Origin: an uncultured Phycisphaerales bacterium
Lineage (GTDB): Bacteria; Planctomycetota; Phycisphaerae; SM23-33
Assembly (NCBI GenBank): GCA_965369385.1
Contig: CBDUQP010000003.1
Span: 1 to 63,885 of the forward strand
Reading direction: 5' to 3'
Length of the DNA: 63,885 nucleotides
Of the stretch, positions 1-63,885 are shown in pieces. Each line of letters begins with the position of its first letter. Position 1 is the first letter of the stretch. The notes under the pieces are model-generated. The model was given only the letters and a program-made list of their open reading frames with translations, was not told the DNA's origin and did not search any database. The position numbers were made by a program, and so were the translations under genes.

Positions 1-828
1 AGGGTTCCGCTGATTCAGACCTCCAGTGTGGCTTCCGACGGTGCGACAACCTCGACCGTCAGATATGAGCAAGTGGCTACAAGATTGGTGGTCACTCCGC
101 ATGTGAACGCGGCCGGCTATATCCGCATGGACATAGACCAGTTCATCGACGATATCAGTGCAGACACCTTCGCCATTAGTGAGAATCTTGCACCTAGGAT
201 TCTAATCCACCGCCGCGCTACCACTAGCGTGAAAGTGCGAGATGGGCAGACCGTCTGCCTGGGTGGTTTCATTGGCGACGCTATTGAGGAGACTGAGGAG
301 AAGGTTCCTGTCCTTGGCGATATTCCATATGTTGGGGCCGCGTTCAGGAAGACCAAGAAAACACGCGTGAAGAGCGAGCTGTTGATTTTTATAACTCCGT
401 ATATCCTTGATACTCCCGACCAGTTGCGGTCTGCAGCCAACGATCAACGCAAGGGGTATCTTGCCGATACCACTGACGATCGCGATGGTCGCGTGCTGGA
501 ACAGAGTTCCACGCTCATGCCCAATCCCTATAGACTTCGCGGCCGCATGATGAACAAGTACACAATCCCGCCCAGGGCGAAACCGAAGAAGCTTCCTACG
601 GCTGCGCCGAAGAAACCATTGCCTGTGAGTGCTACGAAGATTGCTGCCAAGGCACCCGTCGCTGCGGTGGCTCCTGCAAAACCCGCAGCCCCCAAGCCAG
701 TTAAGCCTGTTGCCAAGCCAGCAGTCAAGGCGCCAGCCAAACCTCCGGCGAAGAAGAAAGTTGCTCCTGCGGCAAAAACCGTGACCAAAGCCCCGGCTGT
801 CAAACCGGCCGAGGCCGCAAAGAAGTAA
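1..828 (+). CDS. Secretin-family outer-membrane channel, C-terminal part (5' end upstream of window), with a Lys/Ala/Pro-rich tail
   Basis: Frame 1 is open from nt 1. 'TSVKVRDGQTVCLGGF...VPVLGDIPYVGAAFR...SELLIFITPYIL' matches the conserved secretin C-domain (GspD/PilQ family). The last ~85 aa are AKP low complexity. Stop TAA at 826-828. Confidence 0.8.
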   Translation, partial: RVPLIQTSSVASDGATTSTVRYEQVATRLVVTPHVNAAGYIRMDIDQFIDDISADTFAISENLAPRILIHRRATTSVKVRDGQTVCLGGFIGDAIEETEEKVPVLGDIPYVGAAFRKTKKTRVKSELLIFITPYILDTPDQLRSAANDQRKGYLADTTDDRDGRVLEQSSTLMPNPYRLRGRMMNKYTIPPRAKPKKLPTAAPKKPLPVSATKIAAKAPVAAVAPAKPAAPKPVKPVAKPAVKAPAKPPAKKKVAPAAKTVTKAPAVKPAEAAKK

Positions 829-947
829 CCATGTTACGGCTGGCGGTGTGGGTTGGGCGTGCATAGGATTCCAGTAGCCTGTATGATGGCATTGCCTTGA
901 GATTCATCGTTCCGCCGGGCGTGCTGGCAGCATACAAGGAATCCGCA

Positions 948-1961
948 ATGACACGGAACATTTCAGCAGAGCGAATCCTGATGCGCGGCAAATCATTGCG
1001 CATTTCGTGGATCCTGAGATTGTGCATCGAGTGGTCGGTCGGTGGCGCTATCGCAAGCGTGGTACTCGTGGCGCTGTGGGTAAGTGGCTGCCTGGTATGG
1101 GGGGGGGGCTGTGATTGGCGACTCCTGCTGCTTTTGCCGATTGGGGCTTTGGGCGGCGCTGTTGTTATGCTGGCGTTAGGCCGGCCGGGTGTTTTGGATA
1201 CTGTCAGGCTCATCGAAAAACGCGGCGGCATGAAGCAACAGCTCTTGACTGCAATGGAACTTGCCTTGCAGGGTTGCAGTGACTCGGCCGCGATCTGGTT
1301 GTACGCAAACGCCGAACGCGAGATGTCCGCTTTGTCGGTCAACCTGTGGACGCGAAGTCGGCGGTTTTATGGGGCTGGGCTCTTGGCGTGTGTGTTGTGC
1401 GTGGTGTTGCTGGCATTGGCCTCGCAGCCGGTGACTGCTTCGGTCGGCGGCGAACAAGCAGATGCCAATGTACGAGCGAAACTCGTGCAATTGCTGAAGA
1501 CCGCGGGGAATGCGGATGTCGCCAACGCGGTTGAGCTGCTGGCAGCGGCGCACGTTGTTGAAGTTGCAGACGAAGAGACGCTTCGCGATATTCTCGGCAA
1601 GCTGGCGATAGCAGGCGGGCGAATAACCGATATCTCACGTGCGAAGTTGGTGCTGTCCGCAGTCAGAAGCCCAAATGCACCTGCCAGCGGGCGGGATTCA
1701 GGCTACGCTGGAGTGTCAAGTCGTGAAGGAAGCCTGCTGCCCTCTGCTGCAGGTGAGGTAGTATATGTGTGGGATCCCGCTTACGCAGCCAAGGCTCGGG
1801 GTGAATCGGAGTCCGTTTCGTTCTCCCAGACACAACCACACAGGGCAACCCGCGCCGATGCCTGGTCAGCGGCTGCTGCTCGAGCTATTGCAGGCAGCAG
1901 GGGCAAACAGGTGCCCGCCGAATATCGAACGATCGTGCGGGAGTATTTCTCGCATCGATAG
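948..1961 (+). CDS. Hypothetical membrane protein (two N-terminal TM helices; possibly DUF4175-like)
   Basis: ORF 897..1961. ATG at 948 is preceded by AAGGAA about 8 nt upstream. Hydrophobic helices 'WSVGGAIASVVLVALWVSGCLVW' and 'LLLLLPIGALGGAVVMLAL'. C-terminal 'YRTIVREYF'. No catalytic signature recognised. Confidence 0.5.
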   Translation: MTRNISAERILMRGKSLRISWILRLCIEWSVGGAIASVVLVALWVSGCLVWGGGCDWRLLLLLPIGALGGAVVMLALGRPGVLDTVRLIEKRGGMKQQLLTAMELALQGCSDSAAIWLYANAEREMSALSVNLWTRSRRFYGAGLLACVLCVVLLALASQPVTASVGGEQADANVRAKLVQLLKTAGNADVANAVELLAAAHVVEVADEETLRDILGKLAIAGGRITDISRAKLVLSAVRSPNAPASGRDSGYAGVSSREGSLLPSAAGEVVYVWDPAYAAKARGESESVSFSQTQPHRATRADAWSAAAARAIAGSRGKQVPAEYRTIVREYFSHR

Positions 1962-2264
1962 GTCTGCAAGGCGGGTATATGCCGCACTGGCTGAAGAGAT
2001 GTGATTGCAGTCTCGTCGGGCAAGGGGCGTTTTTCTTACGCACAACGTCCGATAATCACGCTGTCAACAAAGAATATGCTCCAACATAACCATTCCTATG
2101 GGTTGAAGTTAAGATGTATGCGGCGGATCGGCGGGGTTCTGGTACACGTATTGCACTATGGCAGATGGGCTTGGGTTCGACATGCGCGATGTCGGAGCCC
2201 TGGATGGGAGATGTGCGCCTTCAGTGTCGGCCGAGAGGTGGCACGCAGGCGGGAGAACGAGACA

Positions 2265-5200
2265 ATGACTCGACGGGATAGATCCGTATCCTCACATGTG
2301 GATGGGCAGCGACATGTAGCGTGTCATGCGCTCATGGAGTCCTTCGAACCCAGGCTTATGCTGTCGGGAATGTTGTGGGGTAGCGTTTGGGACGATGCCA
2401 ATGGCGATGGTGTTCGCGATCCGGGCGATGCGGGGATAGATGGTGTTACCGTCCAGCTCCTGAGCGACCCGGGCGGAACCGTTGTGGCTACAGGGCAAAC
2501 CATTACCATGGACCTGAACGAAAACGATGTCCATGAGCTTGATGAAGTGGGCATTTTGCTGTTTGTCGATGTGCCGCCGGGCACATATCTGGTTCGCCCC
2601 GTGCTGGACGCGGCCAGCCAGGCAACCACAGCCGAGAGCATTTCCGTAGAGATCATCGATAGCGAGGAAATTCACGATCTGGACTTCGGTTCATTCGCGA
2701 CCAGCACAATTAGCGGAAGCCGCTGGCATGATCTGGACGAACAGGGAGATCGCGACTCGGGCGAGCCCGGAATCGAAGGATGGGTTATTGAGCTTGTAGA
2801 TTCCAGCACTAGTGCGGTTGTGGATACCGCGATAACTGCGGCCGACGGTGCTTACCAGTTCGTGAATGTTGGTGCGGGCAGCTATGACGTTCGCTCCCAG
2901 CCGCGAGATGGATGGACCGACACGCACCCGTCAAGCGGAGTTCACGTTGCGACTATCAGCAGTGGTCAGGCGCTGGACGACTTGGACTTCGGCGGATACA
3001 AACGCGGCGCGATACGCGGAACTGTCTGGCAGGATGCCGATGGCGATGGTGTGCAGGATGAGGGTGAAGACGCCTTGTCCGGTTGGGTAGTGCAGTTGGA
3101 TGGCACTGCTTTGGAGGCAACCACCAACGAGAGCGGGCAATATGAGTTTCTTGATCTGGTAAGCGGTTCTTATAGCGTTTCGTTGCAATTGCCAGCAGAA
3201 TGGGAAGTAGTTTCTCCGGAGTTTGGTGTTTACACGTTGGATGTTGTCAACGGGGATCTTACTGGCAAGGATTTCGGCTGTGATTGCGCCAAAATGGAGA
3301 TATCAGGGGTCCTCTGGCATGACGTCAATGCCGACGGTATTCGCGATGCGGGAGATGATGGCGAAAATGGCGTTACCGTGGAGCTTGTGGACACGTCCAC
3401 GGACCTGATAGCGTATGTGGCTACGACCGAGGATGCGGATGTTGATGGGCAGACTGTCAGCGGGTATTACAGCTTCACTGTGCCGGCTGGCAGCTACAAG
3501 GTAAGAACAGAGACTCGCAGTGGGTGGGTTCAGACATCTCCGGCGTCAGAATACTCAGCGAGCTACGAGGAATATGATACGCTCTACGGGGACAATCCCA
3601 GGGATTTTACTTTCGCGACATCCGTCAGCCCTGTAGGTGCAGTCACGCTGAAGTTATCCACAATCGGCGACTTGGATAGTTTCTCCGAGTATGTCACGGT
3701 GTTCGCGGACGATACCGAACTGGCAACCTTCTACAACGCCCACACGGGGCAGGATGGTACGGGGAAGTATTACACGCTTGCAACCGAGACAATCACGATC
3801 AGCAATGCCGACATAATATCGATGCTGGCTGATGGTGAAGTGGTCGTGCGTGTGGAACCATCGGCCGGGGTTAGTGAGGGTGCTGACAAACAGGAGTTCA
3901 TTGAAGTCGAACTGACGTTTGGCGGTAACGGTTCACAACTGGTAGACGGGGCTCCCGGCGAAATAATCGCCGATATGGACTTCGGTTCGCACAAGGAATC
4001 TGCCAAGGTAGAAGGCATAGTATGGAAGGATTTCAACGGTGATGGCGAGCATGATTCGGGCGATGTCGGCATCGATGGGATGACGGTTGAGCTTATCGAT
4101 CATGAGACGCAGGCAGTGCTGGACACATCAACCACCCAGAGTGTCGAGATTGATGGCGAAATAGTATTTGGGTACTACAGCTTTGATGTAGCCGATGGTA
4201 CGTATGATATTAACGTGGTGGTTCAGCCGGATTGGGTACTGACGTCGCCGTCGCTGAACTACAACAGCACGCTGGCCGAGTCGGGGACGATCTATTATCA
4301 CCCGGCCGGCGACAACCCTGTATTTGACTTCCTCGATGCCTCCCAGCCCGCAAGCGATGCGACGCTCACCATTGCGGTGACAGCCGACCTGGGTGATACC
4401 AATGAGTACCTGATGGTCTATGCAGAGGGGACGCGGATTGAGATCATGTTCAACATGGACGATCTGAACGCCGGCATTCAGGGCGTCCAATCTCCTGACC
4501 CATCTCCCGTGCGGACCATCACCATACCGCAGACCATGCTTGCCGACCTTGCCGACGACGGGACAGTGTCCATTACGATCCAGCCATCACTGGCGGTGGG
4601 TTCCCTGGCAGCGGGCACGTCGGATATTTCACTTGAATTGGGTTACGTGGGCACGGGCAGGCGAAAGGTGACGGTAGATGCAGGGGAGACGTTGTCTGAT
4701 GTGGACTTTGGGATGAGCCCGCCCGGGACGGTCAACGGTGTGCCAACACTGAGTACCATAAGCACTCTGTCCGGCGCAACTGAGGATACTCCGTACACGA
4801 TAACTTACGAATCTCTGGCGGTGGCAGCCAACGAGTCTGATCCTGATGGGCAGTCGGTCACGTTCAGTGTGCAGTCGGTGCCAGGCGGGACTGTTAAGAA
4901 GGATGGGCAGGACGTGATTCCTGGCATGACCCTGCTGGGCCCGGGCGAAAGCCTGGAATGGACCCCACTCAAGGATTCAAACGGGGTTCAGGGTGCCTTC
5001 TATGTCAAGGCGTGGGACGGTATAGATGGCTCGGCGATGGGTGTTCTGGTTGCGGTAGATGTAGCCGCCGTCAACGATGCGCCCCATCTCGTGAACATCA
5101 GCCCTTTCCAGGGCACTGGCCTGATACCATATACGATTTCATATGACAACCTGATATCGCATTCCGGAGTGACCGACGCTGAAGTCGACCCGATACACTT

Positions 5201-8200
5201 TGTGGTGACGGCTGTGAATTCCGGGGTTACTAAAGACGGCACAGATCTCGCAATCGGTGATACGCTTTCTGCCGGAGAGAGCTTCGTCTGGACTCCCGGC
5301 CCAGCCGATGGGGAGTATGACATGTTCAGCGTGGCTGCTTCGGATGGCTCGGCGCAGTCAGCGAGCGTTGTGGCCAGCGGGAGCGTTTCTGGCATAAACG
5401 TTTCGCCCGATGCCGTTGACGATGAGGCCTTGCTTAACGAAGACGCCGGAGCAACAACGATAGATGTACTCGCAAATGACACTGACGTTAACCCTGACGA
5501 TGTGCTGATGATAACTCTCGTCAGCCGGCCGGAAAGCGGTTCCGTTGTGAATGGCGACACGTATGTGACGTACACGCCACCTGCCGGATGGTTTGGTACA
5601 GATACGTTCGAATACGTGATCTCTGACGGAAACCAGGGCGTGGATACTGCCACGGTCACGGTTATCGTTTTGCCGGTGAATGATCCGCCGATTGCCGCTG
5701 AGGATTCGGCGTCAACGGCGGAGGATACTCCGGTCGCAGTGGACGTTCTTGACAATGATTCCGATCCAGACACAGGCGATGTTCTGGGCATCCAGAGCGT
5801 AAAGCAGGGAGATCATGGCACTGTAACCCATGATGGTGATCTGGTTACATATACGCCCGACGACGATTGGTTCGGCACGGATACGTTTACTTATGTGGTG
5901 CATGATTTCAATGGAGGTTCTGCAACCGCTGATGTCACTGTTGTGGTTTCACCCGAGAACGACGCGCCCATTGCTGATGATGATGTTGCTGAGACATGGG
6001 ACAACGTGGCCGTCGATATTGATGTTCTCGCCAACGATACGGATGTGGACGCGGGCGATAATCTGACAATAACCAAAGTGATGCAAGGTACCAGTGGTAG
6101 CGTTGTGATCTCAGGGGGGGGCGTCACGTATACTCCGGGCGACGGCTGGACTGGCGACGACACGTTTGAGTACACAATTGCCGATGCAGCCGGTCTGGAG
6201 TCATCGGCCCAGGTAACGGTGTCGGTCAACTTCCAGAACGATCCTCCCGTCGCCACAGCGGACGCTGCTATTGCGGAATACAACTCAAGCGTGAGCATTG
6301 CCGTATTGGACAATGACACTGATCCGGATGTTGGAGACACCATTTCGCTGACCGATCCCGGCTCGCCGGCTCATGGCACTGCCGTTATCCAGAATGGAGA
6401 GATTCTCTACACTCCGCACACAGATTGGTTCGGCAGCGACAGTCTTACATATACGATAGAGGATTCCGGTGGGCTGAGCGCGTCGGCTACGGTGGATATT
6501 ACAGTCCTTCCGGCAGAGCCAGAGCAGGATCTGCTGGTTTCGGCCGACAGCGTGGAATTCGCCGAAGGCTCATCCGGCAACTTCAGTGTTCAATTGGCAA
6601 TTCAGCCGGAAGCGACGGTCACGGTTACGCTGGCCATCGCGACAACCGATGGAGCGGCGGCCGAGCTTGACAAGACTCAACTTACCTTCTCGCCGGACAA
6701 CTGGAATACTCCGCAAGTTGTGACGGTATCTGGTGCGGATGATGGCAGCGGCGTGATCAGTATCCATGGCGAAGACTCGCAAGGCGGAACGTGGGACGAT
6801 ACGGTGAGCGTGACGGTTAGTAACGTGTCGCCGACGATAACGTCAGTGCTGGGTGATACCTCGCCCAAGGTCGGCCAGGCGGCAGGCTTCTCGGCATTTG
6901 CGGCCGATGCCGGCGACGATAGCCTGTTTTATACATGGAATTTTGGCGACGGTAGCGGAGATTATGTCGGCCAGCACGTAACGCACGAGTTTGTGCAAGA
7001 AGGCACATACACAGTGAGCTTGCAGGTTAGCGATGGTGAAGGGGGCAGCGATACCGACACGCTGAGCGTGCAAGCCAGCATAGATATCCCGCCCGAGGTA
7101 ACGGTCCTGCTGGGTTCGCAGGAGATAGCGGACGGTTCGCAGGTAGTGGTGGATTTCGGCAGTGTACTGGAAGGTGGTAACGGCCCGTTGCGGACATTCA
7201 CCGTGCGCAATGACGGCGGAAATGTCCTGAATCTTGGGACGCTAGCCTTGCCGGATGGTTTCCGGGTTGTCGGTGGGGGATTGGTGTCATCGCTTCAGCC
7301 GGGGCAGTCGGACTTGTTCAACGTGCTTTTCGAAAGCGATTCGCCCGGTGTCTATGGCGGCGATATTACCTTAATCAGCAACGATGCCGACGAGAGCCCG
7401 TACAGCTTCAGCATCAGGGGAGAAGTAATTGCGCTGGAGGTCAATGACTGGCAGGGAGTTAAAATTGGCGATGGCGGAGCCAAGAGGCTGATGTACACCG
7501 ACTTCGATGGTTCGCTGGTAACTGTTTCGCTCAGGGGTGACGGTAGTGCGATGGTAAATTTCACCTTGGAAGAGATGCTCCCACTTGAACAGCTCCTGCC
7601 GGACAGGCGGGGCAAGGTTGACCTTACGGGGTTTGCATTGGAAGTAGGGCAGATCATGCTCGATGGGACAGGGGCAAAAACCACGCTGAGTGTCAGATCG
7701 AAAGGTGGTAAAGAAGCCGGTACTGACATTGGCTGTATTGTGAGCGACGATACGAATGGGGTTATCGACTCGTTGAGAGCAATCAGCGGTAGGGGAATAA
7801 ATGTAGTTGGCGATATTGAAATCGAAGGCTTGGTTCGCACGATCATGCTGGGAGATGTGCTCGGCGGAGATATTCGCTTGAACACTTTGGGCGCACCTAC
7901 TACGGATCGCGATTGCGTGAGGATAACACTTGGTAGCGTGGTGGATTGTTCGGTTGAGTCCAATGGCATTGGCATCACGTCACTGCTGGCGGCAGAGTGG
8001 TTGGATGTGGATTCCAGCGTAGAGGTCATCACCGCTCCATGGATCGGCAAGCTCAGTACGAAGGTCAGGAAAGCGAACCGTAGAAGGGGTCTGGTTGCTT
8101 CCACGGGTGAGTTCGCCGCTGATATCAATATCACTGGCAATCGCAAGGGCCAGGCAATTGGCCGCATTTCAATTGGTGGAGATATCCTGGGCAGCGAGAT

Positions 8201-9143
8201 ACTTGCCCTCAAAGGTTCTGTTGGCAGGGTGTCGGCTGTGCGGTGGGATGGGGGCTTGCTGAACACCCGATGGGTATCGAGCCTGATAACAAAGGGCAAC
8301 AGGAAAGCCGGAACCTCCGGTGATCTGGCAGTGTCGCTGACGCTTAGCGGCGAGGGTGCATCCAGGGGCAGAGCCTTGTCGAATGCCAAGGTGTCAGGTG
8401 TGCTGGGGAATTCTACCTGGAATATAGAAGGCGATATTGGGAGAGTCAAGGCGGCATCAATCGCGAGTGGATGGTCGCTTAATGCATCGGGCGCAGCCAA
8501 GTCTATCAGTTCCAGGGGAGACTTCTGTGGCGTGGTGAATCTGGGCGGAGATTTGGGCAAGTTGACGGTGACGGGTGATTTCACCGGAACTGTTCACGCT
8601 CAGTCAGCCAAGAGTGTTCGGGTAAGGGGTTCGATGATAGGGGCGGAGCTTGGCGTGTTGCAGGAGCGGATACCCGGCTCGCGCACAAAGGCTTTGGGTT
8701 CGCTCAGCGTTACCGGGCAGGTGGACGGGAGCAGAATATTCTCTCGCGGTGACATATCAAGGGTCACAGTGGGAGCGATTCGCAATTCATGTGTGTTCGC
8801 CGGCACGTTCAGTGATACATACCAGGCTGATGTGCAGGGCATCGATGGGCAGGCCGACAGCGTTCTTGATCTGCCGGAATTGAAGGACGTTGAGACGGGG
8901 GCAGGTGAGATTGGTACATTTATCGTGACTGGAAGAACTCTGTTTGGTGAGTTTGCGATGCTCAACAGCAACGTCGCAGCGTCCTATATCAAGACCATCA
9001 GGATTACAGGCCTCCAGCCGGCAAACAGCGGCGTCCCATTCGGTATTGCCGCTTCAAGCGTCAGGCGACTGACACTAAAGGAGTTTGATACGCCCACGCC
9101 CGATGGCGATTGGGTGCTGCGGCTGGGGCAGTTCCTGGTGTAG
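2265..9143 (+). CDS. Giant secreted multidomain surface protein (~2292 aa)
   Basis: ATG at 2265 follows GGGAGAA. N-terminal 'LMESFEPRLMLS' leader motif. Repeated SdrD-B/Cna-B-like units ('DANGDGVRDPGDAGIDGVTVQL', 'DADGDGVQDEGEDALSGWVVQL'). Four tandem ~95-aa cadherin-like repeats ('VNDPPIA..D...T.EDT.V.VDVL.ND.D.D.GD.L...') at ~5400-6520. PKD domain ('YTWNFGDGSG...HEF..EGTYTVSLQVSDGEGG') at ~6830-7080. C-terminal solenoid-like module at ~7440-9140. Confidence 0.85.
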   Translation: MTRRDRSVSSHVDGQRHVACHALMESFEPRLMLSGMLWGSVWDDANGDGVRDPGDAGIDGVTVQLLSDPGGTVVATGQTITMDLNENDVHELDEVGILLFVDVPPGTYLVRPVLDAASQATTAESISVEIIDSEEIHDLDFGSFATSTISGSRWHDLDEQGDRDSGEPGIEGWVIELVDSSTSAVVDTAITAADGAYQFVNVGAGSYDVRSQPRDGWTDTHPSSGVHVATISSGQALDDLDFGGYKRGAIRGTVWQDADGDGVQDEGEDALSGWVVQLDGTALEATTNESGQYEFLDLVSGSYSVSLQLPAEWEVVSPEFGVYTLDVVNGDLTGKDFGCDCAKMEISGVLWHDVNADGIRDAGDDGENGVTVELVDTSTDLIAYVATTEDADVDGQTVSGYYSFTVPAGSYKVRTETRSGWVQTSPASEYSASYEEYDTLYGDNPRDFTFATSVSPVGAVTLKLSTIGDLDSFSEYVTVFADDTELATFYNAHTGQDGTGKYYTLATETITISNADIISMLADGEVVVRVEPSAGVSEGADKQEFIEVELTFGGNGSQLVDGAPGEIIADMDFGSHKESAKVEGIVWKDFNGDGEHDSGDVGIDGMTVELIDHETQAVLDTSTTQSVEIDGEIVFGYYSFDVADGTYDINVVVQPDWVLTSPSLNYNSTLAESGTIYYHPAGDNPVFDFLDASQPASDATLTIAVTADLGDTNEYLMVYAEGTRIEIMFNMDDLNAGIQGVQSPDPSPVRTITIPQTMLADLADDGTVSITIQPSLAVGSLAAGTSDISLELGYVGTGRRKVTVDAGETLSDVDFGMSPPGTVNGVPTLSTISTLSGATEDTPYTITYESLAVAANESDPDGQSVTFSVQSVPGGTVKKDGQDVIPGMTLLGPGESLEWTPLKDSNGVQGAFYVKAWDGIDGSAMGVLVAVDVAAVNDAPHLVNISPFQGTGLIPYTISYDNLISHSGVTDAEVDPIHFVVTAVNSGVTKDGTDLAIGDTLSAGESFVWTPGPADGEYDMFSVAASDGSAQSASVVASGSVSGINVSPDAVDDEALLNEDAGATTIDVLANDTDVNPDDVLMITLVSRPESGSVVNGDTYVTYTPPAGWFGTDTFEYVISDGNQGVDTATVTVIVLPVNDPPIAAEDSASTAEDTPVAVDVLDNDSDPDTGDVLGIQSVKQGDHGTVTHDGDLVTYTPDDDWFGTDTFTYVVHDFNGGSATADVTVVVSPENDAPIADDDVAETWDNVAVDIDVLANDTDVDAGDNLTITKVMQGTSGSVVISGGGVTYTPGDGWTGDDTFEYTIADAAGLESSAQVTVSVNFQNDPPVATADAAIAEYNSSVSIAVLDNDTDPDVGDTISLTDPGSPAHGTAVIQNGEILYTPHTDWFGSDSLTYTIEDSGGLSASATVDITVLPAEPEQDLLVSADSVEFAEGSSGNFSVQLAIQPEATVTVTLAIATTDGAAAELDKTQLTFSPDNWNTPQVVTVSGADDGSGVISIHGEDSQGGTWDDTVSVTVSNVSPTITSVLGDTSPKVGQAAGFSAFAADAGDDSLFYTWNFGDGSGDYVGQHVTHEFVQEGTYTVSLQVSDGEGGSDTDTLSVQASIDIPPEVTVLLGSQEIADGSQVVVDFGSVLEGGNGPLRTFTVRNDGGNVLNLGTLALPDGFRVVGGGLVSSLQPGQSDLFNVLFESDSPGVYGGDITLISNDADESPYSFSIRGEVIALEVNDWQGVKIGDGGAKRLMYTDFDGSLVTVSLRGDGSAMVNFTLEEMLPLEQLLPDRRGKVDLTGFALEVGQIMLDGTGAKTTLSVRSKGGKEAGTDIGCIVSDDTNGVIDSLRAISGRGINVVGDIEIEGLVRTIMLGDVLGGDIRLNTLGAPTTDRDCVRITLGSVVDCSVESNGIGITSLLAAEWLDVDSSVEVITAPWIGKLSTKVRKANRRRGLVASTGEFAADINITGNRKGQAIGRISIGGDILGSEILALKGSVGRVSAVRWDGGLLNTRWVSSLITKGNRKAGTSGDLAVSLTLSGEGASRGRALSNAKVSGVLGNSTWNIEGDIGRVKAASIASGWSLNASGAAKSISSRGDFCGVVNLGGDLGKLTVTGDFTGTVHAQSAKSVRVRGSMIGAELGVLQERIPGSRTKALGSLSVTGQVDGSRIFSRGDISRVTVGAIRNSCVFAGTFSDTYQADVQGIDGQADSVLDLPELKDVETGAGEIGTFIVTGRTLFGEFAMLNSNVAASYIKTIRITGLQPANSGVPFGIAASSVRRLTLKEFDTPTPDGDWVLRLGQFLV

Positions 9144-9212
9144 AAAGCGTCGCGATAGATGTTGGGCGGGTGGCCATCGTAATTAGGGACGGTGCCTTAT
9201 TTAGTTCAGATT

Positions 9213-10477
9213 ATGTCAATGAATACTGAAATCCTCGACGCCAAAGTCGAGTTCGTGGTGCAGTCACTCATTCAACCGCTCGTGCTGAGCACCGGCTCGA
9301 TATCCGAAGTCACCGAGGCGATTGCTACGGTAACCGTGCGAGTCGACGGCAAGGAAGCGATCGGCAGGGGGTCGATCTATCTGAGTGATCTGTGGTCCTG
9401 GCCGGATCCGGCATACACCCACGAACAGCGTGACAAGATTCTGCGGGATCTTTGCGAAGACATCGCCGCCAACCTGTGGAAGTACTGTGGGGCGGAAGCT
9501 CATCATCCGCTGGAGCTGGGCATGCGGATGCACGAGAGTGTCTGTCATGAGCAGACTCCGCCGGTGCTCGCTCGCGCAATGTGCGCCAGCCCGTTTGATG
9601 CCGCGATTCACGATGCAGTCGGTATCGCGATTGGCAAATCAGCGTTCCACTTTTATGACGAGCCGGTCGCACTGCCGAGTGTGGACTCATACTTCGAAGG
9701 CAATGATGCCTGTGGAGCGATCGCCAAGATCATTACCAAGCCCAAACGCGATCTGAAGGCATGGATCATTGTCGGCAAGAACGATTCGCCCTGACCCATG
9801 TTTCGCCGTGGGTCAAGGATCGCGGCTATCGTTGCTTCAAGATCAAACTGCTGGCGAAGGATGATCGCGCTGACGCCGAACGCACGGCCGAGGTATATCG
9901 GGGAGTCAAGGCGCTTGGCGTGGTGGATCCGTGGATCAGCATTGATACCAATGAAGGCAATCCCAACGCCAACAGCGTTCTGAATTATCTGACGCATCTT
10001 AAGGAGATCGACGCCGAGGCGTTCGAGGCGTTGAAGTATCTCGAACAGCCGACCGGCAGAGACATCACGGTTCACCAGTATGATTGGCACGAAATCGGCA
10101 AGCTCAAGCCGGTGATGCTGGACGAAGGCCTCACAGGTTTGGCGATGATGCCGTTGGCGGAAGAACAGGGTTGGACCGGTTTCGCCCTGAAGACCTGCAA
10201 GGGGCATAGTTTTGCACTGGTGTCGGCCGCTTGGGCGAAGCAGCATAATATGCCAGTGGTGCTGCAGGACCTTACGAACCCCGGCATTTCGATGATTCAT
10301 GCCGCATTGTTCGCATCCCATATAGATATGGTGAATGATGTCGAGCTGAATTCGCCACAGTTCACGCCGGCTGCCAACGAGGCGTGGCTGCCGCGATTGG
10401 GCGGGCTTTTCGATCCGCACGACGGAGTGCATAAGATGGCGGGCGATTCGCCGGTTGGTCTCGGGTCCACGCTTTAG
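9213..10477 (+). pseudogene. Enolase-superfamily (mandelate racemase/muconate-lactonizing type) gene split by a frameshift near 9780-9795
   Basis: ORF 9192..9794 encodes the N-terminal capping domain. ORF 9761..10477, in a different frame, encodes the barrel with 'FKIKL' (KxK), 'IDTNEG', 'LEQP', 'MLDEG' and 'KTCKGH'. The two ORFs overlap by 34 nt. The joined reading 'KAWIIVGKNDS/ALTHVSPWVKDRGYRCFKIKL' is co-linear with enolase-superfamily members. Confidence 0.65.
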
Positions 10478-10925
10478 CAGCCCGTTGAAAAAGCCATTCT
10501 TGCTGCGCGGGGGCCCTCCTTCGGCGGGCAGGCCTTTCACCTGTGCGTCTGCGTCACGAAAACTCGACAATTCACCGGAATTGCCTTCGTTTCCGTTCCT
10601 TGGTGCTCGGCGAAATTCCGCGCACTCGCGACAGGATCCATTTTTCAACGGAATGCTAGGACGCGTCGGCCGAAAAATACGCATTGCGATCAGATCGCTC
10701 TTGCCACATATTGCCAGTATGGTTAGTGTGATATGGGATTGTGGCATAATTGAATTCATGGGGCTCGCTGCCAGGCGGGCCCTGTTCTTTACGGGAATCT
10801 GATGATGATTGATAAGCGATACACCCGGCCGACCCCGGTTACAAGCAGATCGGCGATACGGTATATTGCTGGATGAAGGCGATGCTGGATTCGTAGTGGC
10901 TGGCGGAGTTCAAGGGAAACACGTG

Positions 10926-11393
10926 ATGATTGATATTGTGCCAAGTGCCCCTGGCGACTTTCTAGAGATAGCTGCACTCGACCGCCTTGCATGGCGGCAG
11001 AACCGCAACTCGGAGTTTATTCCGGATGGTGAGCATGTTTGGCGGATATGGTGCGAACATGCACTTACGTTCGTAGCCAGGCGTGATGGTGAAATCGTGG
11101 GGGCCGTGTTGGCCTTTGCCTGCACTGATGGGGGGTATTGCCTGCATAAGGCGATGGTGAGCGAAGCATGCCGCGGGCACGGAGTGGGTTCTCGCTTGTT
11201 CGAATCGTTGCTGTCGAAAATAGATGGCATGGGCGTGGATGTGTTTCTCACAGTGGATCCTGTCAACGAGGGCGCGATTAAGCTCTACGAGAAATGGGGG
11301 TTCACTGATCACAAGTTTGTGAAGGGGTATTATAGGGATAACGAGGACCGGCTTGTGCTGACCCGCAGGTTCGCGGGCAGTCAAGACGCATGA
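10926..11393 (+). CDS. GNAT-family N-acyltransferase
   Basis: 'IVGAVLAFAC...LHKAMVSEACRGHGVGSRLFESLL...VFLTVDPVNEGAIKLYEKWGF' matches the GNAT acyl-CoA binding motif (R/Q-x-x-G-x-G/A). ATG at 10926 lies downstream of GGAG. The longer ORF starts at 10809. Confidence 0.8.
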   Translation: MIDIVPSAPGDFLEIAALDRLAWRQNRNSEFIPDGEHVWRIWCEHALTFVARRDGEIVGAVLAFACTDGGYCLHKAMVSEACRGHGVGSRLFESLLSKIDGMGVDVFLTVDPVNEGAIKLYEKWGFTDHKFVKGYYRDNEDRLVLTRRFAGSQDA

Positions 11394-11433
11394 GCGTACC
11401 GGCTTGAGGTCGAGCAACCCGAGGTGGAAAGCT

Positions 11434-12540
11434 ATGAAGATTGATGCCATAGATGTCTATAGAGTGGAAATGCCGCTGATATACCCGTTCCGCACGGCGT
11501 TCGGTAATGATGCGGTTATAGAGACTGTCCTGGTGCGTATGCGCTCGGGCGAGTTTTTCGGTTGGGGAGAAGCCACGCCCTGGAGTAGCCCGGGATACTC
11601 CAGCGAGTGCGCAGCCGGTGCGTTTCTGGTAGTCAACAAGTTCCTTGCACCCGCACTAATCGGCGAGGAGATAGGCTCGGGGGAAGAACTGCAGGATCGC
11701 CTGTCGCATGTGAAGGGTAACAACTTCGCAAAGGCATCTCTCGATCAGGCTTGTTGGGATCTTCACGCACGAAGCCGCCAAGAGCCGCTGTGGCAAACGC
11801 TTGGTGGGCAGCAGCCTACTGTGGATGTGGGCGCAGACTTCGGGATCATGGAAAGCGTGGAACTGCTGATAGAGACCATCGCCCAAGCCGTCGAAGCGGG
11901 ATTCAAACGCGTTAAGCTGAAATATCGCCCCGGATGGGAACTGGAGATGATAGGACCTGTTCGCGAGGCTTTTCCGCAGACAGTGTTCCACGTTGACTGC
12001 AATAGTGCCTACACGCTGGATGATATCGACATGCTGAAGCAACTCGATAACTACGATCTGGCGATGATAGAACAGCCGCTGATGAATGACGATCTCATCG
12101 ATCATGCAACGCTCCAGGAGCAGATCAGCACGCCGATTTGCCTCGACGAGAGCATCACATCTGTAGCCAAGGCTCGCAAGGCGATCCAGATAGGTGCGTG
12201 CGGATGGGTGAATATCAAGCCGGGCAGGGTGGGTGGGATTACCAATACGCTGGCGATTCATGATCTTTGCAGGGATGCAGATGTCCCGTGCTGGATAGGC
12301 GGCATGTTGGAATCGGCGGTAGGCGGCAACCAGTGCTTGGCGCTTGCGACACTGGACAATATCAAGTATCCGGCAGACGTGTTCCCGACGGATCGATTCT
12401 ACGCCACGGATCTTGCGGACAAACCGATTGTGCTGTCTGGCCCATCACAAGCTACCGCCCATGACTTGCCGGGTTGCGGCGCAGTACCGGACGCCGGCCG
12501 ACTTGCAGCTCAGACGCTGGAGAGTGAATCGCACGGTTGA
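11434..12540 (+). CDS. o-Succinylbenzoate synthase / N-acyl(succinyl)amino-acid racemase-type enolase-superfamily enzyme
   Basis: 'MKIDAIDVYRVEMPLIYPFRTAFG...' with 'FKRVKLKYRPGWE' (KxK), 'HVDCNSAY', 'MIEQPL', 'CLDES' and 'VNIKPGRVGG', typical of the MenC/NSAR subgroup. ATG at 11434 follows GAGGTGGA. Confidence 0.85.
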   Translation: MKIDAIDVYRVEMPLIYPFRTAFGNDAVIETVLVRMRSGEFFGWGEATPWSSPGYSSECAAGAFLVVNKFLAPALIGEEIGSGEELQDRLSHVKGNNFAKASLDQACWDLHARSRQEPLWQTLGGQQPTVDVGADFGIMESVELLIETIAQAVEAGFKRVKLKYRPGWELEMIGPVREAFPQTVFHVDCNSAYTLDDIDMLKQLDNYDLAMIEQPLMNDDLIDHATLQEQISTPICLDESITSVAKARKAIQIGACGWVNIKPGRVGGITNTLAIHDLCRDADVPCWIGGMLESAVGGNQCLALATLDNIKYPADVFPTDRFYATDLADKPIVLSGPSQATAHDLPGCGAVPDAGRLAAQTLESESHG

Positions 12541-12932
12541 CAGGTGTTCGTGTTATCAGGTCCAGGCGAGAGCATGGGGAGTGACAAGAGAAAAGCACGG
12601 GCGAAAGGGCGAGAATCAGTACAATATCACCACAAACGAGCTCAAAGCCGAAGCCTGCGATGCAGAGGAGCTTAAGCAATTCGCAGACTAACGTCGCCAA
12701 ACAATAAAACTTCACAGCAAGGCTCGCCAGGCAAAGGATAGTGTCGAGCGGGCTTTTGCGTGCGATTTTAGCGTGTTTGAGTGCATGTCTGGTTTCGTCG
12801 CGTTCTTCTCGGGCCTGTTGTGGCGCAAGTTTGTGTGATTGTCCGCAAAGACGGTTTGCATCCCCACTGCGGACGCGGGTATCCTGTGGCAGAATCCCGG
12901 ATGGTCGCCAGTGGCATTGTGGAGTTGGTCGC

Positions 12933-14375
12933 ATGAGCAGTTGTGATGAAATTCTCAGCAGATTATCAGATGTCCCTTTTCTTGCCGAAGCTGGTCATGC
13001 AGATCAGTGGCCCCTCGAACTGGGTTGTTGCGTTACTGCATTTCGTGATGCCGTTCGCATTGATTCCTGGTCGGAAACCTGGCCGGGTGATGACGGATCG
13101 CCCCGCGAGATGGCGGTAACGGCAGAGCTGTGGACCGATGCCATTAATCTTGCACTCGAGCAGTTCGGTAGCGTTCATATCCCCTATCGCGCAGAGCCAT
13201 ACTATCTGGACGGGCCGATTATCCTGAAGACAGGCCGTCGCCTGGTTGTCGATCCAAATGCGGAAATCAGACTCAAACCGCATACCAACACTTGCATGGT
13301 CCGCAATGCGTCAATGGTTTCGGGCGCCAACGCGCCGGTGGAGCAGTCTGTTGACGCTGATGAGGATATCAGTATCCAGGGCGGAATCTGGACCACGCTG
13401 GCGACAATGCCCGGTGAGTATAACGGTAATGTACGCGGATGGGCGGATAAGGAAAACTCGATCCATGGGGCACACGGAACGATAAATCTACACAATGTCA
13501 GGCGGGTCAGCGTCCGAGGTGTCACGATTCGCCAGTGTCGTCCATACGGCATACAGTTCGGGCAGGCTTGTGAGTTCTATGTCGAGAGTATTAGTTTTGA
13601 CGATACGCACCGCGATGGTGTGCACGTTAACGGGCCAAGCAGTTTCGGTATCATTCGCGATCTCGGCGGTGTAACTGGTGATGACATGGTTGCCCTCAAT
13701 GCCTGGGACTGGAAGAACTCCACGGTCGCGTTTGGGACGATATCAAACGTGTTGGTGGAGAATGTTCGTGGCGTGGTTGGCCATCGCTGGTCGGAAATTA
13801 GAATGTTGCCCGGTACGAAGACGTTCGATGACGGGCAGAAAACAGCATGCGATATTCGCGATTGTGTATTCCGGAATATCAGTGGCGTGCACACGTTCAA
13901 AATGTACGATCAGCCGAATCTCGAAGTCGGCCGCGATAACGATTTCTGCGACCCGATCGGAAACATGCAGGGAATCCACCTGCGTGATATTGCGTTTGAA
14001 AAGCCGACTGATGAGGCGTCATTGCTGATAGGTGCTAACGCCGAAGATATTACGCTTGATGGCGTTGAACTGGGTTTTGATCCGGACTTTGCCAAAGCTG
14101 CCGACTACCGGCTTGTGCGCGTGGGGCCGATGTCGATGACATACAAACACAATCCCGACGACGTATCCACATGGGTGGAAGTGTTCTCCCCGGACAGCGA
14201 TTGCATCGTGAAGGGCCTGAAGCTCTCGAATGTGCAATCGCGGCTTGAAGGCAGCACACTGCATCCAGTAGCAGATCCAAGACGACTTGTGGAAGTTGTT
14301 GAGATGACGATTAATGAGGACTATCCCAACACGACTCCCCGCGGCGGCACGGGCAGGGGACGTCTTTTGGACTAG
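12933..14375 (+). CDS. Right-handed beta-helix (pectin-lyase fold) glycoside-hydrolase-like protein, GH28-like
   Basis: ATG at 12933 follows GGAG. 'AINLALEQFGSVHIPYRAEPYYLDGPIILKTGRRLV' resembles the pectate_lyase_3 N-terminus. 'RDGVHVNG...GVTGDDMVALNA' resembles the GH28 'DG(I/V)...GDD..A(I/L)' motifs. No signal peptide is obvious. Confidence 0.6.
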   Translation: MSSCDEILSRLSDVPFLAEAGHADQWPLELGCCVTAFRDAVRIDSWSETWPGDDGSPREMAVTAELWTDAINLALEQFGSVHIPYRAEPYYLDGPIILKTGRRLVVDPNAEIRLKPHTNTCMVRNASMVSGANAPVEQSVDADEDISIQGGIWTTLATMPGEYNGNVRGWADKENSIHGAHGTINLHNVRRVSVRGVTIRQCRPYGIQFGQACEFYVESISFDDTHRDGVHVNGPSSFGIIRDLGGVTGDDMVALNAWDWKNSTVAFGTISNVLVENVRGVVGHRWSEIRMLPGTKTFDDGQKTACDIRDCVFRNISGVHTFKMYDQPNLEVGRDNDFCDPIGNMQGIHLRDIAFEKPTDEASLLIGANAEDITLDGVELGFDPDFAKAADYRLVRVGPMSMTYKHNPDDVSTWVEVFSPDSDCIVKGLKLSNVQSRLEGSTLHPVADPRRLVEVVEMTINEDYPNTTPRGGTGRGRLLD

Positions 14376-15010
14376 TGGATGTCGAGATATCCACCGGCCT
14401 TTATGACGCTCCCAAAGGTGTCGCCCCGGCCATCATGAATCGCCCCGTGAAGCCGGCCGAAGCCGCAGGCAGCTCGGATTCTGCAAATACATTGGGAAAT
14501 TTGTCCGCGATAGTGTCACGTAAATCAAATTGCCATGATCTTGCGTTTTTGCGGAAGTGTAAGCGTTGCTTTTGCCAAATATTGCAATGCAGACGTGCGA
14601 GCTGATTGTTTTGTCGAAAAAGGTGCAGATTGGTGCATTTCATCGTATGTGTGTAACATTTTCAGCGGCCGAGGGGGATTTATCGCCAATTTCGCCGCAC
14701 CCTTTAATGCATCAGTGGTCAGTATGTAGATATATGACCGCGCTTCGTAGGGCCTGCCCGCCAAAGGAGGGGCGGACATGCGTGTCCGCCCGGCCGTTAG
14801 TTTCGCAGTCTCATTTCCAATCAGGCAGTCCCTTTCCTGCAAACCATCGTTCGGCGGCTGGGGTTGTGGGGGTCGCATTTCTTTGAGCGCGTGGATCCAA
14901 TTTCGCCGCGTTTTTCTCGAATCATTTGTGAATTCCTTGTGAAATTGTGCCTTCGCGCCGGAAAATGGTCTTCGGGCGGTGTTTTTTGAGTAGAGGGTAG
15001 AAGGGCGTTC

Positions 15011-15517
15011 ATGGGAAGGATTGATCCTGACATTCGAGATCTCGGCCGGCTGTTTGATGCCTATGGCGATGCGATGGTGCTTTATGCGCGTCAGTGGCTT
15101 GGCGGGCCGGTGGCTGAGGATGTGGTTCAGGATGTTTTCGTCAGGCTCATGTCGACTCGCAAGACGCCGGTAAGCCCCAGGGCATGGTTGTTCAGATCGG
15201 TTCGCAACGCAGCCCTGAACGAACTGCGAGCTACACGCAGGCGGACAGGACGCCATCAGGCGGTTGCGATGCATTCGCCGCAATGGTTTGACGCCGGGCT
15301 CGACGACAAGATGGACGCAGCCGTAGCCCAAGGAATTCTCGAAACGCTGCCGGATGAGCAGCGTGAAGTGGTGATACTCAGGATATGGGCCTCGATGACA
15401 CTCAAGGAGATCGCCGCCACCGTCTCACGGGCGACCTCCACGGTTTACGATCAATATCGATCCGCAATAGCGGAAATTCGCGAAAGGATGGGTGAATCAT
15501 GCCGGACAGAGATATGA
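15011..15517 (+). CDS. ECF-type RNA polymerase sigma-70 family factor
   Basis: Region 2 ('AEDVVQDVFVRLM...WLFRSVRNAALNELR') and region 4 HTH ('LPDEQREVVILRIWASMTLKEIAATVSRATSTVYDQYRSAIAEIR'). Confidence 0.85.
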   Translation: MGRIDPDIRDLGRLFDAYGDAMVLYARQWLGGPVAEDVVQDVFVRLMSTRKTPVSPRAWLFRSVRNAALNELRATRRRTGRHQAVAMHSPQWFDAGLDDKMDAAVAQGILETLPDEQREVVILRIWASMTLKEIAATVSRATSTVYDQYRSAIAEIRERMGESCRTEI

Positions 15518-16056
15518 CACCCGCGGACAAGGAACTGGTAAGGTCGCTGGGCAAGCTTGCTCCGGCGAAGGCGAATCTGGATCGTGACGGCGTTATGTTC
15601 CGCGCGGGACAGATGTCCACCCGGCGCGGGATGTGGGCGTGGCGAAGCGCGGCCGCGGTGCTGGTGGTGGCGTTGGGTGTGTCTATTGGCGTCAATGCGA
15701 TGCACACGCCGACTGAGAGCCCCGCAGATCGCGTAGTCTACGTGCAAATACCTGGTGCGGGCCAAAGATCAGGTGGCAGTGCGGTTCAGCCTGTAGTGGT
15801 GCTCGCCCCCGTAGACGAAGCCGAACTCGCCCGTCGTAGCGAGGCGCTTGCGAAGTATGTCGAACTCCGTACGAAGGTAATCAACGGTGATCTGGATGCT
15901 TTCCCGCGAGTGGAAGTGGCTGCGGGCAGCGCCGGAGAAGACAGGGCATTCAAGGCGAGCATGCGGGAGTATTTTCCGTATCAGAGCAGGCCCAGAGTCG
16001 ACACCAATACACTCATGCAATCATTTGTGAAAGGTATCCAGCGGATAGGGATATAG
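15499..16056 (+). CDS. Putative anti-sigma factor (single-pass membrane protein)
   Basis: Overlaps the sigma gene stop by 19 nt. One TM helix ('WAWRSAAAVLVVALGVSIGVNAM'). Position and topology are typical of ECF anti-sigma factors. No zinc-binding HxxxCxxC motif. Confidence 0.5.
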   Translation: MPDRDMTPADKELVRSLGKLAPAKANLDRDGVMFRAGQMSTRRGMWAWRSAAAVLVVALGVSIGVNAMHTPTESPADRVVYVQIPGAGQRSGGSAVQPVVVLAPVDEAELARRSEALAKYVELRTKVINGDLDAFPRVEVAAGSAGEDRAFKASMREYFPYQSRPRVDTNTLMQSFVKGIQRIGI

Positions 16057-16062
16057 GGAGAG

Positions 16063-17520
16063 ATGGATATGAAGATGCGATTACTGACAATCTGCGTGGC
16101 GGCGGTGGTGACCCTGACGTGCGCTGAACAGGTGTTGATGGCTCGGTCTGGTGATCATGTGCAGAACGGCCAGCAGAAGTCCAAGCCATCGCCGACGGTG
16201 TACGAGATGACGGTGTCGCCAAAGGCTCCGCCTGTACCCGCGCTGAAATACAGCTTGCTTCCTGGGCTTTTTGAGCTCAAGGAAGGCAGCGCCGTTCCTT
16301 TGTATAATATCGCGGTCGACCAGAGCACTTTGGACTATGCGAAGAAGAGGAGAGAGCTTTCTGATATTCTTGATTTACCGATCAGCAAGTTTCCTGTGGA
16401 GAAGGTTCGTCGGGTTCTGGCGGAGTTCGCTGCCGCAGTGAAATACACCGAATACGGGGCGAGGCGGAAGGAATGCCAGTGGGGCCTTGTCTTTGAGGAA
16501 GGGCTTTCGATGGCCCTTCCTGCTCTCAACAAGCATCTGCACCTGGTGAACCTGCTAGCGTTGAAGGCACGCCTTGCGATTGCCGAGGGTCGGTCGGCAG
16601 GCGCGATTGAGGCGATCAAGAGCGGTTATGCGATGGCGAGGCATCTGAATGGGGAGACTCTCATCCAGGCCCTGGTCGGTACTGCAGCTGCTAACACGAT
16701 GACCAGTCAGGTGCGCGATCTGATACAGTCGGATGATTCTCTGAATCTCTACTGGGCGCTTGCACGATTGCCTTCGCCGATTGTGGATATGCGAAGAGGT
16801 CTTGAGTCCGAGCGCATCATGTTTCTTGGTCGAGGCGAGTCGGTCTTGGAGAAGGATCCTCTGGAGATGACAGATGAGGAAGTGCAACTGGCGAAGCAAA
16901 CCTTGGATGAAGTGCTTGCAGCTTGGGGCATTCGTGTTCGTAATCAGGTGGTGGCGTTCGCCTTCATTGGATACCCGAAAGGCAAACAGGCCCTGATCGC
17001 GCTGGGTATGGACCCGAAGAAGGTTGCGAAAATGTCGGTGGCGAGAGTTATGTTGTTTTATGAGCTTGATGCATATAGAAAATGGCGAGATGAGATGTTC
17101 AAGTGGCTTGCCTTGCCATACTGGCAGGCGGCGGAAGGAATGCACAAGTCGAGTGAAGCTTTTAGCAAATGGCGGAAGGGTGCAGGCAAAGGTAATCTGC
17201 TGGTGACGTTCCTGCCCGCGGTGACCAAGGCTCGATTTCTTGAAGCCAAGGCCGATCGCAGTATTCGCGTGCTACAGTGCATAGAGGCTGTCCGCGCATA
17301 CGCAGCCGCCCACGAGGGCAAGCTGCCGGCGAAACTGGCGGACATCACTGGTACGCCTTCACCGATGGACCCTGTCACGGGCAAGCCGTTTGAGTACAAG
17401 GTAGTGGCGGCGAATCGTTTTGAGTTGATATGCATCGTTCCCAAGTGGCAACAACAGAAATACAGTTCGATATACAAAATTACAGTCAGGTCGATATCGT
17501 CTGCCAAGGGAGATAAGTAA
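16063..17520 (+). CDS. Hypothetical secreted, predominantly helical protein
   Basis: ATG at 16063 follows AGGGAGAG, 6 nt after the upstream stop. Signal peptide 'MRLLTICVAAVVTLTCAEQVLMA'. No family recognised. Confidence 0.55.
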   Translation: MDMKMRLLTICVAAVVTLTCAEQVLMARSGDHVQNGQQKSKPSPTVYEMTVSPKAPPVPALKYSLLPGLFELKEGSAVPLYNIAVDQSTLDYAKKRRELSDILDLPISKFPVEKVRRVLAEFAAAVKYTEYGARRKECQWGLVFEEGLSMALPALNKHLHLVNLLALKARLAIAEGRSAGAIEAIKSGYAMARHLNGETLIQALVGTAAANTMTSQVRDLIQSDDSLNLYWALARLPSPIVDMRRGLESERIMFLGRGESVLEKDPLEMTDEEVQLAKQTLDEVLAAWGIRVRNQVVAFAFIGYPKGKQALIALGMDPKKVAKMSVARVMLFYELDAYRKWRDEMFKWLALPYWQAAEGMHKSSEAFSKWRKGAGKGNLLVTFLPAVTKARFLEAKADRSIRVLQCIEAVRAYAAAHEGKLPAKLADITGTPSPMDPVTGKPFEYKVVAANRFELICIVPKWQQQKYSSIYKITVRSISSAKGDK

Positions 17521-18933
17521 ATGAAACGTTTGAGAATTATCGTGGTGTGCGCGTGCGTAATGTTCGGCATATTTTTCACAATGGCATGTGCGTCAGTGTC
17601 AGCGGCCGCGCCGAAAGGCCCGTCGCGGGCGGCTGAGTTGGCGAAGATGATCGCGCCATTTGTGGATGAACAGACGATTGTGGTGATTCACGCTGATTTG
17701 ACTAAGGTGGATCCTGGTGCGATCCTTGACATGATTCAGCGGGATGTTCTGAAGATGGACGAAGATAAAAAACGAGGGGCCGCCGACGAGAAGAAGAGGA
17801 TGATTGGCATACACACCGCATTGGTCAAGGCCGGCGTGAGAGATGTGTTCGCTGTCGTTTCGTTGGTTGATATTCCCCCCAAGCCGTTCTTCATGCTCAT
17901 CCCCGTCACGAAGGGAATGGACGTGCGAGCGGTGCGAGGACTGATGCATAGCGGAAAGGCCGATGGTCCTGTGGCCCCGCCGGCCGACCAGAAACCGGAT
18001 GGGCGGACGCAATTGACACAGGTTGTAAACGGGGCGGTCGTTCGTGCTCGCTTGGAGATTCACGAACGCCTTAAGACGATGACGCCTCACTCGCGACCTG
18101 ATATGGCGAAGGCGTTCGCTGCCGTCGAAGGTACAGCCGCCCAGGCGTTGCTGCTTCCAACGGATGACAATCGCCGCGTTATTGAAGAGATGATGCCAGA
18201 GTTGCCGTCGGTGTGGGGTGGCGGGCCGAGCACTGTGATTACCCGTGGTGTGCGTTGGGGTGCTGTTGGGGCGGAGTGTCCGCCCAAGGGATCGGTGAAG
18301 CTGGTCATCCAGTCACAAGGTGCCAAAGAGGCCAAGGCGCTCAGGGAAGCATTGGATCGCATCGTTGCTGGGATCTCGACTGATCGCCAGGTCAAGAGAG
18401 TGCTCGGCGACCCGAAGAAGGTGTTCGCCGGGCTCATGCCGAAAGTGGTTGGCGATCAGTTACGGCTGTCGATGAGTCAGAAGGAGCTTCTCAAGACGCT
18501 GGCGCCCTCTCTCGTTAAAGCAAGATCGGAGGCCGAGCTCGCTGCTTCCAGGTCGTACATCAAGGGGATCTATATGGGCGCCACGATGTATGCTGCCGAT
18601 CACAATGGCGCTATGCCCGACAATATCGACGCGATCAAGAAAGGCGAGTACATACCGGCCAAGATACTCGCGAACCCTCGTTATCCGAGGCGCAAGGGTC
18701 CAGGCTACGTGTACATCAAGCCGGCAGGTAAGCTCACTGACCTCAAAGCCCCCGGCACCACAATCGTACTCTACGAGAAGCTGGATAAGTGGGAACCAGG
18801 CGGGATTTGCGTCGGTTTTGCAGACGGGCACACCGAGATCATCAAGGACGAGAAGCGGTTCAAGGAAATGCTGGCAGCCAGCACGCGAGCCAGCACACAG
18901 CCGAGCAAGAAAGAATCAGGCACCAAGAAGTAG
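17521..18933 (+). CDS. Hypothetical secreted protein with a pilin/DUF1559-like C-terminal domain
   Basis: The start codon directly abuts the upstream TAA. Signal peptide 'MKRLRIIVVCACVMFGIFFTMACASVSAAAP'. C-terminal 'SRSYIKGIYMGATMYAADHNGAMP...ICVGFADGHTEII' resembles the post-helix region and the '...DG(H/S)V' tail of DUF1559 pseudopilins. Confidence 0.55.
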   Translation: MKRLRIIVVCACVMFGIFFTMACASVSAAAPKGPSRAAELAKMIAPFVDEQTIVVIHADLTKVDPGAILDMIQRDVLKMDEDKKRGAADEKKRMIGIHTALVKAGVRDVFAVVSLVDIPPKPFFMLIPVTKGMDVRAVRGLMHSGKADGPVAPPADQKPDGRTQLTQVVNGAVVRARLEIHERLKTMTPHSRPDMAKAFAAVEGTAAQALLLPTDDNRRVIEEMMPELPSVWGGGPSTVITRGVRWGAVGAECPPKGSVKLVIQSQGAKEAKALREALDRIVAGISTDRQVKRVLGDPKKVFAGLMPKVVGDQLRLSMSQKELLKTLAPSLVKARSEAELAASRSYIKGIYMGATMYAADHNGAMPDNIDAIKKGEYIPAKILANPRYPRRKGPGYVYIKPAGKLTDLKAPGTTIVLYEKLDKWEPGGICVGFADGHTEIIKDEKRFKEMLAASTRASTQPSKKESGTKK

Positions 18934-18960
18934 CAGACGCGAATAGCATTTGTCACACGC

Positions 18961-19007
18961 GGCGGCCGGGCGATGGGAGAGACCATTTGATGCCTGGCCG
19001 CCTTTTT
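18961..19007 (+). terminator. Putative Rho-independent terminator of the ECF operon
   Basis: GGCGGCCGGG ... CCTGGCCGCC forms a 10-bp stem (one G-U) followed by TTTTT. The loop is large (~22 nt). Confidence 0.45.
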
Positions 19008-19076
19008 CTGCGCTACATCAATTCCAAACCGCGCTATGCGTCGCGGAGTGAATCACCCGGTGTGCGATTCGCCACG

Positions 19077-19565
19077 TCAGGTGCGAATCTGGTTGGCCGG
19101 GCGATTAGAGTCTTTGTCAGTGAGAGTGTCGGCGTCAGCGTCACCGTCAGGCTCATCGTCTTCCTGCGATATTTCCTGAGTCTCGTCTAACTCTTCTTCC
19201 AGATCGGCTCCCAACGGGGCAGCCATCGGGTGCAGGAATGCCGTGTTGCGGGCGATGTCTCTGACGCAAGTGACGATGGCAGCCAGCCCGAAAATCGATA
19301 GGCCCCCAAGTACGCACCCGGCTGCGGCGAGCAGCCTGCTGGTGTCGGTCCTCACCGATGTGCTTATCAGAATGAACAGGCCCACGACTATCGTTATCCC
19401 GCCGGCGGTATAAAGCAGAACGCTCAAGGCGGCGGCCATGTCGTAACTCGGCGGAGGCACAATCACGTCGGCATCGCATCCGGGGCAGGGAATCTTTCGG
19501 CCGGTCTCGCGTTGCGGTGTGTCAAACTCGTTACCGCATTTCGGGCAGAAGAACTGCACTTTCAT
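19077..19565 (-). CDS. Zinc-ribbon membrane protein (hypothetical)
   Basis: Strong RBS GGGAGGTGA. 'CPKCGNEF...CPGCDADV' forms a CxxC...CxxC ribbon, followed by two TM helices and an acidic C-terminal tail. Confidence 0.6.
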   Translation of the reverse strand: MKVQFFCPKCGNEFDTPQRETGRKIPCPGCDADVIVPPPSYDMAAALSVLLYTAGGITIVVGLFILISTSVRTDTSRLLAAAGCVLGGLSIFGLAAIVTCVRDIARNTAFLHPMAAPLGADLEEELDETQEISQEDDEPDGDADADTLTDKDSNRPANQIRT

Positions 19566-19799
19566 GATTCACCTCCCTTGACAGGTTAATCCAATTGTAT
19601 CCTCACGCCGCCCAATACGCCATGGGCGTTGGCATCGTCCAATCGATACGCAATGGCAGACAGATCTGTAAGTATTGAGATTGCAGGGCATAAGGCCCAG
19701 TATTCACATTTGGCGCAAGGTCGTCTGCAAGCGAAAGCTGCCCATTGGAGCGGATTCGGGATCAGACCGGCCGCGTAAATCGACTTGACTATGTGAGCA

Positions 19800-19811
19800 T
19801 ATATGCATATA
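19800..19811. promoter_or_regulatory. Perfect 12-bp palindrome TATATGCATATA, candidate ArsR operator
   Basis: Read directly, ~50 nt upstream of the arsR-like start, within an AT-rich stretch (CATATATGCATATAGTGATATATGG). Confidence 0.4.
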
Positions 19812-19861
19812 GTGATATATGGCAACTTGCTCTTGGCAGGGATTGCCCGGGAGAAACTGAC

Positions 19862-20194
19862 ATGACTTGTGACAGAAAGAAGCTCTACGAGCTGCAGGCC
19901 GAGGTGTTCCAGGCGTTGGGGCATCCCACCCGCCTTGCCATTGTCGATTTGTTGAAAGATGGCGAAATGTGTGTTTGCGATATCGCCAGCGGCGTGTCGG
20001 CCGAGCGTTCGAACGTGTCGCGCCATCTCGGCATGATGGTGAATGCTGGAGTGCTGAGTTCCCGCAAGGATGGCCTGAATGTGATCTACAAGCTGGAGAC
20101 GCGTTGCGTGGTGGGGTTCCTGAGCTGTGTGACGGAAGTTGTCCGTGCCAGAATTCTTGCAGACATGGCGATATTGGAAAACGTTAGCGATTGA
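19862..20194 (+). CDS. ArsR/SmtB-family metalloregulatory transcriptional repressor
   Basis: 'LQAEVFQALGHPTRLAIVDLLKDGEMCVCDIASGVSAERSNVSRHLGMMVNAGVLSSRKDGLNVIY' is a winged HTH with the 'CVCD' metal/metalloid site. ATG at 19862 follows GGGAGA. Confidence 0.85.
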   Translation: MTCDRKKLYELQAEVFQALGHPTRLAIVDLLKDGEMCVCDIASGVSAERSNVSRHLGMMVNAGVLSSRKDGLNVIYKLETRCVVGFLSCVTEVVRARILADMAILENVSD

Positions 20195-20242
20195 ACCTGG
20201 CAGCAAGTTAGAAAATCGCTGCCTGCCAGAGGAGTGCGAAAA

Positions 20243-21781
20243 ATGGATTGGCGAAAAGAATGGAAGAAGCTGGCCGTGATGCTGGCTGGGTTTATTGTGC
20301 TGTTCTATCTTCCGCTTGGCAATGAACGGTTCAGCAACGCGATTCTGGAATCACTGCGCTTGGTGAAGTGGTACGCCAGAGAGCATGTTCTGCTATGCCT
20401 GGTACCGGCGTTCTTCATCGCAGGTGGGATATCGATCTTCGTCAGCCACGGTTCGGTCATGAAGTATCTTGGCGCGGGGGCTAACAAGATAGTCGCTTAT
20501 GGGGTGGCGGCTGTGTCTGGAACGATCCTGGCCGTATGTTCATGCACCGTGCTGCCGCTGTTTGCCGGTATCTACCGCATGGGTGCGGGGCTTGGGCCCG
20601 CGACGGCGTTTCTGTATTCCGGGCCGGCGATTAACGCGCTGGCGATAATCCTTACCGCGCGTGTGCTGGGTGTGGAACTGGGGATTGCCCGGGCCCTGGG
20701 CGCTATTGTGTTCAGCGTTGTTATAGGCGTGTCGATGCATCTCATATTCCGCAGGGAAGAGCTTGCCAAAGCCCAGGTGCAGGCCGCGATGCCAACTCCC
20801 GATGTAGTGCGTCCGCTGTGGCAGAACGGTATTTTCTTTGGTGCCATGGTTGGCATTCTGGTATTCGCTAACTGGGGCGCACCGCGAGAACATGTATACC
20901 TGCTTACCGATGGCAGCAGCATGATAGCCGTCGAGGTACCCCAGGTGACCGGCGATGCGGTGGCTGAATCTGCCACGGTCAAGCTCACCAGTGGTGATAA
21001 CATGGGTGACGAGATCAGCGTTGAAAGCTCGCGGATTGTGTCCAAGTCGCCGGCTGAAGGCGTGCTGACCAGTATCTGGAATTACAAGTGGCCTGTTGCC
21101 GGAGCATTTGCGATTATGCTGGCTGTCGCATTGGTATTGTGGTTTGGCGTTGTGTGGTGGAAGGTGCTTGCAGTTGCTGGCGTGACGGCGTTGGGCGTGT
21201 TTGCAGTGCCCGGTTCACCAAGTGTCGCGTTTGTGCTGGCGGTGGTGGGGCTGTCGGTGATTACGAGCACAGGAAAGGCCAAGGGGGAAAGCCGGGAGTG
21301 GTTTACATCGTCATGGGGCTTCGCCGTGCAGATATTGCCGTTGTTGCTTGGTGGCGTATTGCTTGCGGGGTTCTTGCTTGGTGGCCCGGGTGGTGCGGGG
21401 ATTATACCGGCTGAGTATGTGCAGATGCTGGTGGGTGCTGAGCCTGACACGTTTCTTGAGATGACAGGCCTGGCAGGCGGCCCAACCGATAGCATGGTGC
21501 GGGGTGTGTGGATGTTGTGGACGAACCTCTTCGCATCAGTGTTCGGTGCATTTATGTACTTTGCCACGCTCACTGAAGTTCCTATACTTCAGGGATTGAT
21601 GTCCGCAGGGATGGGCAAGGGGCCGGCGTTGGCGTTGCTGCTGGCGGGGCCTGCATTGTCTTTGCCTAACATGTTGGTGATTAGAAGCGTGTTGGGCACG
21701 AAGAAGACAGTTGTTTTTGTTTGTCTGGTGGTGGTGATGGCGACTGTGAGTGGTATGGTTTTTGGTTCCATCTTCGGGTAG
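20243..21781 (+). CDS. DUF318/ArsP-type permease with an inserted soluble loop
   Basis: Internally duplicated motif: 'SCTVLPLFAGIYRMGAGLGPATAFLYSGPAIN' and 'TEVPILQGLMSAGMGKGPALALLLAGPALS'. Many TM helices. A ~75-aa hydrophilic insert lies around nt 20880-21110. ATG at 20243 follows AGAGGAG. Confidence 0.8.
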   Translation: MDWRKEWKKLAVMLAGFIVLFYLPLGNERFSNAILESLRLVKWYAREHVLLCLVPAFFIAGGISIFVSHGSVMKYLGAGANKIVAYGVAAVSGTILAVCSCTVLPLFAGIYRMGAGLGPATAFLYSGPAINALAIILTARVLGVELGIARALGAIVFSVVIGVSMHLIFRREELAKAQVQAAMPTPDVVRPLWQNGIFFGAMVGILVFANWGAPREHVYLLTDGSSMIAVEVPQVTGDAVAESATVKLTSGDNMGDEISVESSRIVSKSPAEGVLTSIWNYKWPVAGAFAIMLAVALVLWFGVVWWKVLAVAGVTALGVFAVPGSPSVAFVLAVVGLSVITSTGKAKGESREWFTSSWGFAVQILPLLLGGVLLAGFLLGGPGGAGIIPAEYVQMLVGAEPDTFLEMTGLAGGPTDSMVRGVWMLWTNLFASVFGAFMYFATLTEVPILQGLMSAGMGKGPALALLLAGPALSLPNMLVIRSVLGTKKTVVFVCLVVVMATVSGMVFGSIFG

Positions 21782-21835
21782 ATCACCCGGGATGGCCGAT
21801 GCAATTGTCTGTATGACCATTGAGGAGTGATTGAC

Positions 21836-22069
21836 GTGACAAAGATAACGATATTCGGCGCGGGATGCGCCAAATGCAAAACTCTTGCCGAGAACGCCGA
21901 GGCCGCTGCGATTGCTGCGGGCATCGAATTTGAACTCGAAAAAGTGACGGACCTGAACGCGATGATATCTGCCGGCGTGATGATGACCCCGGCGCTTGCG
22001 ATTGATGGTGAAGTGAAGGTTACAGGCAAGGTGCTGAACGCCGACGAAATTCAGGCGATGCTGAAGTAA
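21836..22069 (+). CDS. Small thioredoxin-fold protein (glutaredoxin-like, MTH895/TM0996 type)
   Basis: ~77 aa. 'KITIFGAGCAKCKTL' carries a CxxC motif. 'PALAIDGEVKVTGKV'. GTG at 21836 is 8 nt after GAGGAG. This is a typical partner of DUF318 permeases. Confidence 0.8.
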   Translation: MTKITIFGAGCAKCKTLAENAEAAAIAAGIEFELEKVTDLNAMISAGVMMTPALAIDGEVKVTGKVLNADEIQAMLK

Positions 22070-22203
22070 GCCCTGACTATGGCAGGAATCATGCAATACA
22101 TGGAGATGTTTTGCAACATCAGGGACGCTTCAGCCGTCAAGAGTCGTAACCCCCCAATACCACTTCTGGAGACAGGCCGCGAGCGAGGGCACTGCCGGAG
22201 GGC

Positions 22204-22929
22204 TTACCATATCCACTTGTCTTTGTAAGCTTGGCTGTTGGCGAGTTTCTTCTGGTTCACGACATGTCCGTCAATGAACAGGAAATTGCCGCTTCCGTTG
22301 TGCGCTTCGGTGACGGCTGAGTAGAAGTATTTGTACGACGTGACCCATGGCAAGCCCGGATGGAGCACAGGGTATATGCATATATCCGCTCTGAGGCCGC
22401 CCGTGGACTGGTCAACTCCCCAGCCATCGCACAACATGACCGTCTCCCAGGGTGGGGTCTCTCGCGTACCCATGAAGCGGTATCGTCCCTCAAGGTAGCT
22501 GACTGCGTAGCCGAACTCTCTGCCGTGGAAACCGGCAGGGAGAGTGGGACACGAGACGGGGGATTCTGCGGGGCCGCCCTCAGTGTTCACGTAGTAGTGG
22601 GGCCTGTCCAGGTAGGATTCGTATCCCAACGCATACGGGGCTCGCTTCCACCAGCCCCAGCCGTAGGGTATGCCCGAGCCTGCCGGCCCGCCATTGCCAA
22701 TGCATCCCTTGCCGTAGTCATTAACGTAACATCTGAATGCTACGCCGATGTTTCTCAGCTTGGTAATGCACTGGGAAGATATCGCCAGATCCCTGGCCTT
22801 CTGGACCGCCGGCAGCAGGAGAGACGCCAATATTGCGATGATGGCGATTACTACGAGCAGTTCTATCAGCGTAAAACCGGTTCGACTTGCTGATGAATGT
22901 CCGCCAGGATGTGAACTTCGATATGTCAT
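22204..22929 (-). CDS. DUF1559 pseudopilin: prepilin-type N-terminal cleavage/methylation domain with an H-X9-DG tail
   Basis: '[29 protein letters not shown]' is a class III signal. C-terminal '[14 protein letters not shown]' gives H-X9-DG. RBS GGAGAT. Confidence 0.85.
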
Positions 22930-23802
22930 TTCGATCTCCGCAGACGGTCTCCGATAGCTGGTGTTCGTCAGCCTTGCAGCTATGAAAACCGTCGATATTT
23001 CGCAAACCTGCTATCGCTGCAGCATGGCATAAGTGCCTGATAATCATCTCTCAACAACAAGAGAAATACCTAGGATTGCCTCATGCTAATCCGTTTTAGC
23101 ATAATGCGTGAGTCATGTCAAGCGTGTTGCCGTGCCTCATGTGCACAATCGATCATTCATTCTGTCGAAGTGTGTGTAGAGCACCATCGCCAGAGATGTT
23201 ACGCGTGGACGCCTGAAAGGCGTTTTCGCGGATTTGTACCGTCTCATCTAATGATATGCGTGCATCCCCAAGCAGCAAGACGATATCTCGCGTTCCGAAA
23301 CGATTTCCGACGAGTTTTCCACTTTGACATGGATCCTCGGGCCAGGAGAGGGGGGTGAAGGTGGGTGGATCGCAAATTGTCGTATCGGTATTGTCGGAGA
23401 TGCCCCGAGCCGATGAGTTTGATGCTGATGGGGCTTGGCTGTATGGTTGTGGTTAGGCGGCATATGAAATGACCCGCATATAAGTCCTGCAACAATAGGA
23501 CTATAGGGCAGGATGTGAATAATCGGAACAGATGCTCTGGGGAGAGTGCGGCTGACCAGCCTGTCGGTTGGCCCGAGATAAGAGGGTTCCCTGCCGGCGG
23601 TATAGCTGTGGAGCCCAAGTTGCTTGAGGGGCCTGTATCGGGCTCTGGTAATGCACTCCGTCGTCTGGTCAAAGTGCACAAGTAGGCTATAAGCTTGGGC
23701 GAGTTCCACCGTGGGCGATGCTGCCTTGCGGGTGGGGCTATGTTCCGGGGAACGCCCGCTATCGGTGCCAAGTTGTCAAGGCGGGGTAAGTATTAATAAA
23801 CA

Positions 23803-23836
23803 AAGCCGCCTGTAAGCGTTTGCTTGCAGGCGGCTT
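23803..23836 (-). terminator. Hairpin terminator downstream of tRNA-Lys (U-tracts on both strands)
   Basis: AAGCCGCCTGTAAGC / GCTTGCAGGCGGCTT forms a 15-bp stem (one G-U). On the - strand it is followed by TTTGTTTATT, and on the + strand by TTTTCT. Confidence 0.6.
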
Positions 23837-23841
23837 TTCTA

Positions 23842-23914
<73 letters not shown>

Positions 23915-24168
23915 GTGGATGGAATATTCTATCCCTTAACGGGTGAACGTCAAGCGCGTTTTGTGGGCAAAGCCGCAAATATCCCACCTGCACGCGAGAT
24001 ACTGCTGCGTTAAGACACTCGGCTGGAAGGCATTCGCCTCACGGTGCAGGCACGATATAGCGTTGAGTGGTTGGTGGCGGCCGGGGGATCGAAACGCGAA
24101 TTCCCCAAGAAAAACAGGCCCGCAAGCATTGGTTTCGCTCACGGGCCGGAGTTTTGCAAAATCGGATG

Positions 24169-24723
24169 CTATTCGCCGCTTCCCGCCTGGTCTTCAGTCG
24201 CATCGGCTTCGGGGGTTTCAGGGGCCTTTCCGGCTGGCAGGATGCCTTCGGGGACGTGGGTCTCGATAAAAGCCACCATTTCCTTGAAATTCTTAAGTCG
24301 CCACGAGTCAAGCAGAAGCGTGTTGTCGTCATCGAAGACAAGCTTCAGATACCCGTTGGATAGCCTGCTTGCGTCTAGTTTTGTGATCTTGCTCCAAGCG
24401 GTCTTAATCCTGCCGGCGTATCCGATGCCCTCTGAGTCGGCCTGGAGCATCTTCTTTGCCTTGAGCCATCCGCCGATTGCCAGCAGGGCACCTATCGGTA
24501 GGAACACATAGGGCCCCCAGTGGTTGAAGACATAGTTCGCCACATCATTTGCGTGCTTGAGCGACCATTCCTGCGGTTCTTTGATAGTTCCTGCATCGTT
24601 GAGGCACCAGACTCCCACTCCAAGAAGAGCGATAGCCGGTATTAACCATCTCTTGATCGGGGGTTCGAGCGCTGCGGGGCAACTGACGGATTCTGCGGCG
24701 TTGGCTGATGTTTGATCTGTCAT
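24169..24723 (-). CDS. Hypothetical membrane protein (2 TM helices plus a small soluble domain)
   Basis: ATG at 24723 follows GAAGGTGA. TM helices 'WLIPAIALLGVGVWCL' and 'YVFLPIGALLAIGGWL'. Acidic C-terminal tail. No family recognised. Confidence 0.5.
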   Translation of the reverse strand: MTDQTSANAAESVSCPAALEPPIKRWLIPAIALLGVGVWCLNDAGTIKEPQEWSLKHANDVANYVFNHWGPYVFLPIGALLAIGGWLKAKKMLQADSEGIGYAGRIKTAWSKITKLDASRLSNGYLKLVFDDDNTLLLDSWRLKNFKEMVAFIETHVPEGILPAGKAPETPEADATEDQAGSGE

Positions 24724-24854
24724 TATTCACCTTCGTGTTGAATTGTTTGTGCTGCCTATAATGATGCCTGTCATCGCGGTATTGTCGACAGCTTACGATT
24801 CTCTCCGGGGTTTGCCAAGCGGTTTCTGCCCCCGTCGGGTCAGCCAAAACATCA

Positions 24855-24883
24855 TTGACATCGGCTTGTGCTGCAAGTAGGCT
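24855..24883 (+). promoter_or_regulatory. Sigma-70-like promoter candidate for gap (TTGACA-17 nt-TAGGCT)
   Basis: TTGACA at 24855-24860 and TAGGCT at 24878-24883, about 100 nt upstream of the gap ATG. AAGGAG RBS at ~24969. Confidence 0.35.
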
Positions 24884-24925
24884 GTCGCTCTCTGTTTCGG
24901 CCAGATCGGGGCATTGCTCCGGTAG

Positions 24926-25999
<1,074 letters not shown>

Positions 26000-26127
26000 G
26001 GCGAGCCACTTGCGGCGAATGTCGCACAATGAAGAATACGCAGACGGGCTCGTCGCGCGCGGCGGGCCCGTTTGACTGTCTGGTTTGTACGCAGTTTGCA
26101 GTTACCCGTAGATAAGGAAACTATCCA

Positions 26128-27336
26128 ATGGCTACCAAGACAATCAATGATATCGATGTGCAGGGCAAGAAGGTCTTCATGCGTGTTGACTTCAACGTCC
26201 CGCTGGCCGATGGCGTGGTTACGAATGACCGGCGTATCGCACTGGCATTGCCTTCGATCAAGATGGTCATCGAAGCTGGCGGCAAGCTGGTTCTTGCCAG
26301 CCATCTCGGACGTCCCAAGGGCGAAGCAAAGCCTGAGTTCTCCCTGAAGCCCGCTGCCGACAGGCTCGCAGAGCTTCTCGGCCAGGAAGTTAAGCTCGGC
26401 CCCGCAGACGTCGCAGGCGCGGAAGCAAAGGCAATGGCCGACGCACTTAAGCCGGGTGAAGTTCTGCTGCTTGAGAACGTTCGCTACGATGCACGCGAAG
26501 ACAGCAAAGATGAAGCTGCTGTCATGGAATACGCCAAAGACCTGGCCGCGATGGGCGAAGTCTACGTTAATGATGCCTTTGGTACCTGCCACCGCAAGCA
26601 CGCAAGCATGTGGGGCGTTCCGCAGGTCATTAATGGAAAGGGCGGCGCGGCTGTGGCTGGGTGCCTGGTGGAGAAGGAAATCAGGTATCTCAGCGAAGCG
26701 GTCGCCGAGCCTGCTCGCCCGTTCGTAGCCATTTTGGGCGGGGCGAAGGTTTCCGACAAGATCAAGCTCATCTCCTCGCTGCTGGGCAAGGTCGACAAAA
26801 TCCTCATCGGCGGAGCAATGGCCTACACGCTGCTCAAGAGCAAGGGTGTGAGCGTTGGCACTTCACTGGTGGAAGAAGAGCAGGTGGAGAACATGAAGTC
26901 GCTGCTGGCTGATGCCGGCGACAAGATCATGCTGCCTTGCGATCATACTGTTACAGATGATTTCGCCGCGGGCAAACCCCAGGCGATTGCGGATGTCAAT
27001 ATTCCCGATGGTCTGATGGGTATGGATATCGGTTCTGCCAGTATCGAAGCGTTCTGCGCTGAGGTGATGGCAGCCAAGACGGTTGTCTGGAACGGACCGA
27101 TGGGAGTTTTTGAGCGTGATGAATATGCTGCGGGCACCAAGGCGGTGGCTGAGGCAGTCGCCAACGCTACCGATGGCGGCGGGGTCAGTGTGATTGGCGG
27201 TGGAGATTCGGCGGCGGCTGTCGAGCAGATGGGTCTGGATGATCGCATGACGCATGTTTCCACAGGTGGTGGTGCCAGCTTGACTTACCTCGAAGGCAAG
27301 CCCATGCCCCCAATCGAAGTTCTTGACCGCGACTAG
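26128..27336 (+). CDS. pgk: Phosphoglycerate kinase
   Basis: 'KKVFMRVDFNVPL', 'ASHLGRPKG', 'LENVRYD', 'AILGGAKVSDKI' and 'VSTGGGASLTYLEG'. Confidence 0.95.
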   Translation: MATKTINDIDVQGKKVFMRVDFNVPLADGVVTNDRRIALALPSIKMVIEAGGKLVLASHLGRPKGEAKPEFSLKPAADRLAELLGQEVKLGPADVAGAEAKAMADALKPGEVLLLENVRYDAREDSKDEAAVMEYAKDLAAMGEVYVNDAFGTCHRKHASMWGVPQVINGKGGAAVAGCLVEKEIRYLSEAVAEPARPFVAILGGAKVSDKIKLISSLLGKVDKILIGGAMAYTLLKSKGVSVGTSLVEEEQVENMKSLLADAGDKIMLPCDHTVTDDFAAGKPQAIADVNIPDGLMGMDIGSASIEAFCAEVMAAKTVVWNGPMGVFERDEYAAGTKAVAEAVANATDGGGVSVIGGGDSAAAVEQMGLDDRMTHVSTGGGASLTYLEGKPMPPIEVLDRD

Positions 27337-27579
27337 CTTGCTAATGTTGCGCTGGGGTGCTTGGATGTTGCAAGATTCTGGCTTGTAAGCTATTGCAGGC
27401 AGGCGAGTATCTGACAATTGCCTGTTGCATGGCACCGGCGAAATATGGAAAATATATGGACCCCACTGAGCCCAGCGGCCGGCGCGTGAGCGGATCGGTC
27501 GGTGGGTTCTTGGCTAACTGAGAGTGATATGAGTGTAAGAGGAAGTAATCCCTGGCCGAAGCTTTGTCGAGGTGCCTTG

Positions 27580-28251
27580 ATGGCACCTTCGCTGCTCGCG
27601 TGTGATTTCACAGGCATGGGCAAGCAGATCGATCAGGTAATATCTGGCGGCGCGGATGTTCTTCATTTTGATGTGATGGACGGCCATCTTGTGACGAATC
27701 TTTCGATGGGTCCGCCCGTGATGGCATCGGTGCGTAATTACACCGATTGCCCGCTGGACGTGCATCTGATGCTGACGGATCCGGCATACTATATAGAGAG
27801 TTTTGCCGAGGCCGGCGCCGATAGTATTACGTTCCACATAGAAGCCACCGATGAGCCGGCCAGGCTGATTGCCCGTCTTCGGGAGCTGGGCCTGGGCGTT
27901 GGCATAACGATGAAGCCGGGAACTCCCGCAAGTTCGATTGCCGATGTAATTGGTGATGTGGACATGGTACTGGTGATGACGGTCGAGCCGGGTTATGGCG
28001 GGCAGGCTTTCATGGATGATATGTTGGACAAGGTTCGTGAAATACGCAGCCAGTTGCGGCCTGACCAGCGTTTGCAGGTGGATGGCGGGATCGGAGCAAA
28101 GACGATCAAGCGTTGCTGGGATGCGGGTGCGGATGTGTTCGTGGCGGGCAATAGCGTTTTCAGGGCCGACGACATTGCCCGGGCTATTGGCGATATTCGA
28201 GGCGAAATCGGCCCGGAAGGGTTGGCGGAAAAGAGCCCTTGCAGGTCGTAA
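27580..28251 (+). CDS. rpe: Ribulose-phosphate 3-epimerase
   Basis: 'APSLLACDF...LHFDVMDGHLVTNLSMG...DVHLM...VMTVEPGYGGQAF...QVDGGI'. ATG at 27580 follows GAGGTG. The ORF is open from 27502. Confidence 0.9.
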   Translation: MAPSLLACDFTGMGKQIDQVISGGADVLHFDVMDGHLVTNLSMGPPVMASVRNYTDCPLDVHLMLTDPAYYIESFAEAGADSITFHIEATDEPARLIARLRELGLGVGITMKPGTPASSIADVIGDVDMVLVMTVEPGYGGQAFMDDMLDKVREIRSQLRPDQRLQVDGGIGAKTIKRCWDAGADVFVAGNSVFRADDIARAIGDIRGEIGPEGLAEKSPCRS

Positions 28252-28270
28252 TGGTCGGAAGCGATTGCTT

Positions 28271-28840
28271 ATGATGAAGCTATATGTCATTCGGACTGGG
28301 CAGACTACCTGGGAAGCTGAAGACAGGTTTGAGTCTGTTGCCGGTGCCCCGCTTAGTGAAGAGGGCAAGAAGGCTATCGGTCTAGCCGGTGCGGAATTTG
28401 AAAGCCTGGACATAAAGGCCATCTACACGGGCGGAGGCGAGGCCGAATGCGAAACGGCGGATATTCTCGCCAAAGCGCTGAAGCTGAAGGTTCGAGCCGA
28501 GGAAGGGCTCCACGAAATAGACTACGGTCTATGGCAGGGCATTACCGGCGCAGAGCTGAAACGCCGGCATCCCAAGGTGCATCGCCAGTGGATCGATAGT
28601 CCTGCGGATGTTCGTCCATCCGGCGGCGAGACTCTGCTTGAGGCGCAGGAACGAGTGAAGGCAGTCTTGAAGCAGATATTGAAGAAGCACAAGTCTGGTG
28701 CGGTGTTATTTGTGATGCGCCCGGTGGTGCTTAGCCTTATGCAGTGCCTGATGACCAAGAGTGATGTCGGGTCTATTTGGGATAACTTGAACGAAGGATT
28801 CACATGGGGCAGTTACGAGATGGATGCCCAATCGTTGTGA
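28271..28840 (+). CDS. Histidine-phosphatase-superfamily (PGM/GpmB-like) homolog lacking both catalytic His residues
   Basis: 'MKLYVIRTGQTTWEAEDRF...PLSEEGKKAI...LHEIDYGLWQGITGAEL...PSGGETLLEAQERV...AVLFVMRPVVLSL' is co-linear with the RHG-phosphatase fold. It has RTG in place of RHG and MRP in place of SHG. Confidence 0.7.
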   Translation: MMKLYVIRTGQTTWEAEDRFESVAGAPLSEEGKKAIGLAGAEFESLDIKAIYTGGGEAECETADILAKALKLKVRAEEGLHEIDYGLWQGITGAELKRRHPKVHRQWIDSPADVRPSGGETLLEAQERVKAVLKQILKKHKSGAVLFVMRPVVLSLMQCLMTKSDVGSIWDNLNEGFTWGSYEMDAQSL

Positions 28841-28850
28841 GATAGAGGAT

Positions 28851-29723
28851 ATGATGACAGGCATAGACCCGCATCCGGCCAGCCCATATGATGGTTTGCG
28901 ATTTGAAGGCCCTGCTGTCAGGGAGAAACGCGATATCCCCGATGGTTTGTGGATGAGTTGCCCCAAGTGCGATGAGATGTTGTATCGCAAGGTTGTCGCC
29001 GACAATCAGGAAGTGTGCCCCAAGTGCGAGCACCACTTTCGCCTGAATGCCAACGGCAGGATTATCCAGCTTGCGGACTCCGACAGTTTCGAAGAGTTAT
29101 TCGGGAATATCGGACCGTCTGATCCGCTGAAGTTCGAGTGGGCCGGCAAGACGCTTGCGGATCGAATCGCCAAGGAGCAGGCCAAGACCGGTAATCTCGA
29201 AGGTGCCAAGACAGGCGTAGCCTACATCCGAGGCCGTCGCGTGGCGCTGGGAATAATGGATGGTGACTGGCTGATGGGCTCGCTTGGTTCTGTTGTGGGT
29301 GAGAAGCTTACACTGTTGATAGAACTCGCCACCGCCGAAAAGCTCCCGCTGGTTATCGTGAGCATGTCAGGCGGTGCCAGGATGCATGAAGGCGCTTGCA
29401 GCCTAATGCAGATGGCGAAAACGTCGGCTGCGCTGGCGAGATATGACGACAAGGATGGCCTGTATATTTCTGTGCTCAGCGACCCGACCATGGGCGGCAC
29501 GACCGCCAGTTTTGCGATGCTTGGCGATGTTATCATAGCCGAGCCCGAGGCGCTGATCGGATTTGCCGGACAGCGTGTTATTGCCAATACTATCAAGGCA
29601 GAATTGCCCGAGGGTTTCCAGCAGGCCGAGTTCCTTCTTGAGCACGGATTCATTGATATGATAGTCCATCGTCATGATCTTGGTAGTGAGATCGCAAGAC
29701 TGATTGACTACTGTGGCCAGTAG
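28851..29723 (+). CDS. accD: Acetyl-CoA carboxylase carboxyltransferase beta subunit
   Basis: Zn ribbon 'CPKCDEMLYRKVVADNQEVCPKCEHHFRL'. 'GGARMHEG', 'SLMQMAKT' and 'ISVLSDPTMGGTTASFA'. Alternative starts at 28824 and 28854. Confidence 0.9.
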   Translation: MMTGIDPHPASPYDGLRFEGPAVREKRDIPDGLWMSCPKCDEMLYRKVVADNQEVCPKCEHHFRLNANGRIIQLADSDSFEELFGNIGPSDPLKFEWAGKTLADRIAKEQAKTGNLEGAKTGVAYIRGRRVALGIMDGDWLMGSLGSVVGEKLTLLIELATAEKLPLVIVSMSGGARMHEGACSLMQMAKTSAALARYDDKDGLYISVLSDPTMGGTTASFAMLGDVIIAEPEALIGFAGQRVIANTIKAELPEGFQQAEFLLEHGFIDMIVHRHDLGSEIARLIDYCGQ

Positions 29724-29983
29724 GACGGGCCGAGACTTCATCTCTCCGAGCAGACGAGCATAGAAACGGCAGGTCGATAGCAAAGTGTTGTCGACCGGTT
29801 GTTTTCATGCCCGCAGACTGTTCATTTCTTATGCGAGCGATCATGGCATTATGTCGCAAGGTTATTTGCATCAACTGTCCAGATAGTTGGTTTCAGGCAG
29901 GTAAGGTGTGTATTATTACCTTACTTGGAGCAAGGATTCGGTGAGTGTATTGTTTTTGGCGGTGACGCCTCGGGAGAAGCGGA

Positions 29984-30979
29984 GTGAGTAGATATATTGT
30001 CCAACACATCCTTGCCTTGGTTCTACTCTTGGCGGTCGTGGCAACATGTACAGTCATGTTTAACGGATACATGTCTGTCGAGAGCCCAAAGAGGGCGAAG
30101 GTGAATCCGCATCTGATCGTCTTATTACCTGGCAAGGTAGACTTCTTTGAAGTTGAGACGATAGGGATTGTCAAGGCGGCTGACGAGTATGGGCTGAGTG
30201 TTGACATTCGCTACGCTGACTGGAGCGCCGAGACGCAACTCAAGCAGGTGGCTGATGCTGTAGCAGCCAAGCCTGACATGATTTGCCTTTGCGCCGCAGA
30301 CGCGGAGAAGCTTAAGGACGCGGCAAGGATATGTGCGGCGGCAGATATACCGCTTATGACATTCACGAATGCTATTGGGCCTGATCCTCAAGGATGGCTT
30401 CCGGGTGTCTTGACCCATGTGGGGAGGAACGAGGAAGATAGCGGTCGGATTCTAGGCAGAATGGTTCTGCATCTGATGGGTGATGATGCGGCCAGGCCGG
30501 TCAGGATTGTACTGATTCAGGGGGCACAGGGCACTGCTCCGCAGCGGCTTCGCGAGCGGGGGTTTAAGGAGATAGCCTCACAACACGTGAACTGGAAGAT
30601 CGTTCACAGCCAGTGCATTAATGGGTGGAGTCGCGAAGCGGCCGCAACGGCAGTAAAGGAGTTTTGTGACGCTGGAGGCAAGACGGACATCATAGTAGCC
30701 CAGTGGGGCCTTGGGGCACTTGCTGTCGTTGAAGGTCTTACGGCTGCGAATGTGTCAGGCGTTAAGGTAGTAGGCCTTGAGTTGAACAAAGAGATGTTGC
30801 CTGCGATAAGAGACGGGAGGATTTCTTACACCACTCATTTTTCGGTCGTGGAAGAGGGATTCCTGGCCATCAAGGCGGCGGCAAGGTTCTGTCGCGGGGA
30901 ATATGTTGAGCCTTTTGTGGCGATCCGGCAGCAATGGGTTAACGCGGAGAACGTTGACGAGTGTGATCTTGAGTTCTGA
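29984..30979 (+). CDS. Membrane-anchored periplasmic sugar-binding-protein-like (type I PBP / LacI-ribose-binding fold) protein
   Basis: GTG at 29984. N-terminal TM helix 'ILALVLLLAVVATCTVMF'. 'LIVLLPGKVDFFEVETIGIVKAADEYGLSVDIRYADWSAETQLKQVADAVAAKPDMICL' is typical of the Peripla_BP fold. No ABC partner genes are adjacent. Confidence 0.65.
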   Translation: MSRYIVQHILALVLLLAVVATCTVMFNGYMSVESPKRAKVNPHLIVLLPGKVDFFEVETIGIVKAADEYGLSVDIRYADWSAETQLKQVADAVAAKPDMICLCAADAEKLKDAARICAAADIPLMTFTNAIGPDPQGWLPGVLTHVGRNEEDSGRILGRMVLHLMGDDAARPVRIVLIQGAQGTAPQRLRERGFKEIASQHVNWKIVHSQCINGWSREAAATAVKEFCDAGGKTDIIVAQWGLGALAVVEGLTAANVSGVKVVGLELNKEMLPAIRDGRISYTTHFSVVEEGFLAIKAAARFCRGEYVEPFVAIRQQWVNAENVDECDLEF

Positions 30980-31044
30980 GCGATCGGTTCACAGCCGGGC
31001 CATGACGGCATTGTCTGATAGCTGACTCGCGTGGACCATTAGAA

Positions 31045-31073
31045 ACGCCCCCGCAGTGTTGCTGCGAGGGCGT
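31045..31073. terminator. Convergent-gene hairpin (terminator candidate for rne and the PBP-like gene)
   Basis: ACGCCCCCGCAG-TGTTG-CTGCGAGGGCGT forms a 12-bp stem with 1 mismatch. On the - strand it is followed by TTTCTAAT. Confidence 0.5.
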
Positions 31074-31104
31074 GTTGTGATAATAGGCTGTCGTTGTTTT
31101 CGAA

Positions 31105-33630
31105 TCAGTCGTTATCTTTGAAGCCCATAGCTTCAAGCAGTGATTTGGGCTGTTGCGGTCTGGTAGCGGGTTTTGGCTTCTCGGCCTTCATGTCTATTGG
31201 AGGAAGGTTACTGATATCAGGGACGGCTGCGGTTTTGGGGGTCTGCTCAACGGTTCTTTTGGCAGACTTCGCAGCCACCTTCTTCTTCGCCGTCTTTTTT
31301 GCCACTTTCTTTACGGTCGTCTTATCTGCTGCGGAATCATCAGCACTTTTCTCGGATTCTTTTGCAGCAGTGTCTTTTGCCACTTTCTTCGTGGTTTTCT
31401 TAGCAGTCGTTTTTGCCGCAGGCCTTCTTGTGCGCTTGGGCTTGGCGGGCTTGGCTTGTTCGTCGCCTCCAGGTGTTTGCTGTGCAGGCTCGGGTTTCCT
31501 GGCGGGTTCTTTAGCGGTTGTTTCCGCAGGCCTATCGATAGGTTTCTCCGCAGGTTTGCCCGAGTCCTTTGGCTTGGTGGCATCTTGTGGGGTCTCTGTT
31601 ATAGACGGCTTGGATGTGTCCGCCGTTTCCGCCGGCTGGGTGTTTGCGGCTTCAGCAGCCTTCTTGGCGGATCTTTTTCTTCCGCCTCGTCTGCGGCGTT
31701 TCTTTGCCGGAGCCGCTTCTGGGGTCTGTTCGCTTTCGCCAGAGCCTTCTTGTTGTTTGTCGTCGGTTTGGACAGTGGTCTCGGCCTGCACTTGCGGTGC
31801 TGGCGTCTCTTTGTCGGCTTGCTGCGGGGAGTCAGCTTCAGTGGCGCTGGTTTCGGTTGTGGCGTCGGATTTCTTATGACGCCGGCCTCCTCGTCTGCCA
31901 CGCCTGCCGCGGCGTTTCTTGCCGTTTGTTTCGCCTTCTGCAGGAGCGCCTTCCTCTTGGGCCGTTTCGACCTGAGGATCTTGCTGTTCCTGAACTTCCG
32001 TAGTCTCTTCGTCTTCATCATCTTCTTTGTCGAGTTCGACGAGTGTTTGATTCAACGCCAGTGTGTGCAGCTTGGGATGCTTGTCCTTGGTGAAATGGTG
32101 GGAATCCCACGCTACTTTGCTTCCGCGGCTATTGGTGCAGGCTGCCTCCACCTCGCCGCCGGTGAGCGACTCATTGGCGATAATGGAAATCACGTTTCCG
32201 GTCTCTTTTTCCATTCGGGCGATTTCCTGACGCTCGATGTTCAGGAGATGCTCCGCGACGAGAGCGGAGACCGATACCTGTATGGCATGTACGTTCTCGT
32301 TAGCGCATATCCGCTGGAGCAATCGCATCACAACCAGTGCCTGGGACTCTTCACTCTTGATAAGGCCCGTTCCGTCGCAATGGGTGCAAGGGCGGTAGAT
32401 ACTTCGTTGCAGCGGCGGTCCGAGTCTCTGGCGGGTCATTTGGAGTGTGCCGAATGCATTGATCTGGGCAAGTTTCGACTTGGCCCGGTCATCTTTCATC
32501 TCGTCTCTAAGCGTCTTTTCGATTGTGCGGCGATTCTTTTCCTCGCGCATATCGATGAAGTCCAGCACCACCACACCGCCGAGGTCCCGCAGTCGCAGTT
32601 GAAGGGCGATTTCCTTGGCGGCTTCGAGGTTGGTGTTCAGGGCGGAGGATTCGGCATCGCGGTGTTCGCGACTTTTCCCGCTGTTAACGTCGATTGCCAC
32701 AAGTGCCTCGGTGGAATCGATTACGATCGATCCGCCGGCCGGCAGGTCCACTCGCCTGGAGTAAACTTTTTCTATTTCTTCTTCGAGTCCGGCTTCGTAG
32801 AACAGTCCTTCGCCACCGGTGTAGAATTCCACGCTATGTTTTGTTCGCGGCATTGCCAGTTGCAGGAACTCATTTACGCGTTCGGCGACGTTTTTCTGAT
32901 CACAAATGATCCGCTCAATGCTGCTGTTATAGATATCTCGTATGGTGCGGATTACGAGATCGGACTCCCGGTATATCTCGGCCGGTGAGGGGTTGGAGGC
33001 GATCTGCTTGTTGACGGCTTTCCACAATCTGAGCAGGTAGTTCAGATCTCGCTGGAGCTCCCGCTTGTTGCGGTCGACACCGGCAGTGCGAACGATGAAT
33101 CCCATATCTTGGGGTAGTTTCAGTTCGCTGAGTGCCTTGCGTGCGGAGGCTCGGGCATCGTCGTCCTCAACCTTTCGGGAAACGCCCAGTTTGGTCATAT
33201 TGGGCATCATGACCAGCATTCTTCCGGGGATCGAAAGGTAAGTGGTGAGGGTCGGTCCTTTGGTTCCGATTCCCTCTTTGGTCATCTGTACAACAACTTC
33301 CTGCCCGCGTTTGAGGCAATCCTGCATCGCCGGGCGACTTCTGTGGGATGTTTTGCATCCGACAGCTTCGGAAGCTGCGCGTTGCCCCTTGGGGAAGTAT
33401 TGTGGATGAAGGTCGGAGATGTGGAGGAATCCGTTCTTGCTCAGTCCGAAGTCGACAAAGGCAGCTTGGATGGATTGTTCCACATTTGTTATGCGTCCCT
33501 TGTAGATATTTCCGACACGGGAAGCATTAGAAGCTCTTTCTATGTAGAGCTCCTCCAGTTTGTTGTTGTCCACGATCGCGATCCGGCATTCATGCCCAGA
33601 CGTGGAGTTAATCAGCATTTCTCTGCTCAT
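31105..33630 (-). CDS. rne: Ribonuclease E/G family endoribonuclease with a long disordered C-terminal domain
   Basis: 'MSREMLINSTSGHECRIAIVDNNKLEELYIERASNASRVGNIYKGRITNVEQSIQAAFVDFG' (S1 domain). 'VVLDFIDM' and 'CTHCDGTG' (Zn-link). ~300-aa Arg/Lys-rich and acidic tail. ATG at 33630; the ORF is open from 33714. Confidence 0.9.
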   Translation of the reverse strand: MSREMLINSTSGHECRIAIVDNNKLEELYIERASNASRVGNIYKGRITNVEQSIQAAFVDFGLSKNGFLHISDLHPQYFPKGQRAASEAVGCKTSHRSRPAMQDCLKRGQEVVVQMTKEGIGTKGPTLTTYLSIPGRMLVMMPNMTKLGVSRKVEDDDARASARKALSELKLPQDMGFIVRTAGVDRNKRELQRDLNYLLRLWKAVNKQIASNPSPAEIYRESDLVIRTIRDIYNSSIERIICDQKNVAERVNEFLQLAMPRTKHSVEFYTGGEGLFYEAGLEEEIEKVYSRRVDLPAGGSIVIDSTEALVAIDVNSGKSREHRDAESSALNTNLEAAKEIALQLRLRDLGGVVVLDFIDMREEKNRRTIEKTLRDEMKDDRAKSKLAQINAFGTLQMTRQRLGPPLQRSIYRPCTHCDGTGLIKSEESQALVVMRLLQRICANENVHAIQVSVSALVAEHLLNIERQEIARMEKETGNVISIIANESLTGGEVEAACTNSRGSKVAWDSHHFTKDKHPKLHTLALNQTLVELDKEDDEDEETTEVQEQQDPQVETAQEEGAPAEGETNGKKRRGRRGRRGGRRHKKSDATTETSATEADSPQQADKETPAPQVQAETTVQTDDKQQEGSGESEQTPEAAPAKKRRRRGGRKRSAKKAAEAANTQPAETADTSKPSITETPQDATKPKDSGKPAEKPIDRPAETTAKEPARKPEPAQQTPGGDEQAKPAKPKRTRRPAAKTTAKKTTKKVAKDTAAKESEKSADDSAADKTTVKKVAKKTAKKKVAAKSAKRTVEQTPKTAAVPDISNLPPIDMKAEKPKPATRPQQPKSLLEAMGFKDND

Positions 33631-33694
33631 AGCGTTACCAATCCTTGCGTGTTGAGTGCAATGACGACGCCGCTGGGCGGATACGTTGCTGGTC

Positions 33695-34477
33695 TCAATT
33701 GTCTGCTTGTTCAATTCCTTCGTATATAACGTCAGTGCGAATCAGTCCGGCCAGTTCTTTCACAGGGTCAAGCCCTAACATATCCAGGATTTCTCCGGGC
33801 CTGGCCCAGATGTCTCCTTGTGGAACCTGTTGCCAGCAAAGTGTATCGCACTGAACGCTCAGGTCGCAGACAAGCAGTTTGAGGTCCAGTTGTCTCGTTT
33901 GCGGTGGGCGATCGCGACGTTTCGAAGCGCGCGTGCGCTCGATCAAAAACTCCTCGGCGGAGTCGAAATGTCCAATCGCACCGCTTACGGTGGCGAGCTG
34001 GTCTGTCGATAAACGCAGTTTGTATTTGCAGACAATCGGTCGAATGGTTCGACGGGGGCCCAGCTCAATCGCCTTGGCGAAGGACATGCCTTCGGGCGTG
34101 TGATCATTGAGTGAACTGAGTAGATCGTCCCGTGCAATCTGTGAATCCAATTCGATTGTCAGCAGATCTTCCTTGCTGGATATCCCCACAGGGCGGGGAG
34201 GTATCAGCGAGAAGATCGGCCTGGGGTTGAACCCCTGCGAACAGCGTATCGGAAGTCCGGCCCGCACCAGGAGCCTTTCGATGTTGCGCATCATGTCATG
34301 ATGCGACAAGAATCGAAGGTCCCCATCGACGGTTAACCAAAGTGCCCATCGGTGCGGCAATGCAGTCACGTTCCTTTCGGTCTTTGTTCTGGCTACGTTT
34401 CTTCGCCCCGTAACACTCTTTGTGTTTGGCGAAGATCGTATGCAATAGTTTGTTTCCGGTGTGAACACCGGTGTCAT
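33695..34477 (-). CDS. DUF2344 (radical-SAM-associated, TIGR03936-like) protein
   Basis: 'LTVDGDLRFLSHHDMMRNIERLLVRAGLPIRCSQGFNPRPIFSLIPPRPVGISSKEDLLTIEL' matches the DUF2344 core as I recall it. The true start may be internal (e.g. GTG near 34369), because ~40 N-terminal residues look non-homologous. Confidence 0.7.
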   Translation of the reverse strand: MTPVFTPETNYCIRSSPNTKSVTGRRNVARTKTERNVTALPHRWALWLTVDGDLRFLSHHDMMRNIERLLVRAGLPIRCSQGFNPRPIFSLIPPRPVGISSKEDLLTIELDSQIARDDLLSSLNDHTPEGMSFAKAIELGPRRTIRPIVCKYKLRLSTDQLATVSGAIGHFDSAEEFLIERTRASKRRDRPPQTRQLDLKLLVCDLSVQCDTLCWQQVPQGDIWARPGEILDMLGLDPVKELAGLIRTDVIYEGIEQADN

Positions 34478-34505
34478 AATTCGCTGGTACTCTGTAACAG
34501 AGATT

Positions 34506-34594
34506 CTGTCGGTTCTTAGTACTCGTAAGTCGTTGCCTGCCCGCTATTGCGGACAGGTTACTAGCTGACAATCTTTCTGTTACAGACTACTAGT
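34506..34594 (-). repeat. Conserved intergenic element, copy B (core CTGACAATCTTTCTGTTACAGACTACTAGT)
   Basis: The 30-nt core at 34565-34594 matches 37724-37753 at 27/30 positions. Sub-blocks CCGCTATTGCGG (34541-34552) and TTCTTAGT (34513-34520) are also shared, in the same order. Confidence 0.75.
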
Positions 34595-34855
34595 CACGAT
34601 CTACCGTTGTTGCGTATGACGTGGTGCGGGTCGTGACGTTCGGCAAGATACTGTGGCTGGAATATCTGATCCCATCCGGCAGTAATCCCACCGGTTCAAA
34701 AATCGGCAAGCCAATTACCTCTTTCGGTGGTGCTCGGCTGCGTTGTTAATTTCAATGCTAATGCTATGTCTCGGCACAAATGCCGGACAATGCCCTGGTT
34801 ACTGTACAGGGCAGAAAAACGACTGGCGAATTTTCGAGTCCGCCGGCCGGGAAAA

Positions 34856-36598
34856 TCAGTTTTCGTACGCTTCCGGCAAGACGCTTCTCGCCTCGCTGCG
34901 GAGGTAGTTAAGTATTTCCTGGTCGCTGTCGAAGCTCATCACTCTTCTGGCGACGCGGGATGCTTGTTCCATTGTTACTGAGCGGATCATCTTTTTTATC
35001 TCCGGAATCGCCGGCGGCGCGCAGGAGAATTTCGTCAACCCCAGACCCAGCAGGAGCATGGTGCTAATTGGGTCGCCTGCCATTTCGCCGCAAAGGCTTA
35101 CCGGCACCGCATATCGCTGACCTGTACGGATGACTTCCTTGATAAGTCTGAGCACGGCAGGGTGAGTAGCCGAGAACAGAGATGCCACCTTTTCGTTACC
35201 ACGGTCTACCGCCAGCGTGTACTGAATGAGGTCGTTGGTGCCTATGGAGAAGAAGTCGACTTCTCTGGCAAATGCATTGATCTGAAGGGCAGCCGATGGC
35301 GTCTCGACCATTATGCCCACGGGGAGATCTTCGCAATGTTTGATTCCCTCTTCCTCGAGATCTTCCACGACGTCGCGGAAGATGGCTTTAGCCTGCCTGA
35401 GTTCCATAAGGTTGGTAATCAGCGGGAACATGATTCTTACGTCCCCGTCCACGCTGGCACGCAAGATCGCTCGCAATTGCGTCTTGAACATCGGGAGATT
35501 CTGCAGGCAGAATCGAATGCTGCGACATCCGAGGAACGGGTTGCGTTCCGGGGTGCGGGCGCGGCTCTGAGTGTATTTGTCGGCACCCAGGTCAAGTGTT
35601 CGGATAATGACGGGCCTGCCTTCGCAGTGATCTATGACGCGTCTGTAAGCCTGGTAGTGATCCTCTTCGGTGGGTTCGGTGTCGGCACCGAGGTAGAGGA
35701 ATTCGGTTCGATACAACCCGATACCCTGTCCGCCCTTGTCGAGTACAGCCAACGCTTCGTCAGGAAATTCAATGTTTCCCAGCAGGGTAATCTCAAATCC
35801 GTCGCGTGTGATGGCGGGCAGGTCTTTCAGTGCATCAAGGCTGTGGATGAACTGGACTTGCTTTTCGGCATAATGTTGATATTTCTCAATGGTCTCGGCA
35901 TCGGGATCGACGACGACCAATCCGCGAGTACCGTCGATTATCACGAGATCGCCAGCAGAGGCTTCGGCGCTTACGTTGTTGAGTCCGACGACTGCGGGGA
36001 TTCCGAGCGCCCGGGCGACGATGGCGGTGTGGCTGGTTTGTCCGCCGGCGTCAATGGCGAGTCCGAGCACGTGGTCGCGGTCCATACCGGCCGCTTGGCT
36101 CGGTGTGAGGTCATGCGCCAGAAGGATCCTATTACTGGTGAGGTGCTGAAGCGTTTGGCGATGTTGCCCTATAAGGTTTTTGAGGAGACGCTTTTCGATG
36201 TCATAGACATCTTTGACCCTCTCGGAGAGGTACTTGGGCATCGCCATGAATTCTTTGGCGTATTCCCGCAATACGGCTGCAACGGCGTATTCGCTGGTTA
36301 CGTTTCCATCGACGATGGTTTCCGTGAATTTCCCGAGGAGGATCTTGTCATCGAGCAGTCCGATGTGGAAGTCGAAGATGCTGGCGGTTTCCTTGCCGAT
36401 CTTGTCCGTGGTGCTCTTTTGAAGCTCACGTACTTCCTTTTTTGATACGCTGATGGCTTTTCGAAGGCGATCAATCTCCTTCTGCGTCATGTCGTTGTCG
36501 ACGTGGCGCTTTGGGATGTCGAATTCTTCGGTGTCCACAACGACCGCTTGCGCGACCGCAACGCCCGGAGAGACACCAATGCCCTGCTTGATCTTCAT
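34856..36598 (-). CDS. ptsI: Phosphoenolpyruvate-protein phosphotransferase (PTS Enzyme I)
   Basis: 'GGQTSHTAIVARALGIPAVVG' contains the active-site His. 'GLYRTEFLY' and 'FFSIGTNDLIQYTLAVDR'. 580 aa, with no N-terminal GAF domain. Confidence 0.95.
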   Translation of the reverse strand: MKIKQGIGVSPGVAVAQAVVVDTEEFDIPKRHVDNDMTQKEIDRLRKAISVSKKEVRELQKSTTDKIGKETASIFDFHIGLLDDKILLGKFTETIVDGNVTSEYAVAAVLREYAKEFMAMPKYLSERVKDVYDIEKRLLKNLIGQHRQTLQHLTSNRILLAHDLTPSQAAGMDRDHVLGLAIDAGGQTSHTAIVARALGIPAVVGLNNVSAEASAGDLVIIDGTRGLVVVDPDAETIEKYQHYAEKQVQFIHSLDALKDLPAITRDGFEITLLGNIEFPDEALAVLDKGGQGIGLYRTEFLYLGADTEPTEEDHYQAYRRVIDHCEGRPVIIRTLDLGADKYTQSRARTPERNPFLGCRSIRFCLQNLPMFKTQLRAILRASVDGDVRIMFPLITNLMELRQAKAIFRDVVEDLEEEGIKHCEDLPVGIMVETPSAALQINAFAREVDFFSIGTNDLIQYTLAVDRGNEKVASLFSATHPAVLRLIKEVIRTGQRYAVPVSLCGEMAGDPISTMLLLGLGLTKFSCAPPAIPEIKKMIRSVTMEQASRVARRVMSFDSDQEILNYLRSEARSVLPEAYEN

Positions 36599-36661
36599 AA
36601 TAGGACTGCTGGCAGAAGCCGTGGCAGGTTCAGTTCCCTATTGGCTGGAGCGCCTGTTTCG

Positions 36662-36976
36662 CTAGGCAAGCTCCTCGCCAAATCCCTGTTCGATCAGATC
36701 TGCTATTGCATGCACGGCGATTTCTGCATCTTCACCGTCTGCGAAAATTTTCAATACAGTACCATGAGCGGCCCCGAGCCGCATCACGGACATTATGCTC
36801 TTTGCGTCCACAGTGAGCGTACTGGTTGACAACTCGATCTTGCAGGCGTTTCCGTTAGCAAGCTCTACAACCTGCATCGCTGGTCTGGCGTGCAGGCCGT
36901 ACTTGTTGACGATTGTGACTTCACGCTCAATAGTGGGCACGATTATGTCCTGTTTCGATAGCTGCCAAGCAGACAT
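36662..36976 (-). CDS. ptsH: HPr/NPr-family phosphocarrier protein
   Basis: 'VTIVNKYGLHARPAMQVV' (His-15 site) and 'DAKSIMSVMRLGA' (Ser-46 region). The start is ambiguous, with a GTG alternative at 36940. Confidence 0.85.
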   Translation of the reverse strand: MSAWQLSKQDIIVPTIEREVTIVNKYGLHARPAMQVVELANGNACKIELSTSTLTVDAKSIMSVMRLGAAHGTVLKIFADGEDAEIAVHAIADLIEQGFGEELA

Positions 36977-36986
36977 TCAACGGCGG

Positions 36987-37454
36987 TCAGCCCAATTCGT
37001 CAGCTTCCCGAATGAGATCTACCATCGCCTCGTGAGTTTCGCTCTGCCTGAGGAACTTGCGGAAAACGTCTCTCTGCACGTGTTTGAAGATTGTCTCCAT
37101 CGCCTGCAGGTGTTCGTCAGGGTTGTCCGGGTTAGACAGCAGGAGTATCACGGAATAGACGGGTTTGGCATCGAGGGCTGCAAAGTCTATTCCTTCTTTC
37201 GAGCACCCAATTGCGCACAGTGGGCGTCGGACAGATTTGACCTTGGCGTGAGGCAGAGCGATTCCCTTGCCTATGCCTGTTGTTGCCTGGGCCTCTCGCG
37301 TGAGCACAGCCTGAATAATATCATCCTTATCGGAAGCCTCTATAGCACCAGCGTTTACAAGTAAATCTGCCAGCTCTTCGATGGCTTCGTTCTTGTCTTC
37401 GGCCTTGATGTTCGGAATAAGTGCTTCTTCTACCGCAATATCCATAAATTTCAT
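36987..37454 (-). CDS. ptsN: PTS EIIA-Ntr (nitrogen regulatory IIA protein)
   Basis: 'TREAQATTGIGKGIALPHAKV' contains the phosphorylatable His. 'VYSVILLLSNPDNPDEHLQAMETI'. ATG at 37454 follows AGGAG. Confidence 0.85.
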   Translation of the reverse strand: MKFMDIAVEEALIPNIKAEDKNEAIEELADLLVNAGAIEASDKDDIIQAVLTREAQATTGIGKGIALPHAKVKSVRRPLCAIGCSKEGIDFAALDAKPVYSVILLLSNPDNPDEHLQAMETIFKHVQRDVFRKFLRQSETHEAMVDLIREADELG

Positions 37455-37675
37455 AAACAACTCCTGCTGCCTTTGTTCGCAGCACCAACAGCCAACCATA
37501 ATGGTTGTGGCAGCTTGTTCCTGTCGCCTTAAAACGTCAAATAGTCTAACTTACAGCATCTTATTTGGCCAGAGATGATTAGCTGTAATTTCCCGTCTTT
37601 CTTGAACCTAGTGCTTTGTGACGGCGAATATAACTTGTCGCGACGTATCTCGCAGAGCGGAGAGCAGTCGGGCCG

Positions 37676-37753
37676 CTGTATTCTTAAGTCCTTATTCGTC
37701 CGCTGTTGCGGCCGGGGTGTCACCTGACATTCTTCCTGTTACAGCCTACTAGT
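37676..37753 (-). repeat. Conserved intergenic element, copy A (core CTGACATTCTTCCTGTTACAGCCTACTAGT)
   Basis: See copy B. Sub-blocks TTCTTAAGT (37681-37689) and CCGCTGTTGCGG (37700-37711), with the core at 37724-37753. The core's ACTAGTAG contains the hpf stop codon. Confidence 0.75.
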
Positions 37754-38084
37754 GCTCCTGGGTCTCGCTCAAGTCGGCGTGTGAAAGTCCTTTGTGGTTC
37801 CGCATCTTATCTTTATACCGGCGAAGTTGCTCAATGATCTTGTGGAAGCATTGATCAAAGCATGCATACATATCCTCGGATCGTTCGGAGGCCACGAAGG
37901 TGGCTTTGCGATTGGCCTGCACCACGATTTCGGTGGTCGGCAAGTCTGCTTCACGCCCCAGAATCACCTCCACAGAGTGGATTCCATCGTGGTACTTGGG
38001 TAGCTTGGCCGTTTTGGACTCAATGTGATCCCTCATTGCATCGGTAATGTCCATGTGCTTGGCATTCACTACGGTATTCATCAT
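37749..38084 (-). CDS. hpf: Ribosome hibernation promoting factor (short HPF/RaiA type)
   Basis: 'MNTVVNAKHMDITDAMRDHIESKTAKLPKYHDGIHSVEVIL...TTEIVVQANRKATFVASERSEDMYACFDQCFHKIIEQLRRYKDK'. AAGGAG lies 8 nt before the ATG at 38084. Confidence 0.9.
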   Translation of the reverse strand: MMNTVVNAKHMDITDAMRDHIESKTAKLPKYHDGIHSVEVILGREADLPTTEIVVQANRKATFVASERSEDMYACFDQCFHKIIEQLRRYKDKMRNHKGLSHADLSETQEH

Positions 38085-38096
38085 ATCATTCACTCC

Positions 38097-38954
38097 TTAC
38101 TGCGGCGAATCGTTTTGCTGATTTGCCTTATCCTTGGGAGATGGCGAGCCCGTACCATCGGGCAAAGGCTTGCTGTTGGGGGTTATGACGCCGCCGCTAA
38201 CGGTGAATCGTAGCGCTTCATCTATACTGAAGGGCAGGTCCACTACATCACGGCGGCTTACAGTTATTGTGTAACCCGTAACCGGCATTGGACTTGACGG
38301 TATAAAGATCGTCAACATGTCGTTTTCGGGGTTTTGCAGCATGCTCATTCCGTCGGCAGTAACCAACCCGAGTGACCAGACGCCGATCCTGGGATATTGC
38401 ACAGCCACCACTTTTGAGAAATCCAGTTTCTTGTCGCTCAGGAGGAAGTCTGTCACCTGCTTGACCGAGGGGTAAACCTGTTTGATAAGTGGAACGCTGA
38501 AGAATGCTCGGTCAACAGTTCGCCACAAAGACTTGCCAATAAAGCTGGTTACGAACTTTCCGAAGAAGTAGATCAGGATGAACGCAAAGACGAATCCGGT
38601 CCACACCAGTCCGTAATTCGTCCAGATACCGTTAACGGTTATCCAGAGGTCGTCATTGCCTGCCCAGGTCCACTCAAGTTCCTGAAATAAGCCCATGATC
38701 TGCACGACAAGCCATTGCGCGGCTCGGTTGGTGTAGAGGGCTATGTACTCGTATACGAACTTGCAGACCCAGATGATTATTGAAATCGTCAGAACTGTAG
38801 GCAGAACCGCAGCCAAACCCCGAAGGAAAAATCGTCTGAAGTCTTGTATGAAACTATGTCGTCCCACTAATGGTCCTATCCGGGCGAATCGACTCGCCCA
38901 TGCTCGCTTCACCGACCTGCAACCAATTCTACGTTGAAGCTCAAGAGCTATCAA
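38097..38954 (-). CDS. DUF502-family membrane protein
   Basis: 'FLRGLAAVLPTVLTISIIIWV', 'PLIKQVYPSVKQV' and 'VAVQYPRIGVWSLGLVT...LTIFIPSSPMPVTGYTITVSRRDVVDLPFSIDEALRFTVSGG'. The start is uncertain (TTG at 38954). Confidence 0.75.
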   Translation of the reverse strand: MIALELQRRIGCRSVKRAWASRFARIGPLVGRHSFIQDFRRFFLRGLAAVLPTVLTISIIIWVCKFVYEYIALYTNRAAQWLVVQIMGLFQELEWTWAGNDDLWITVNGIWTNYGLVWTGFVFAFILIYFFGKFVTSFIGKSLWRTVDRAFFSVPLIKQVYPSVKQVTDFLLSDKKLDFSKVVAVQYPRIGVWSLGLVTADGMSMLQNPENDMLTIFIPSSPMPVTGYTITVSRRDVVDLPFSIDEALRFTVSGGVITPNSKPLPDGTGSPSPKDKANQQNDSPQ

Positions 38955-39248
38955 CCTTGCCCTGTGTCGCCAGCGCGATACAAATCTGGTTTACGCTGCT
39001 ACGTAAGGGGCAAGTGTTTTATTTAAAAAGGTTTATGTGTCAGTGAAGCTGCGTTATCCATAACGTTCTGCTGCCGCTGCAAATATCTTCTATCGCAAGG
39101 CAGTTGGTATCTTCTGGCCCGATCCACGGACTGTACACCGGTCAAGGCGGACACTTTTCAGGCAACCGCACCTCGGCCTACAAACAGTATATCGGTCAGG
39201 AAGCTGTTTGCATTACAATATACGGTACGATTTTGCCTATTTGCTTGT

Positions 39249-39767
39249 TCACGCATCGCAACGTTTGATGGACTTTATGATAATGGGCTCGGACGGGACG
39301 TTCTCGTGCATTCCCGTGGAGCACGTTTCGACCGTCCCGATTTCACCAAGCACATCCAGGCCATCGGACAGCTTTCCGAATACGCAATACCCGTATCCCT
39401 GAGGAGTTGTGGCTGTGTGATTCAGGAAATCGTTGTCAGCAAGATTCACGAAAAACTGGCTGGTTGCGCTGTCAACTTCCGTGGTTCTTGCCATTGCCAG
39501 CGTTCCGTGATCGTTACGAAGATCGCAAGTCGCTTCGTTTTTCACTGGTTTGCCGGTTTCCTTGTTTGTCATGTCGGCGGCGAATCCGCCACCCTGGATC
39601 ATAAAATTCTCTATGACGCGATGGAAGATCAAATCGTCATAATAGCCATCGTCCACGTAACTTAGGAAGTTGGCAACGGTTTCGGGCGCTTTGTCCGGCC
39701 AAAGCTCGGCCGTCATTGGTCCCATAGATGTTTCTATTACGACTTTGGGGCATTCTTTATTGGTCAT
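39249..39767 (-). CDS. ppiB: Cyclophilin-type peptidyl-prolyl cis-trans isomerase
   Basis: 'VVIETSMGPMTAELWPDKAPETVANFLSYVDDGYYDDLIFHRVIENFMIQGGGF...HGTLAMAR...ATSQFFVNL...LNHTATTPQGYGYCVFGKL'. Confidence 0.9.
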   Translation of the reverse strand: MTNKECPKVVIETSMGPMTAELWPDKAPETVANFLSYVDDGYYDDLIFHRVIENFMIQGGGFAADMTNKETGKPVKNEATCDLRNDHGTLAMARTTEVDSATSQFFVNLADNDFLNHTATTPQGYGYCVFGKLSDGLDVLGEIGTVETCSTGMHENVPSEPIIIKSIKRCDA

Positions 39768-40066
39768 GTCTGGTGTTCCTTTGTTGCCTCGACTGGCGAG
39801 GACCGCTGGAGTCTCTTATGTCGGTGGATGTTCATTTCTAATGGGCTATTACGGATTATTGCAGGCGAAGGAGCGAGGTGCAACTGCGATTTTTTGGCTG
39901 GTGGCGCAGGAGAGGGTGTTGCCGTCAGTGCGCACCCTTGACTTTGTATCGGTAATTTCCCATAATCAACTAGATTAACTCCACAAAAAAGATGGAAGAA
40001 GCTGCTGTTTGTTTTTGACACCCCTACCCCCTAGAAGCTGTCAGCCAACCCCTGGGAGAATACACG

Positions 40067-43000
40067 ATGTCCTTTTTTTCTTCTAACGATCCTCGTCGCA
40101 AGAGCCTGAGTCTGTCGCCAATGTGCTTTGAGAGTCTTGAGCAACGCCAAATGCTTACTACGCTGTTCGGCGGCGACGTGTTTGAATTCACGGCCCCGAA
40201 TAAAGGCACGCATGATCCCACCGACTACCTGACGGTCCGCGTGTCTCTCACGGGTGACATAATCGTTGAGCTCATTGGGTGTGATTTTGACGATCACAAC
40301 AACATAATTCTTGGCGACATCCCAGGTATGCTTTATCAGAGCGACATCGGGGTTGGCGGAACGCGGATTTTGGGAGGTATTGCTGGTGGGAGTGGTTCGC
40401 AGACCATGACTGGTGTTTCCATGCCGAGGCCTGCGGATGGGAGTACGAGTGAGAGCTGGGCCTACAACCCCGTCGAGAATAATGAACTGATCAACCTTCA
40501 GGGGCTGGCAAGCAGAGACGCACTCGCCCAAGGCGACACTTATGCTTTCAACGTTGCCTCATATGACAACGCAGCTGGTGACACGGTTACTGCTGTTCAG
40601 TTGACCAAGATACCCTCGCTGACCGGGAATCCGACGGCTACTGAAGAGGCTAATCTGGCTTCGCCCAAGTTGGATGGGTTCATTGCTAACCTGACCACCG
40701 GCGCGATTGACGGAGAAATCACCGGTTTCGCCATCAATCCTGTAACTGGGGTCGCATACGTGGTTGCCGATTCTCCCACAAATGGTCCCACGCTCTATAC
40801 TGTAGATCGCGATGATGGCACTGTTACGCTGATAGATGTCATCGGGCTAGCCGGCGTCGGTGGGAACAATCAGGCTATCGGTGGGATTCAGGCGATAGCA
40901 TTCAACGCTGCGGGGGATCTCTATGGGATCACCCGAGACTACGATGGTGATGCGACAGCCAATGCTTCTGCCCACATGGACGGGGAAACCGCGGCTACGC
41001 CCAGCCCTGCGTTTGACGCAGCCCTGGTCAAGATCAGCACGGCTACTGCCAAGTTCGACGGCGCTACCGAAGTGTTTGTTATCAAGGATGGGGGTTATGA
41101 CGTCGGATACGACTATTCGGCGATGGCATTTCATCCGGACAGCGGTGTGTTGTATGCTGCCGCCGTTACTCCCTCTGGCGGGACTTCGCTTCAGGTGTTC
41201 GGTAATACGACTGCTGACACCGTAGCCGTTACAGCTCCGAAGGTCATCAAGACGACCGAAGAAACTCCCGCCGATACGATTATTCAGGGGCTGACGTTCG
41301 CGAATAAGCCATCTGGTGGATGGTTCCTGCTCGGAACGGACAATCAGGCCACGACGAAATTGATGAGCATTGATTATCAGAGTGCTGCAGCCAACGCAAC
41401 GATACTGGGCGTCCTCGATGGGCCTTTCCGGGGTCTGGATTCTTATCTTGTCACTGGTGATACCAGAACACTCTTCGGAGTCAACACGAATCTTGGCACT
41501 GGTGTATCGTCGTTGTATCGCGGCACTGCCATGACTCTGACCCGTGCGGCGGGGGCGACGGTTGAGTCGATCCTGGGTGCTGACTTTATGCCCAGAACTG
41601 GTACTGTCAATGATGGTCGGCTGTTCTTTGTGTGTCGCCAAGCCAATGATACCGCCAGGTCGGACCTTCTGTATTCCGTCGACGTTGACGCAGGTGACGA
41701 CATAAGCATTCAGAACTCGCTGAAGTATCACGGCGAGATTTCGAATAGCGTGGACTTATCCGTCAGTTCAATTGCTTTCGAGGAATCGACAACAGGAGGC
41801 GCCAAGCTATACGGGTATCAATCCAGCGACGATGTTGCGCAGATTATCGAGATCAACCCGACAACAGGGAGTAGCTCAAGGGTTGGTTACGTCACGCAGG
41901 GAGGCGAGCCCCTCACCGGGATTACCGGGATTGAGTTTGTTGCTGACGATCCCCTCACGGAAGCTCAGGAATTGTATATGGTTACAACGGGGGATGAGGC
42001 ATCGTTGTACCGATTTAACCTTAATACTCACCAGACATACTTGGTTGGATCGGTAATCGACCAGGATGACTCTGACATAGTCTTGGGCACGGACGGTCCG
42101 ATTGCAGGTGCCGATCTTGGTGGGCTGGCATGGCAGCCGAATTATCTCAATCCGTTCACCGGAGAGTTTGGGGCGTTGATAGGTTCAGATGTTACCAGTG
42201 ACCAGTTGGTGGTGATTGACCACCGGGATCGTCCTCCGACATCCGACGTGTTTGCCATTCACATCAGCCAATCCAGCCCCGATGCTTCGATCTCCATGGG
42301 CATCGTGCCTAACTTCGATCCTGAGGATCCCACGGCCGAACGGTTGCTGGAACCTTTCGGCGAAAGTGTTGGCTTCATTCGCGTAACTTCCACTGATGGC
42401 GAGGAATACGAGGCCGTTGCCAATGGTGGCACCGGCGGGGTCTATATCGGAGGCAGAACTGAAGATATCTCGTCGGATATAGATGACGAAGATCTTATTC
42501 CGGTGATCATCGGCGACTTGTCGAAAGAGATTGGGGCCTGGCCAAGTAGTTGGGATCAACTGCCTGGCGATGACCACAACGATACCGTGGCTGGCGTTAC
42601 GGTTGCCGCAAGCGTGTTGGAGTATTTCACGCATACGACCGCTGGATTGACGACCTTGCCGGATCTTCAGGACAGGATGATCGGGAAGAACTTTGATTTG
42701 GTGTCTGAGATGGCCACCACCAGCGATGGAACGACTATTGTTGTTGACTCGGATCATATCGACGAAAACGGCAATCCTGTTAAGGACCAGATCGCCGAAA
42801 TAGACAACGCGACGGGCCAGATACAAGGCACGCCGGCATCAATAGTCGACGCAGTGACCTTGGCTCCTATTGACGGTGTTCAGGGGCTTGCTTACGCTGA
42901 CGATGGGAGTGGTGACGGTACTCAGGATTTGTACGCGATCCTTAATGTTGCCAGTAACATGCCGGTAGATGTGGGGAACGACGATCTTAGCATCCTCAAC

Positions 43001-46000
43001 CCGGCCTCCCCCCCCCCCTACATTGCCGCGCTTGAGAATCCCGTAGCTATCACAGCTGCGTCTGCTGGCATTGTGTACGCCATTGACGATGCAAATGGTG
43101 ATGATACCCTCTACAAGATGCACGGATGGGAGGTCAGAACGGATGGTACTCTGATTACAATGCCGTCTCGAGAAATCAAGAATTCGGCTGGCGAGGCTAT
43201 TACCAACATAAAGTCATTTGAGTACGATTCGACCACTGGCACCTTGTACTTCATTGGTGAGGATCCGACGACGTCGGAATTGCGTCTGTATACCCTGAAC
43301 CCATCCACCGGAGAGACTTCGGACGGGCAGCCGCTTGTCCCAGGCGCCGGCGTGATAGCAGATTATCGTGACTTCCGTGGCTTGGCTTTTGTGGAAGGCA
43401 CGCTGTACGCTGCCGGGTGGCACACTGCTGATGCCAACGGGACAACGCTGTTCGAGCTTGATATCGCCACTGGTGATCTCACCAACTTGGGCAAAATTAC
43501 AGTCGGAGGAGTAGACACTCCTGAGATCGCCGAGATGGACGTCGATGGATCGGGCCGTCTCGTAGCCGTTGACAGCGACGACAATCGGCTGATCTTCGTG
43601 AATCTCACAGATGCTACTCTCTCGATAGAGAGTACTTCTGCCGGTTCGGTAGATGCTGATTTGCACGGTTATGCTTCTGACAACGATGGATTGTTCTACT
43701 CGATCATGGACCCCGGCGGCGCAGCCTTCGAAGAAATATGGGTAAGCGAAGGCGATTTGCCGACTCTTGGCAAATTGGTGTTCGATGCTGGCCAAAACCA
43801 TTGGTTATTCACTGAGATCAATACCTTGGACGGCGGCAGCATCACAGGCGTGAAGGCGATGGCGTTCACAGGCAACGGCAGTGATGGTGATACTCTCCAG
43901 GATTTGTTCGTGATTGACTCGCTCAATCAGCTTCACCAGATAAATCCTGCCAACGGGGATATCGTGCATACTTATGGAGAGGTGATTGATACGGATAAGA
44001 TCCTGTTTGATGAGTTCGGGGTGGCCATCGTTGGCTCGGGGGTGATCAACATTGGCTCGATGGACTTCGATGGGGAAGGCAGGTTGTTTGGTCATGATGT
44101 TGGTTTCGGCCGGTTGGTGACCATCAGCACCGAGATCGGTGGTGGGGCGTGGGTGGGTTATGATGATCCTGTTACCCCGACTGCGGGTACTTTTGAAAGC
44201 AGCGATGCTTCGTTCCGTCCTACCGTAGGGGCGATGTCGTATGATGGCTCAACACAAAGGTTCCTGGCGGTTGACAACATAACGGGCTCTCTTGCAACCA
44301 GTCCCGGTGAGTCGGCGACGCTGATGGTCGTTAAGGGCAACAATGTCTCGAACACCGACGAGACCGTGGAATTCACCCAAGACGCAACCCAAGACATAAA
44401 CAATATCCTGATTGGCGGGACGGTAACCGGTGAAGTGCACATTTCCGGTTCGATCAATACTTTCTATGCGGGCTGGCTTCTGACGGGTGATGTGAGCGGC
44501 CTTGGCAGCGGCTCGTTTCCGCTGAACTTTACCGTTGGCGGCGACATTCTGAATCTTATCGTGTCGGATGACATAGGTACTTCGGGCTCGTATCTCGAAG
44601 ACGAAGACGTGACCGAATTGACGTACGCGACAGAGTTTGATATGCATGTCATGGGCAAGATCGGGCAGGTCTGGTCCATGGGTACCATATGTGGTGAGAT
44701 TAGTGCAGAGAACAACGATGACGTCGGTGGTTTCACCAGGGATGCATTCGTGAATGGTCCTGTGAATGTTCTTGGGTACACAGAGGTGGAGTCGAAGGAT
44801 TCGTTGCCCGATGGGCCAGAGTCTGGGCGGGAGGACTATGCATTTGGAACCTTGTTCAGGCTTCATGCCGGGGATGGAAGGTTCGATAACGACACCATTG
44901 AAACGGCTCAGTACGTCGGTACCATGCGTCAGAATGGCCCCGACGATCCGGACCAGATCGTTATCGCTGGTCTTGGTGGGACAGACTATTTCTCGTTCGG
45001 CCTCCTTGGCGGACAAACGATCGAGATTCTGGCAAGCAACATTGAGATGCTCGAGTTGTACGATCCGGATGGAAGGCTGATCGCGACCAACCAAGAGAAT
45101 ATCGACGACGATTTTGTGAACACTGTTAATGATCGCAACACGATACGTCTGACAGTCGACAGGCCGGGCATCTATACAGTTGGAGCCCAAACTGATGTTC
45201 TTTACGCGGTGACCATCAACGATGTTGGCGAAGTTGCAATTGGTGCAGTTCGTGCCGATAAAGACCTGTATAATTCTTCGGGTACAATGGTTGGAGTCCA
45301 ATCCGATCATGGTGTGAATCGCTCCGGAGATGTTGGCGTGGTCAAGGCCGGGAATTATATCATATCGGTAGGCGGAGGTGTGGATATTGAAGTTACCGAT
45401 GGAAACCTCCGTGCGATGACGGCAACTCGAATTGGCGTCACTTGGGAAGGCGAGATCAAACCCGAGGATGGAAAGCCCTGCAAAGTGAACGTGCATGCCA
45501 GCGGCGATGTTGGTCTGATCCTGTCGTCCGAAGCAATAACCGGAGAGCTCGACGAAGGCGCGATGGTGCTGGAGGCTACGGTTGGCGGCAATATGCAGGT
45601 AATCGATGCAGCCGGGGAGCTTGTCATAGAGGCCGATGTCGACAAGGGGATTGGCGTCATTCGTGCCGGCAGCATAGTGGACGACGATGCCTACATCAAT
45701 GTCAATAGGGACAATGACGGTCAGGATGGCATAATAGATCTGATCGATATAGAGGGTGATTTAACAGGGCTCCCAATAACCACCGGAGCAGGCGGTAATG
45801 TTCGATATATGCGTGTGGGCGGCAATATCAGGCAGACCGAATTGTTCGGCGGTTCGAATATGGCAACTACGGTAACGCTTGAACCGGGCCAGAGCCTCGC
45901 GGATTATTATAATGGTCTCGGTTTTGTTGATGATTCCGGCACGACGATCAATATTGCTCCAATTGATTCGATAACAGGCGAGCAATCCGAGACCGCCCAA

Positions 46001-49000
46001 ATGGTACTCAGGTATTTCGGCATTCTCGGATCTGGTGGCGCAGTTCTCGTGGACATTACGTGCAGCACCAGCGTTGAAATCACGGCGTACGACTCGGGTT
46101 TGGGGAACTTCGTAGAAATCGGCAAGATCGATCTGACCGGCGCAGCGGGGCAGGCGACTATCACTAATGCTAATGGTGACGCCATGCTTGATGAGAGCGG
46201 AACTACTCTTACTGTAGAGATATTAGGAAACTGCTCCGTTGATGTGCTCGAAATCGTCGGAGGTGAGTTCACCAGTATCAAGAATAAGAGTGGATCGTTG
46301 GATCACTATGGGGACGCAGGCGAGATCGTAAGTGTTACCGCCACTTCAATAGGACTGCTGAGTTCTCGTGGGAACATAGGTATCGCCCGGTCGCATACTG
46401 GGACGGTCATTAATCCTCGGGCGATAGTATCTGGCGGCAATAGCTACCCATTCGTGCAGCAGCATACAGGTATTGTGGCCGGTAATATCGGCGATATTGT
46501 CTCCCACAAGGCTATCGGTAACATTATCAGCTCGGGTACGATCGGACGTGTTTATGCCAACTACGAGAATACTGTCGATCATATGGCCGAGCTTGGCGAG
46601 CTGGACGCGATAGGTCAATACCACGGCATAGTTGCCCCGATTCTTGCGGCCACGCGGATTCATTCCGTGAATATCGGCGAAGGCATTGCCCCGACCGGCA
46701 GCGGGTCTGTTGGTTTCGCGGGTCTGTTCTCGCCGGGAACAATTGGTACGGTACGTAATCAGGGTTCGGGTTCGGATATCTACGGCGATATCGTTGGTAC
46801 AGGCGGTGTCGAGAAGATCATCCTAATCAACGGTTCGTTGATAGATACAAACGTGATGACTGTTTCCCTCGGCCATAACATCGAAGATAGGCCGGAGGAT
46901 GGATGGCTTTCTGGTGATATCGGCATGATATCGATAACCGGTGACGGTGGCATAATCGGCACCTACTTCCTTGCGATTAATATCGGTAATACAACCGTCA
47001 GGGGCGGGCTTGGTATTGTAAACTCGCTCTATCAGGTCACTGGTGGTGGAAGCTCCATCGGTAACATAACGGTTACATCGGGCATTATCCGGGATGTTTC
47101 TCTCGAGAACGCCACGCACGTTGGCAATGTCACTGCCCGTGGTATGGGCAGCACCGTTCCGGTGGCCGAGCTATCTTCGGCGTTGCGTTACAGCGGCGAC
47201 GCTGACTACGCCTATAACCCGCTGTTTGGTTTTGTCCATCGTACTACAAACGATATCCATTTCGACCTTGCCGGCGGGGCAGCGCCCACTCTGACGTCTG
47301 GATATATCAAGAAGTTCAAGCTCCATGGTATGGGGGATATGGATTTTCTGAGGGGCTATCACGTAGAGGAATGCGAGATCTTCGTCACGAATATGTTCAG
47401 GGGCGTCAGGACCGTCACGGATATGGACGAATTCAGGGGCAGCGTGATCAGGGCGGGGCGCCTGGGCTCTATGGAGATCGGTGGTAACTTTGGTTCTGTG
47501 GTGGCTGTTCCTGATGTTACGGTCGCAGGGCAGATCGACCGGATAGTCGTTGGCGGGGATTGGGCAAGGGCCCGGGTGGAAGCCCAGGGACCGAACGGTA
47601 ATATCGTCTACATTAGGATTGATGGCGAAATGCTTTCTGGGAGTGTCAAGGCCACCGGAAAAATTGGCACGTTCATTGTTGGCGGTGACATGCATGGCAA
47701 TCTGGAAGTTACTTCCGATGGCAAGTATGCCATCAAGACGTTCAAGGTTGGTGGTTCGCTTACTGGCAATGTTATCTTCAATGGTAATGTTGGACTGTTG
47801 GACTTCCCCCAAACTTTGGGAGCGCCCGGTGGTTCTCTGTATGTAACGGGGAATCTTAACCGTCTGAGAGTTGGCAGCAGCAGGACTCTGGTTCCGGTGA
47901 GTTTGTCTTTGAATCTCACTGTGCTCGGAGATCTCAAAACACTGGACGTAACTGGCGAGATTGTTGGTGATATTTTAGTTCAAGGTGATCTTGGTTCGAT
48001 TATTGTGAAAAGCGATGCCGCCAGTGCGGGCACCAGTATCATAGATGGAACAATAACCGTTCTCGGTACGCTCGGGACCGTCAAGGTTACCGGAGGCGAC
48101 ATCGACGGCGATATTATTGTGGCATCCGACATAAGGTCATTCACGATTACCGATGGCGACTTGTCGGCCACCGGTATGGTGATGAGTTCCTTCGGCAATA
48201 TTGCCTCGTTCATGATTCGCGGCGGCGATCTGCTTGGCCAGGTCCTCGCGGATAACGGAATGATTGGCAGGTTGTCAGTTCTTGGGTCTGACCTTGGCGC
48301 AGCCAGCGTCATTCGCTCCGAAGAACTCGGTACGATGACGATTGACGGAAGCATCCTTGCAGGTGCTGAGGTGACGGTTTCCGGAGCAGTCAAATCGATC
48401 AAGATCGGACAGGATCTTGTCGGGACAGTAGCTTTGGGTTCTGTCGGTACGATGAGTATTGGTCGAGACCTACAGGGAAGCTTAACCTCCGGTTACGTGA
48501 GCAGAGGCACCAGGCTGACAGTGGGTGGGGATCTCGCTGGTGTGGTGGATATAGATGCTGATACCAGGTTGATGGTTCGCGGCGACACGACAGCCGCATC
48601 GACTATGTTGTTCGGGCGAGGCTTGACGTCGGCCAAGTTCTATGGCGAGGTAGGCGGGCGGCTCATTGTGGATGAAGCGATTGGTAGCTTCCAAGCTGCG
48701 TCCTTGAAGAGTGCTGTCGTAACCAGTGGTTTTGATATCAAGAGTTTTGCGGTCAGGGGCAATGTAGATGAATCCTTCCTGCAGGCCGGCACAAGCAGTG
48801 GCGAAGATGGAACGTTTGGTACGGACGATCTGCACGAAGACAGCCGCATGGGACAAATATCGAGCTTGACTATCGGCGGCACAATGACGAATTCAGTGTT
48901 TGCCGCAGGCGGTGATATCGGTCGGGCCACCGTGTCTGGCGGAATGACCAATAGCTCGATATCGAGCGGTTTTGCAGCGGATTCGGATGCCATTGCAGTG

Positions 49001-52000
49001 GTATATCTTGATGCGACTCCTCTGGGGGACGCTGCAGAACGGAATGCGGCACGTGCGGGTGCGGGCCGATCTCTGTTTAACGGCGACGTTGGTTCGGTTA
49101 CCGTTGGCGGGACCGGCATGGTGGGAAGCTATCTTACTGCGGGCGTGGATCCGGGTGATGATGGCGTCTTTGGCGTTGGAGCCGGCGCTAATGCTGATAA
49201 CGTTGTAACCTCCGTCACTGGCGGCCAGAGCAGGTTTAGCTCGGTACGCACCGTGGCTGATGCCGCTTCATATGTGCTCGCCGATACTGGCATAGGACGT
49301 AACGGCATCACAGGTGCAGGTGCTGCCAATACGGATGTTGATGTCACCTATGATGTTAATGCTAACGCACTGTCTGCCAACCATGCTCTTGAGGCGGTTG
49401 TAGGCGTAGCTGAGAATCCGGTAGTCGGTGCCTCGTTCGTCTATCACGGTATGACCATAACTGTTCGTGGCAATGGGCAGGTTGTCGTGCGTGATGGCGG
49501 CGGCGATGCAGATAAGATAGATACACTCGTTCTTATAGGAACAGACAGCAGGACCACGATCAGCATCGTATCCGATGTTCCCGGAACCAAGTCGATCTGT
49601 CGAATACTGACAGCCGACGATTCGACAGTGGGTACGTTGACGTTCGATGGCGATATTACCGGCGACAATGGCGGCGACAATGATGATCCCGCACTGTGGA
49701 TTGACGGAAACATCAAGACGCTCGCCTTCCGTGCAATGGTTGATGATGACACTACATCAGGGCGTTGGAATGGCAGAATCGGCGGCGATATTGGCAGCCT
49801 GGAACTTGAGACGCAGGGCGCAGGCAGGCTCAGGATCGGCGGCGAAGCCAGGAAGATCAGCATCACCGACAGCGTTGGCGATGTGCTTCTCGTAACAGAT
49901 GCCGCAGCGCCGGCGGCCGGGACGTTTGATACCGCAACGTCAATGGCCATCGACGGCGTTGCGAAGTGGATATATGACGGCACGAACCTGAAGGACCTAG
50001 CAGGCACCGAGGACAACGTGGTTTCTGACGCTTACAGAGGCTCGGCCCTGGTGGTTAATGGACTCCGCGGAATGGACTTCTCGGGCGGGACACTTTATGC
50101 GGTGGTGAATACCACACCTGTAAGTCCGACGGTTGTTGTGAGCGATGCGATTAGCGATTCAGCGGATGGCTTGCGATGTCTAACCGATATTGGTAGCGAC
50201 ACGATTGTCGGTATCGAGACATCGGATAACAGGGACTATCTCGTCAACTATGACACCACCACCGGTGTTACTACCCGAATCGGGCAGCTTCGAGATATCT
50301 TCAACAATACCTACAACCAAGAAGTCCTGGCGATGGCATACAGCAATAGCACTCAGAAGTTGTATGCCTTGGTTTCGGATCGTGATGGTAGCGGAACTCT
50401 ACACTCCGATGCAGATGGCGTGGCGCTGGTGGCGATAGCGACCGAAACCGATGGCGGAGGCAAGATCAGGGTAACCAGTCCGACCAATGACTATCGTGCC
50501 GGTCTGTTCGTCGATGGCGGCGGGGAGACCAATGACTTCACCGCCATGGCGGTGAAGCCTAACGGCACTGTGTATGCCATTCGTCGCAATGGTGCAAGCG
50601 ACGAGCTTGTGACTCTCAATGTGACCACGGGTAACATAACGTCTACCAACACGGTACAATTGCCGGGTGGGGTTGACACCGACATTGTCGGCATGGCGTT
50701 TGACATCACGAACGGTAACAAACTGATTGCTTTCAATAACGATGGTGCCAGTGCGGGCATGATCGAGATCAGCACTGCAGACGGCAGTGCGATTGAAATC
50801 GTACCGAGCGGAGTGCTTGACGCGGCTATTGATGGATTCACGATTGGCAATAGCGGAACCGGATATGCGTTTGATACTGCTGGTTCGGGTTCGTTCTACA
50901 AGAGCCCGGGGTTGCAGCAGACTTTCGGTACTCTGGATACAACCAATGGCGATTTCACTTGGTGGAAGGCCCTGGAGCAGGACGACAGCGGAACACCGCT
51001 GGAGTCTGTTGTTGTTGACATGGCCGTTGATGCAAATGATACAGGTGACGTATTCGTCCTGACTGCCGATGGCAATCTGTGGAGGTATGCTATTGCCGAG
51101 GGCGATCTCGTAGGTGGCGTTGCGATTGGGACAATTGTTGATGTGAATACGGGTGAAGCACTCGATATACGATCGTTCGATTTCGACGACAATGACGATC
51201 TCGTGGGATTGGACGCCAACAATGGACGCGTTGTTCGGATTAACAAAGCAACGGCGGCTGCGACGGTTCTGTTTGAAGCGGGTGTGGTTGACCCGGACGA
51301 TCTGACCGCATTTGCCTCAAATGCAGCAGGCACTACATTCTATGCCTTCAGTAATTCAGCAGACAATTTCTTTGGTTTGGCTGGCTTGAACCAGAGTGCT
51401 CTTGCGGGTATTACTGTCGAGAGCGTAGGTACATTGACGCTTGGCGGTGGAGCCCAGTATGGCGGTAGAGTTGTTGCCACTGGTAACACCTTCAAGACCG
51501 TCAAAGTCACGGGACCGTTTAACGGCAGGGTGGTTACCGTTGGCGACATTAACAGATTCTCCATGACCGGACATTTCGGCGGATCGCTAATCGCAGGCGG
51601 AAGTATAAAGAGTGTTTCCATTAAGGGCGGTGATTTCCAGGTTGGCGGTTCGGTGATAGCTCGTGGGGATCTGAAATCATTGAGCCTTTCCGGCGGCAAC
51701 TTTAGTGGTGTAATTTCTGCCCAGACTGCCGGTAACGTAAGAGTTTCCGGCGCAGCACTGGCGGAGGCCAGAGTGTTTGTGACGGATATGGCGAACACCA
51801 TAATGTTCAATGGCGCGTTTAGCGGGCAGATGACATTGGGTTCCGCAAAGAGCATTACTATAGGTGGACAACTCGCGTCGGACGAAGCAAGTATTACCGT
51901 GAATGGCAAAACCGGCAAGTTGTCCATTAAGGGCGGAACGATTGCCGATTCACTCGTGTTGCTTGATGGATATGTCCGATCGTTGCAGTTGGGTGGAACG

Positions 52001-53020
52001 CACGCTGGCGTTATCGGAATGCGTCGCGGAGTAGGCACTGTCAAGCTTGCCGCCGCCGATACCGGAATCCTTAGCGTTGGGTTGGGAGCCAAGAGCCTGA
52101 AAGCTTCTGGAGATGTGTCCAATTCGCTGTTCACATTTGGAACGTGGATGGGTGCGGACAATGAATACAATACCGCCGATGATGAGATATTTGGTGGATC
52201 GTTGCGAAGTGCAAGCTTCAGCCGTGAGTTCGAAGACAGTGTCCTGGTTGCAGGCGTGTTGCCAAGCTTGAGTTACGGCGAGGGCTTCCCCATTGACCGG
52301 CGAGCTTATGTTGGTAACCGCGGAAGTTCTGATATCGCACTTCAGGACTCGGCTGAGGCGGGCGGATTGTTGCCCAGCACCATCGGACGCATAAATATTC
52401 GAGGAAGGGTCGTGAATAGCCATGCAAACACCGGAGCAATGTCAGCGATTGCTGCTGCCGATGGCGTTGGTTTGGTCAAACTGAGTCATCGCGGTAGCAC
52501 GATAGCGTGTCGCGCCTATCGAAATTCGCTTGGTGTGCCGCAGGGGGGCGCGGGCGCCCTGGTGATCTTGAACGACAGCAAGGCTGAATGGGTATTCTCC
52601 GAAGAGCTTAATAGTTCATCATTCGTGTTGGCCCAGAATAATACTGGTGGATCGGACTTGACCGACCCTAGCGATGTTCTAGGTAGTGTTGAGGTTATGG
52701 ATGAGAATGGAGTTTACTGCAATGACGTCCAGTTGGGTTACGAGACTCGTGTGGTCGCCGGTAAGACAGTTGGCGTATTGACGTTCTTCTCCCCCGGTTT
52801 GTTTGCTGCCGACAAAGGCGTGACCGTAACGATTCACGGTAGGACCGGCGCTGATGAGCTTACAATTTACGACAGGTCTGGCTTGAGGTCGGCCTTGCGA
52901 GATCCTAACCGTGACGGCGTATCTGATCCGAATGAAGATCCGCTGGGAACTATCTTCGATGGTGACGACGTAGACCAGGAAGAAGGCGGATCCGTTACTG
53001 CGACCAGGAACTTCCCATAA
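40067..53020 (+). CDS. Giant secreted protein (4317 aa): repeated beta-propeller-like regions and very long beta-solenoid-like repeat tracts
   Basis: Single uninterrupted 12,954-nt ORF. ATG at 40067 follows GGGAGA. N-terminal 'CFESLEQRQMLT' leader motif. Blade-like units occur at aa ~200-720, ~900-1330 and ~3250-3700 ('I.G(I/L/M)AF...G.LY(A/G)...L..I(D/N)..TG'). Hundreds of short units of the type 'G(D/N)h..h.V.G.h.G.I' occur at ~44.4-49.3 kb and ~51.4-52.5 kb. Confidence 0.85.
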   Translation: MSFFSSNDPRRKSLSLSPMCFESLEQRQMLTTLFGGDVFEFTAPNKGTHDPTDYLTVRVSLTGDIIVELIGCDFDDHNNIILGDIPGMLYQSDIGVGGTRILGGIAGGSGSQTMTGVSMPRPADGSTSESWAYNPVENNELINLQGLASRDALAQGDTYAFNVASYDNAAGDTVTAVQLTKIPSLTGNPTATEEANLASPKLDGFIANLTTGAIDGEITGFAINPVTGVAYVVADSPTNGPTLYTVDRDDGTVTLIDVIGLAGVGGNNQAIGGIQAIAFNAAGDLYGITRDYDGDATANASAHMDGETAATPSPAFDAALVKISTATAKFDGATEVFVIKDGGYDVGYDYSAMAFHPDSGVLYAAAVTPSGGTSLQVFGNTTADTVAVTAPKVIKTTEETPADTIIQGLTFANKPSGGWFLLGTDNQATTKLMSIDYQSAAANATILGVLDGPFRGLDSYLVTGDTRTLFGVNTNLGTGVSSLYRGTAMTLTRAAGATVESILGADFMPRTGTVNDGRLFFVCRQANDTARSDLLYSVDVDAGDDISIQNSLKYHGEISNSVDLSVSSIAFEESTTGGAKLYGYQSSDDVAQIIEINPTTGSSSRVGYVTQGGEPLTGITGIEFVADDPLTEAQELYMVTTGDEASLYRFNLNTHQTYLVGSVIDQDDSDIVLGTDGPIAGADLGGLAWQPNYLNPFTGEFGALIGSDVTSDQLVVIDHRDRPPTSDVFAIHISQSSPDASISMGIVPNFDPEDPTAERLLEPFGESVGFIRVTSTDGEEYEAVANGGTGGVYIGGRTEDISSDIDDEDLIPVIIGDLSKEIGAWPSSWDQLPGDDHNDTVAGVTVAASVLEYFTHTTAGLTTLPDLQDRMIGKNFDLVSEMATTSDGTTIVVDSDHIDENGNPVKDQIAEIDNATGQIQGTPASIVDAVTLAPIDGVQGLAYADDGSGDGTQDLYAILNVASNMPVDVGNDDLSILNPASPPPYIAALENPVAITAASAGIVYAIDDANGDDTLYKMHGWEVRTDGTLITMPSREIKNSAGEAITNIKSFEYDSTTGTLYFIGEDPTTSELRLYTLNPSTGETSDGQPLVPGAGVIADYRDFRGLAFVEGTLYAAGWHTADANGTTLFELDIATGDLTNLGKITVGGVDTPEIAEMDVDGSGRLVAVDSDDNRLIFVNLTDATLSIESTSAGSVDADLHGYASDNDGLFYSIMDPGGAAFEEIWVSEGDLPTLGKLVFDAGQNHWLFTEINTLDGGSITGVKAMAFTGNGSDGDTLQDLFVIDSLNQLHQINPANGDIVHTYGEVIDTDKILFDEFGVAIVGSGVINIGSMDFDGEGRLFGHDVGFGRLVTISTEIGGGAWVGYDDPVTPTAGTFESSDASFRPTVGAMSYDGSTQRFLAVDNITGSLATSPGESATLMVVKGNNVSNTDETVEFTQDATQDINNILIGGTVTGEVHISGSINTFYAGWLLTGDVSGLGSGSFPLNFTVGGDILNLIVSDDIGTSGSYLEDEDVTELTYATEFDMHVMGKIGQVWSMGTICGEISAENNDDVGGFTRDAFVNGPVNVLGYTEVESKDSLPDGPESGREDYAFGTLFRLHAGDGRFDNDTIETAQYVGTMRQNGPDDPDQIVIAGLGGTDYFSFGLLGGQTIEILASNIEMLELYDPDGRLIATNQENIDDDFVNTVNDRNTIRLTVDRPGIYTVGAQTDVLYAVTINDVGEVAIGAVRADKDLYNSSGTMVGVQSDHGVNRSGDVGVVKAGNYIISVGGGVDIEVTDGNLRAMTATRIGVTWEGEIKPEDGKPCKVNVHASGDVGLILSSEAITGELDEGAMVLEATVGGNMQVIDAAGELVIEADVDKGIGVIRAGSIVDDDAYINVNRDNDGQDGIIDLIDIEGDLTGLPITTGAGGNVRYMRVGGNIRQTELFGGSNMATTVTLEPGQSLADYYNGLGFVDDSGTTINIAPIDSITGEQSETAQMVLRYFGILGSGGAVLVDITCSTSVEITAYDSGLGNFVEIGKIDLTGAAGQATITNANGDAMLDESGTTLTVEILGNCSVDVLEIVGGEFTSIKNKSGSLDHYGDAGEIVSVTATSIGLLSSRGNIGIARSHTGTVINPRAIVSGGNSYPFVQQHTGIVAGNIGDIVSHKAIGNIISSGTIGRVYANYENTVDHMAELGELDAIGQYHGIVAPILAATRIHSVNIGEGIAPTGSGSVGFAGLFSPGTIGTVRNQGSGSDIYGDIVGTGGVEKIILINGSLIDTNVMTVSLGHNIEDRPEDGWLSGDIGMISITGDGGIIGTYFLAINIGNTTVRGGLGIVNSLYQVTGGGSSIGNITVTSGIIRDVSLENATHVGNVTARGMGSTVPVAELSSALRYSGDADYAYNPLFGFVHRTTNDIHFDLAGGAAPTLTSGYIKKFKLHGMGDMDFLRGYHVEECEIFVTNMFRGVRTVTDMDEFRGSVIRAGRLGSMEIGGNFGSVVAVPDVTVAGQIDRIVVGGDWARARVEAQGPNGNIVYIRIDGEMLSGSVKATGKIGTFIVGGDMHGNLEVTSDGKYAIKTFKVGGSLTGNVIFNGNVGLLDFPQTLGAPGGSLYVTGNLNRLRVGSSRTLVPVSLSLNLTVLGDLKTLDVTGEIVGDILVQGDLGSIIVKSDAASAGTSIIDGTITVLGTLGTVKVTGGDIDGDIIVASDIRSFTITDGDLSATGMVMSSFGNIASFMIRGGDLLGQVLADNGMIGRLSVLGSDLGAASVIRSEELGTMTIDGSILAGAEVTVSGAVKSIKIGQDLVGTVALGSVGTMSIGRDLQGSLTSGYVSRGTRLTVGGDLAGVVDIDADTRLMVRGDTTAASTMLFGRGLTSAKFYGEVGGRLIVDEAIGSFQAASLKSAVVTSGFDIKSFAVRGNVDESFLQAGTSSGEDGTFGTDDLHEDSRMGQISSLTIGGTMTNSVFAAGGDIGRATVSGGMTNSSISSGFAADSDAIAVVYLDATPLGDAAERNAARAGAGRSLFNGDVGSVTVGGTGMVGSYLTAGVDPGDDGVFGVGAGANADNVVTSVTGGQSRFSSVRTVADAASYVLADTGIGRNGITGAGAANTDVDVTYDVNANALSANHALEAVVGVAENPVVGASFVYHGMTITVRGNGQVVVRDGGGDADKIDTLVLIGTDSRTTISIVSDVPGTKSICRILTADDSTVGTLTFDGDITGDNGGDNDDPALWIDGNIKTLAFRAMVDDDTTSGRWNGRIGGDIGSLELETQGAGRLRIGGEARKISITDSVGDVLLVTDAAAPAAGTFDTATSMAIDGVAKWIYDGTNLKDLAGTEDNVVSDAYRGSALVVNGLRGMDFSGGTLYAVVNTTPVSPTVVVSDAISDSADGLRCLTDIGSDTIVGIETSDNRDYLVNYDTTTGVTTRIGQLRDIFNNTYNQEVLAMAYSNSTQKLYALVSDRDGSGTLHSDADGVALVAIATETDGGGKIRVTSPTNDYRAGLFVDGGGETNDFTAMAVKPNGTVYAIRRNGASDELVTLNVTTGNITSTNTVQLPGGVDTDIVGMAFDITNGNKLIAFNNDGASAGMIEISTADGSAIEIVPSGVLDAAIDGFTIGNSGTGYAFDTAGSGSFYKSPGLQQTFGTLDTTNGDFTWWKALEQDDSGTPLESVVVDMAVDANDTGDVFVLTADGNLWRYAIAEGDLVGGVAIGTIVDVNTGEALDIRSFDFDDNDDLVGLDANNGRVVRINKATAAATVLFEAGVVDPDDLTAFASNAAGTTFYAFSNSADNFFGLAGLNQSALAGITVESVGTLTLGGGAQYGGRVVATGNTFKTVKVTGPFNGRVVTVGDINRFSMTGHFGGSLIAGGSIKSVSIKGGDFQVGGSVIARGDLKSLSLSGGNFSGVISAQTAGNVRVSGAALAEARVFVTDMANTIMFNGAFSGQMTLGSAKSITIGGQLASDEASITVNGKTGKLSIKGGTIADSLVLLDGYVRSLQLGGTHAGVIGMRRGVGTVKLAAADTGILSVGLGAKSLKASGDVSNSLFTFGTWMGADNEYNTADDEIFGGSLRSASFSREFEDSVLVAGVLPSLSYGEGFPIDRRAYVGNRGSSDIALQDSAEAGGLLPSTIGRINIRGRVVNSHANTGAMSAIAAADGVGLVKLSHRGSTIACRAYRNSLGVPQGGAGALVILNDSKAEWVFSEELNSSSFVLAQNNTGGSDLTDPSDVLGSVEVMDENGVYCNDVQLGYETRVVAGKTVGVLTFFSPGLFAADKGVTVTIHGRTGADELTIYDRSGLRSALRDPNRDGVSDPNEDPLGTIFDGDDVDQEEGGSVTATRNFP

Positions 53021-53145
53021 CGCCAACAATACCTTCTAAACGTTAGTGTCCATTGACGGTTTCGGGCAGATGGATCACCTTGACATGCTCTACAAATAGT
53101 TCGGTGTTTAGGCCGAGTCTGACAGCAGTACATTGAGTCTATTTG

Positions 53146-53181
53146 CGAGCCCATCCCACAAAGGGGTGGGCTCGTTCTTTT
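53146..53181 (+). terminator. Rho-independent terminator after the 4317-aa gene
   Basis: GCGAGCCCATCCC-ACAAA-GGGGTGGGCTCG stem (one G-U) followed by TTCTTTT. Confidence 0.6.
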
Positions 53182-53815
53182 GACAGGGGTAGCTGCCTTT
53201 CACCCAATTCCCGTCACATCTCATTGGTCGCCATGGCGTTCGAATACTCCACCGTTGTGGCAGTCAGTTCGAACAGGCATCGTTATTAGGGTTTTTTCCC
53301 TATTGGGGCTGGCCGCCACCGCCGTCATTCAGGGACACGCTGCTGAATCTGACATATCGTTCACTGGAATTCCCGCAGAACGATCTCCCCTCGGAATCAG
53401 GTAACTGCGTGAATGTAATTGCGGATAGAAAGCCTTTGCGGGGTTACTTCGACATGTTTGGCATCAATGTTGCCTCTCAGAATTGGAGGTATTTAAGCTT
53501 TCGTGCGTGTTTTTTTGCAATCAGATTCGTCAGAAAGAAAATTGTGGCAGCGTTGGGGCTTGGATGGGGGCAGTGTTATAAATAGTGTCAGATCGTATAG
53601 ATAGAGTGTTACAATTATCAAATCTGTAGTGCCTCCCCCTCGTGTCAACAGCGATTGCCCATATCTCGGGAGCGATTTCGTTTGGTTGATAATGAATCGT
53701 AGAATTCTTGTAGCTTTACCGAACTAGCTACCGCATTGACCCGATGAATGCCTCTGGAGAGGAATTCTGAGGAATCACTCGGGTCGTGTTGTCGACTTGA
53801 AGCGGAGGATGAAAG

Positions 53816-56800
53816 ATGTTCGGGAGAACAGAGGGATTCTCTCGTCACTATGGTGACGAGGATATTGCGCATGGGCCAGCCGTTCTGGAGCCCCTCGAGC
53901 CGCGCCTGTACATGTCAGCGGATTCACTTCCCCAGACGGTGGATATCGAATGGGCTGGATACACCACGCAGGCAGTAGCAAACGAATGGGTTGTTCGCTT
54001 CAACGCAACCGATGTCAAAATTTCTGATATAGAATCTCAGCTTTCCGCAAGTGGTTTTATTGACGCCGAACTCACCAGCTTAGGTGGTGGTTTCGGCGTT
54101 TTGTCGTCTGAGATCGCTGCGCTCGATCAGCTTCAGGCCTGGGTGGATACGGTAGACGAGGTGGTCTACATTGAACCCAACTTCGTTCACTCGATGGGAG
54201 ACGTTCAGGTCGATGCGATCAATCCCAGCGATCCCAGTTTCTCTACGCTATGGGGTCTGAATAATACCGGCCAGTTGGGCGGTACGGTAGACGCGGACAT
54301 CGATGCTCCCGAGGCGTGGGATATTACCACTGGATCATCGGATGTGGTTATCGCGATTATCGACACCGGTATCGACTACAACCACATTGATCTGTCCGCC
54401 AATATTTGGACAAATCCTGGCGAGATAGCCGGCGATGGAATCGATAATGACGGTAACGGTTTTGTAGATGACGTGCATGGATGGGATTTCGCTAACGACG
54501 ATGGCAACCCGCTTGACGATCACGGGCATGGTACGCATGTTGCCGGCACCATAGGTGCGGTTGGCGGCAATGCCACGGGAGTCACTGGCGTCAACTGGAA
54601 CGTCAAGATGATGGCGATGAAGTTCCTCGATGGCGGAGGCTCCGGTTCTACTGCTGACGCCATATACTCCATCAACTACATAACAATGATGAAGCGAGAC
54701 TATGGCATAAACATAGTCGCGGCGAATAACAGTTGGGGCGGAGGTGGGTATTCAAACGCGCTCTATCAGGCGGTGGAACAGGCCAATGACGCGGGCATTT
54801 TGTTCATAGCGGCGGCGGGAAATGAGGGGACGAATAACGAAGTGACCCCGCATTATCCCAGTTCCCTCACAAATGACAACGTGATATCGGTTGCCTCGAC
54901 CACTCGCACCGATTCGCTTTCGGGCTTCTCATGCTATGGAGTTACTTCGGTAGACCTGGCTGCGCCAGGCTCGTACATATATTCGACAACTCCCGGAAAT
55001 AACTACGCCACATACAGCGGCACCTCCATGGCCACGCCGCATGTCACCGGCGTTGTTGGGTTGCTGGCTGCGTATAACCCCAATGCCACCGCAGCCGAGA
55101 TAAAGGCCGCCATCCTTGCCGGCGTTGACGAAATTGTCTCTCTTGCCGGGAAAACGCTTACCGGCGGAAGGCTTAATGCCTTCAAGGCACTTCAGGCACT
55201 CGGAGCCGGCGGTGGCGGAGAAGATGTAACGCCGCCATCAGTACTGTCGGTCACGCCGTCAGGGACTACAGTCCAGGCTGACATGATCAGTGTGAACTTC
55301 AGCGAGCAGCTTGATGCCGACAGTTTGGAAGGCAGCAATTTCTTGCTGAGAAGCAGCGGCGCCGATGGTGTGTTTGATACCGGCGATGACGATATCATTA
55401 CAATTGAGACCGATGATATATCCAATCCATCTGGAAACTGGATCTCGTTGCAATTGGATGGTGAGTTGGATGCAGGCGAATATCGTCTTACGCTTCTGGG
55501 CACGGGAATCAATCCGCTCAGCGACGTCGCAGGCAACACCCTCGCCGACGGTTCTGACGTGATCCGCACCTTCACCGTGCTTGATCTCGCTGATGATACC
55601 GAGCAGAACGATACGCTGGCAACTGCCATGGCTACTGGCTTGGGCGGTATCGGTCAGGTTCAGTTCGCCGGATGGATCGGCAATGGTGCGTATGGTACGA
55701 AGGATGTGGATATGTACGAATTCACGGCCGCCAGCGATATGCTGCTGACCGTGGATCTGGATACCGCAAGTGACGGAAGCACTCTTACCGGCGGTGTGCG
55801 TGTGTTCAATGCATCAGGTAACGAGCTGGTGTTCAGCATAGACCGGGATTCGGATGCGGCTTGTCTCGTGTTCGAGATAGATGAAGCTGGAACTTATACG
55901 GTTGGCGTGTCAGGGCATGATAACCTTGACTACGCTGCCACGTCCAACGACAGCGGACAGGCTGGTTCTACCGGCCTCTACGGGCTAACAATGTCTCTCG
56001 CAGCAAACGATATAACCGACGATCCGACAACTTCGCCGGACGGCGGCGGGTATTATGCACGTGTGACCGGGTTTGTGTTCGAAGATATCAGTGGCGTAGG
56101 CAACTCGGCGTTGCGGCCGACTTCTGACGATGTCTCGTACGGAATTACCTCGGGGCAATTGTCTGGTTTCAATTTCGAATTCTATGGCCAGGATGTTACC
56201 TCCCTGTATGTGTCGAGCAACGGTCTGCTATCTTTCGGGCAGGGAAATACCGACTATCGCAACACGGATCTGTTGGCATCGCCTTCGCAGGCCGTGCTGG
56301 CTGCGTTCTGGGATGATCTGGTTGTGGGTGGGAATGATGATTCGGAGATATTGTGGGATATTCGCGGAAGTGGCGATGATCAGCGTCTGATCGTTCAGTG
56401 GAATGATTTGCGTCATTATGGCTCAGCAAACGGTCAGGACATAACGTTCCAGGCAGTGATGTACGAATCCGATAATTCGATAAGGTTCAACTATCTGGAT
56501 CTTCAAGTCGACGACATCACGCACACAGAAGCGAGGTCGGCTACGATAGGGATCAAGGATGCGGGCGCCCAGGGCGCAAGCCGCCTCTTGCTATCTTACA
56601 ATCAGGCAAGCAGCCCGTTTGTAGGGTCCGGCACGAGTACGTTGATTGTGCAGGGCGAAGTGCCCGAACCCACGCCGCAGTATGCCGATTTGACCTGTGA
56701 CATCGTTTATGACACGATTACGCAAACGGTCGTTCCCGGGCAGCGTGGGGTTGCCTATGTTACGATAGCCAATGTTGGCCAGGTAGCTACTAAGACTCGC

Positions 56801-58390
56801 GTCACCATTAACTTCTATGCATCAGCCGATACCACATTGGATGTTGATACCGACATTCTTCTGACATCATATACCAACCAGCGGGTATCGCTTTCTGCAG
56901 GTGCGGTCAGAATGTACAGGGCCAGGCTCGTGGTTCCCGGCGATCTGTTGCCGGACAGCTATCACCTTATCGCTAAGGTTGATGCCGACGATGCGCTGGA
57001 AGAATCCAACGAGGACAATAACGTGGCCGTCAGCGCCGAGACAATGGATGTTGTCTGGCGGTTCGGGAACTTTGATGGTATGCGCAATGTGCGGTTGACG
57101 GTGAAGGATGCTTCTGGCAATCTCGTCAGATTCTCTTTGCGTGGCAATGGCTATGGCGAAGTGACAGGCGGCACCGATTTCAGCCGGATAGAACTTCACG
57201 GAACAACCAATCGGTCCACTCTACAGATCGCTACCCAGCGCAGGGCAGTTACAACCGTGGGTGACATTGTTGCTGATGGTTCGTTGCGAGGCATTATCGG
57301 GCGCTATGCGAATTTGGGCGGTGATGTCTCTATCGCCGGATCACTGTCACTCCTGATGATGGGCAACGTCACCGATGGAGCTGGCGGGACACACTCGATA
57401 GACATAAACACTGCCGGTGGGGGCGCTGGCAGCCAGGTCATGATTCGTCTTGGCGAGGTCGAAGATACGAGTATTGACACAAATGGTGCCGATATTCGGG
57501 CACTCTATGTGACCAACTGGCTAGATACTGATGGCCAGGCAGATGTGATTGATGCCAATTCGATAAGGACGATGAGGGTATTGGGCAATCGCAGGACTGG
57601 CGTCGCAGGCGATTTCGGCGGTGAAATCACTCTCAGCGGTGCCAGCCGTCGCGGCCGTGCCTTCGGTTCCATGATAGTCGCAGGTACGGTTTTTGATGGG
57701 AGCATAACGGCCGTGGCTGGCGGCGTTGGAACTGTCCGTGTAGGGGCGTGGAATGGCGGGGCGATCACAGCGAACTCGGTTCGCAGCCTTCGCACTTCTG
57801 CCGGCAGGGGCGGACTCACCACCGGGAACTTCAGTTCCGATCTCACGCTTAGTGGCACAGGGGTCACTGGAAGAGCCAAGACGCTTGGATCGGCGAAGAT
57901 CGCCGGTGATCTGACGAGTAATATATGGGATATATCCGGCAATGTGGGCAGAATATCGGTGAAGGGCACGATCGGCGGAGGCGTGGAACTTAATAGCACA
58001 ATCCGCGTTTCAGGCAATATCCAGAGCATCACCGCACAGAAAATGAGTAACGTGGACATCCTTGCTGGTGTGGGCTCTATCAATGGACAACATGCAGAGC
58101 AGCAAGCCGATTTCCTGTCTAATGCTTCCCGCATAGGGTCTCTTACGATTACCGGAGACGGCACGGACAATCCGGCATTTACCAATAGCACCGTTTCAGC
58201 GTGGAAGCTCGGAAAGGTGAGACTGACGAACGTCGATTCCGCTGACAGCGGTATGTTTGTTCGTTCGGGTCTGTCTGGAGGCGGAATTGGCCGGCTGAAT
58301 TATCTCGACACAGTTGCCGGTCGTAGCTTTTCTGCACGCACGATAGATGACATGGCAGACGAACTGAGCGGATTCATTAACATCTTGTAA
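53816..58390 (+). CDS. Giant secreted subtilisin-like (S8) serine protease fused to Ig-like, PPC-like and CARDB-like domains and a C-terminal beta-solenoid module (1524 aa)
   Basis: GGAGGA lies 6 nt before the ATG. N-terminal 'VLEPLEPRLYMS' motif. Catalytic triad contexts 'VIAIIDTGID', 'HGHGTHVAGTIGA' and 'GTSMATPHVTGVVGLLAA'. 'AAAGNEG' (oxyanion Asn). C-terminal module at ~57050-58387 is co-linear with 7440-9140. Confidence 0.9.
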   Translation: MFGRTEGFSRHYGDEDIAHGPAVLEPLEPRLYMSADSLPQTVDIEWAGYTTQAVANEWVVRFNATDVKISDIESQLSASGFIDAELTSLGGGFGVLSSEIAALDQLQAWVDTVDEVVYIEPNFVHSMGDVQVDAINPSDPSFSTLWGLNNTGQLGGTVDADIDAPEAWDITTGSSDVVIAIIDTGIDYNHIDLSANIWTNPGEIAGDGIDNDGNGFVDDVHGWDFANDDGNPLDDHGHGTHVAGTIGAVGGNATGVTGVNWNVKMMAMKFLDGGGSGSTADAIYSINYITMMKRDYGINIVAANNSWGGGGYSNALYQAVEQANDAGILFIAAAGNEGTNNEVTPHYPSSLTNDNVISVASTTRTDSLSGFSCYGVTSVDLAAPGSYIYSTTPGNNYATYSGTSMATPHVTGVVGLLAAYNPNATAAEIKAAILAGVDEIVSLAGKTLTGGRLNAFKALQALGAGGGGEDVTPPSVLSVTPSGTTVQADMISVNFSEQLDADSLEGSNFLLRSSGADGVFDTGDDDIITIETDDISNPSGNWISLQLDGELDAGEYRLTLLGTGINPLSDVAGNTLADGSDVIRTFTVLDLADDTEQNDTLATAMATGLGGIGQVQFAGWIGNGAYGTKDVDMYEFTAASDMLLTVDLDTASDGSTLTGGVRVFNASGNELVFSIDRDSDAACLVFEIDEAGTYTVGVSGHDNLDYAATSNDSGQAGSTGLYGLTMSLAANDITDDPTTSPDGGGYYARVTGFVFEDISGVGNSALRPTSDDVSYGITSGQLSGFNFEFYGQDVTSLYVSSNGLLSFGQGNTDYRNTDLLASPSQAVLAAFWDDLVVGGNDDSEILWDIRGSGDDQRLIVQWNDLRHYGSANGQDITFQAVMYESDNSIRFNYLDLQVDDITHTEARSATIGIKDAGAQGASRLLLSYNQASSPFVGSGTSTLIVQGEVPEPTPQYADLTCDIVYDTITQTVVPGQRGVAYVTIANVGQVATKTRVTINFYASADTTLDVDTDILLTSYTNQRVSLSAGAVRMYRARLVVPGDLLPDSYHLIAKVDADDALEESNEDNNVAVSAETMDVVWRFGNFDGMRNVRLTVKDASGNLVRFSLRGNGYGEVTGGTDFSRIELHGTTNRSTLQIATQRRAVTTVGDIVADGSLRGIIGRYANLGGDVSIAGSLSLLMMGNVTDGAGGTHSIDINTAGGGAGSQVMIRLGEVEDTSIDTNGADIRALYVTNWLDTDGQADVIDANSIRTMRVLGNRRTGVAGDFGGEITLSGASRRGRAFGSMIVAGTVFDGSITAVAGGVGTVRVGAWNGGAITANSVRSLRTSAGRGGLTTGNFSSDLTLSGTGVTGRAKTLGSAKIAGDLTSNIWDISGNVGRISVKGTIGGGVELNSTIRVSGNIQSITAQKMSNVDILAGVGSINGQHAEQQADFLSNASRIGSLTITGDGTDNPAFTNSTVSAWKLGKVRLTNVDSADSGMFVRSGLSGGGIGRLNYLDTVAGRSFSARTIDDMADELSGFINIL

Positions 58391-58447
58391 GAAGAACAGT
58401 CCCCAAAGCTACAGTATTTTGGGGTAATTGTATGCATCTGAACAAAG

Positions 58448-58470
58448 GGTCGGCATACTGCCGGCCTTTT
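58448..58470 (+). terminator. Rho-independent terminator candidate after the S8 protease gene
   Basis: GGTCGGCA-TAC-TGCCGGCC (one G-U) followed by TTTT. Confidence 0.5.
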
Positions 58471-58654
58471 GCTTTGCGCCAAAAGTCTTGCATTTGCAAA
58501 GTATTTAGGGTATCTGATCATATCTGCAGTCTTGTCGAATCAGTGGGTGTTGAAGTAGTTAGCATTCCATTGTCGGATGCCGCCGGAGTGTTTTTAGATG
58601 GTCTGGCGATCCGACAGGCTACCAGGGCAAGCTTGTGACCAACAGGAGCTCAGT

Positions 58655-59644
58655 ATGATGAAGATTTCGCGTTTGGGGATATGTGCCGCAATTTGCTGCG
58701 TGGGGTTTATGACGGTCAGTTCATACGGTGCCAGTCCCATCAAGACTTACACAAAGCCTTGTGTCGATATAGTCCTTTCGTTCGTTCGCTTGGGGAAGAT
58801 TGCCAAGATCGCGGTGAAAGATGGCGATATCGTCATGCCGGGCCAGTTGCTTGTCCAGCTTGACGATTCGGCGGAAAAGGCGGCCGTTGACCGTTTGGCG
58901 GCCAAGGCGAACCAGGATCTTCCGATCCAGGAAGGCAAGGCCAAGCTCGATCAGGCAAAGCTGGACCTCAAGAAGCGTGTGAAACACCCGAATGGGGTGT
59001 CAGCAATGGAAGTGGAGCATGCCAGGCTGACGGTGGTACTATCCGAGATTGCCTTGGCTGTTGCCAGATTCGAGGATGGCCAGAACGCCAGAACGCTCAA
59101 GGAAGCCAAGGTTCAGTTGGATCTTATGAAGATCAAGTGTCCCACGAGCAAATATGGGAGCAAGGGCTCCGGTTTCCGCGTGGAGCAGGTAATACGCAAG
59201 GTGGGTGAGTCGGTGGACCGGCTTGATGAGGTAGTCAGGATAGTGAAGCTCGATCCGCTGTGGTTGGACGTGGACGTGCCCATGGAAGACTTTCTCGAGC
59301 TCGGCCTGACCGAAGGCAGCAAGGCACGGGTTACTTTTTGCGGTGCCGACAAGCCTGTGGAAGGCAAGGTGTTCTTCGTTGCGGGCGTTGGAGATTACGC
59401 CAGTGGTACTCGTCGCGTGCGAGTGGAGTTGCCCAACCCCATGGGCCGGCCCTCCGGTGAAGATGCGACTGTTGTACTTGTTCCCTCGAAATCGTCCAAG
59501 ATATCGCCCAAGCCGGCACCAAAGGTCAAGGTCCCAGCACCGACGGCGACAACAATGCCCAGGAGCGAGTCGTCCGGGAAGGCTTTGCCTGTCGTGATCA
59601 AGCCCTCCAAGTCGGCAGACATGAAAACTGTGATTAAGAAGTAA
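58655..59644 (+). CDS. HlyD-family membrane-fusion/periplasmic adaptor protein (small paralog)
   Basis: AGGAG lies 6 nt before the ATG at 58655. Signal/anchor 'ISRLGICAAICCVGFMTVSSYG'. Lipoyl-like 'GKIAKIAVKDGDIVMPGQLLVQLD'. Coiled-coil segment, then a beta-barrel region 'ARVTFCGADKPVEGKVFFVAGVGDYASGTRRVRVELPN'. K/P/S-rich tail. Confidence 0.8.
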   Translation: MMKISRLGICAAICCVGFMTVSSYGASPIKTYTKPCVDIVLSFVRLGKIAKIAVKDGDIVMPGQLLVQLDDSAEKAAVDRLAAKANQDLPIQEGKAKLDQAKLDLKKRVKHPNGVSAMEVEHARLTVVLSEIALAVARFEDGQNARTLKEAKVQLDLMKIKCPTSKYGSKGSGFRVEQVIRKVGESVDRLDEVVRIVKLDPLWLDVDVPMEDFLELGLTEGSKARVTFCGADKPVEGKVFFVAGVGDYASGTRRVRVELPNPMGRPSGEDATVVLVPSKSSKISPKPAPKVKVPAPTATTMPRSESSGKALPVVIKPSKSADMKTVIKK

Positions 59645-59697
59645 TCGTATCGGATAATCCTCTCGGATTGTCTGAGACGATCAATAACGAGTGTTTT

Positions 59698-59726
59698 GCC
59701 GGGCGAACTGATTGGCCGGCGTTTTT
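59698..59726 (+). terminator. Hairpin plus T-tract between HlyD paralogs 1 and 2 (terminator or attenuator candidate)
   Basis: GCCGG...CCGGC short stem followed by GTTTTT. Weak. Confidence 0.35.
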
Positions 59727-59827
59727 CGTAAGTCCTTGCCGTCGCCCGAGATAACTCTGGACGGTCGGCAGTTTACCACCGGTCAATACGACTGGTACAA
59801 AGAACCAGATACCTGGAGATACTTCAT

Positions 59828-61711
59828 ATGTCGCAAGAGAGCGACTCTGTTTCCAAAGTACAGGGCGATCAAGTGCCCAGCATGAATGCACTGTTCGACG
59901 CCATGCGGGATTTCGATGGTGCTCCGGAAGAGTTCCTGTCTGGCCTCGTGCAATTGCAGGTGCAGGCTGTCAATGGCAAGGGCGGCGCGATCCTTAGGAT
60001 TCCACCTGACGGCACGGTAGAAGCGGTGGCAGTTTACCCGCCATTTCCCGAAAATTCTACCGCGCCGGTCTGGCTAGCCCAGGGTGCGGAACTGGCTGGT
60101 GAAGCCCTTAAACAGGGTGCGATACTCGTCAGGGATATGCACGGAACCGAGGATTTGTACGGACAAGGGCCTCGTGAGCATGTTGTCATGGTACCACTCA
60201 GTGGTGGGCGTGGCAGCATGGGCGTGGCTGTGTTTCTTCTCGGAGCCACCGGGCAGGCAGTTCTCGAAAGACAGGTAGAACGCCTGGAGCTTACGATTTC
60301 GCTGATGTATCTGCACGAGCTGCGACTTGTGCTGGAGCATCGCCAGCTTGATCTTGCCAGGATGCGGGTATCCATGGATACGCTGTCTGCCGTTAATGCA
60401 CACTCCCGATTCACAGGGGCAGCCATGTCCATCTGCAGCGAGATGGCAGCGAGATGGCAGTGCGAGCGAGTGAGCTTCGGCGTGATGGAAGGCCGGTATG
60501 TGAAGCTCAAGGCCATGAGCAATACCGAAAAATTCAGCCGCAAGATGAAACTGGTTCAGGACATCGAAGCTGCCATGGAGGAGTGCCTCGACCAGGATAT
60601 AGAGATTGTCTCTCCGGCAAGTCCCGAGGCTACTTATGTGTCTCGTGCAAATACGGAATTGGCTCGCAAACACGGGCCTTCTGCGGTCGTTAGCATCCCC
60701 CTGCGACGTGACGGCAAGCCGGTTGGCGTTGTGCTGGCAGAGCGTCCGCAAGATCAGCCGCTGGAGCTTGGGCAGATCGAAGCGATGCGACTTTCCTGCG
60801 AACTATGCACTGCGAGATTGCTGGACCTGCACGATACAGATCGCTGGTTCGGTGCCAGGGCTGCCAGCAGTGTAAAGAATGGGCTTTCTACGTTCATGGG
60901 GCCCAAGCACACATGGGCAAAGCTTACTGCCATTGTCGTGTTCCTGATCATTGTTTTCCTCGTCTTCTTCAAGGGTACGTACAGCGCCGAAGGTGAGATG
61001 ACGATCAACGCCGACAAGGAACAGCAGATTACCGCTCCGTTCGAGGGTATTCTGGAGTCGGTGAATGTTAAAGTTGGTGATCCGGTAGTCGCGGGGAAGA
61101 CAGTGCTGTTCGTGTTCGATACAGAGGAAATGAATGGTCGGCTCTTCGAGGCAAAGACGGCACACAGCAGCGCCCTGAAAGAAGCCAAGTATGCCAGGGG
61201 CAAGAACGAGATCGCCGAAGCGGTAACCAAGGAATTGGAAGCCGAAAAGATAATGGCGTCAATACGTCTGCTGGAAAGTCAGATATCGCGAGCATCCGTC
61301 AAGTCGGTAATTGACGGAACGGTCGCAAGCGGTAACCTGGAGCCTCACCTCGGCAGGCGATTTGGCATGGGTGAAGCCATCATGAGCGTGGCAAGGATGG
61401 ACACCGTTCATGCGGAGGTGCTCATAGATGAAGATCAGATTGCGGATATCGAGCTCGGTCAGAAAGGTGAGCTGGCAACGCACGCCAGCCCTGGCGAACA
61501 CATGGCGTTTGTTGTGGAACGAATCGATCCGGTCGCCGAGGTCGCCGAGAATCGCAATGTCTTCAGGGTACGCCTGAGGTTCAAGGATGCCGACACACGA
61601 CTCAAACTCAACATGAGCGGCATCGCAAAGATTCATGTCGGCAAACGCCTGTATGCCTACATTTGGAGCCGCAAGCTGGTTAACTGGTTGCGGATGAAAC
61701 TGTGGATGTAG
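59828..61711 (+). CDS. Tandem-GAF / single TM / HlyD-family membrane-fusion protein
   Basis: GGAGA RBS. The N-terminal ~370 aa reads as two GAF-like modules ('GGAILRIPPDG...VVMVPLSGGRGSMGVAVFLL' and 'ERVSFGVMEGRYVKLKAMSNT...VVSIPLRRDGKPVGVVLAERP'). TM helix 'LTAIVVFLIIVFLVFF'. HlyD lipoyl/coiled-coil/barrel region ('FEGILESVNVKVGDPVVAGKTVLFVFD', 'VFRVRLRF'). Confidence 0.8.
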   Translation: MSQESDSVSKVQGDQVPSMNALFDAMRDFDGAPEEFLSGLVQLQVQAVNGKGGAILRIPPDGTVEAVAVYPPFPENSTAPVWLAQGAELAGEALKQGAILVRDMHGTEDLYGQGPREHVVMVPLSGGRGSMGVAVFLLGATGQAVLERQVERLELTISLMYLHELRLVLEHRQLDLARMRVSMDTLSAVNAHSRFTGAAMSICSEMAARWQCERVSFGVMEGRYVKLKAMSNTEKFSRKMKLVQDIEAAMEECLDQDIEIVSPASPEATYVSRANTELARKHGPSAVVSIPLRRDGKPVGVVLAERPQDQPLELGQIEAMRLSCELCTARLLDLHDTDRWFGARAASSVKNGLSTFMGPKHTWAKLTAIVVFLIIVFLVFFKGTYSAEGEMTINADKEQQITAPFEGILESVNVKVGDPVVAGKTVLFVFDTEEMNGRLFEAKTAHSSALKEAKYARGKNEIAEAVTKELEAEKIMASIRLLESQISRASVKSVIDGTVASGNLEPHLGRRFGMGEAIMSVARMDTVHAEVLIDEDQIADIELGQKGELATHASPGEHMAFVVERIDPVAEVAENRNVFRVRLRFKDADTRLKLNMSGIAKIHVGKRLYAYIWSRKLVNWLRMKLWM

Positions 61712-61752
61712 TGATTGCGGGGCCCGAGGCGTATTGTCATCCTTGAGGATGT

Positions 61753-61773
61753 GGGCTGGCGTCAGCCCGTTTT
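61753..61773 (+). terminator. Hairpin plus T-tract between HlyD paralog 2 and the M50-HlyD gene
   Basis: GGGCTG-GCGT-CAGCCC followed by GTTTTGAGTGTTTCTT. Confidence 0.4.
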
Positions 61774-61812
61774 GAGTGTTTCTTACTGTCCAATCATAAT
61801 TAGAGAATCAAA

Positions 61813-63885
61813 TTGGCGATAGAGCGTCCGACATTCAGTGAATCGTGGTACCGAGTGGCCGACATGTCTCCGCGGCTTCGCTCTGCAGTGCAGGTGTTTC
61901 GTCAGCACTTTCGCGGGCGGATGTGGCACGTGTTACAGGATCCGGGAAGCAACCAGTTTCACCGGTTGTCCGGACCGGCGTACCACTTCATTGCCCTGCT
62001 TGACGGCAGACGCAAGGTGGCGGAAGTATGGGATATCTGCAACGAGGATCTTGGCGATGACGCCCCGACACAAGGCGAGGTAATCCGTCTGCTGGGGCAG
62101 TTGTATTCGTCAAATCTGTTGACTGCGGAAATAAGCCCCGATACGCAGGGTCTGTTCAGCCGCTATAAAAAGAGAGTCAGCCGGGAGGTAAAAGGCTACC
62201 TGACCAACCTGCTGTTCATTCGCGTGCCGATTTTCGATCCTGATCACTTGTTGGATGCTTGGGTGAAGGTGTTTGGGCTGCTGTTCTCTAAGGTCGGCTT
62301 GATCTGCTGGTTGGCATTGTTGTGTGTGGGTGGCTATTTTGCCCTGATCAACTGGCAGGAGTTGGGCGCCCAGAGCATGAACATCCTCAATCCTGATCAC
62401 TTGTGGATGCTGGGCTTGAGTTTCATTGCGATTAAGGCGGTTCACGAATTCGGGCACGCTTTTGCGTGTAAGAAGTTCGGTCAGTATGGTGGCGGGGGAG
62501 AAGTTCACGTAATGGGCATCATGTTCCTGGTGTTCATGCCCTTGCCATATGTTGATGCCACAAGCGCAACGGCGTTCCGCAGCAAGTGGCATAGGGTAAT
62601 CGTCGGTGCGGGCGGTATGTTCAGCGAACTGGCGGTCGCGGCGATAGCAGCAATCGTGTGGGGTTCCGTGGGCGACGGTACGGTGCGGGTTATTGCCTAT
62701 AACTTCATGTTCATTGCCAGTGTGATGACGTTGTTGTTCAACGCCAACCCACTGTTACGATATGATGGTTACTTCATTCTTGCCGACATCCTTGAGATTC
62801 CGAACCTGTCTCAGCGTGCGAAGCAATACCTCCAGTTTCTCGTCAAGAAGTACGTTTGGTCTGTGAGGAATCTGCAAAACCCGGCCCACACCAACGGCGA
62901 GCGGTTCTGGTTTGTTATTTACGGTATTGCATCTTCGATCTACCGCGTATTCATTCTGGTGATGATCCTGCTGTTCCTGAGTAACAGGCTACCGGAACAG
63001 TTGAAGGTGCTCGCGGTGGGAATGGGCTTTATCTCCGGTGCGATCTGGTTGTGCATGCCGATCGGAAAGCTCATTCGCTATCTTGCCACAAACAACGAGT
63101 TGGCCCGAACCCGAGGCCGCGCGGTGGCTACGGTCGTGGGGTTGGTAGTCGCTATTGTGGTGCTTGTTGGTTTTGTGAAGTTTCCTGACAGGTTCCGCGC
63201 AGAAGGTGTTGTCGAGCCTGTAGACTTTGCCATTATCTATGCGAATACCGATGGCTATGTGGGCAACTACCTGCCTTCGGGCACGAAGGTGTTTCCGGAT
63301 GGACCGCCGATCCTGAACGATCCTGCGAAGTATGCAAGTAAGCAGGCCATGTGGGAGAAGCTCAACAGCAGGTTGGCTGCGGAACACACATCACTTGTGG
63401 CACAGATTAAGCAGGTAGAGGTTCAATGGCGGATGGCGGTAGGGAAGGCGCAGGCTGCCGGCGCGCAGGTTCTTGCCCGGCGGCTGGAGGACTTGAGAAA
63501 AAGCGAGGTCCGCGTCCGATCCGATCTGGAGGGTCTGACGATATTCGCCGGGTTCAAGGGAACATGGGATTGCCCCAAGGCCAACAGGTTACCGGGGCAT
63601 TACGCCAAGAAGGGCGACGAGATCGGTAAGCTTGTATCGCTCGACAAAATCATGATCCGGGTCGTCGCCAAGCAGGAGGCGGTCATCGCGTTGAGGAGCC
63701 TGCGGGATAGCAATTGGGTTGTACCAATTGAGATTCGCGTGAAGGGCAGACCAGATCCCGCGTTTGGCGGAAAGGTAACGAAGATATTCCCCGCAGGCAG
63801 CACCCGGTTGCCGTCGGGGGCGCTGGGGTATGCAGCCGGTGGTAGGGTGGCAGTAAAGACGGCGGCCACGAAGGGGACTACGGCG
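61813..63885 (+). CDS. PqqD/RRE-like domain / M50 (site-2-protease-type) zinc metalloprotease / HlyD-like domain fusion, 3' end beyond window
   Basis: Not in the supplied ORF track because no stop occurs. I translated frame 1 from TAG at 61801-61803 to nt 63885 (691 codons) without a stop. 'HEFGH' at 62443-62457. 'NANPLLRYDG' (NxxPxxxxDG) at 62740-62769. Multiple TM helices. The C-terminal part ('RAEGVVEPVDFAIIYANTDGYV...coiled coil...IEIRVKGRP') is HlyD-like. The start is assigned to TTG at 61813 and is uncertain. Confidence 0.8.
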   Translation, partial: MAIERPTFSESWYRVADMSPRLRSAVQVFRQHFRGRMWHVLQDPGSNQFHRLSGPAYHFIALLDGRRKVAEVWDICNEDLGDDAPTQGEVIRLLGQLYSSNLLTAEISPDTQGLFSRYKKRVSREVKGYLTNLLFIRVPIFDPDHLLDAWVKVFGLLFSKVGLICWLALLCVGGYFALINWQELGAQSMNILNPDHLWMLGLSFIAIKAVHEFGHAFACKKFGQYGGGGEVHVMGIMFLVFMPLPYVDATSATAFRSKWHRVIVGAGGMFSELAVAAIAAIVWGSVGDGTVRVIAYNFMFIASVMTLLFNANPLLRYDGYFILADILEIPNLSQRAKQYLQFLVKKYVWSVRNLQNPAHTNGERFWFVIYGIASSIYRVFILVMILLFLSNRLPEQLKVLAVGMGFISGAIWLCMPIGKLIRYLATNNELARTRGRAVATVVGLVVAIVVLVGFVKFPDRFRAEGVVEPVDFAIIYANTDGYVGNYLPSGTKVFPDGPPILNDPAKYASKQAMWEKLNSRLAAEHTSLVAQIKQVEVQWRMAVGKAQAAGAQVLARRLEDLRKSEVRVRSDLEGLTIFAGFKGTWDCPKANRLPGHYAKKGDEIGKLVSLDKIMIRVVAKQEAVIALRSLRDSNWVVPIEIRVKGRPDPAFGGKVTKIFPAGSTRLPSGALGYAAGGRVAVKTAATKGTTA

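What the first reader, a model, noticed from the sequence alone, without database searches (positions are those of the whole stretch)
58655..63885. Three consecutive HlyD-type membrane-fusion paralogs: one plain, one GAF-GAF-fused, one fused to an M50 metalloprotease, with no pump in sight
HlyD/MFP adaptors normally bridge an inner-membrane ABC, RND or MFS pump to an outer-membrane channel. Here three co-oriented genes each carry an HlyD-like lipoyl, coiled-coil and barrel region, but no transporter is present. The inner-membrane partners are fused directly. Gene 2 has ~370 cytoplasmic residues forming two GAF-like sensor modules, then one TM helix, then the HlyD region. Gene 3 is a polytopic M50/site-2-protease-type enzyme ('HEFGH' at 62443-62457, 'NANPLLRYDG' at 62740-62769) with an HlyD-like C-terminal half. 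It is missing from the ORF track because it runs off the window. This reads as a trans-envelope apparatus in which an intramembrane or juxtamembrane protease, not a pump, is the engine and a GAF-bearing subunit supplies small-molecule control. The only loosely comparable characterised case I know is the M50-family YydH of the B. subtilis yydFGHIJ peptide locus, which lacks HlyD fusions. Function, substrate and outer-membrane partner are unknown. This is the best candidate in the window for an undescribed system.
Basis: partly seen in the sequence, partly recalled or inferred. Interest (0 to 1): 0.8.

Follow-up and report, generated by a model that had tools for sequence, protein, structure and literature searches.

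The report
Secretion machine for giant leader-tagged proteins
The three adaptor-like genes are real and belong to a widespread, apparently undescribed envelope-spanning apparatus (three adaptors, a membrane metalloprotease, a truncated SecA-type ATPase and a TolC channel) that sits beside giant proteins carrying the unexplained 'LEPR-XLL' N-terminal export motif and probably secretes them.

Summary
Three co-oriented genes (58655-59644, 59828-61711, 61813-63885) each carry a membrane-fusion (HlyD/MFP) region. Gene 2 adds a cytoplasmic GAF domain and one TM helix. Gene 3 adds a PqqD-like peptide-binding domain and a 7-TM HExxH/NxxPxxxxDG (M50-type) protease core.

"No pump in sight" arises because the contig ends at 63885. 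In 102 of 113 related loci with room downstream, the next gene is a truncated SecA-like ATPase (about 660 aa, lacking the wing, two-helix finger and C-tail). A TolC-family gene and often DUF3467 also belong to the cluster. No ABC, RND or MFS pump is a conserved neighbour.

The cluster occurs in Planctomycetota, Alpha-, Gamma- and Delta-proteobacteria, Chlorobiota and other phyla. It repeatedly sits beside giant proteins with the N-terminal FExLE(P)RxLLSA motif (Pfam Planc_extracel, NCBIfam LEPR-XLL). That motif has been proposed as an export signal with no known machinery.

In this window the 4317-aa and 1524-aa proteins directly upstream carry the motif and lack a Sec-type hydrophobic segment.

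Best reading: a TolC/MFP-based secretion system for LEPR-XLL proteins, driven by a SecA-like motor and with leader recognition and cleavage by gene 3. The function is inferred, not shown. I found no published description.

The parts
58655..59644 (+). Gene 1: plain periplasmic adaptor (MFP1), 329 aa, with an N-terminal signal/anchor
   Evidence: HlyD_3 at 6e-12, HlyD_D23 at 2e-10 and RND_mfp at 2e-20. My MFP1 family HMM scores 3e-110. The 329-aa product is the called gene in public data. A hydrophobic N-terminal segment is present.
59828..61711 (+). Gene 2: GAF-MFP, 627 aa. Cytoplasmic residues 1-362 contain one detectable GAF (about 190-330, nt 60395-60817). TM helix at 363-381 (nt 60914-60970). 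Periplasmic MFP from residue 386 to the end (nt 60983-61711).
   Evidence: Pfam hits. TM helix. In the family, HlyD_3 hits 50/50 members and GAF hits 49/50. The best solved relative by profile is MacA at 1.7e-21.
61813..63885 (+). Gene 3 (3' end missing, about 40-60 codons): cytoplasmic PqqD/RRE-like domain (residues 27-103, nt 61891-62121); 7-TM M50-type metalloprotease core (residues 144-455, nt 62242-63177) with HEFGH at 62443-62457 and NANPLLRYDG at 62740-62769; periplasmic MFP (residues 464 onward, nt 63202-63885).
   Evidence: Motif coordinates and domain hits. HExxH, N..N and D are invariant in 20 and 53 homologs. Family-level Pfam hits. The AF2 model has pLDDT 86.7, with three strands plus three helices at the N-terminus, a helical membrane core, and an alpha-hairpin with beta domains. 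Foldseek matches MexA, MacA and AcrA.
53816..58390 (+). Candidate substrate: 1524-aa S8 subtilase with Big_5, PPC, NIDO and CARDB domains and an N-terminal LEPR-XLL leader (VLEPLEPRLYMSAD, nt 53885-53923). No Sec-type hydrophobic segment.
   Evidence: NCBIfam LEPR-8K scores 21.4 bits against a cut-off of 17. Pfam domains. No hydrophobic segment in the first 200 aa.
40067..53020 (+). Candidate substrate: 4317-aa giant protein with a variant leader (CFESLEQRQMLTT, nt 40127-40162). No Pfam domains and no Sec-type hydrophobic segment.
   Evidence: Regex match. Weak Pfam Planc_extracel hit at E 0.08. The same variant leader (CFEPLEERLMLTT / CLESLEQRLMLTT) is on giant ORFs that follow the SecA-like gene in L104 and L120. 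No Pfam domains. No hydrophobic segment in the first 200 aa.
2325..9140 (+). Possible further substrate, 49 kb away: about 2270-aa cadherin/Big_9/SdrD_B/PKD protein with leader LMESFEPRLMLSG
   Evidence: LEPR-8K scores 15.4 bits, just under the cut-off of 17. Domains.

Best explanation
The triad is the inner-membrane and periplasmic part of a conserved multi-gene, envelope-spanning secretion apparatus. The apparatus is dedicated to very large proteins that carry an N-terminal LEPR-XLL / 'Planctomycete extracellular' leader: a basic stretch, then FExLE(P)RxLLSA, with no Sec signal.

The full set seen in relatives is: plain MFP, often DUF3467, GAF-MFP, RRE-M50-MFP, a truncated SecA-like ATPase, and a TolC-family outer-membrane channel.

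Proposed mechanism (all steps inferred):
1. The cytoplasmic PqqD-like domain of gene 3 binds the leader.
2. The SecA-like ATPase clamps and pushes the unfolded, possibly still nascent, chain N-terminus first. It keeps NBD1, the preprotein cross-linking domain and NBD2, but lacks the parts that engage SecY. It probably docks on the cytoplasmic GAF region of gene 2 and/or on gene 3.
3. The M50 site, near the cytoplasmic face of TM2, removes the leader. This would be analogous to the C39 domain of bacteriocin ABC exporters.
4. The three MFP paralogs form the periplasmic tube to TolC.

Shown here: the domain architectures, the invariant catalytic residues, the gene linkage across phyla, and the adjacency to LEPR-type giant genes.
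For: Gene order across 143 loci:
- The SecA-like gene comes immediately after the M50-MFP gene in 102 of 113 loci with room downstream, and is elsewhere in the locus in 3 more.
- The GAF-MFP gene comes immediately before it in 111 of 119.
- TolC/OEP is present in 51 loci, the plain MFP in 75 and DUF3467 in 29. TolC/OEP identity was confirmed by Pfam OEP at 2e-22.

The same cluster occurs in named organisms from distant phyla:
- Phycisphaerae.
- Thiorhodovibrio, Maridesulfovibrio and Methylocystaceae, where it lies next to 7000-12000-aa proteins (two of them with RTX repeats).
- Ensifer, Methylosinus, Pseudosulfitobacter and Thalassospira replicons, with PGAP-named 'LEPR-XLL domain-containing protein' directly upstream in the last two.
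- E. coli IncF plasmids, next to a 4457-aa cadherin/Ig protein whose N-terminus reads RFALESRQLFDG.

LEPR-type leaders:
- They flank the system in 33 loci.
- All 38 HMM hits lie in the first 170 residues of their ORFs.
- Several pass the NCBIfam LEPR-8K cut-off.
- The window's two upstream proteins carry the leader and have no hydrophobic signal segment.

SecA-like protein: it aligns to B. subtilis SecA residues 28-606 with the GEGKT, DEAD-type and TNMAGRGTDI motifs intact, and ends about 35 residues into the scaffold helix in every lineage examined.

Gene 3:
- HExxH and NxNPLxxxDGY are invariant.
- It is homologous to RRE-containing RiPP leader peptidases.
- The 7-TM count places the RRE domain in the cytoplasm and the MFP in the periplasm.
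- Its MFP fold is confirmed.

Against: - No experiment exists. The substrate link rests on gene neighbourhood only, without a genome-wide background for LEPR gene density.
- In this window the SecA-like, TolC and DUF3467 genes are not present, because the contig ends. Their existence in this organism is inferred from relatives at 57-62% identity.
- Two variants (a Thalassospira plasmid and E. coli IncF plasmids) lack a SecA-like gene in the operon. Either the ATPase is not universally required or it is encoded elsewhere.
- The closest Phycisphaerae relatives (L001, L153, L154) have no LEPR gene within 10 kb.
- The window's 4317-aa protein does not reach any curated LEPR or Planc_extracel threshold.
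- SecA-like proteins from different phyla are no more similar to each other (38-53% identity) than they would be to ordinary SecA, so a single origin is suggested only by the shared truncation.
- Whether an S2P-type core can pass a polypeptide is unknown.
Confidence: 0.65

Rival explanations
1. A sorting or processing system rather than the translocon itself. The LEPR leader would be a sorting tag, comparable to PEP-CTERM with exosortase. The substrate would cross the inner membrane by another route. The M50-MFP complex would only cleave the tag and hand the protein to TolC or anchor it at the surface. The SecA-like protein would act as a targeting chaperone.
For: - Variants without a SecA-like gene exist.
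- The M50 catalytic residues are invariant.
- Many LEPR proteins in a genome lie far from the system, for example window 2325-9140.
Against: - The leaders have no Sec or Tat features.
- The SecA-like protein lacks the SecY-engaging two-helix finger and scaffold.
- Three MFPs plus TolC imply a continuous conduit starting at the inner membrane.
Confidence: 0.15
2. A RiPP-type small-peptide maturation and export system, like daptide or YydF. The RRE-M50 protease would trim a short precursor, and the MFP/TolC parts would export it.
For: - The N-terminal 400 residues of gene 3 match daptide_HExxH at 2.7e-44 and YydH/LiaK at 3.5e-9.
- The PqqD-like domain is typical of RiPP pathways.
Against: - Both scores are far below the family cut-offs (152 bits against 300; 37 against 225).
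- No radical-SAM, other modifying enzyme or short precursor gene is conserved in 143 loci.
- The conserved neighbours are a SecA-like ATPase, TolC and giant proteins.
Confidence: 0.08
3. An ordinary tripartite efflux or type I secretion operon whose ABC, RND or MFS pump is encoded elsewhere, with an incidentally fused protease.
For: - The MFP regions are closest to MacA, EmrA and MexA.
- Public annotation calls these proteins efflux adaptors.
Against: - No ABC, RND or MFS gene is a conserved neighbour in any of the 143 loci or the annotated replicons.
- The fusion to M50 and the linkage to a SecA-like gene are conserved across phyla.
Confidence: 0.05
4. A signalling device: regulated intramembrane proteolysis by an S2P-type enzyme, gated by a GAF sensor, unrelated to secretion.
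For: - The M50/S2P family is best known for regulated intramembrane proteolysis.
- A GAF domain is present.
Against: - No anti-sigma or sigma factor is a conserved neighbour.
- TolC, three MFPs and a SecA-like ATPase have no place in such a pathway.
Confidence: 0.04

Closest known systems
Type I secretion / tripartite ABC-MFP-TolC systems for giant adhesins (HlyBD-TolC, LapBCE, SiiCDF)
   Same: - MFP plus a TolC-family channel.
- Substrates are giant, repeat-rich proteins, often with RTX or cadherin/Ig domains, encoded next door.
- Probably one-step export without a Sec signal.
   Different: - No ABC transporter; the inner-membrane module is an M50-type protease fused to an MFP, plus a SecA-like ATPase.
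- Three different MFPs instead of one.
- The signal is N-terminal (LEPR-XLL), not C-terminal. This implies N-to-C, possibly co-translational, transport.
Peptidase-containing ABC exporters of bacteriocins (PCATs such as CvaAB-TolC)
   Same: - A leader-specific protease is built into the exporter.
- An N-terminal leader is removed during export.
- MFP and TolC are used in Gram-negative bacteria.
   Different: - The protease here is a membrane-embedded HExxH metalloprotease with an RRE domain, not a cytoplasmic C39 cysteine protease.
- The motor is SecA-like, not ABC.
- The cargo is thousands of residues long, not a peptide.
Daptide and YydH/LiaK intramembrane HExxH proteases of RiPP pathways (NCBIfam NF041824, NF058609)
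   Same: - Homologous PqqD-like domain plus a polytopic HExxH/NxxPxxxxDG core (2.7e-44 and 3.5e-9).
   Different: - Scores are well below the equivalog cut-offs.
- Those enzymes have no MFP fusion, no SecA-like or TolC partners, and act on short modified peptides.
SecA, SecA2, and the SecA_DEAD + PP_bind modules fused to Omnitrophota and Actinobacteria giant proteins (West-Roberts et al. 2023, bioRxiv 10.1101/2023.11.21.568195)
   Same: - The motor domains NBD1, PPXD and NBD2 are intact.
- Like the fused modules, it lacks the wing/scaffold region and is associated with giant proteins.
   Different: - Here it is a separate ~660-aa protein in an operon with MFPs, an M50 protease and TolC.
- It is below all NCBIfam SecA and SecA2 cut-offs.
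- No SecY2 or accessory Sec genes are present.
LEPR-XLL domain (NCBIfam NF012209) / Planc_extracel (Pfam PF07595) proteins
   Same: - The window's 1524-aa protein passes the LEPR-8K cut-off.
- The motif was proposed in 2004 as a Planctomycete export signal (quoted in PMC8567305).
- It is found on ~8000-aa proteins in Vibrio (PMC10868602).
   Different: - These entries describe only the motif.
- No cognate machinery is named in the papers I could search or in the curated HMM libraries I scanned.

Membership tests
Membrane-fusion / HlyD periplasmic adaptor (PF13437, PF16576) | Lipoyl, alpha-hairpin and beta-barrel domains matching the HlyD profiles, in genes 1 and 2 | tested here: met
   Gene 1: HlyD_3 at 46.6 bits and HlyD_D23 at 40.5 bits. 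Gene 2: 55.2 and 69.6 bits. All are above cut-offs.
Membrane-fusion / HlyD periplasmic adaptor | The same fold in the C-terminal half of gene 3 | tested here: met
   There is no Pfam hit in the window protein itself. However, 6 of 20 relatives hit HlyD_D23 or HlyD_3. The AF2 model (pLDDT 86.7) matches MexA, MacA, AcrA and EmrA at Foldseek probability 1.0, with target-normalised TM-score (TMt) up to 0.62.
Peptidase M50 / site-2 protease | HExxH in one TM helix and NxxPxxxxDG in another | tested here: met
   HEFGH is at 62443-62457 and NANPLLRYDG at 62740-62769. H, E, H, N, N and D are invariant in 20 and in 53 homologs.
Peptidase M50 / site-2 protease | Score above the Pfam PF02163 gathering threshold (27.2 bits) | tested here: inconclusive
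   The window protein gives no hit at E<0.1. Of 20 relatives, 18 hit at E<0.01. P0284 reaches 28.2 bits and the E. coli plasmid homolog 34.7 bits.
Daptide intramembrane metalloprotease (NF041824) and YydH/LiaK (NF058609) | Equivalog score cut-off (300 and 225 bits) and a RiPP gene cluster | tested here: not met
   Scores are 151.9 and 36.7 bits. No precursor or modifying genes are conserved in the neighbourhood.
PqqD / RRE peptide-binding domain | PF05402 match and a fold of three strands plus three helices | tested here: inconclusive
   The window protein scores 21.5 bits, below the 23.4 cut-off. Relative P0005 scores 31.5 bits, and 7 of 20 members match. The model shows strands 27-33, 36-43 and 48-52, then helices 54-62, 69-83 and 87-99. 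Peptide binding is not testable here.
   One copy is supported: GAF_2 at 29.8 bits (cut-off 28.6) and GAF at 22.9 bits (cut-off 22.4), with 49 of 50 family members matching. No profile hit covers residues 1-170.
Type I secretion system | An ABC transporter as the inner-membrane component | tested here: not met
   None is present in the window, and none is a conserved neighbour in 143 loci or in the annotated replicons.
Type I secretion system | A TolC-family outer-membrane factor | tested here: inconclusive
   It is absent from the 63.9-kb window. It is present in 51 related loci, with Pfam OEP at 2e-22, and in annotated plasmids.
Canonical SecA / accessory SecA2 | Full domain set (NBD1, PPXD, NBD2, scaffold, wing, two-helix finger) and NCBIfam cut-offs | tested here: not met
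   The neighbour protein in relatives has SecA_DEAD, PP_bind and P-loop_SecA only. SecA_SW scores 0.025, below threshold. It aligns to B. subtilis SecA residues 28-606 and then ends. Its best score of 636.9 bits is below the 862 cut-off, and it is below all SecA2 cut-offs. The gene itself is not in the window.
LEPR-XLL domain proteins (NF012209) | An N-terminal ~24-residue motif scoring at least 17 bits | tested here: met
   The 1524-aa protein scores 21.4 bits. The 2272-aa protein scores 15.4 bits, just below the cut-off. The 4317-aa protein matches only the regex and gives a weak Planc_extracel hit at E 0.08.

The most novel reading that the evidence does not exclude
This is a previously unrecognised type of Gram-negative protein secretion system. 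It would be a TolC-coupled conduit whose inner-membrane engine is a SecA-derived ATPase working with an MFP-fused site-2-type protease. It would recognise an N-terminal LEPR-XLL leader through an RRE domain and secrete proteins of 1,500 to more than 12,000 residues N-terminus first, perhaps co-translationally, across both membranes. If so, it would be the missing export route for the 'Planctomycete extracellular' signal.
Probability: 0.5. Interest if true: 0.92.

Novelty: new variant of a known kind. Interest (0 to 1): 0.85.

Why it matters
- The LEPR-XLL / Planc_extracel motif was proposed in 2004 (Studholme et al., as cited in PMC8567305) as an export signal. It marks dozens of surface proteins per planctomycete genome and some of the largest bacterial proteins known, yet no export route has been assigned. 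A cognate machine would make that question directly testable by deletion, leader swap and N-terminal mapping.
- It would add a fourth kind of inner-membrane module, beside ABC, RND and MFS, to the MFP-TolC tripartite scheme.
- It would show SecA being re-used outside the Sec translocon. This echoes the unexplained SecA-like modules fused to Omnitrophota giant proteins.
- A variant of the system rides on E. coli and Citrobacter IncF plasmids next to a 4457-aa cadherin/Ig adhesin. This gives a tractable model and possible relevance to colonisation.
- Current annotation hides the system under names such as 'MacA', 'PqqD family chaperone', 'site-2 protease', 'SecA' and even 'prepilin peptidase'.

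Tried and rejected
- **Extending the contig.** An exact look-up of gene 2 and of the 99%-identical P0001 found no contig. The window is the whole 63885-nt contig, so the downstream gene could only be inferred from relatives.
- **N-termini of the proteobacterial giant proteins.** I tried to retrieve them by a homology search with the C-terminal 1500 residues of L065.
- **DUF3467 as a SecB-like chaperone.** A profile search against PDB sequences gave no hit better than E 0.87, and hhalign against E. coli SecB gave probability 0.4%. The idea is unsupported and the role remains unknown.
- **Structure of gene 2.** The single-sequence model is unusable (pLDDT 36).
- **DUF3467, TolC or SecA-like genes elsewhere in the window.** None was found, even at E<=10 on ORFs of at least 40 aa.
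- **Literature.** Ten searches found no paper that links M50, HlyD, SecA-like and LEPR.
- **NCBIfam LEPR-8K on the E. coli plasmid giant protein.** No hit. Its RFALESRQLFDG motif is similar by eye only.
- **SecA-like proteins as a tight clade.** Cross-phylum identity is only 38-53%, so monophyly is not shown.
- **First ORF clustering.** It was contaminated by antisense ORFs in these GC-rich loci and was redone with non-overlapping ORFs and HMMs.
- **E. coli genome search.** My query included the end of IS1, so the results were swamped by IS1 copies. Only the count of 22 genomes with at least 80% coverage is usable.

Full report
**What is in the window**

The ORF listing and a frame translation confirm three co-oriented genes. 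The quoted motifs lie at exactly the stated coordinates: HEFGH at 62443-62457 and NANPLLRYDG at 62740-62769.

- Gene 1 (58655-59644) is a plain periplasmic adaptor. It matches HlyD_3, HlyD_D23 and RND_mfp.
- Gene 2 (59828-61711) has about 360 cytoplasmic residues with one GAF domain that just passes Pfam cut-offs. It then has a single TM helix (363-381) and an MFP region whose closest solved relatives by profile are MacA and EmrA.
- Gene 3 starts at TTG 61813 and runs off the contig. Full-length relatives are 728-754 aa, so about 40-60 codons are missing.

In Pfam the window copy of gene 3 shows only a sub-threshold PqqD hit. Several other results establish its architecture:

- NCBIfam matches its first 400 residues to the RRE-containing daptide intramembrane HExxH protease at 2.7e-44. 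That score is below the equivalog cut-off.
- 18 of 20 family members hit Peptidase_M50, and 6 of 20 hit HlyD profiles.
- H211, E212, H215, N310, N312 and D318 are invariant in 53 homologs.
- An AlphaFold model built on those homologs (pLDDT 86.7) shows a three-strand, three-helix N-terminal domain, a helical membrane core, and then an alpha-hairpin flanked by beta domains.
- Foldseek places the C-terminal part with MexA, MacA, AcrA and EmrA at probability 1.0.
- Seven hydrophobic spans put the RRE domain in the cytoplasm and the MFP in the periplasm, with HExxH near the cytoplasmic end of TM2.
- Family HMMs cross-hit between the three MFP regions, so they are paralogs.

Only one GAF domain could be shown.

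**Why 'no pump in sight' is an edge effect**

The window is the entire 63885-nt contig. I collected 61 genome loci, 80 metagenome loci, nine loci by exact look-up and six annotated plasmid regions. I then scored their ORFs with HMMs built from the first clusters.

Of 113 loci with at least 900 nt after the M50-MFP gene, 102 have a SecA-like gene immediately downstream on the same strand, and 3 more have it elsewhere in the locus. The GAF-MFP gene immediately precedes the M50-MFP gene in 111 of 119 loci.

Other recurrent members are:

- a TolC/OEP-family lipoprotein (51 loci; Pfam OEP 2e-22);
- the plain MFP (75 loci);
- DUF3467 (29 loci);
- in Proteobacteria, a conserved ~140-aa secreted protein or SapC.

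The two closest relatives of the window genes (62% and 58% identity) read MFP, DUF3467, GAF-MFP, M50-MFP, SecA-like. No ABC, RND or MFS transporter is a conserved neighbour anywhere.

**The SecA-like protein**

It is about 640-700 aa. It carries SecA_DEAD, the preprotein cross-linking domain and the second P-loop domain, with the ATPase motifs intact. It aligns to B. subtilis SecA residues 28-606 and stops about 35 residues into the scaffold helix. It therefore lacks the wing domain, the two-helix finger that enters SecY, and the C-terminal tail.

It falls below every NCBIfam SecA and SecA2 cut-off. Databases call it 'SecA', 'DEAD/DEAH box helicase', 'hypothetical' or, wrongly, 'prepilin peptidase'.

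**The likely cargo**

In three proteobacterial genomes the gene immediately upstream of DUF3467 encodes a protein of 12082, 7259 or 7008 aa. The latter two have RTX repeats.

In the window, the two genes directly upstream of gene 1 are a 4317-aa protein and a 1524-aa S8 subtilase with Ig-like, PPC and CARDB domains. Both begin with a short basic stretch followed by FESLEQRQMLTT or LEPLEPRLYMSAD. Neither has any hydrophobic segment in its first 200 residues.

This is the Planctomycete 'extracellular' motif (Pfam PF07595), which is also the NCBIfam LEPR-XLL domain. The subtilase passes the LEPR-8K cut-off at 21.4 bits against 17.

ORFs with this leader flank the system in 33 loci. Many run off the locus end after more than 2500 codons, and several immediately follow the SecA-like gene. 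All 38 hits of a motif HMM lie within the first 170 residues of their ORFs, and none lies elsewhere in 637,000 residues.

PGAP itself names the upstream giant gene 'LEPR-XLL domain-containing protein' on the Pseudosulfitobacter and Thalassospira replicons.

On E. coli IncF plasmids a reduced variant follows a 4457-aa cadherin/Ig protein whose N-terminus reads RFALESRQLFDG. The variant consists of TolC, an MFP, a GAF-less MFP and the M50-MFP, and is then interrupted by IS1.

**Mechanism (inferred)**

The architecture suggests a TolC-coupled, one-step exporter.

1. The RRE domain recognises the N-terminal leader.
2. The SecA-like ATPase supplies the pushing force without SecY. It probably docks on the highly conserved cytoplasmic GAF region of gene 2; the nearly invariant residues of that region cluster at positions 195-321.
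3. The M50 site removes the leader.
4. The three MFP paralogs build the periplasmic tube.

An N-terminal signal implies N-to-C transport, which could begin during translation. That would be attractive for cargo of 4,000-13,000 residues.

**Caveats**

- Two variants lack the SecA-like gene in the operon. In both, the cytoplasmic part of the second MFP is also reduced or divergent. That is a hint of co-dependence, but it also warns that the ATPase may be dispensable.
- Some close relatives have no LEPR gene within 10 kb.
- I have no genome-wide background for LEPR gene density.
- DUF3467 has no detectable similarity to SecB or to any solved structure by sequence.

**Comparison with what is known**

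- The system works most like a type I or PCAT-type exporter (MFP plus TolC, leader cleavage coupled to export, giant adhesin cargo). It fails the defining T1SS test because it has no ABC transporter.
- Its protease is homologous to RiPP leader peptidases (daptide, YydH) but falls well below their family cut-offs and has no RiPP gene context.
- Its ATPase is a SecA derivative but not a member of the SecA or SecA2 families.
- The closest published parallel is the report that Omnitrophota and actinobacterial giant proteins carry fused SecA_DEAD and PP_bind modules lacking scaffold and wing, of unknown role.
- A 2026 preprint notes a horizontally acquired secA co-expressed with giant symbiosis proteins in Chlorobium chlorochromatii, without identifying a system.
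- The LEPR / Planc_extracel motif is described only as a putative export signal.
- Ten full-text searches found no paper that connects these parts.
- Neither NCBIfam nor Pfam has a specific model for the M50-MFP, GAF-MFP or truncated SecA families.

**Verdict**

I rate it a new variant of the tripartite MFP-TolC kind, with an unprecedented inner-membrane module. There is about an even chance that it deserves to be called a new secretion system type.

Noticed in passing
window 1-825 (+), 867-1958 (+), 2325-9140 (+): The contig starts inside a secretin gene (Pfam Secretin 3.7e-36). It is followed by a 364-aa ORF with no Pfam hit and then the ~2270-aa cadherin/Big_9/PKD protein with a near-threshold LEPR leader. 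A secretin beside a LEPR protein might point to a second route or an unrelated pilus or T2SS locus.
   Followed up: partly
window 59644-59828: DUF3467, which sits between the plain MFP and the GAF-MFP in the closest relatives, is absent here. The gap is only 184 nt and no DUF3467-like ORF exists anywhere in the window. Gene 1 instead has a ~35-residue Pro/Lys/Ser-rich C-terminal extension.
   Followed up: partly
L148/L149 (E. coli IncF plasmids NZ_CP081687, NZ_CP022155); 22 E. coli genomes: A reduced version of the system lies next to a 4457-aa DUF4347/cadherin/Big_9 protein. It consists of TolC, an MFP, a 449-aa MFP without GAF and a 710-aa M50-MFP. It ends at an IS1 element and has no SecA-like gene. 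It could be a tractable model or a decayed copy.
   Followed up: partly
L150 13047-15071; L152 10219-12135: RefSeq/PLSDB annotates the SecA-like gene as 'prepilin peptidase'. Pfam gives SecA_DEAD at 1e-99 to 1e-103. This looks like an annotation error that is propagated in public records.
   Followed up: yes
L064 14155-14580; L065 14126-14584; L066 14125-14529: A conserved ~135-150-aa protein with a signal peptide and no Pfam or NCBIfam match follows the SecA-like gene in three proteobacterial lineages. It was not found in the Planctomycetota loci.
   Followed up: partly
L150 12233-13054: A SapC-family gene lies between the M50-MFP and SecA-like genes in Pseudosulfitobacter. Ensifer has a ~900-nt gap at the same position, whose content I did not check. 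The Chlorochromatium preprint also lists sapC and tolC beside its giant genes. SapC may be another accessory part.
   Followed up: no
window 22207-23010 (-): A 268-aa ORF has a prepilin-type N-terminal methylation motif (N_methyl 2.6e-7). This is typical of the many type IV pilin-like / DUF1559 proteins of Planctomycetota and fits the taxonomic assignment.
   Followed up: no
window 40067-53020: The 4317-aa protein has no Pfam domain at E<0.001 over its whole length. Its N-terminal leader variant (C-F-E-x-L-E-x-R-x-M-L-T-T) recurs on giant ORFs in L104 and L120, which suggests a distinct sub-class of LEPR cargo.
   Followed up: partly
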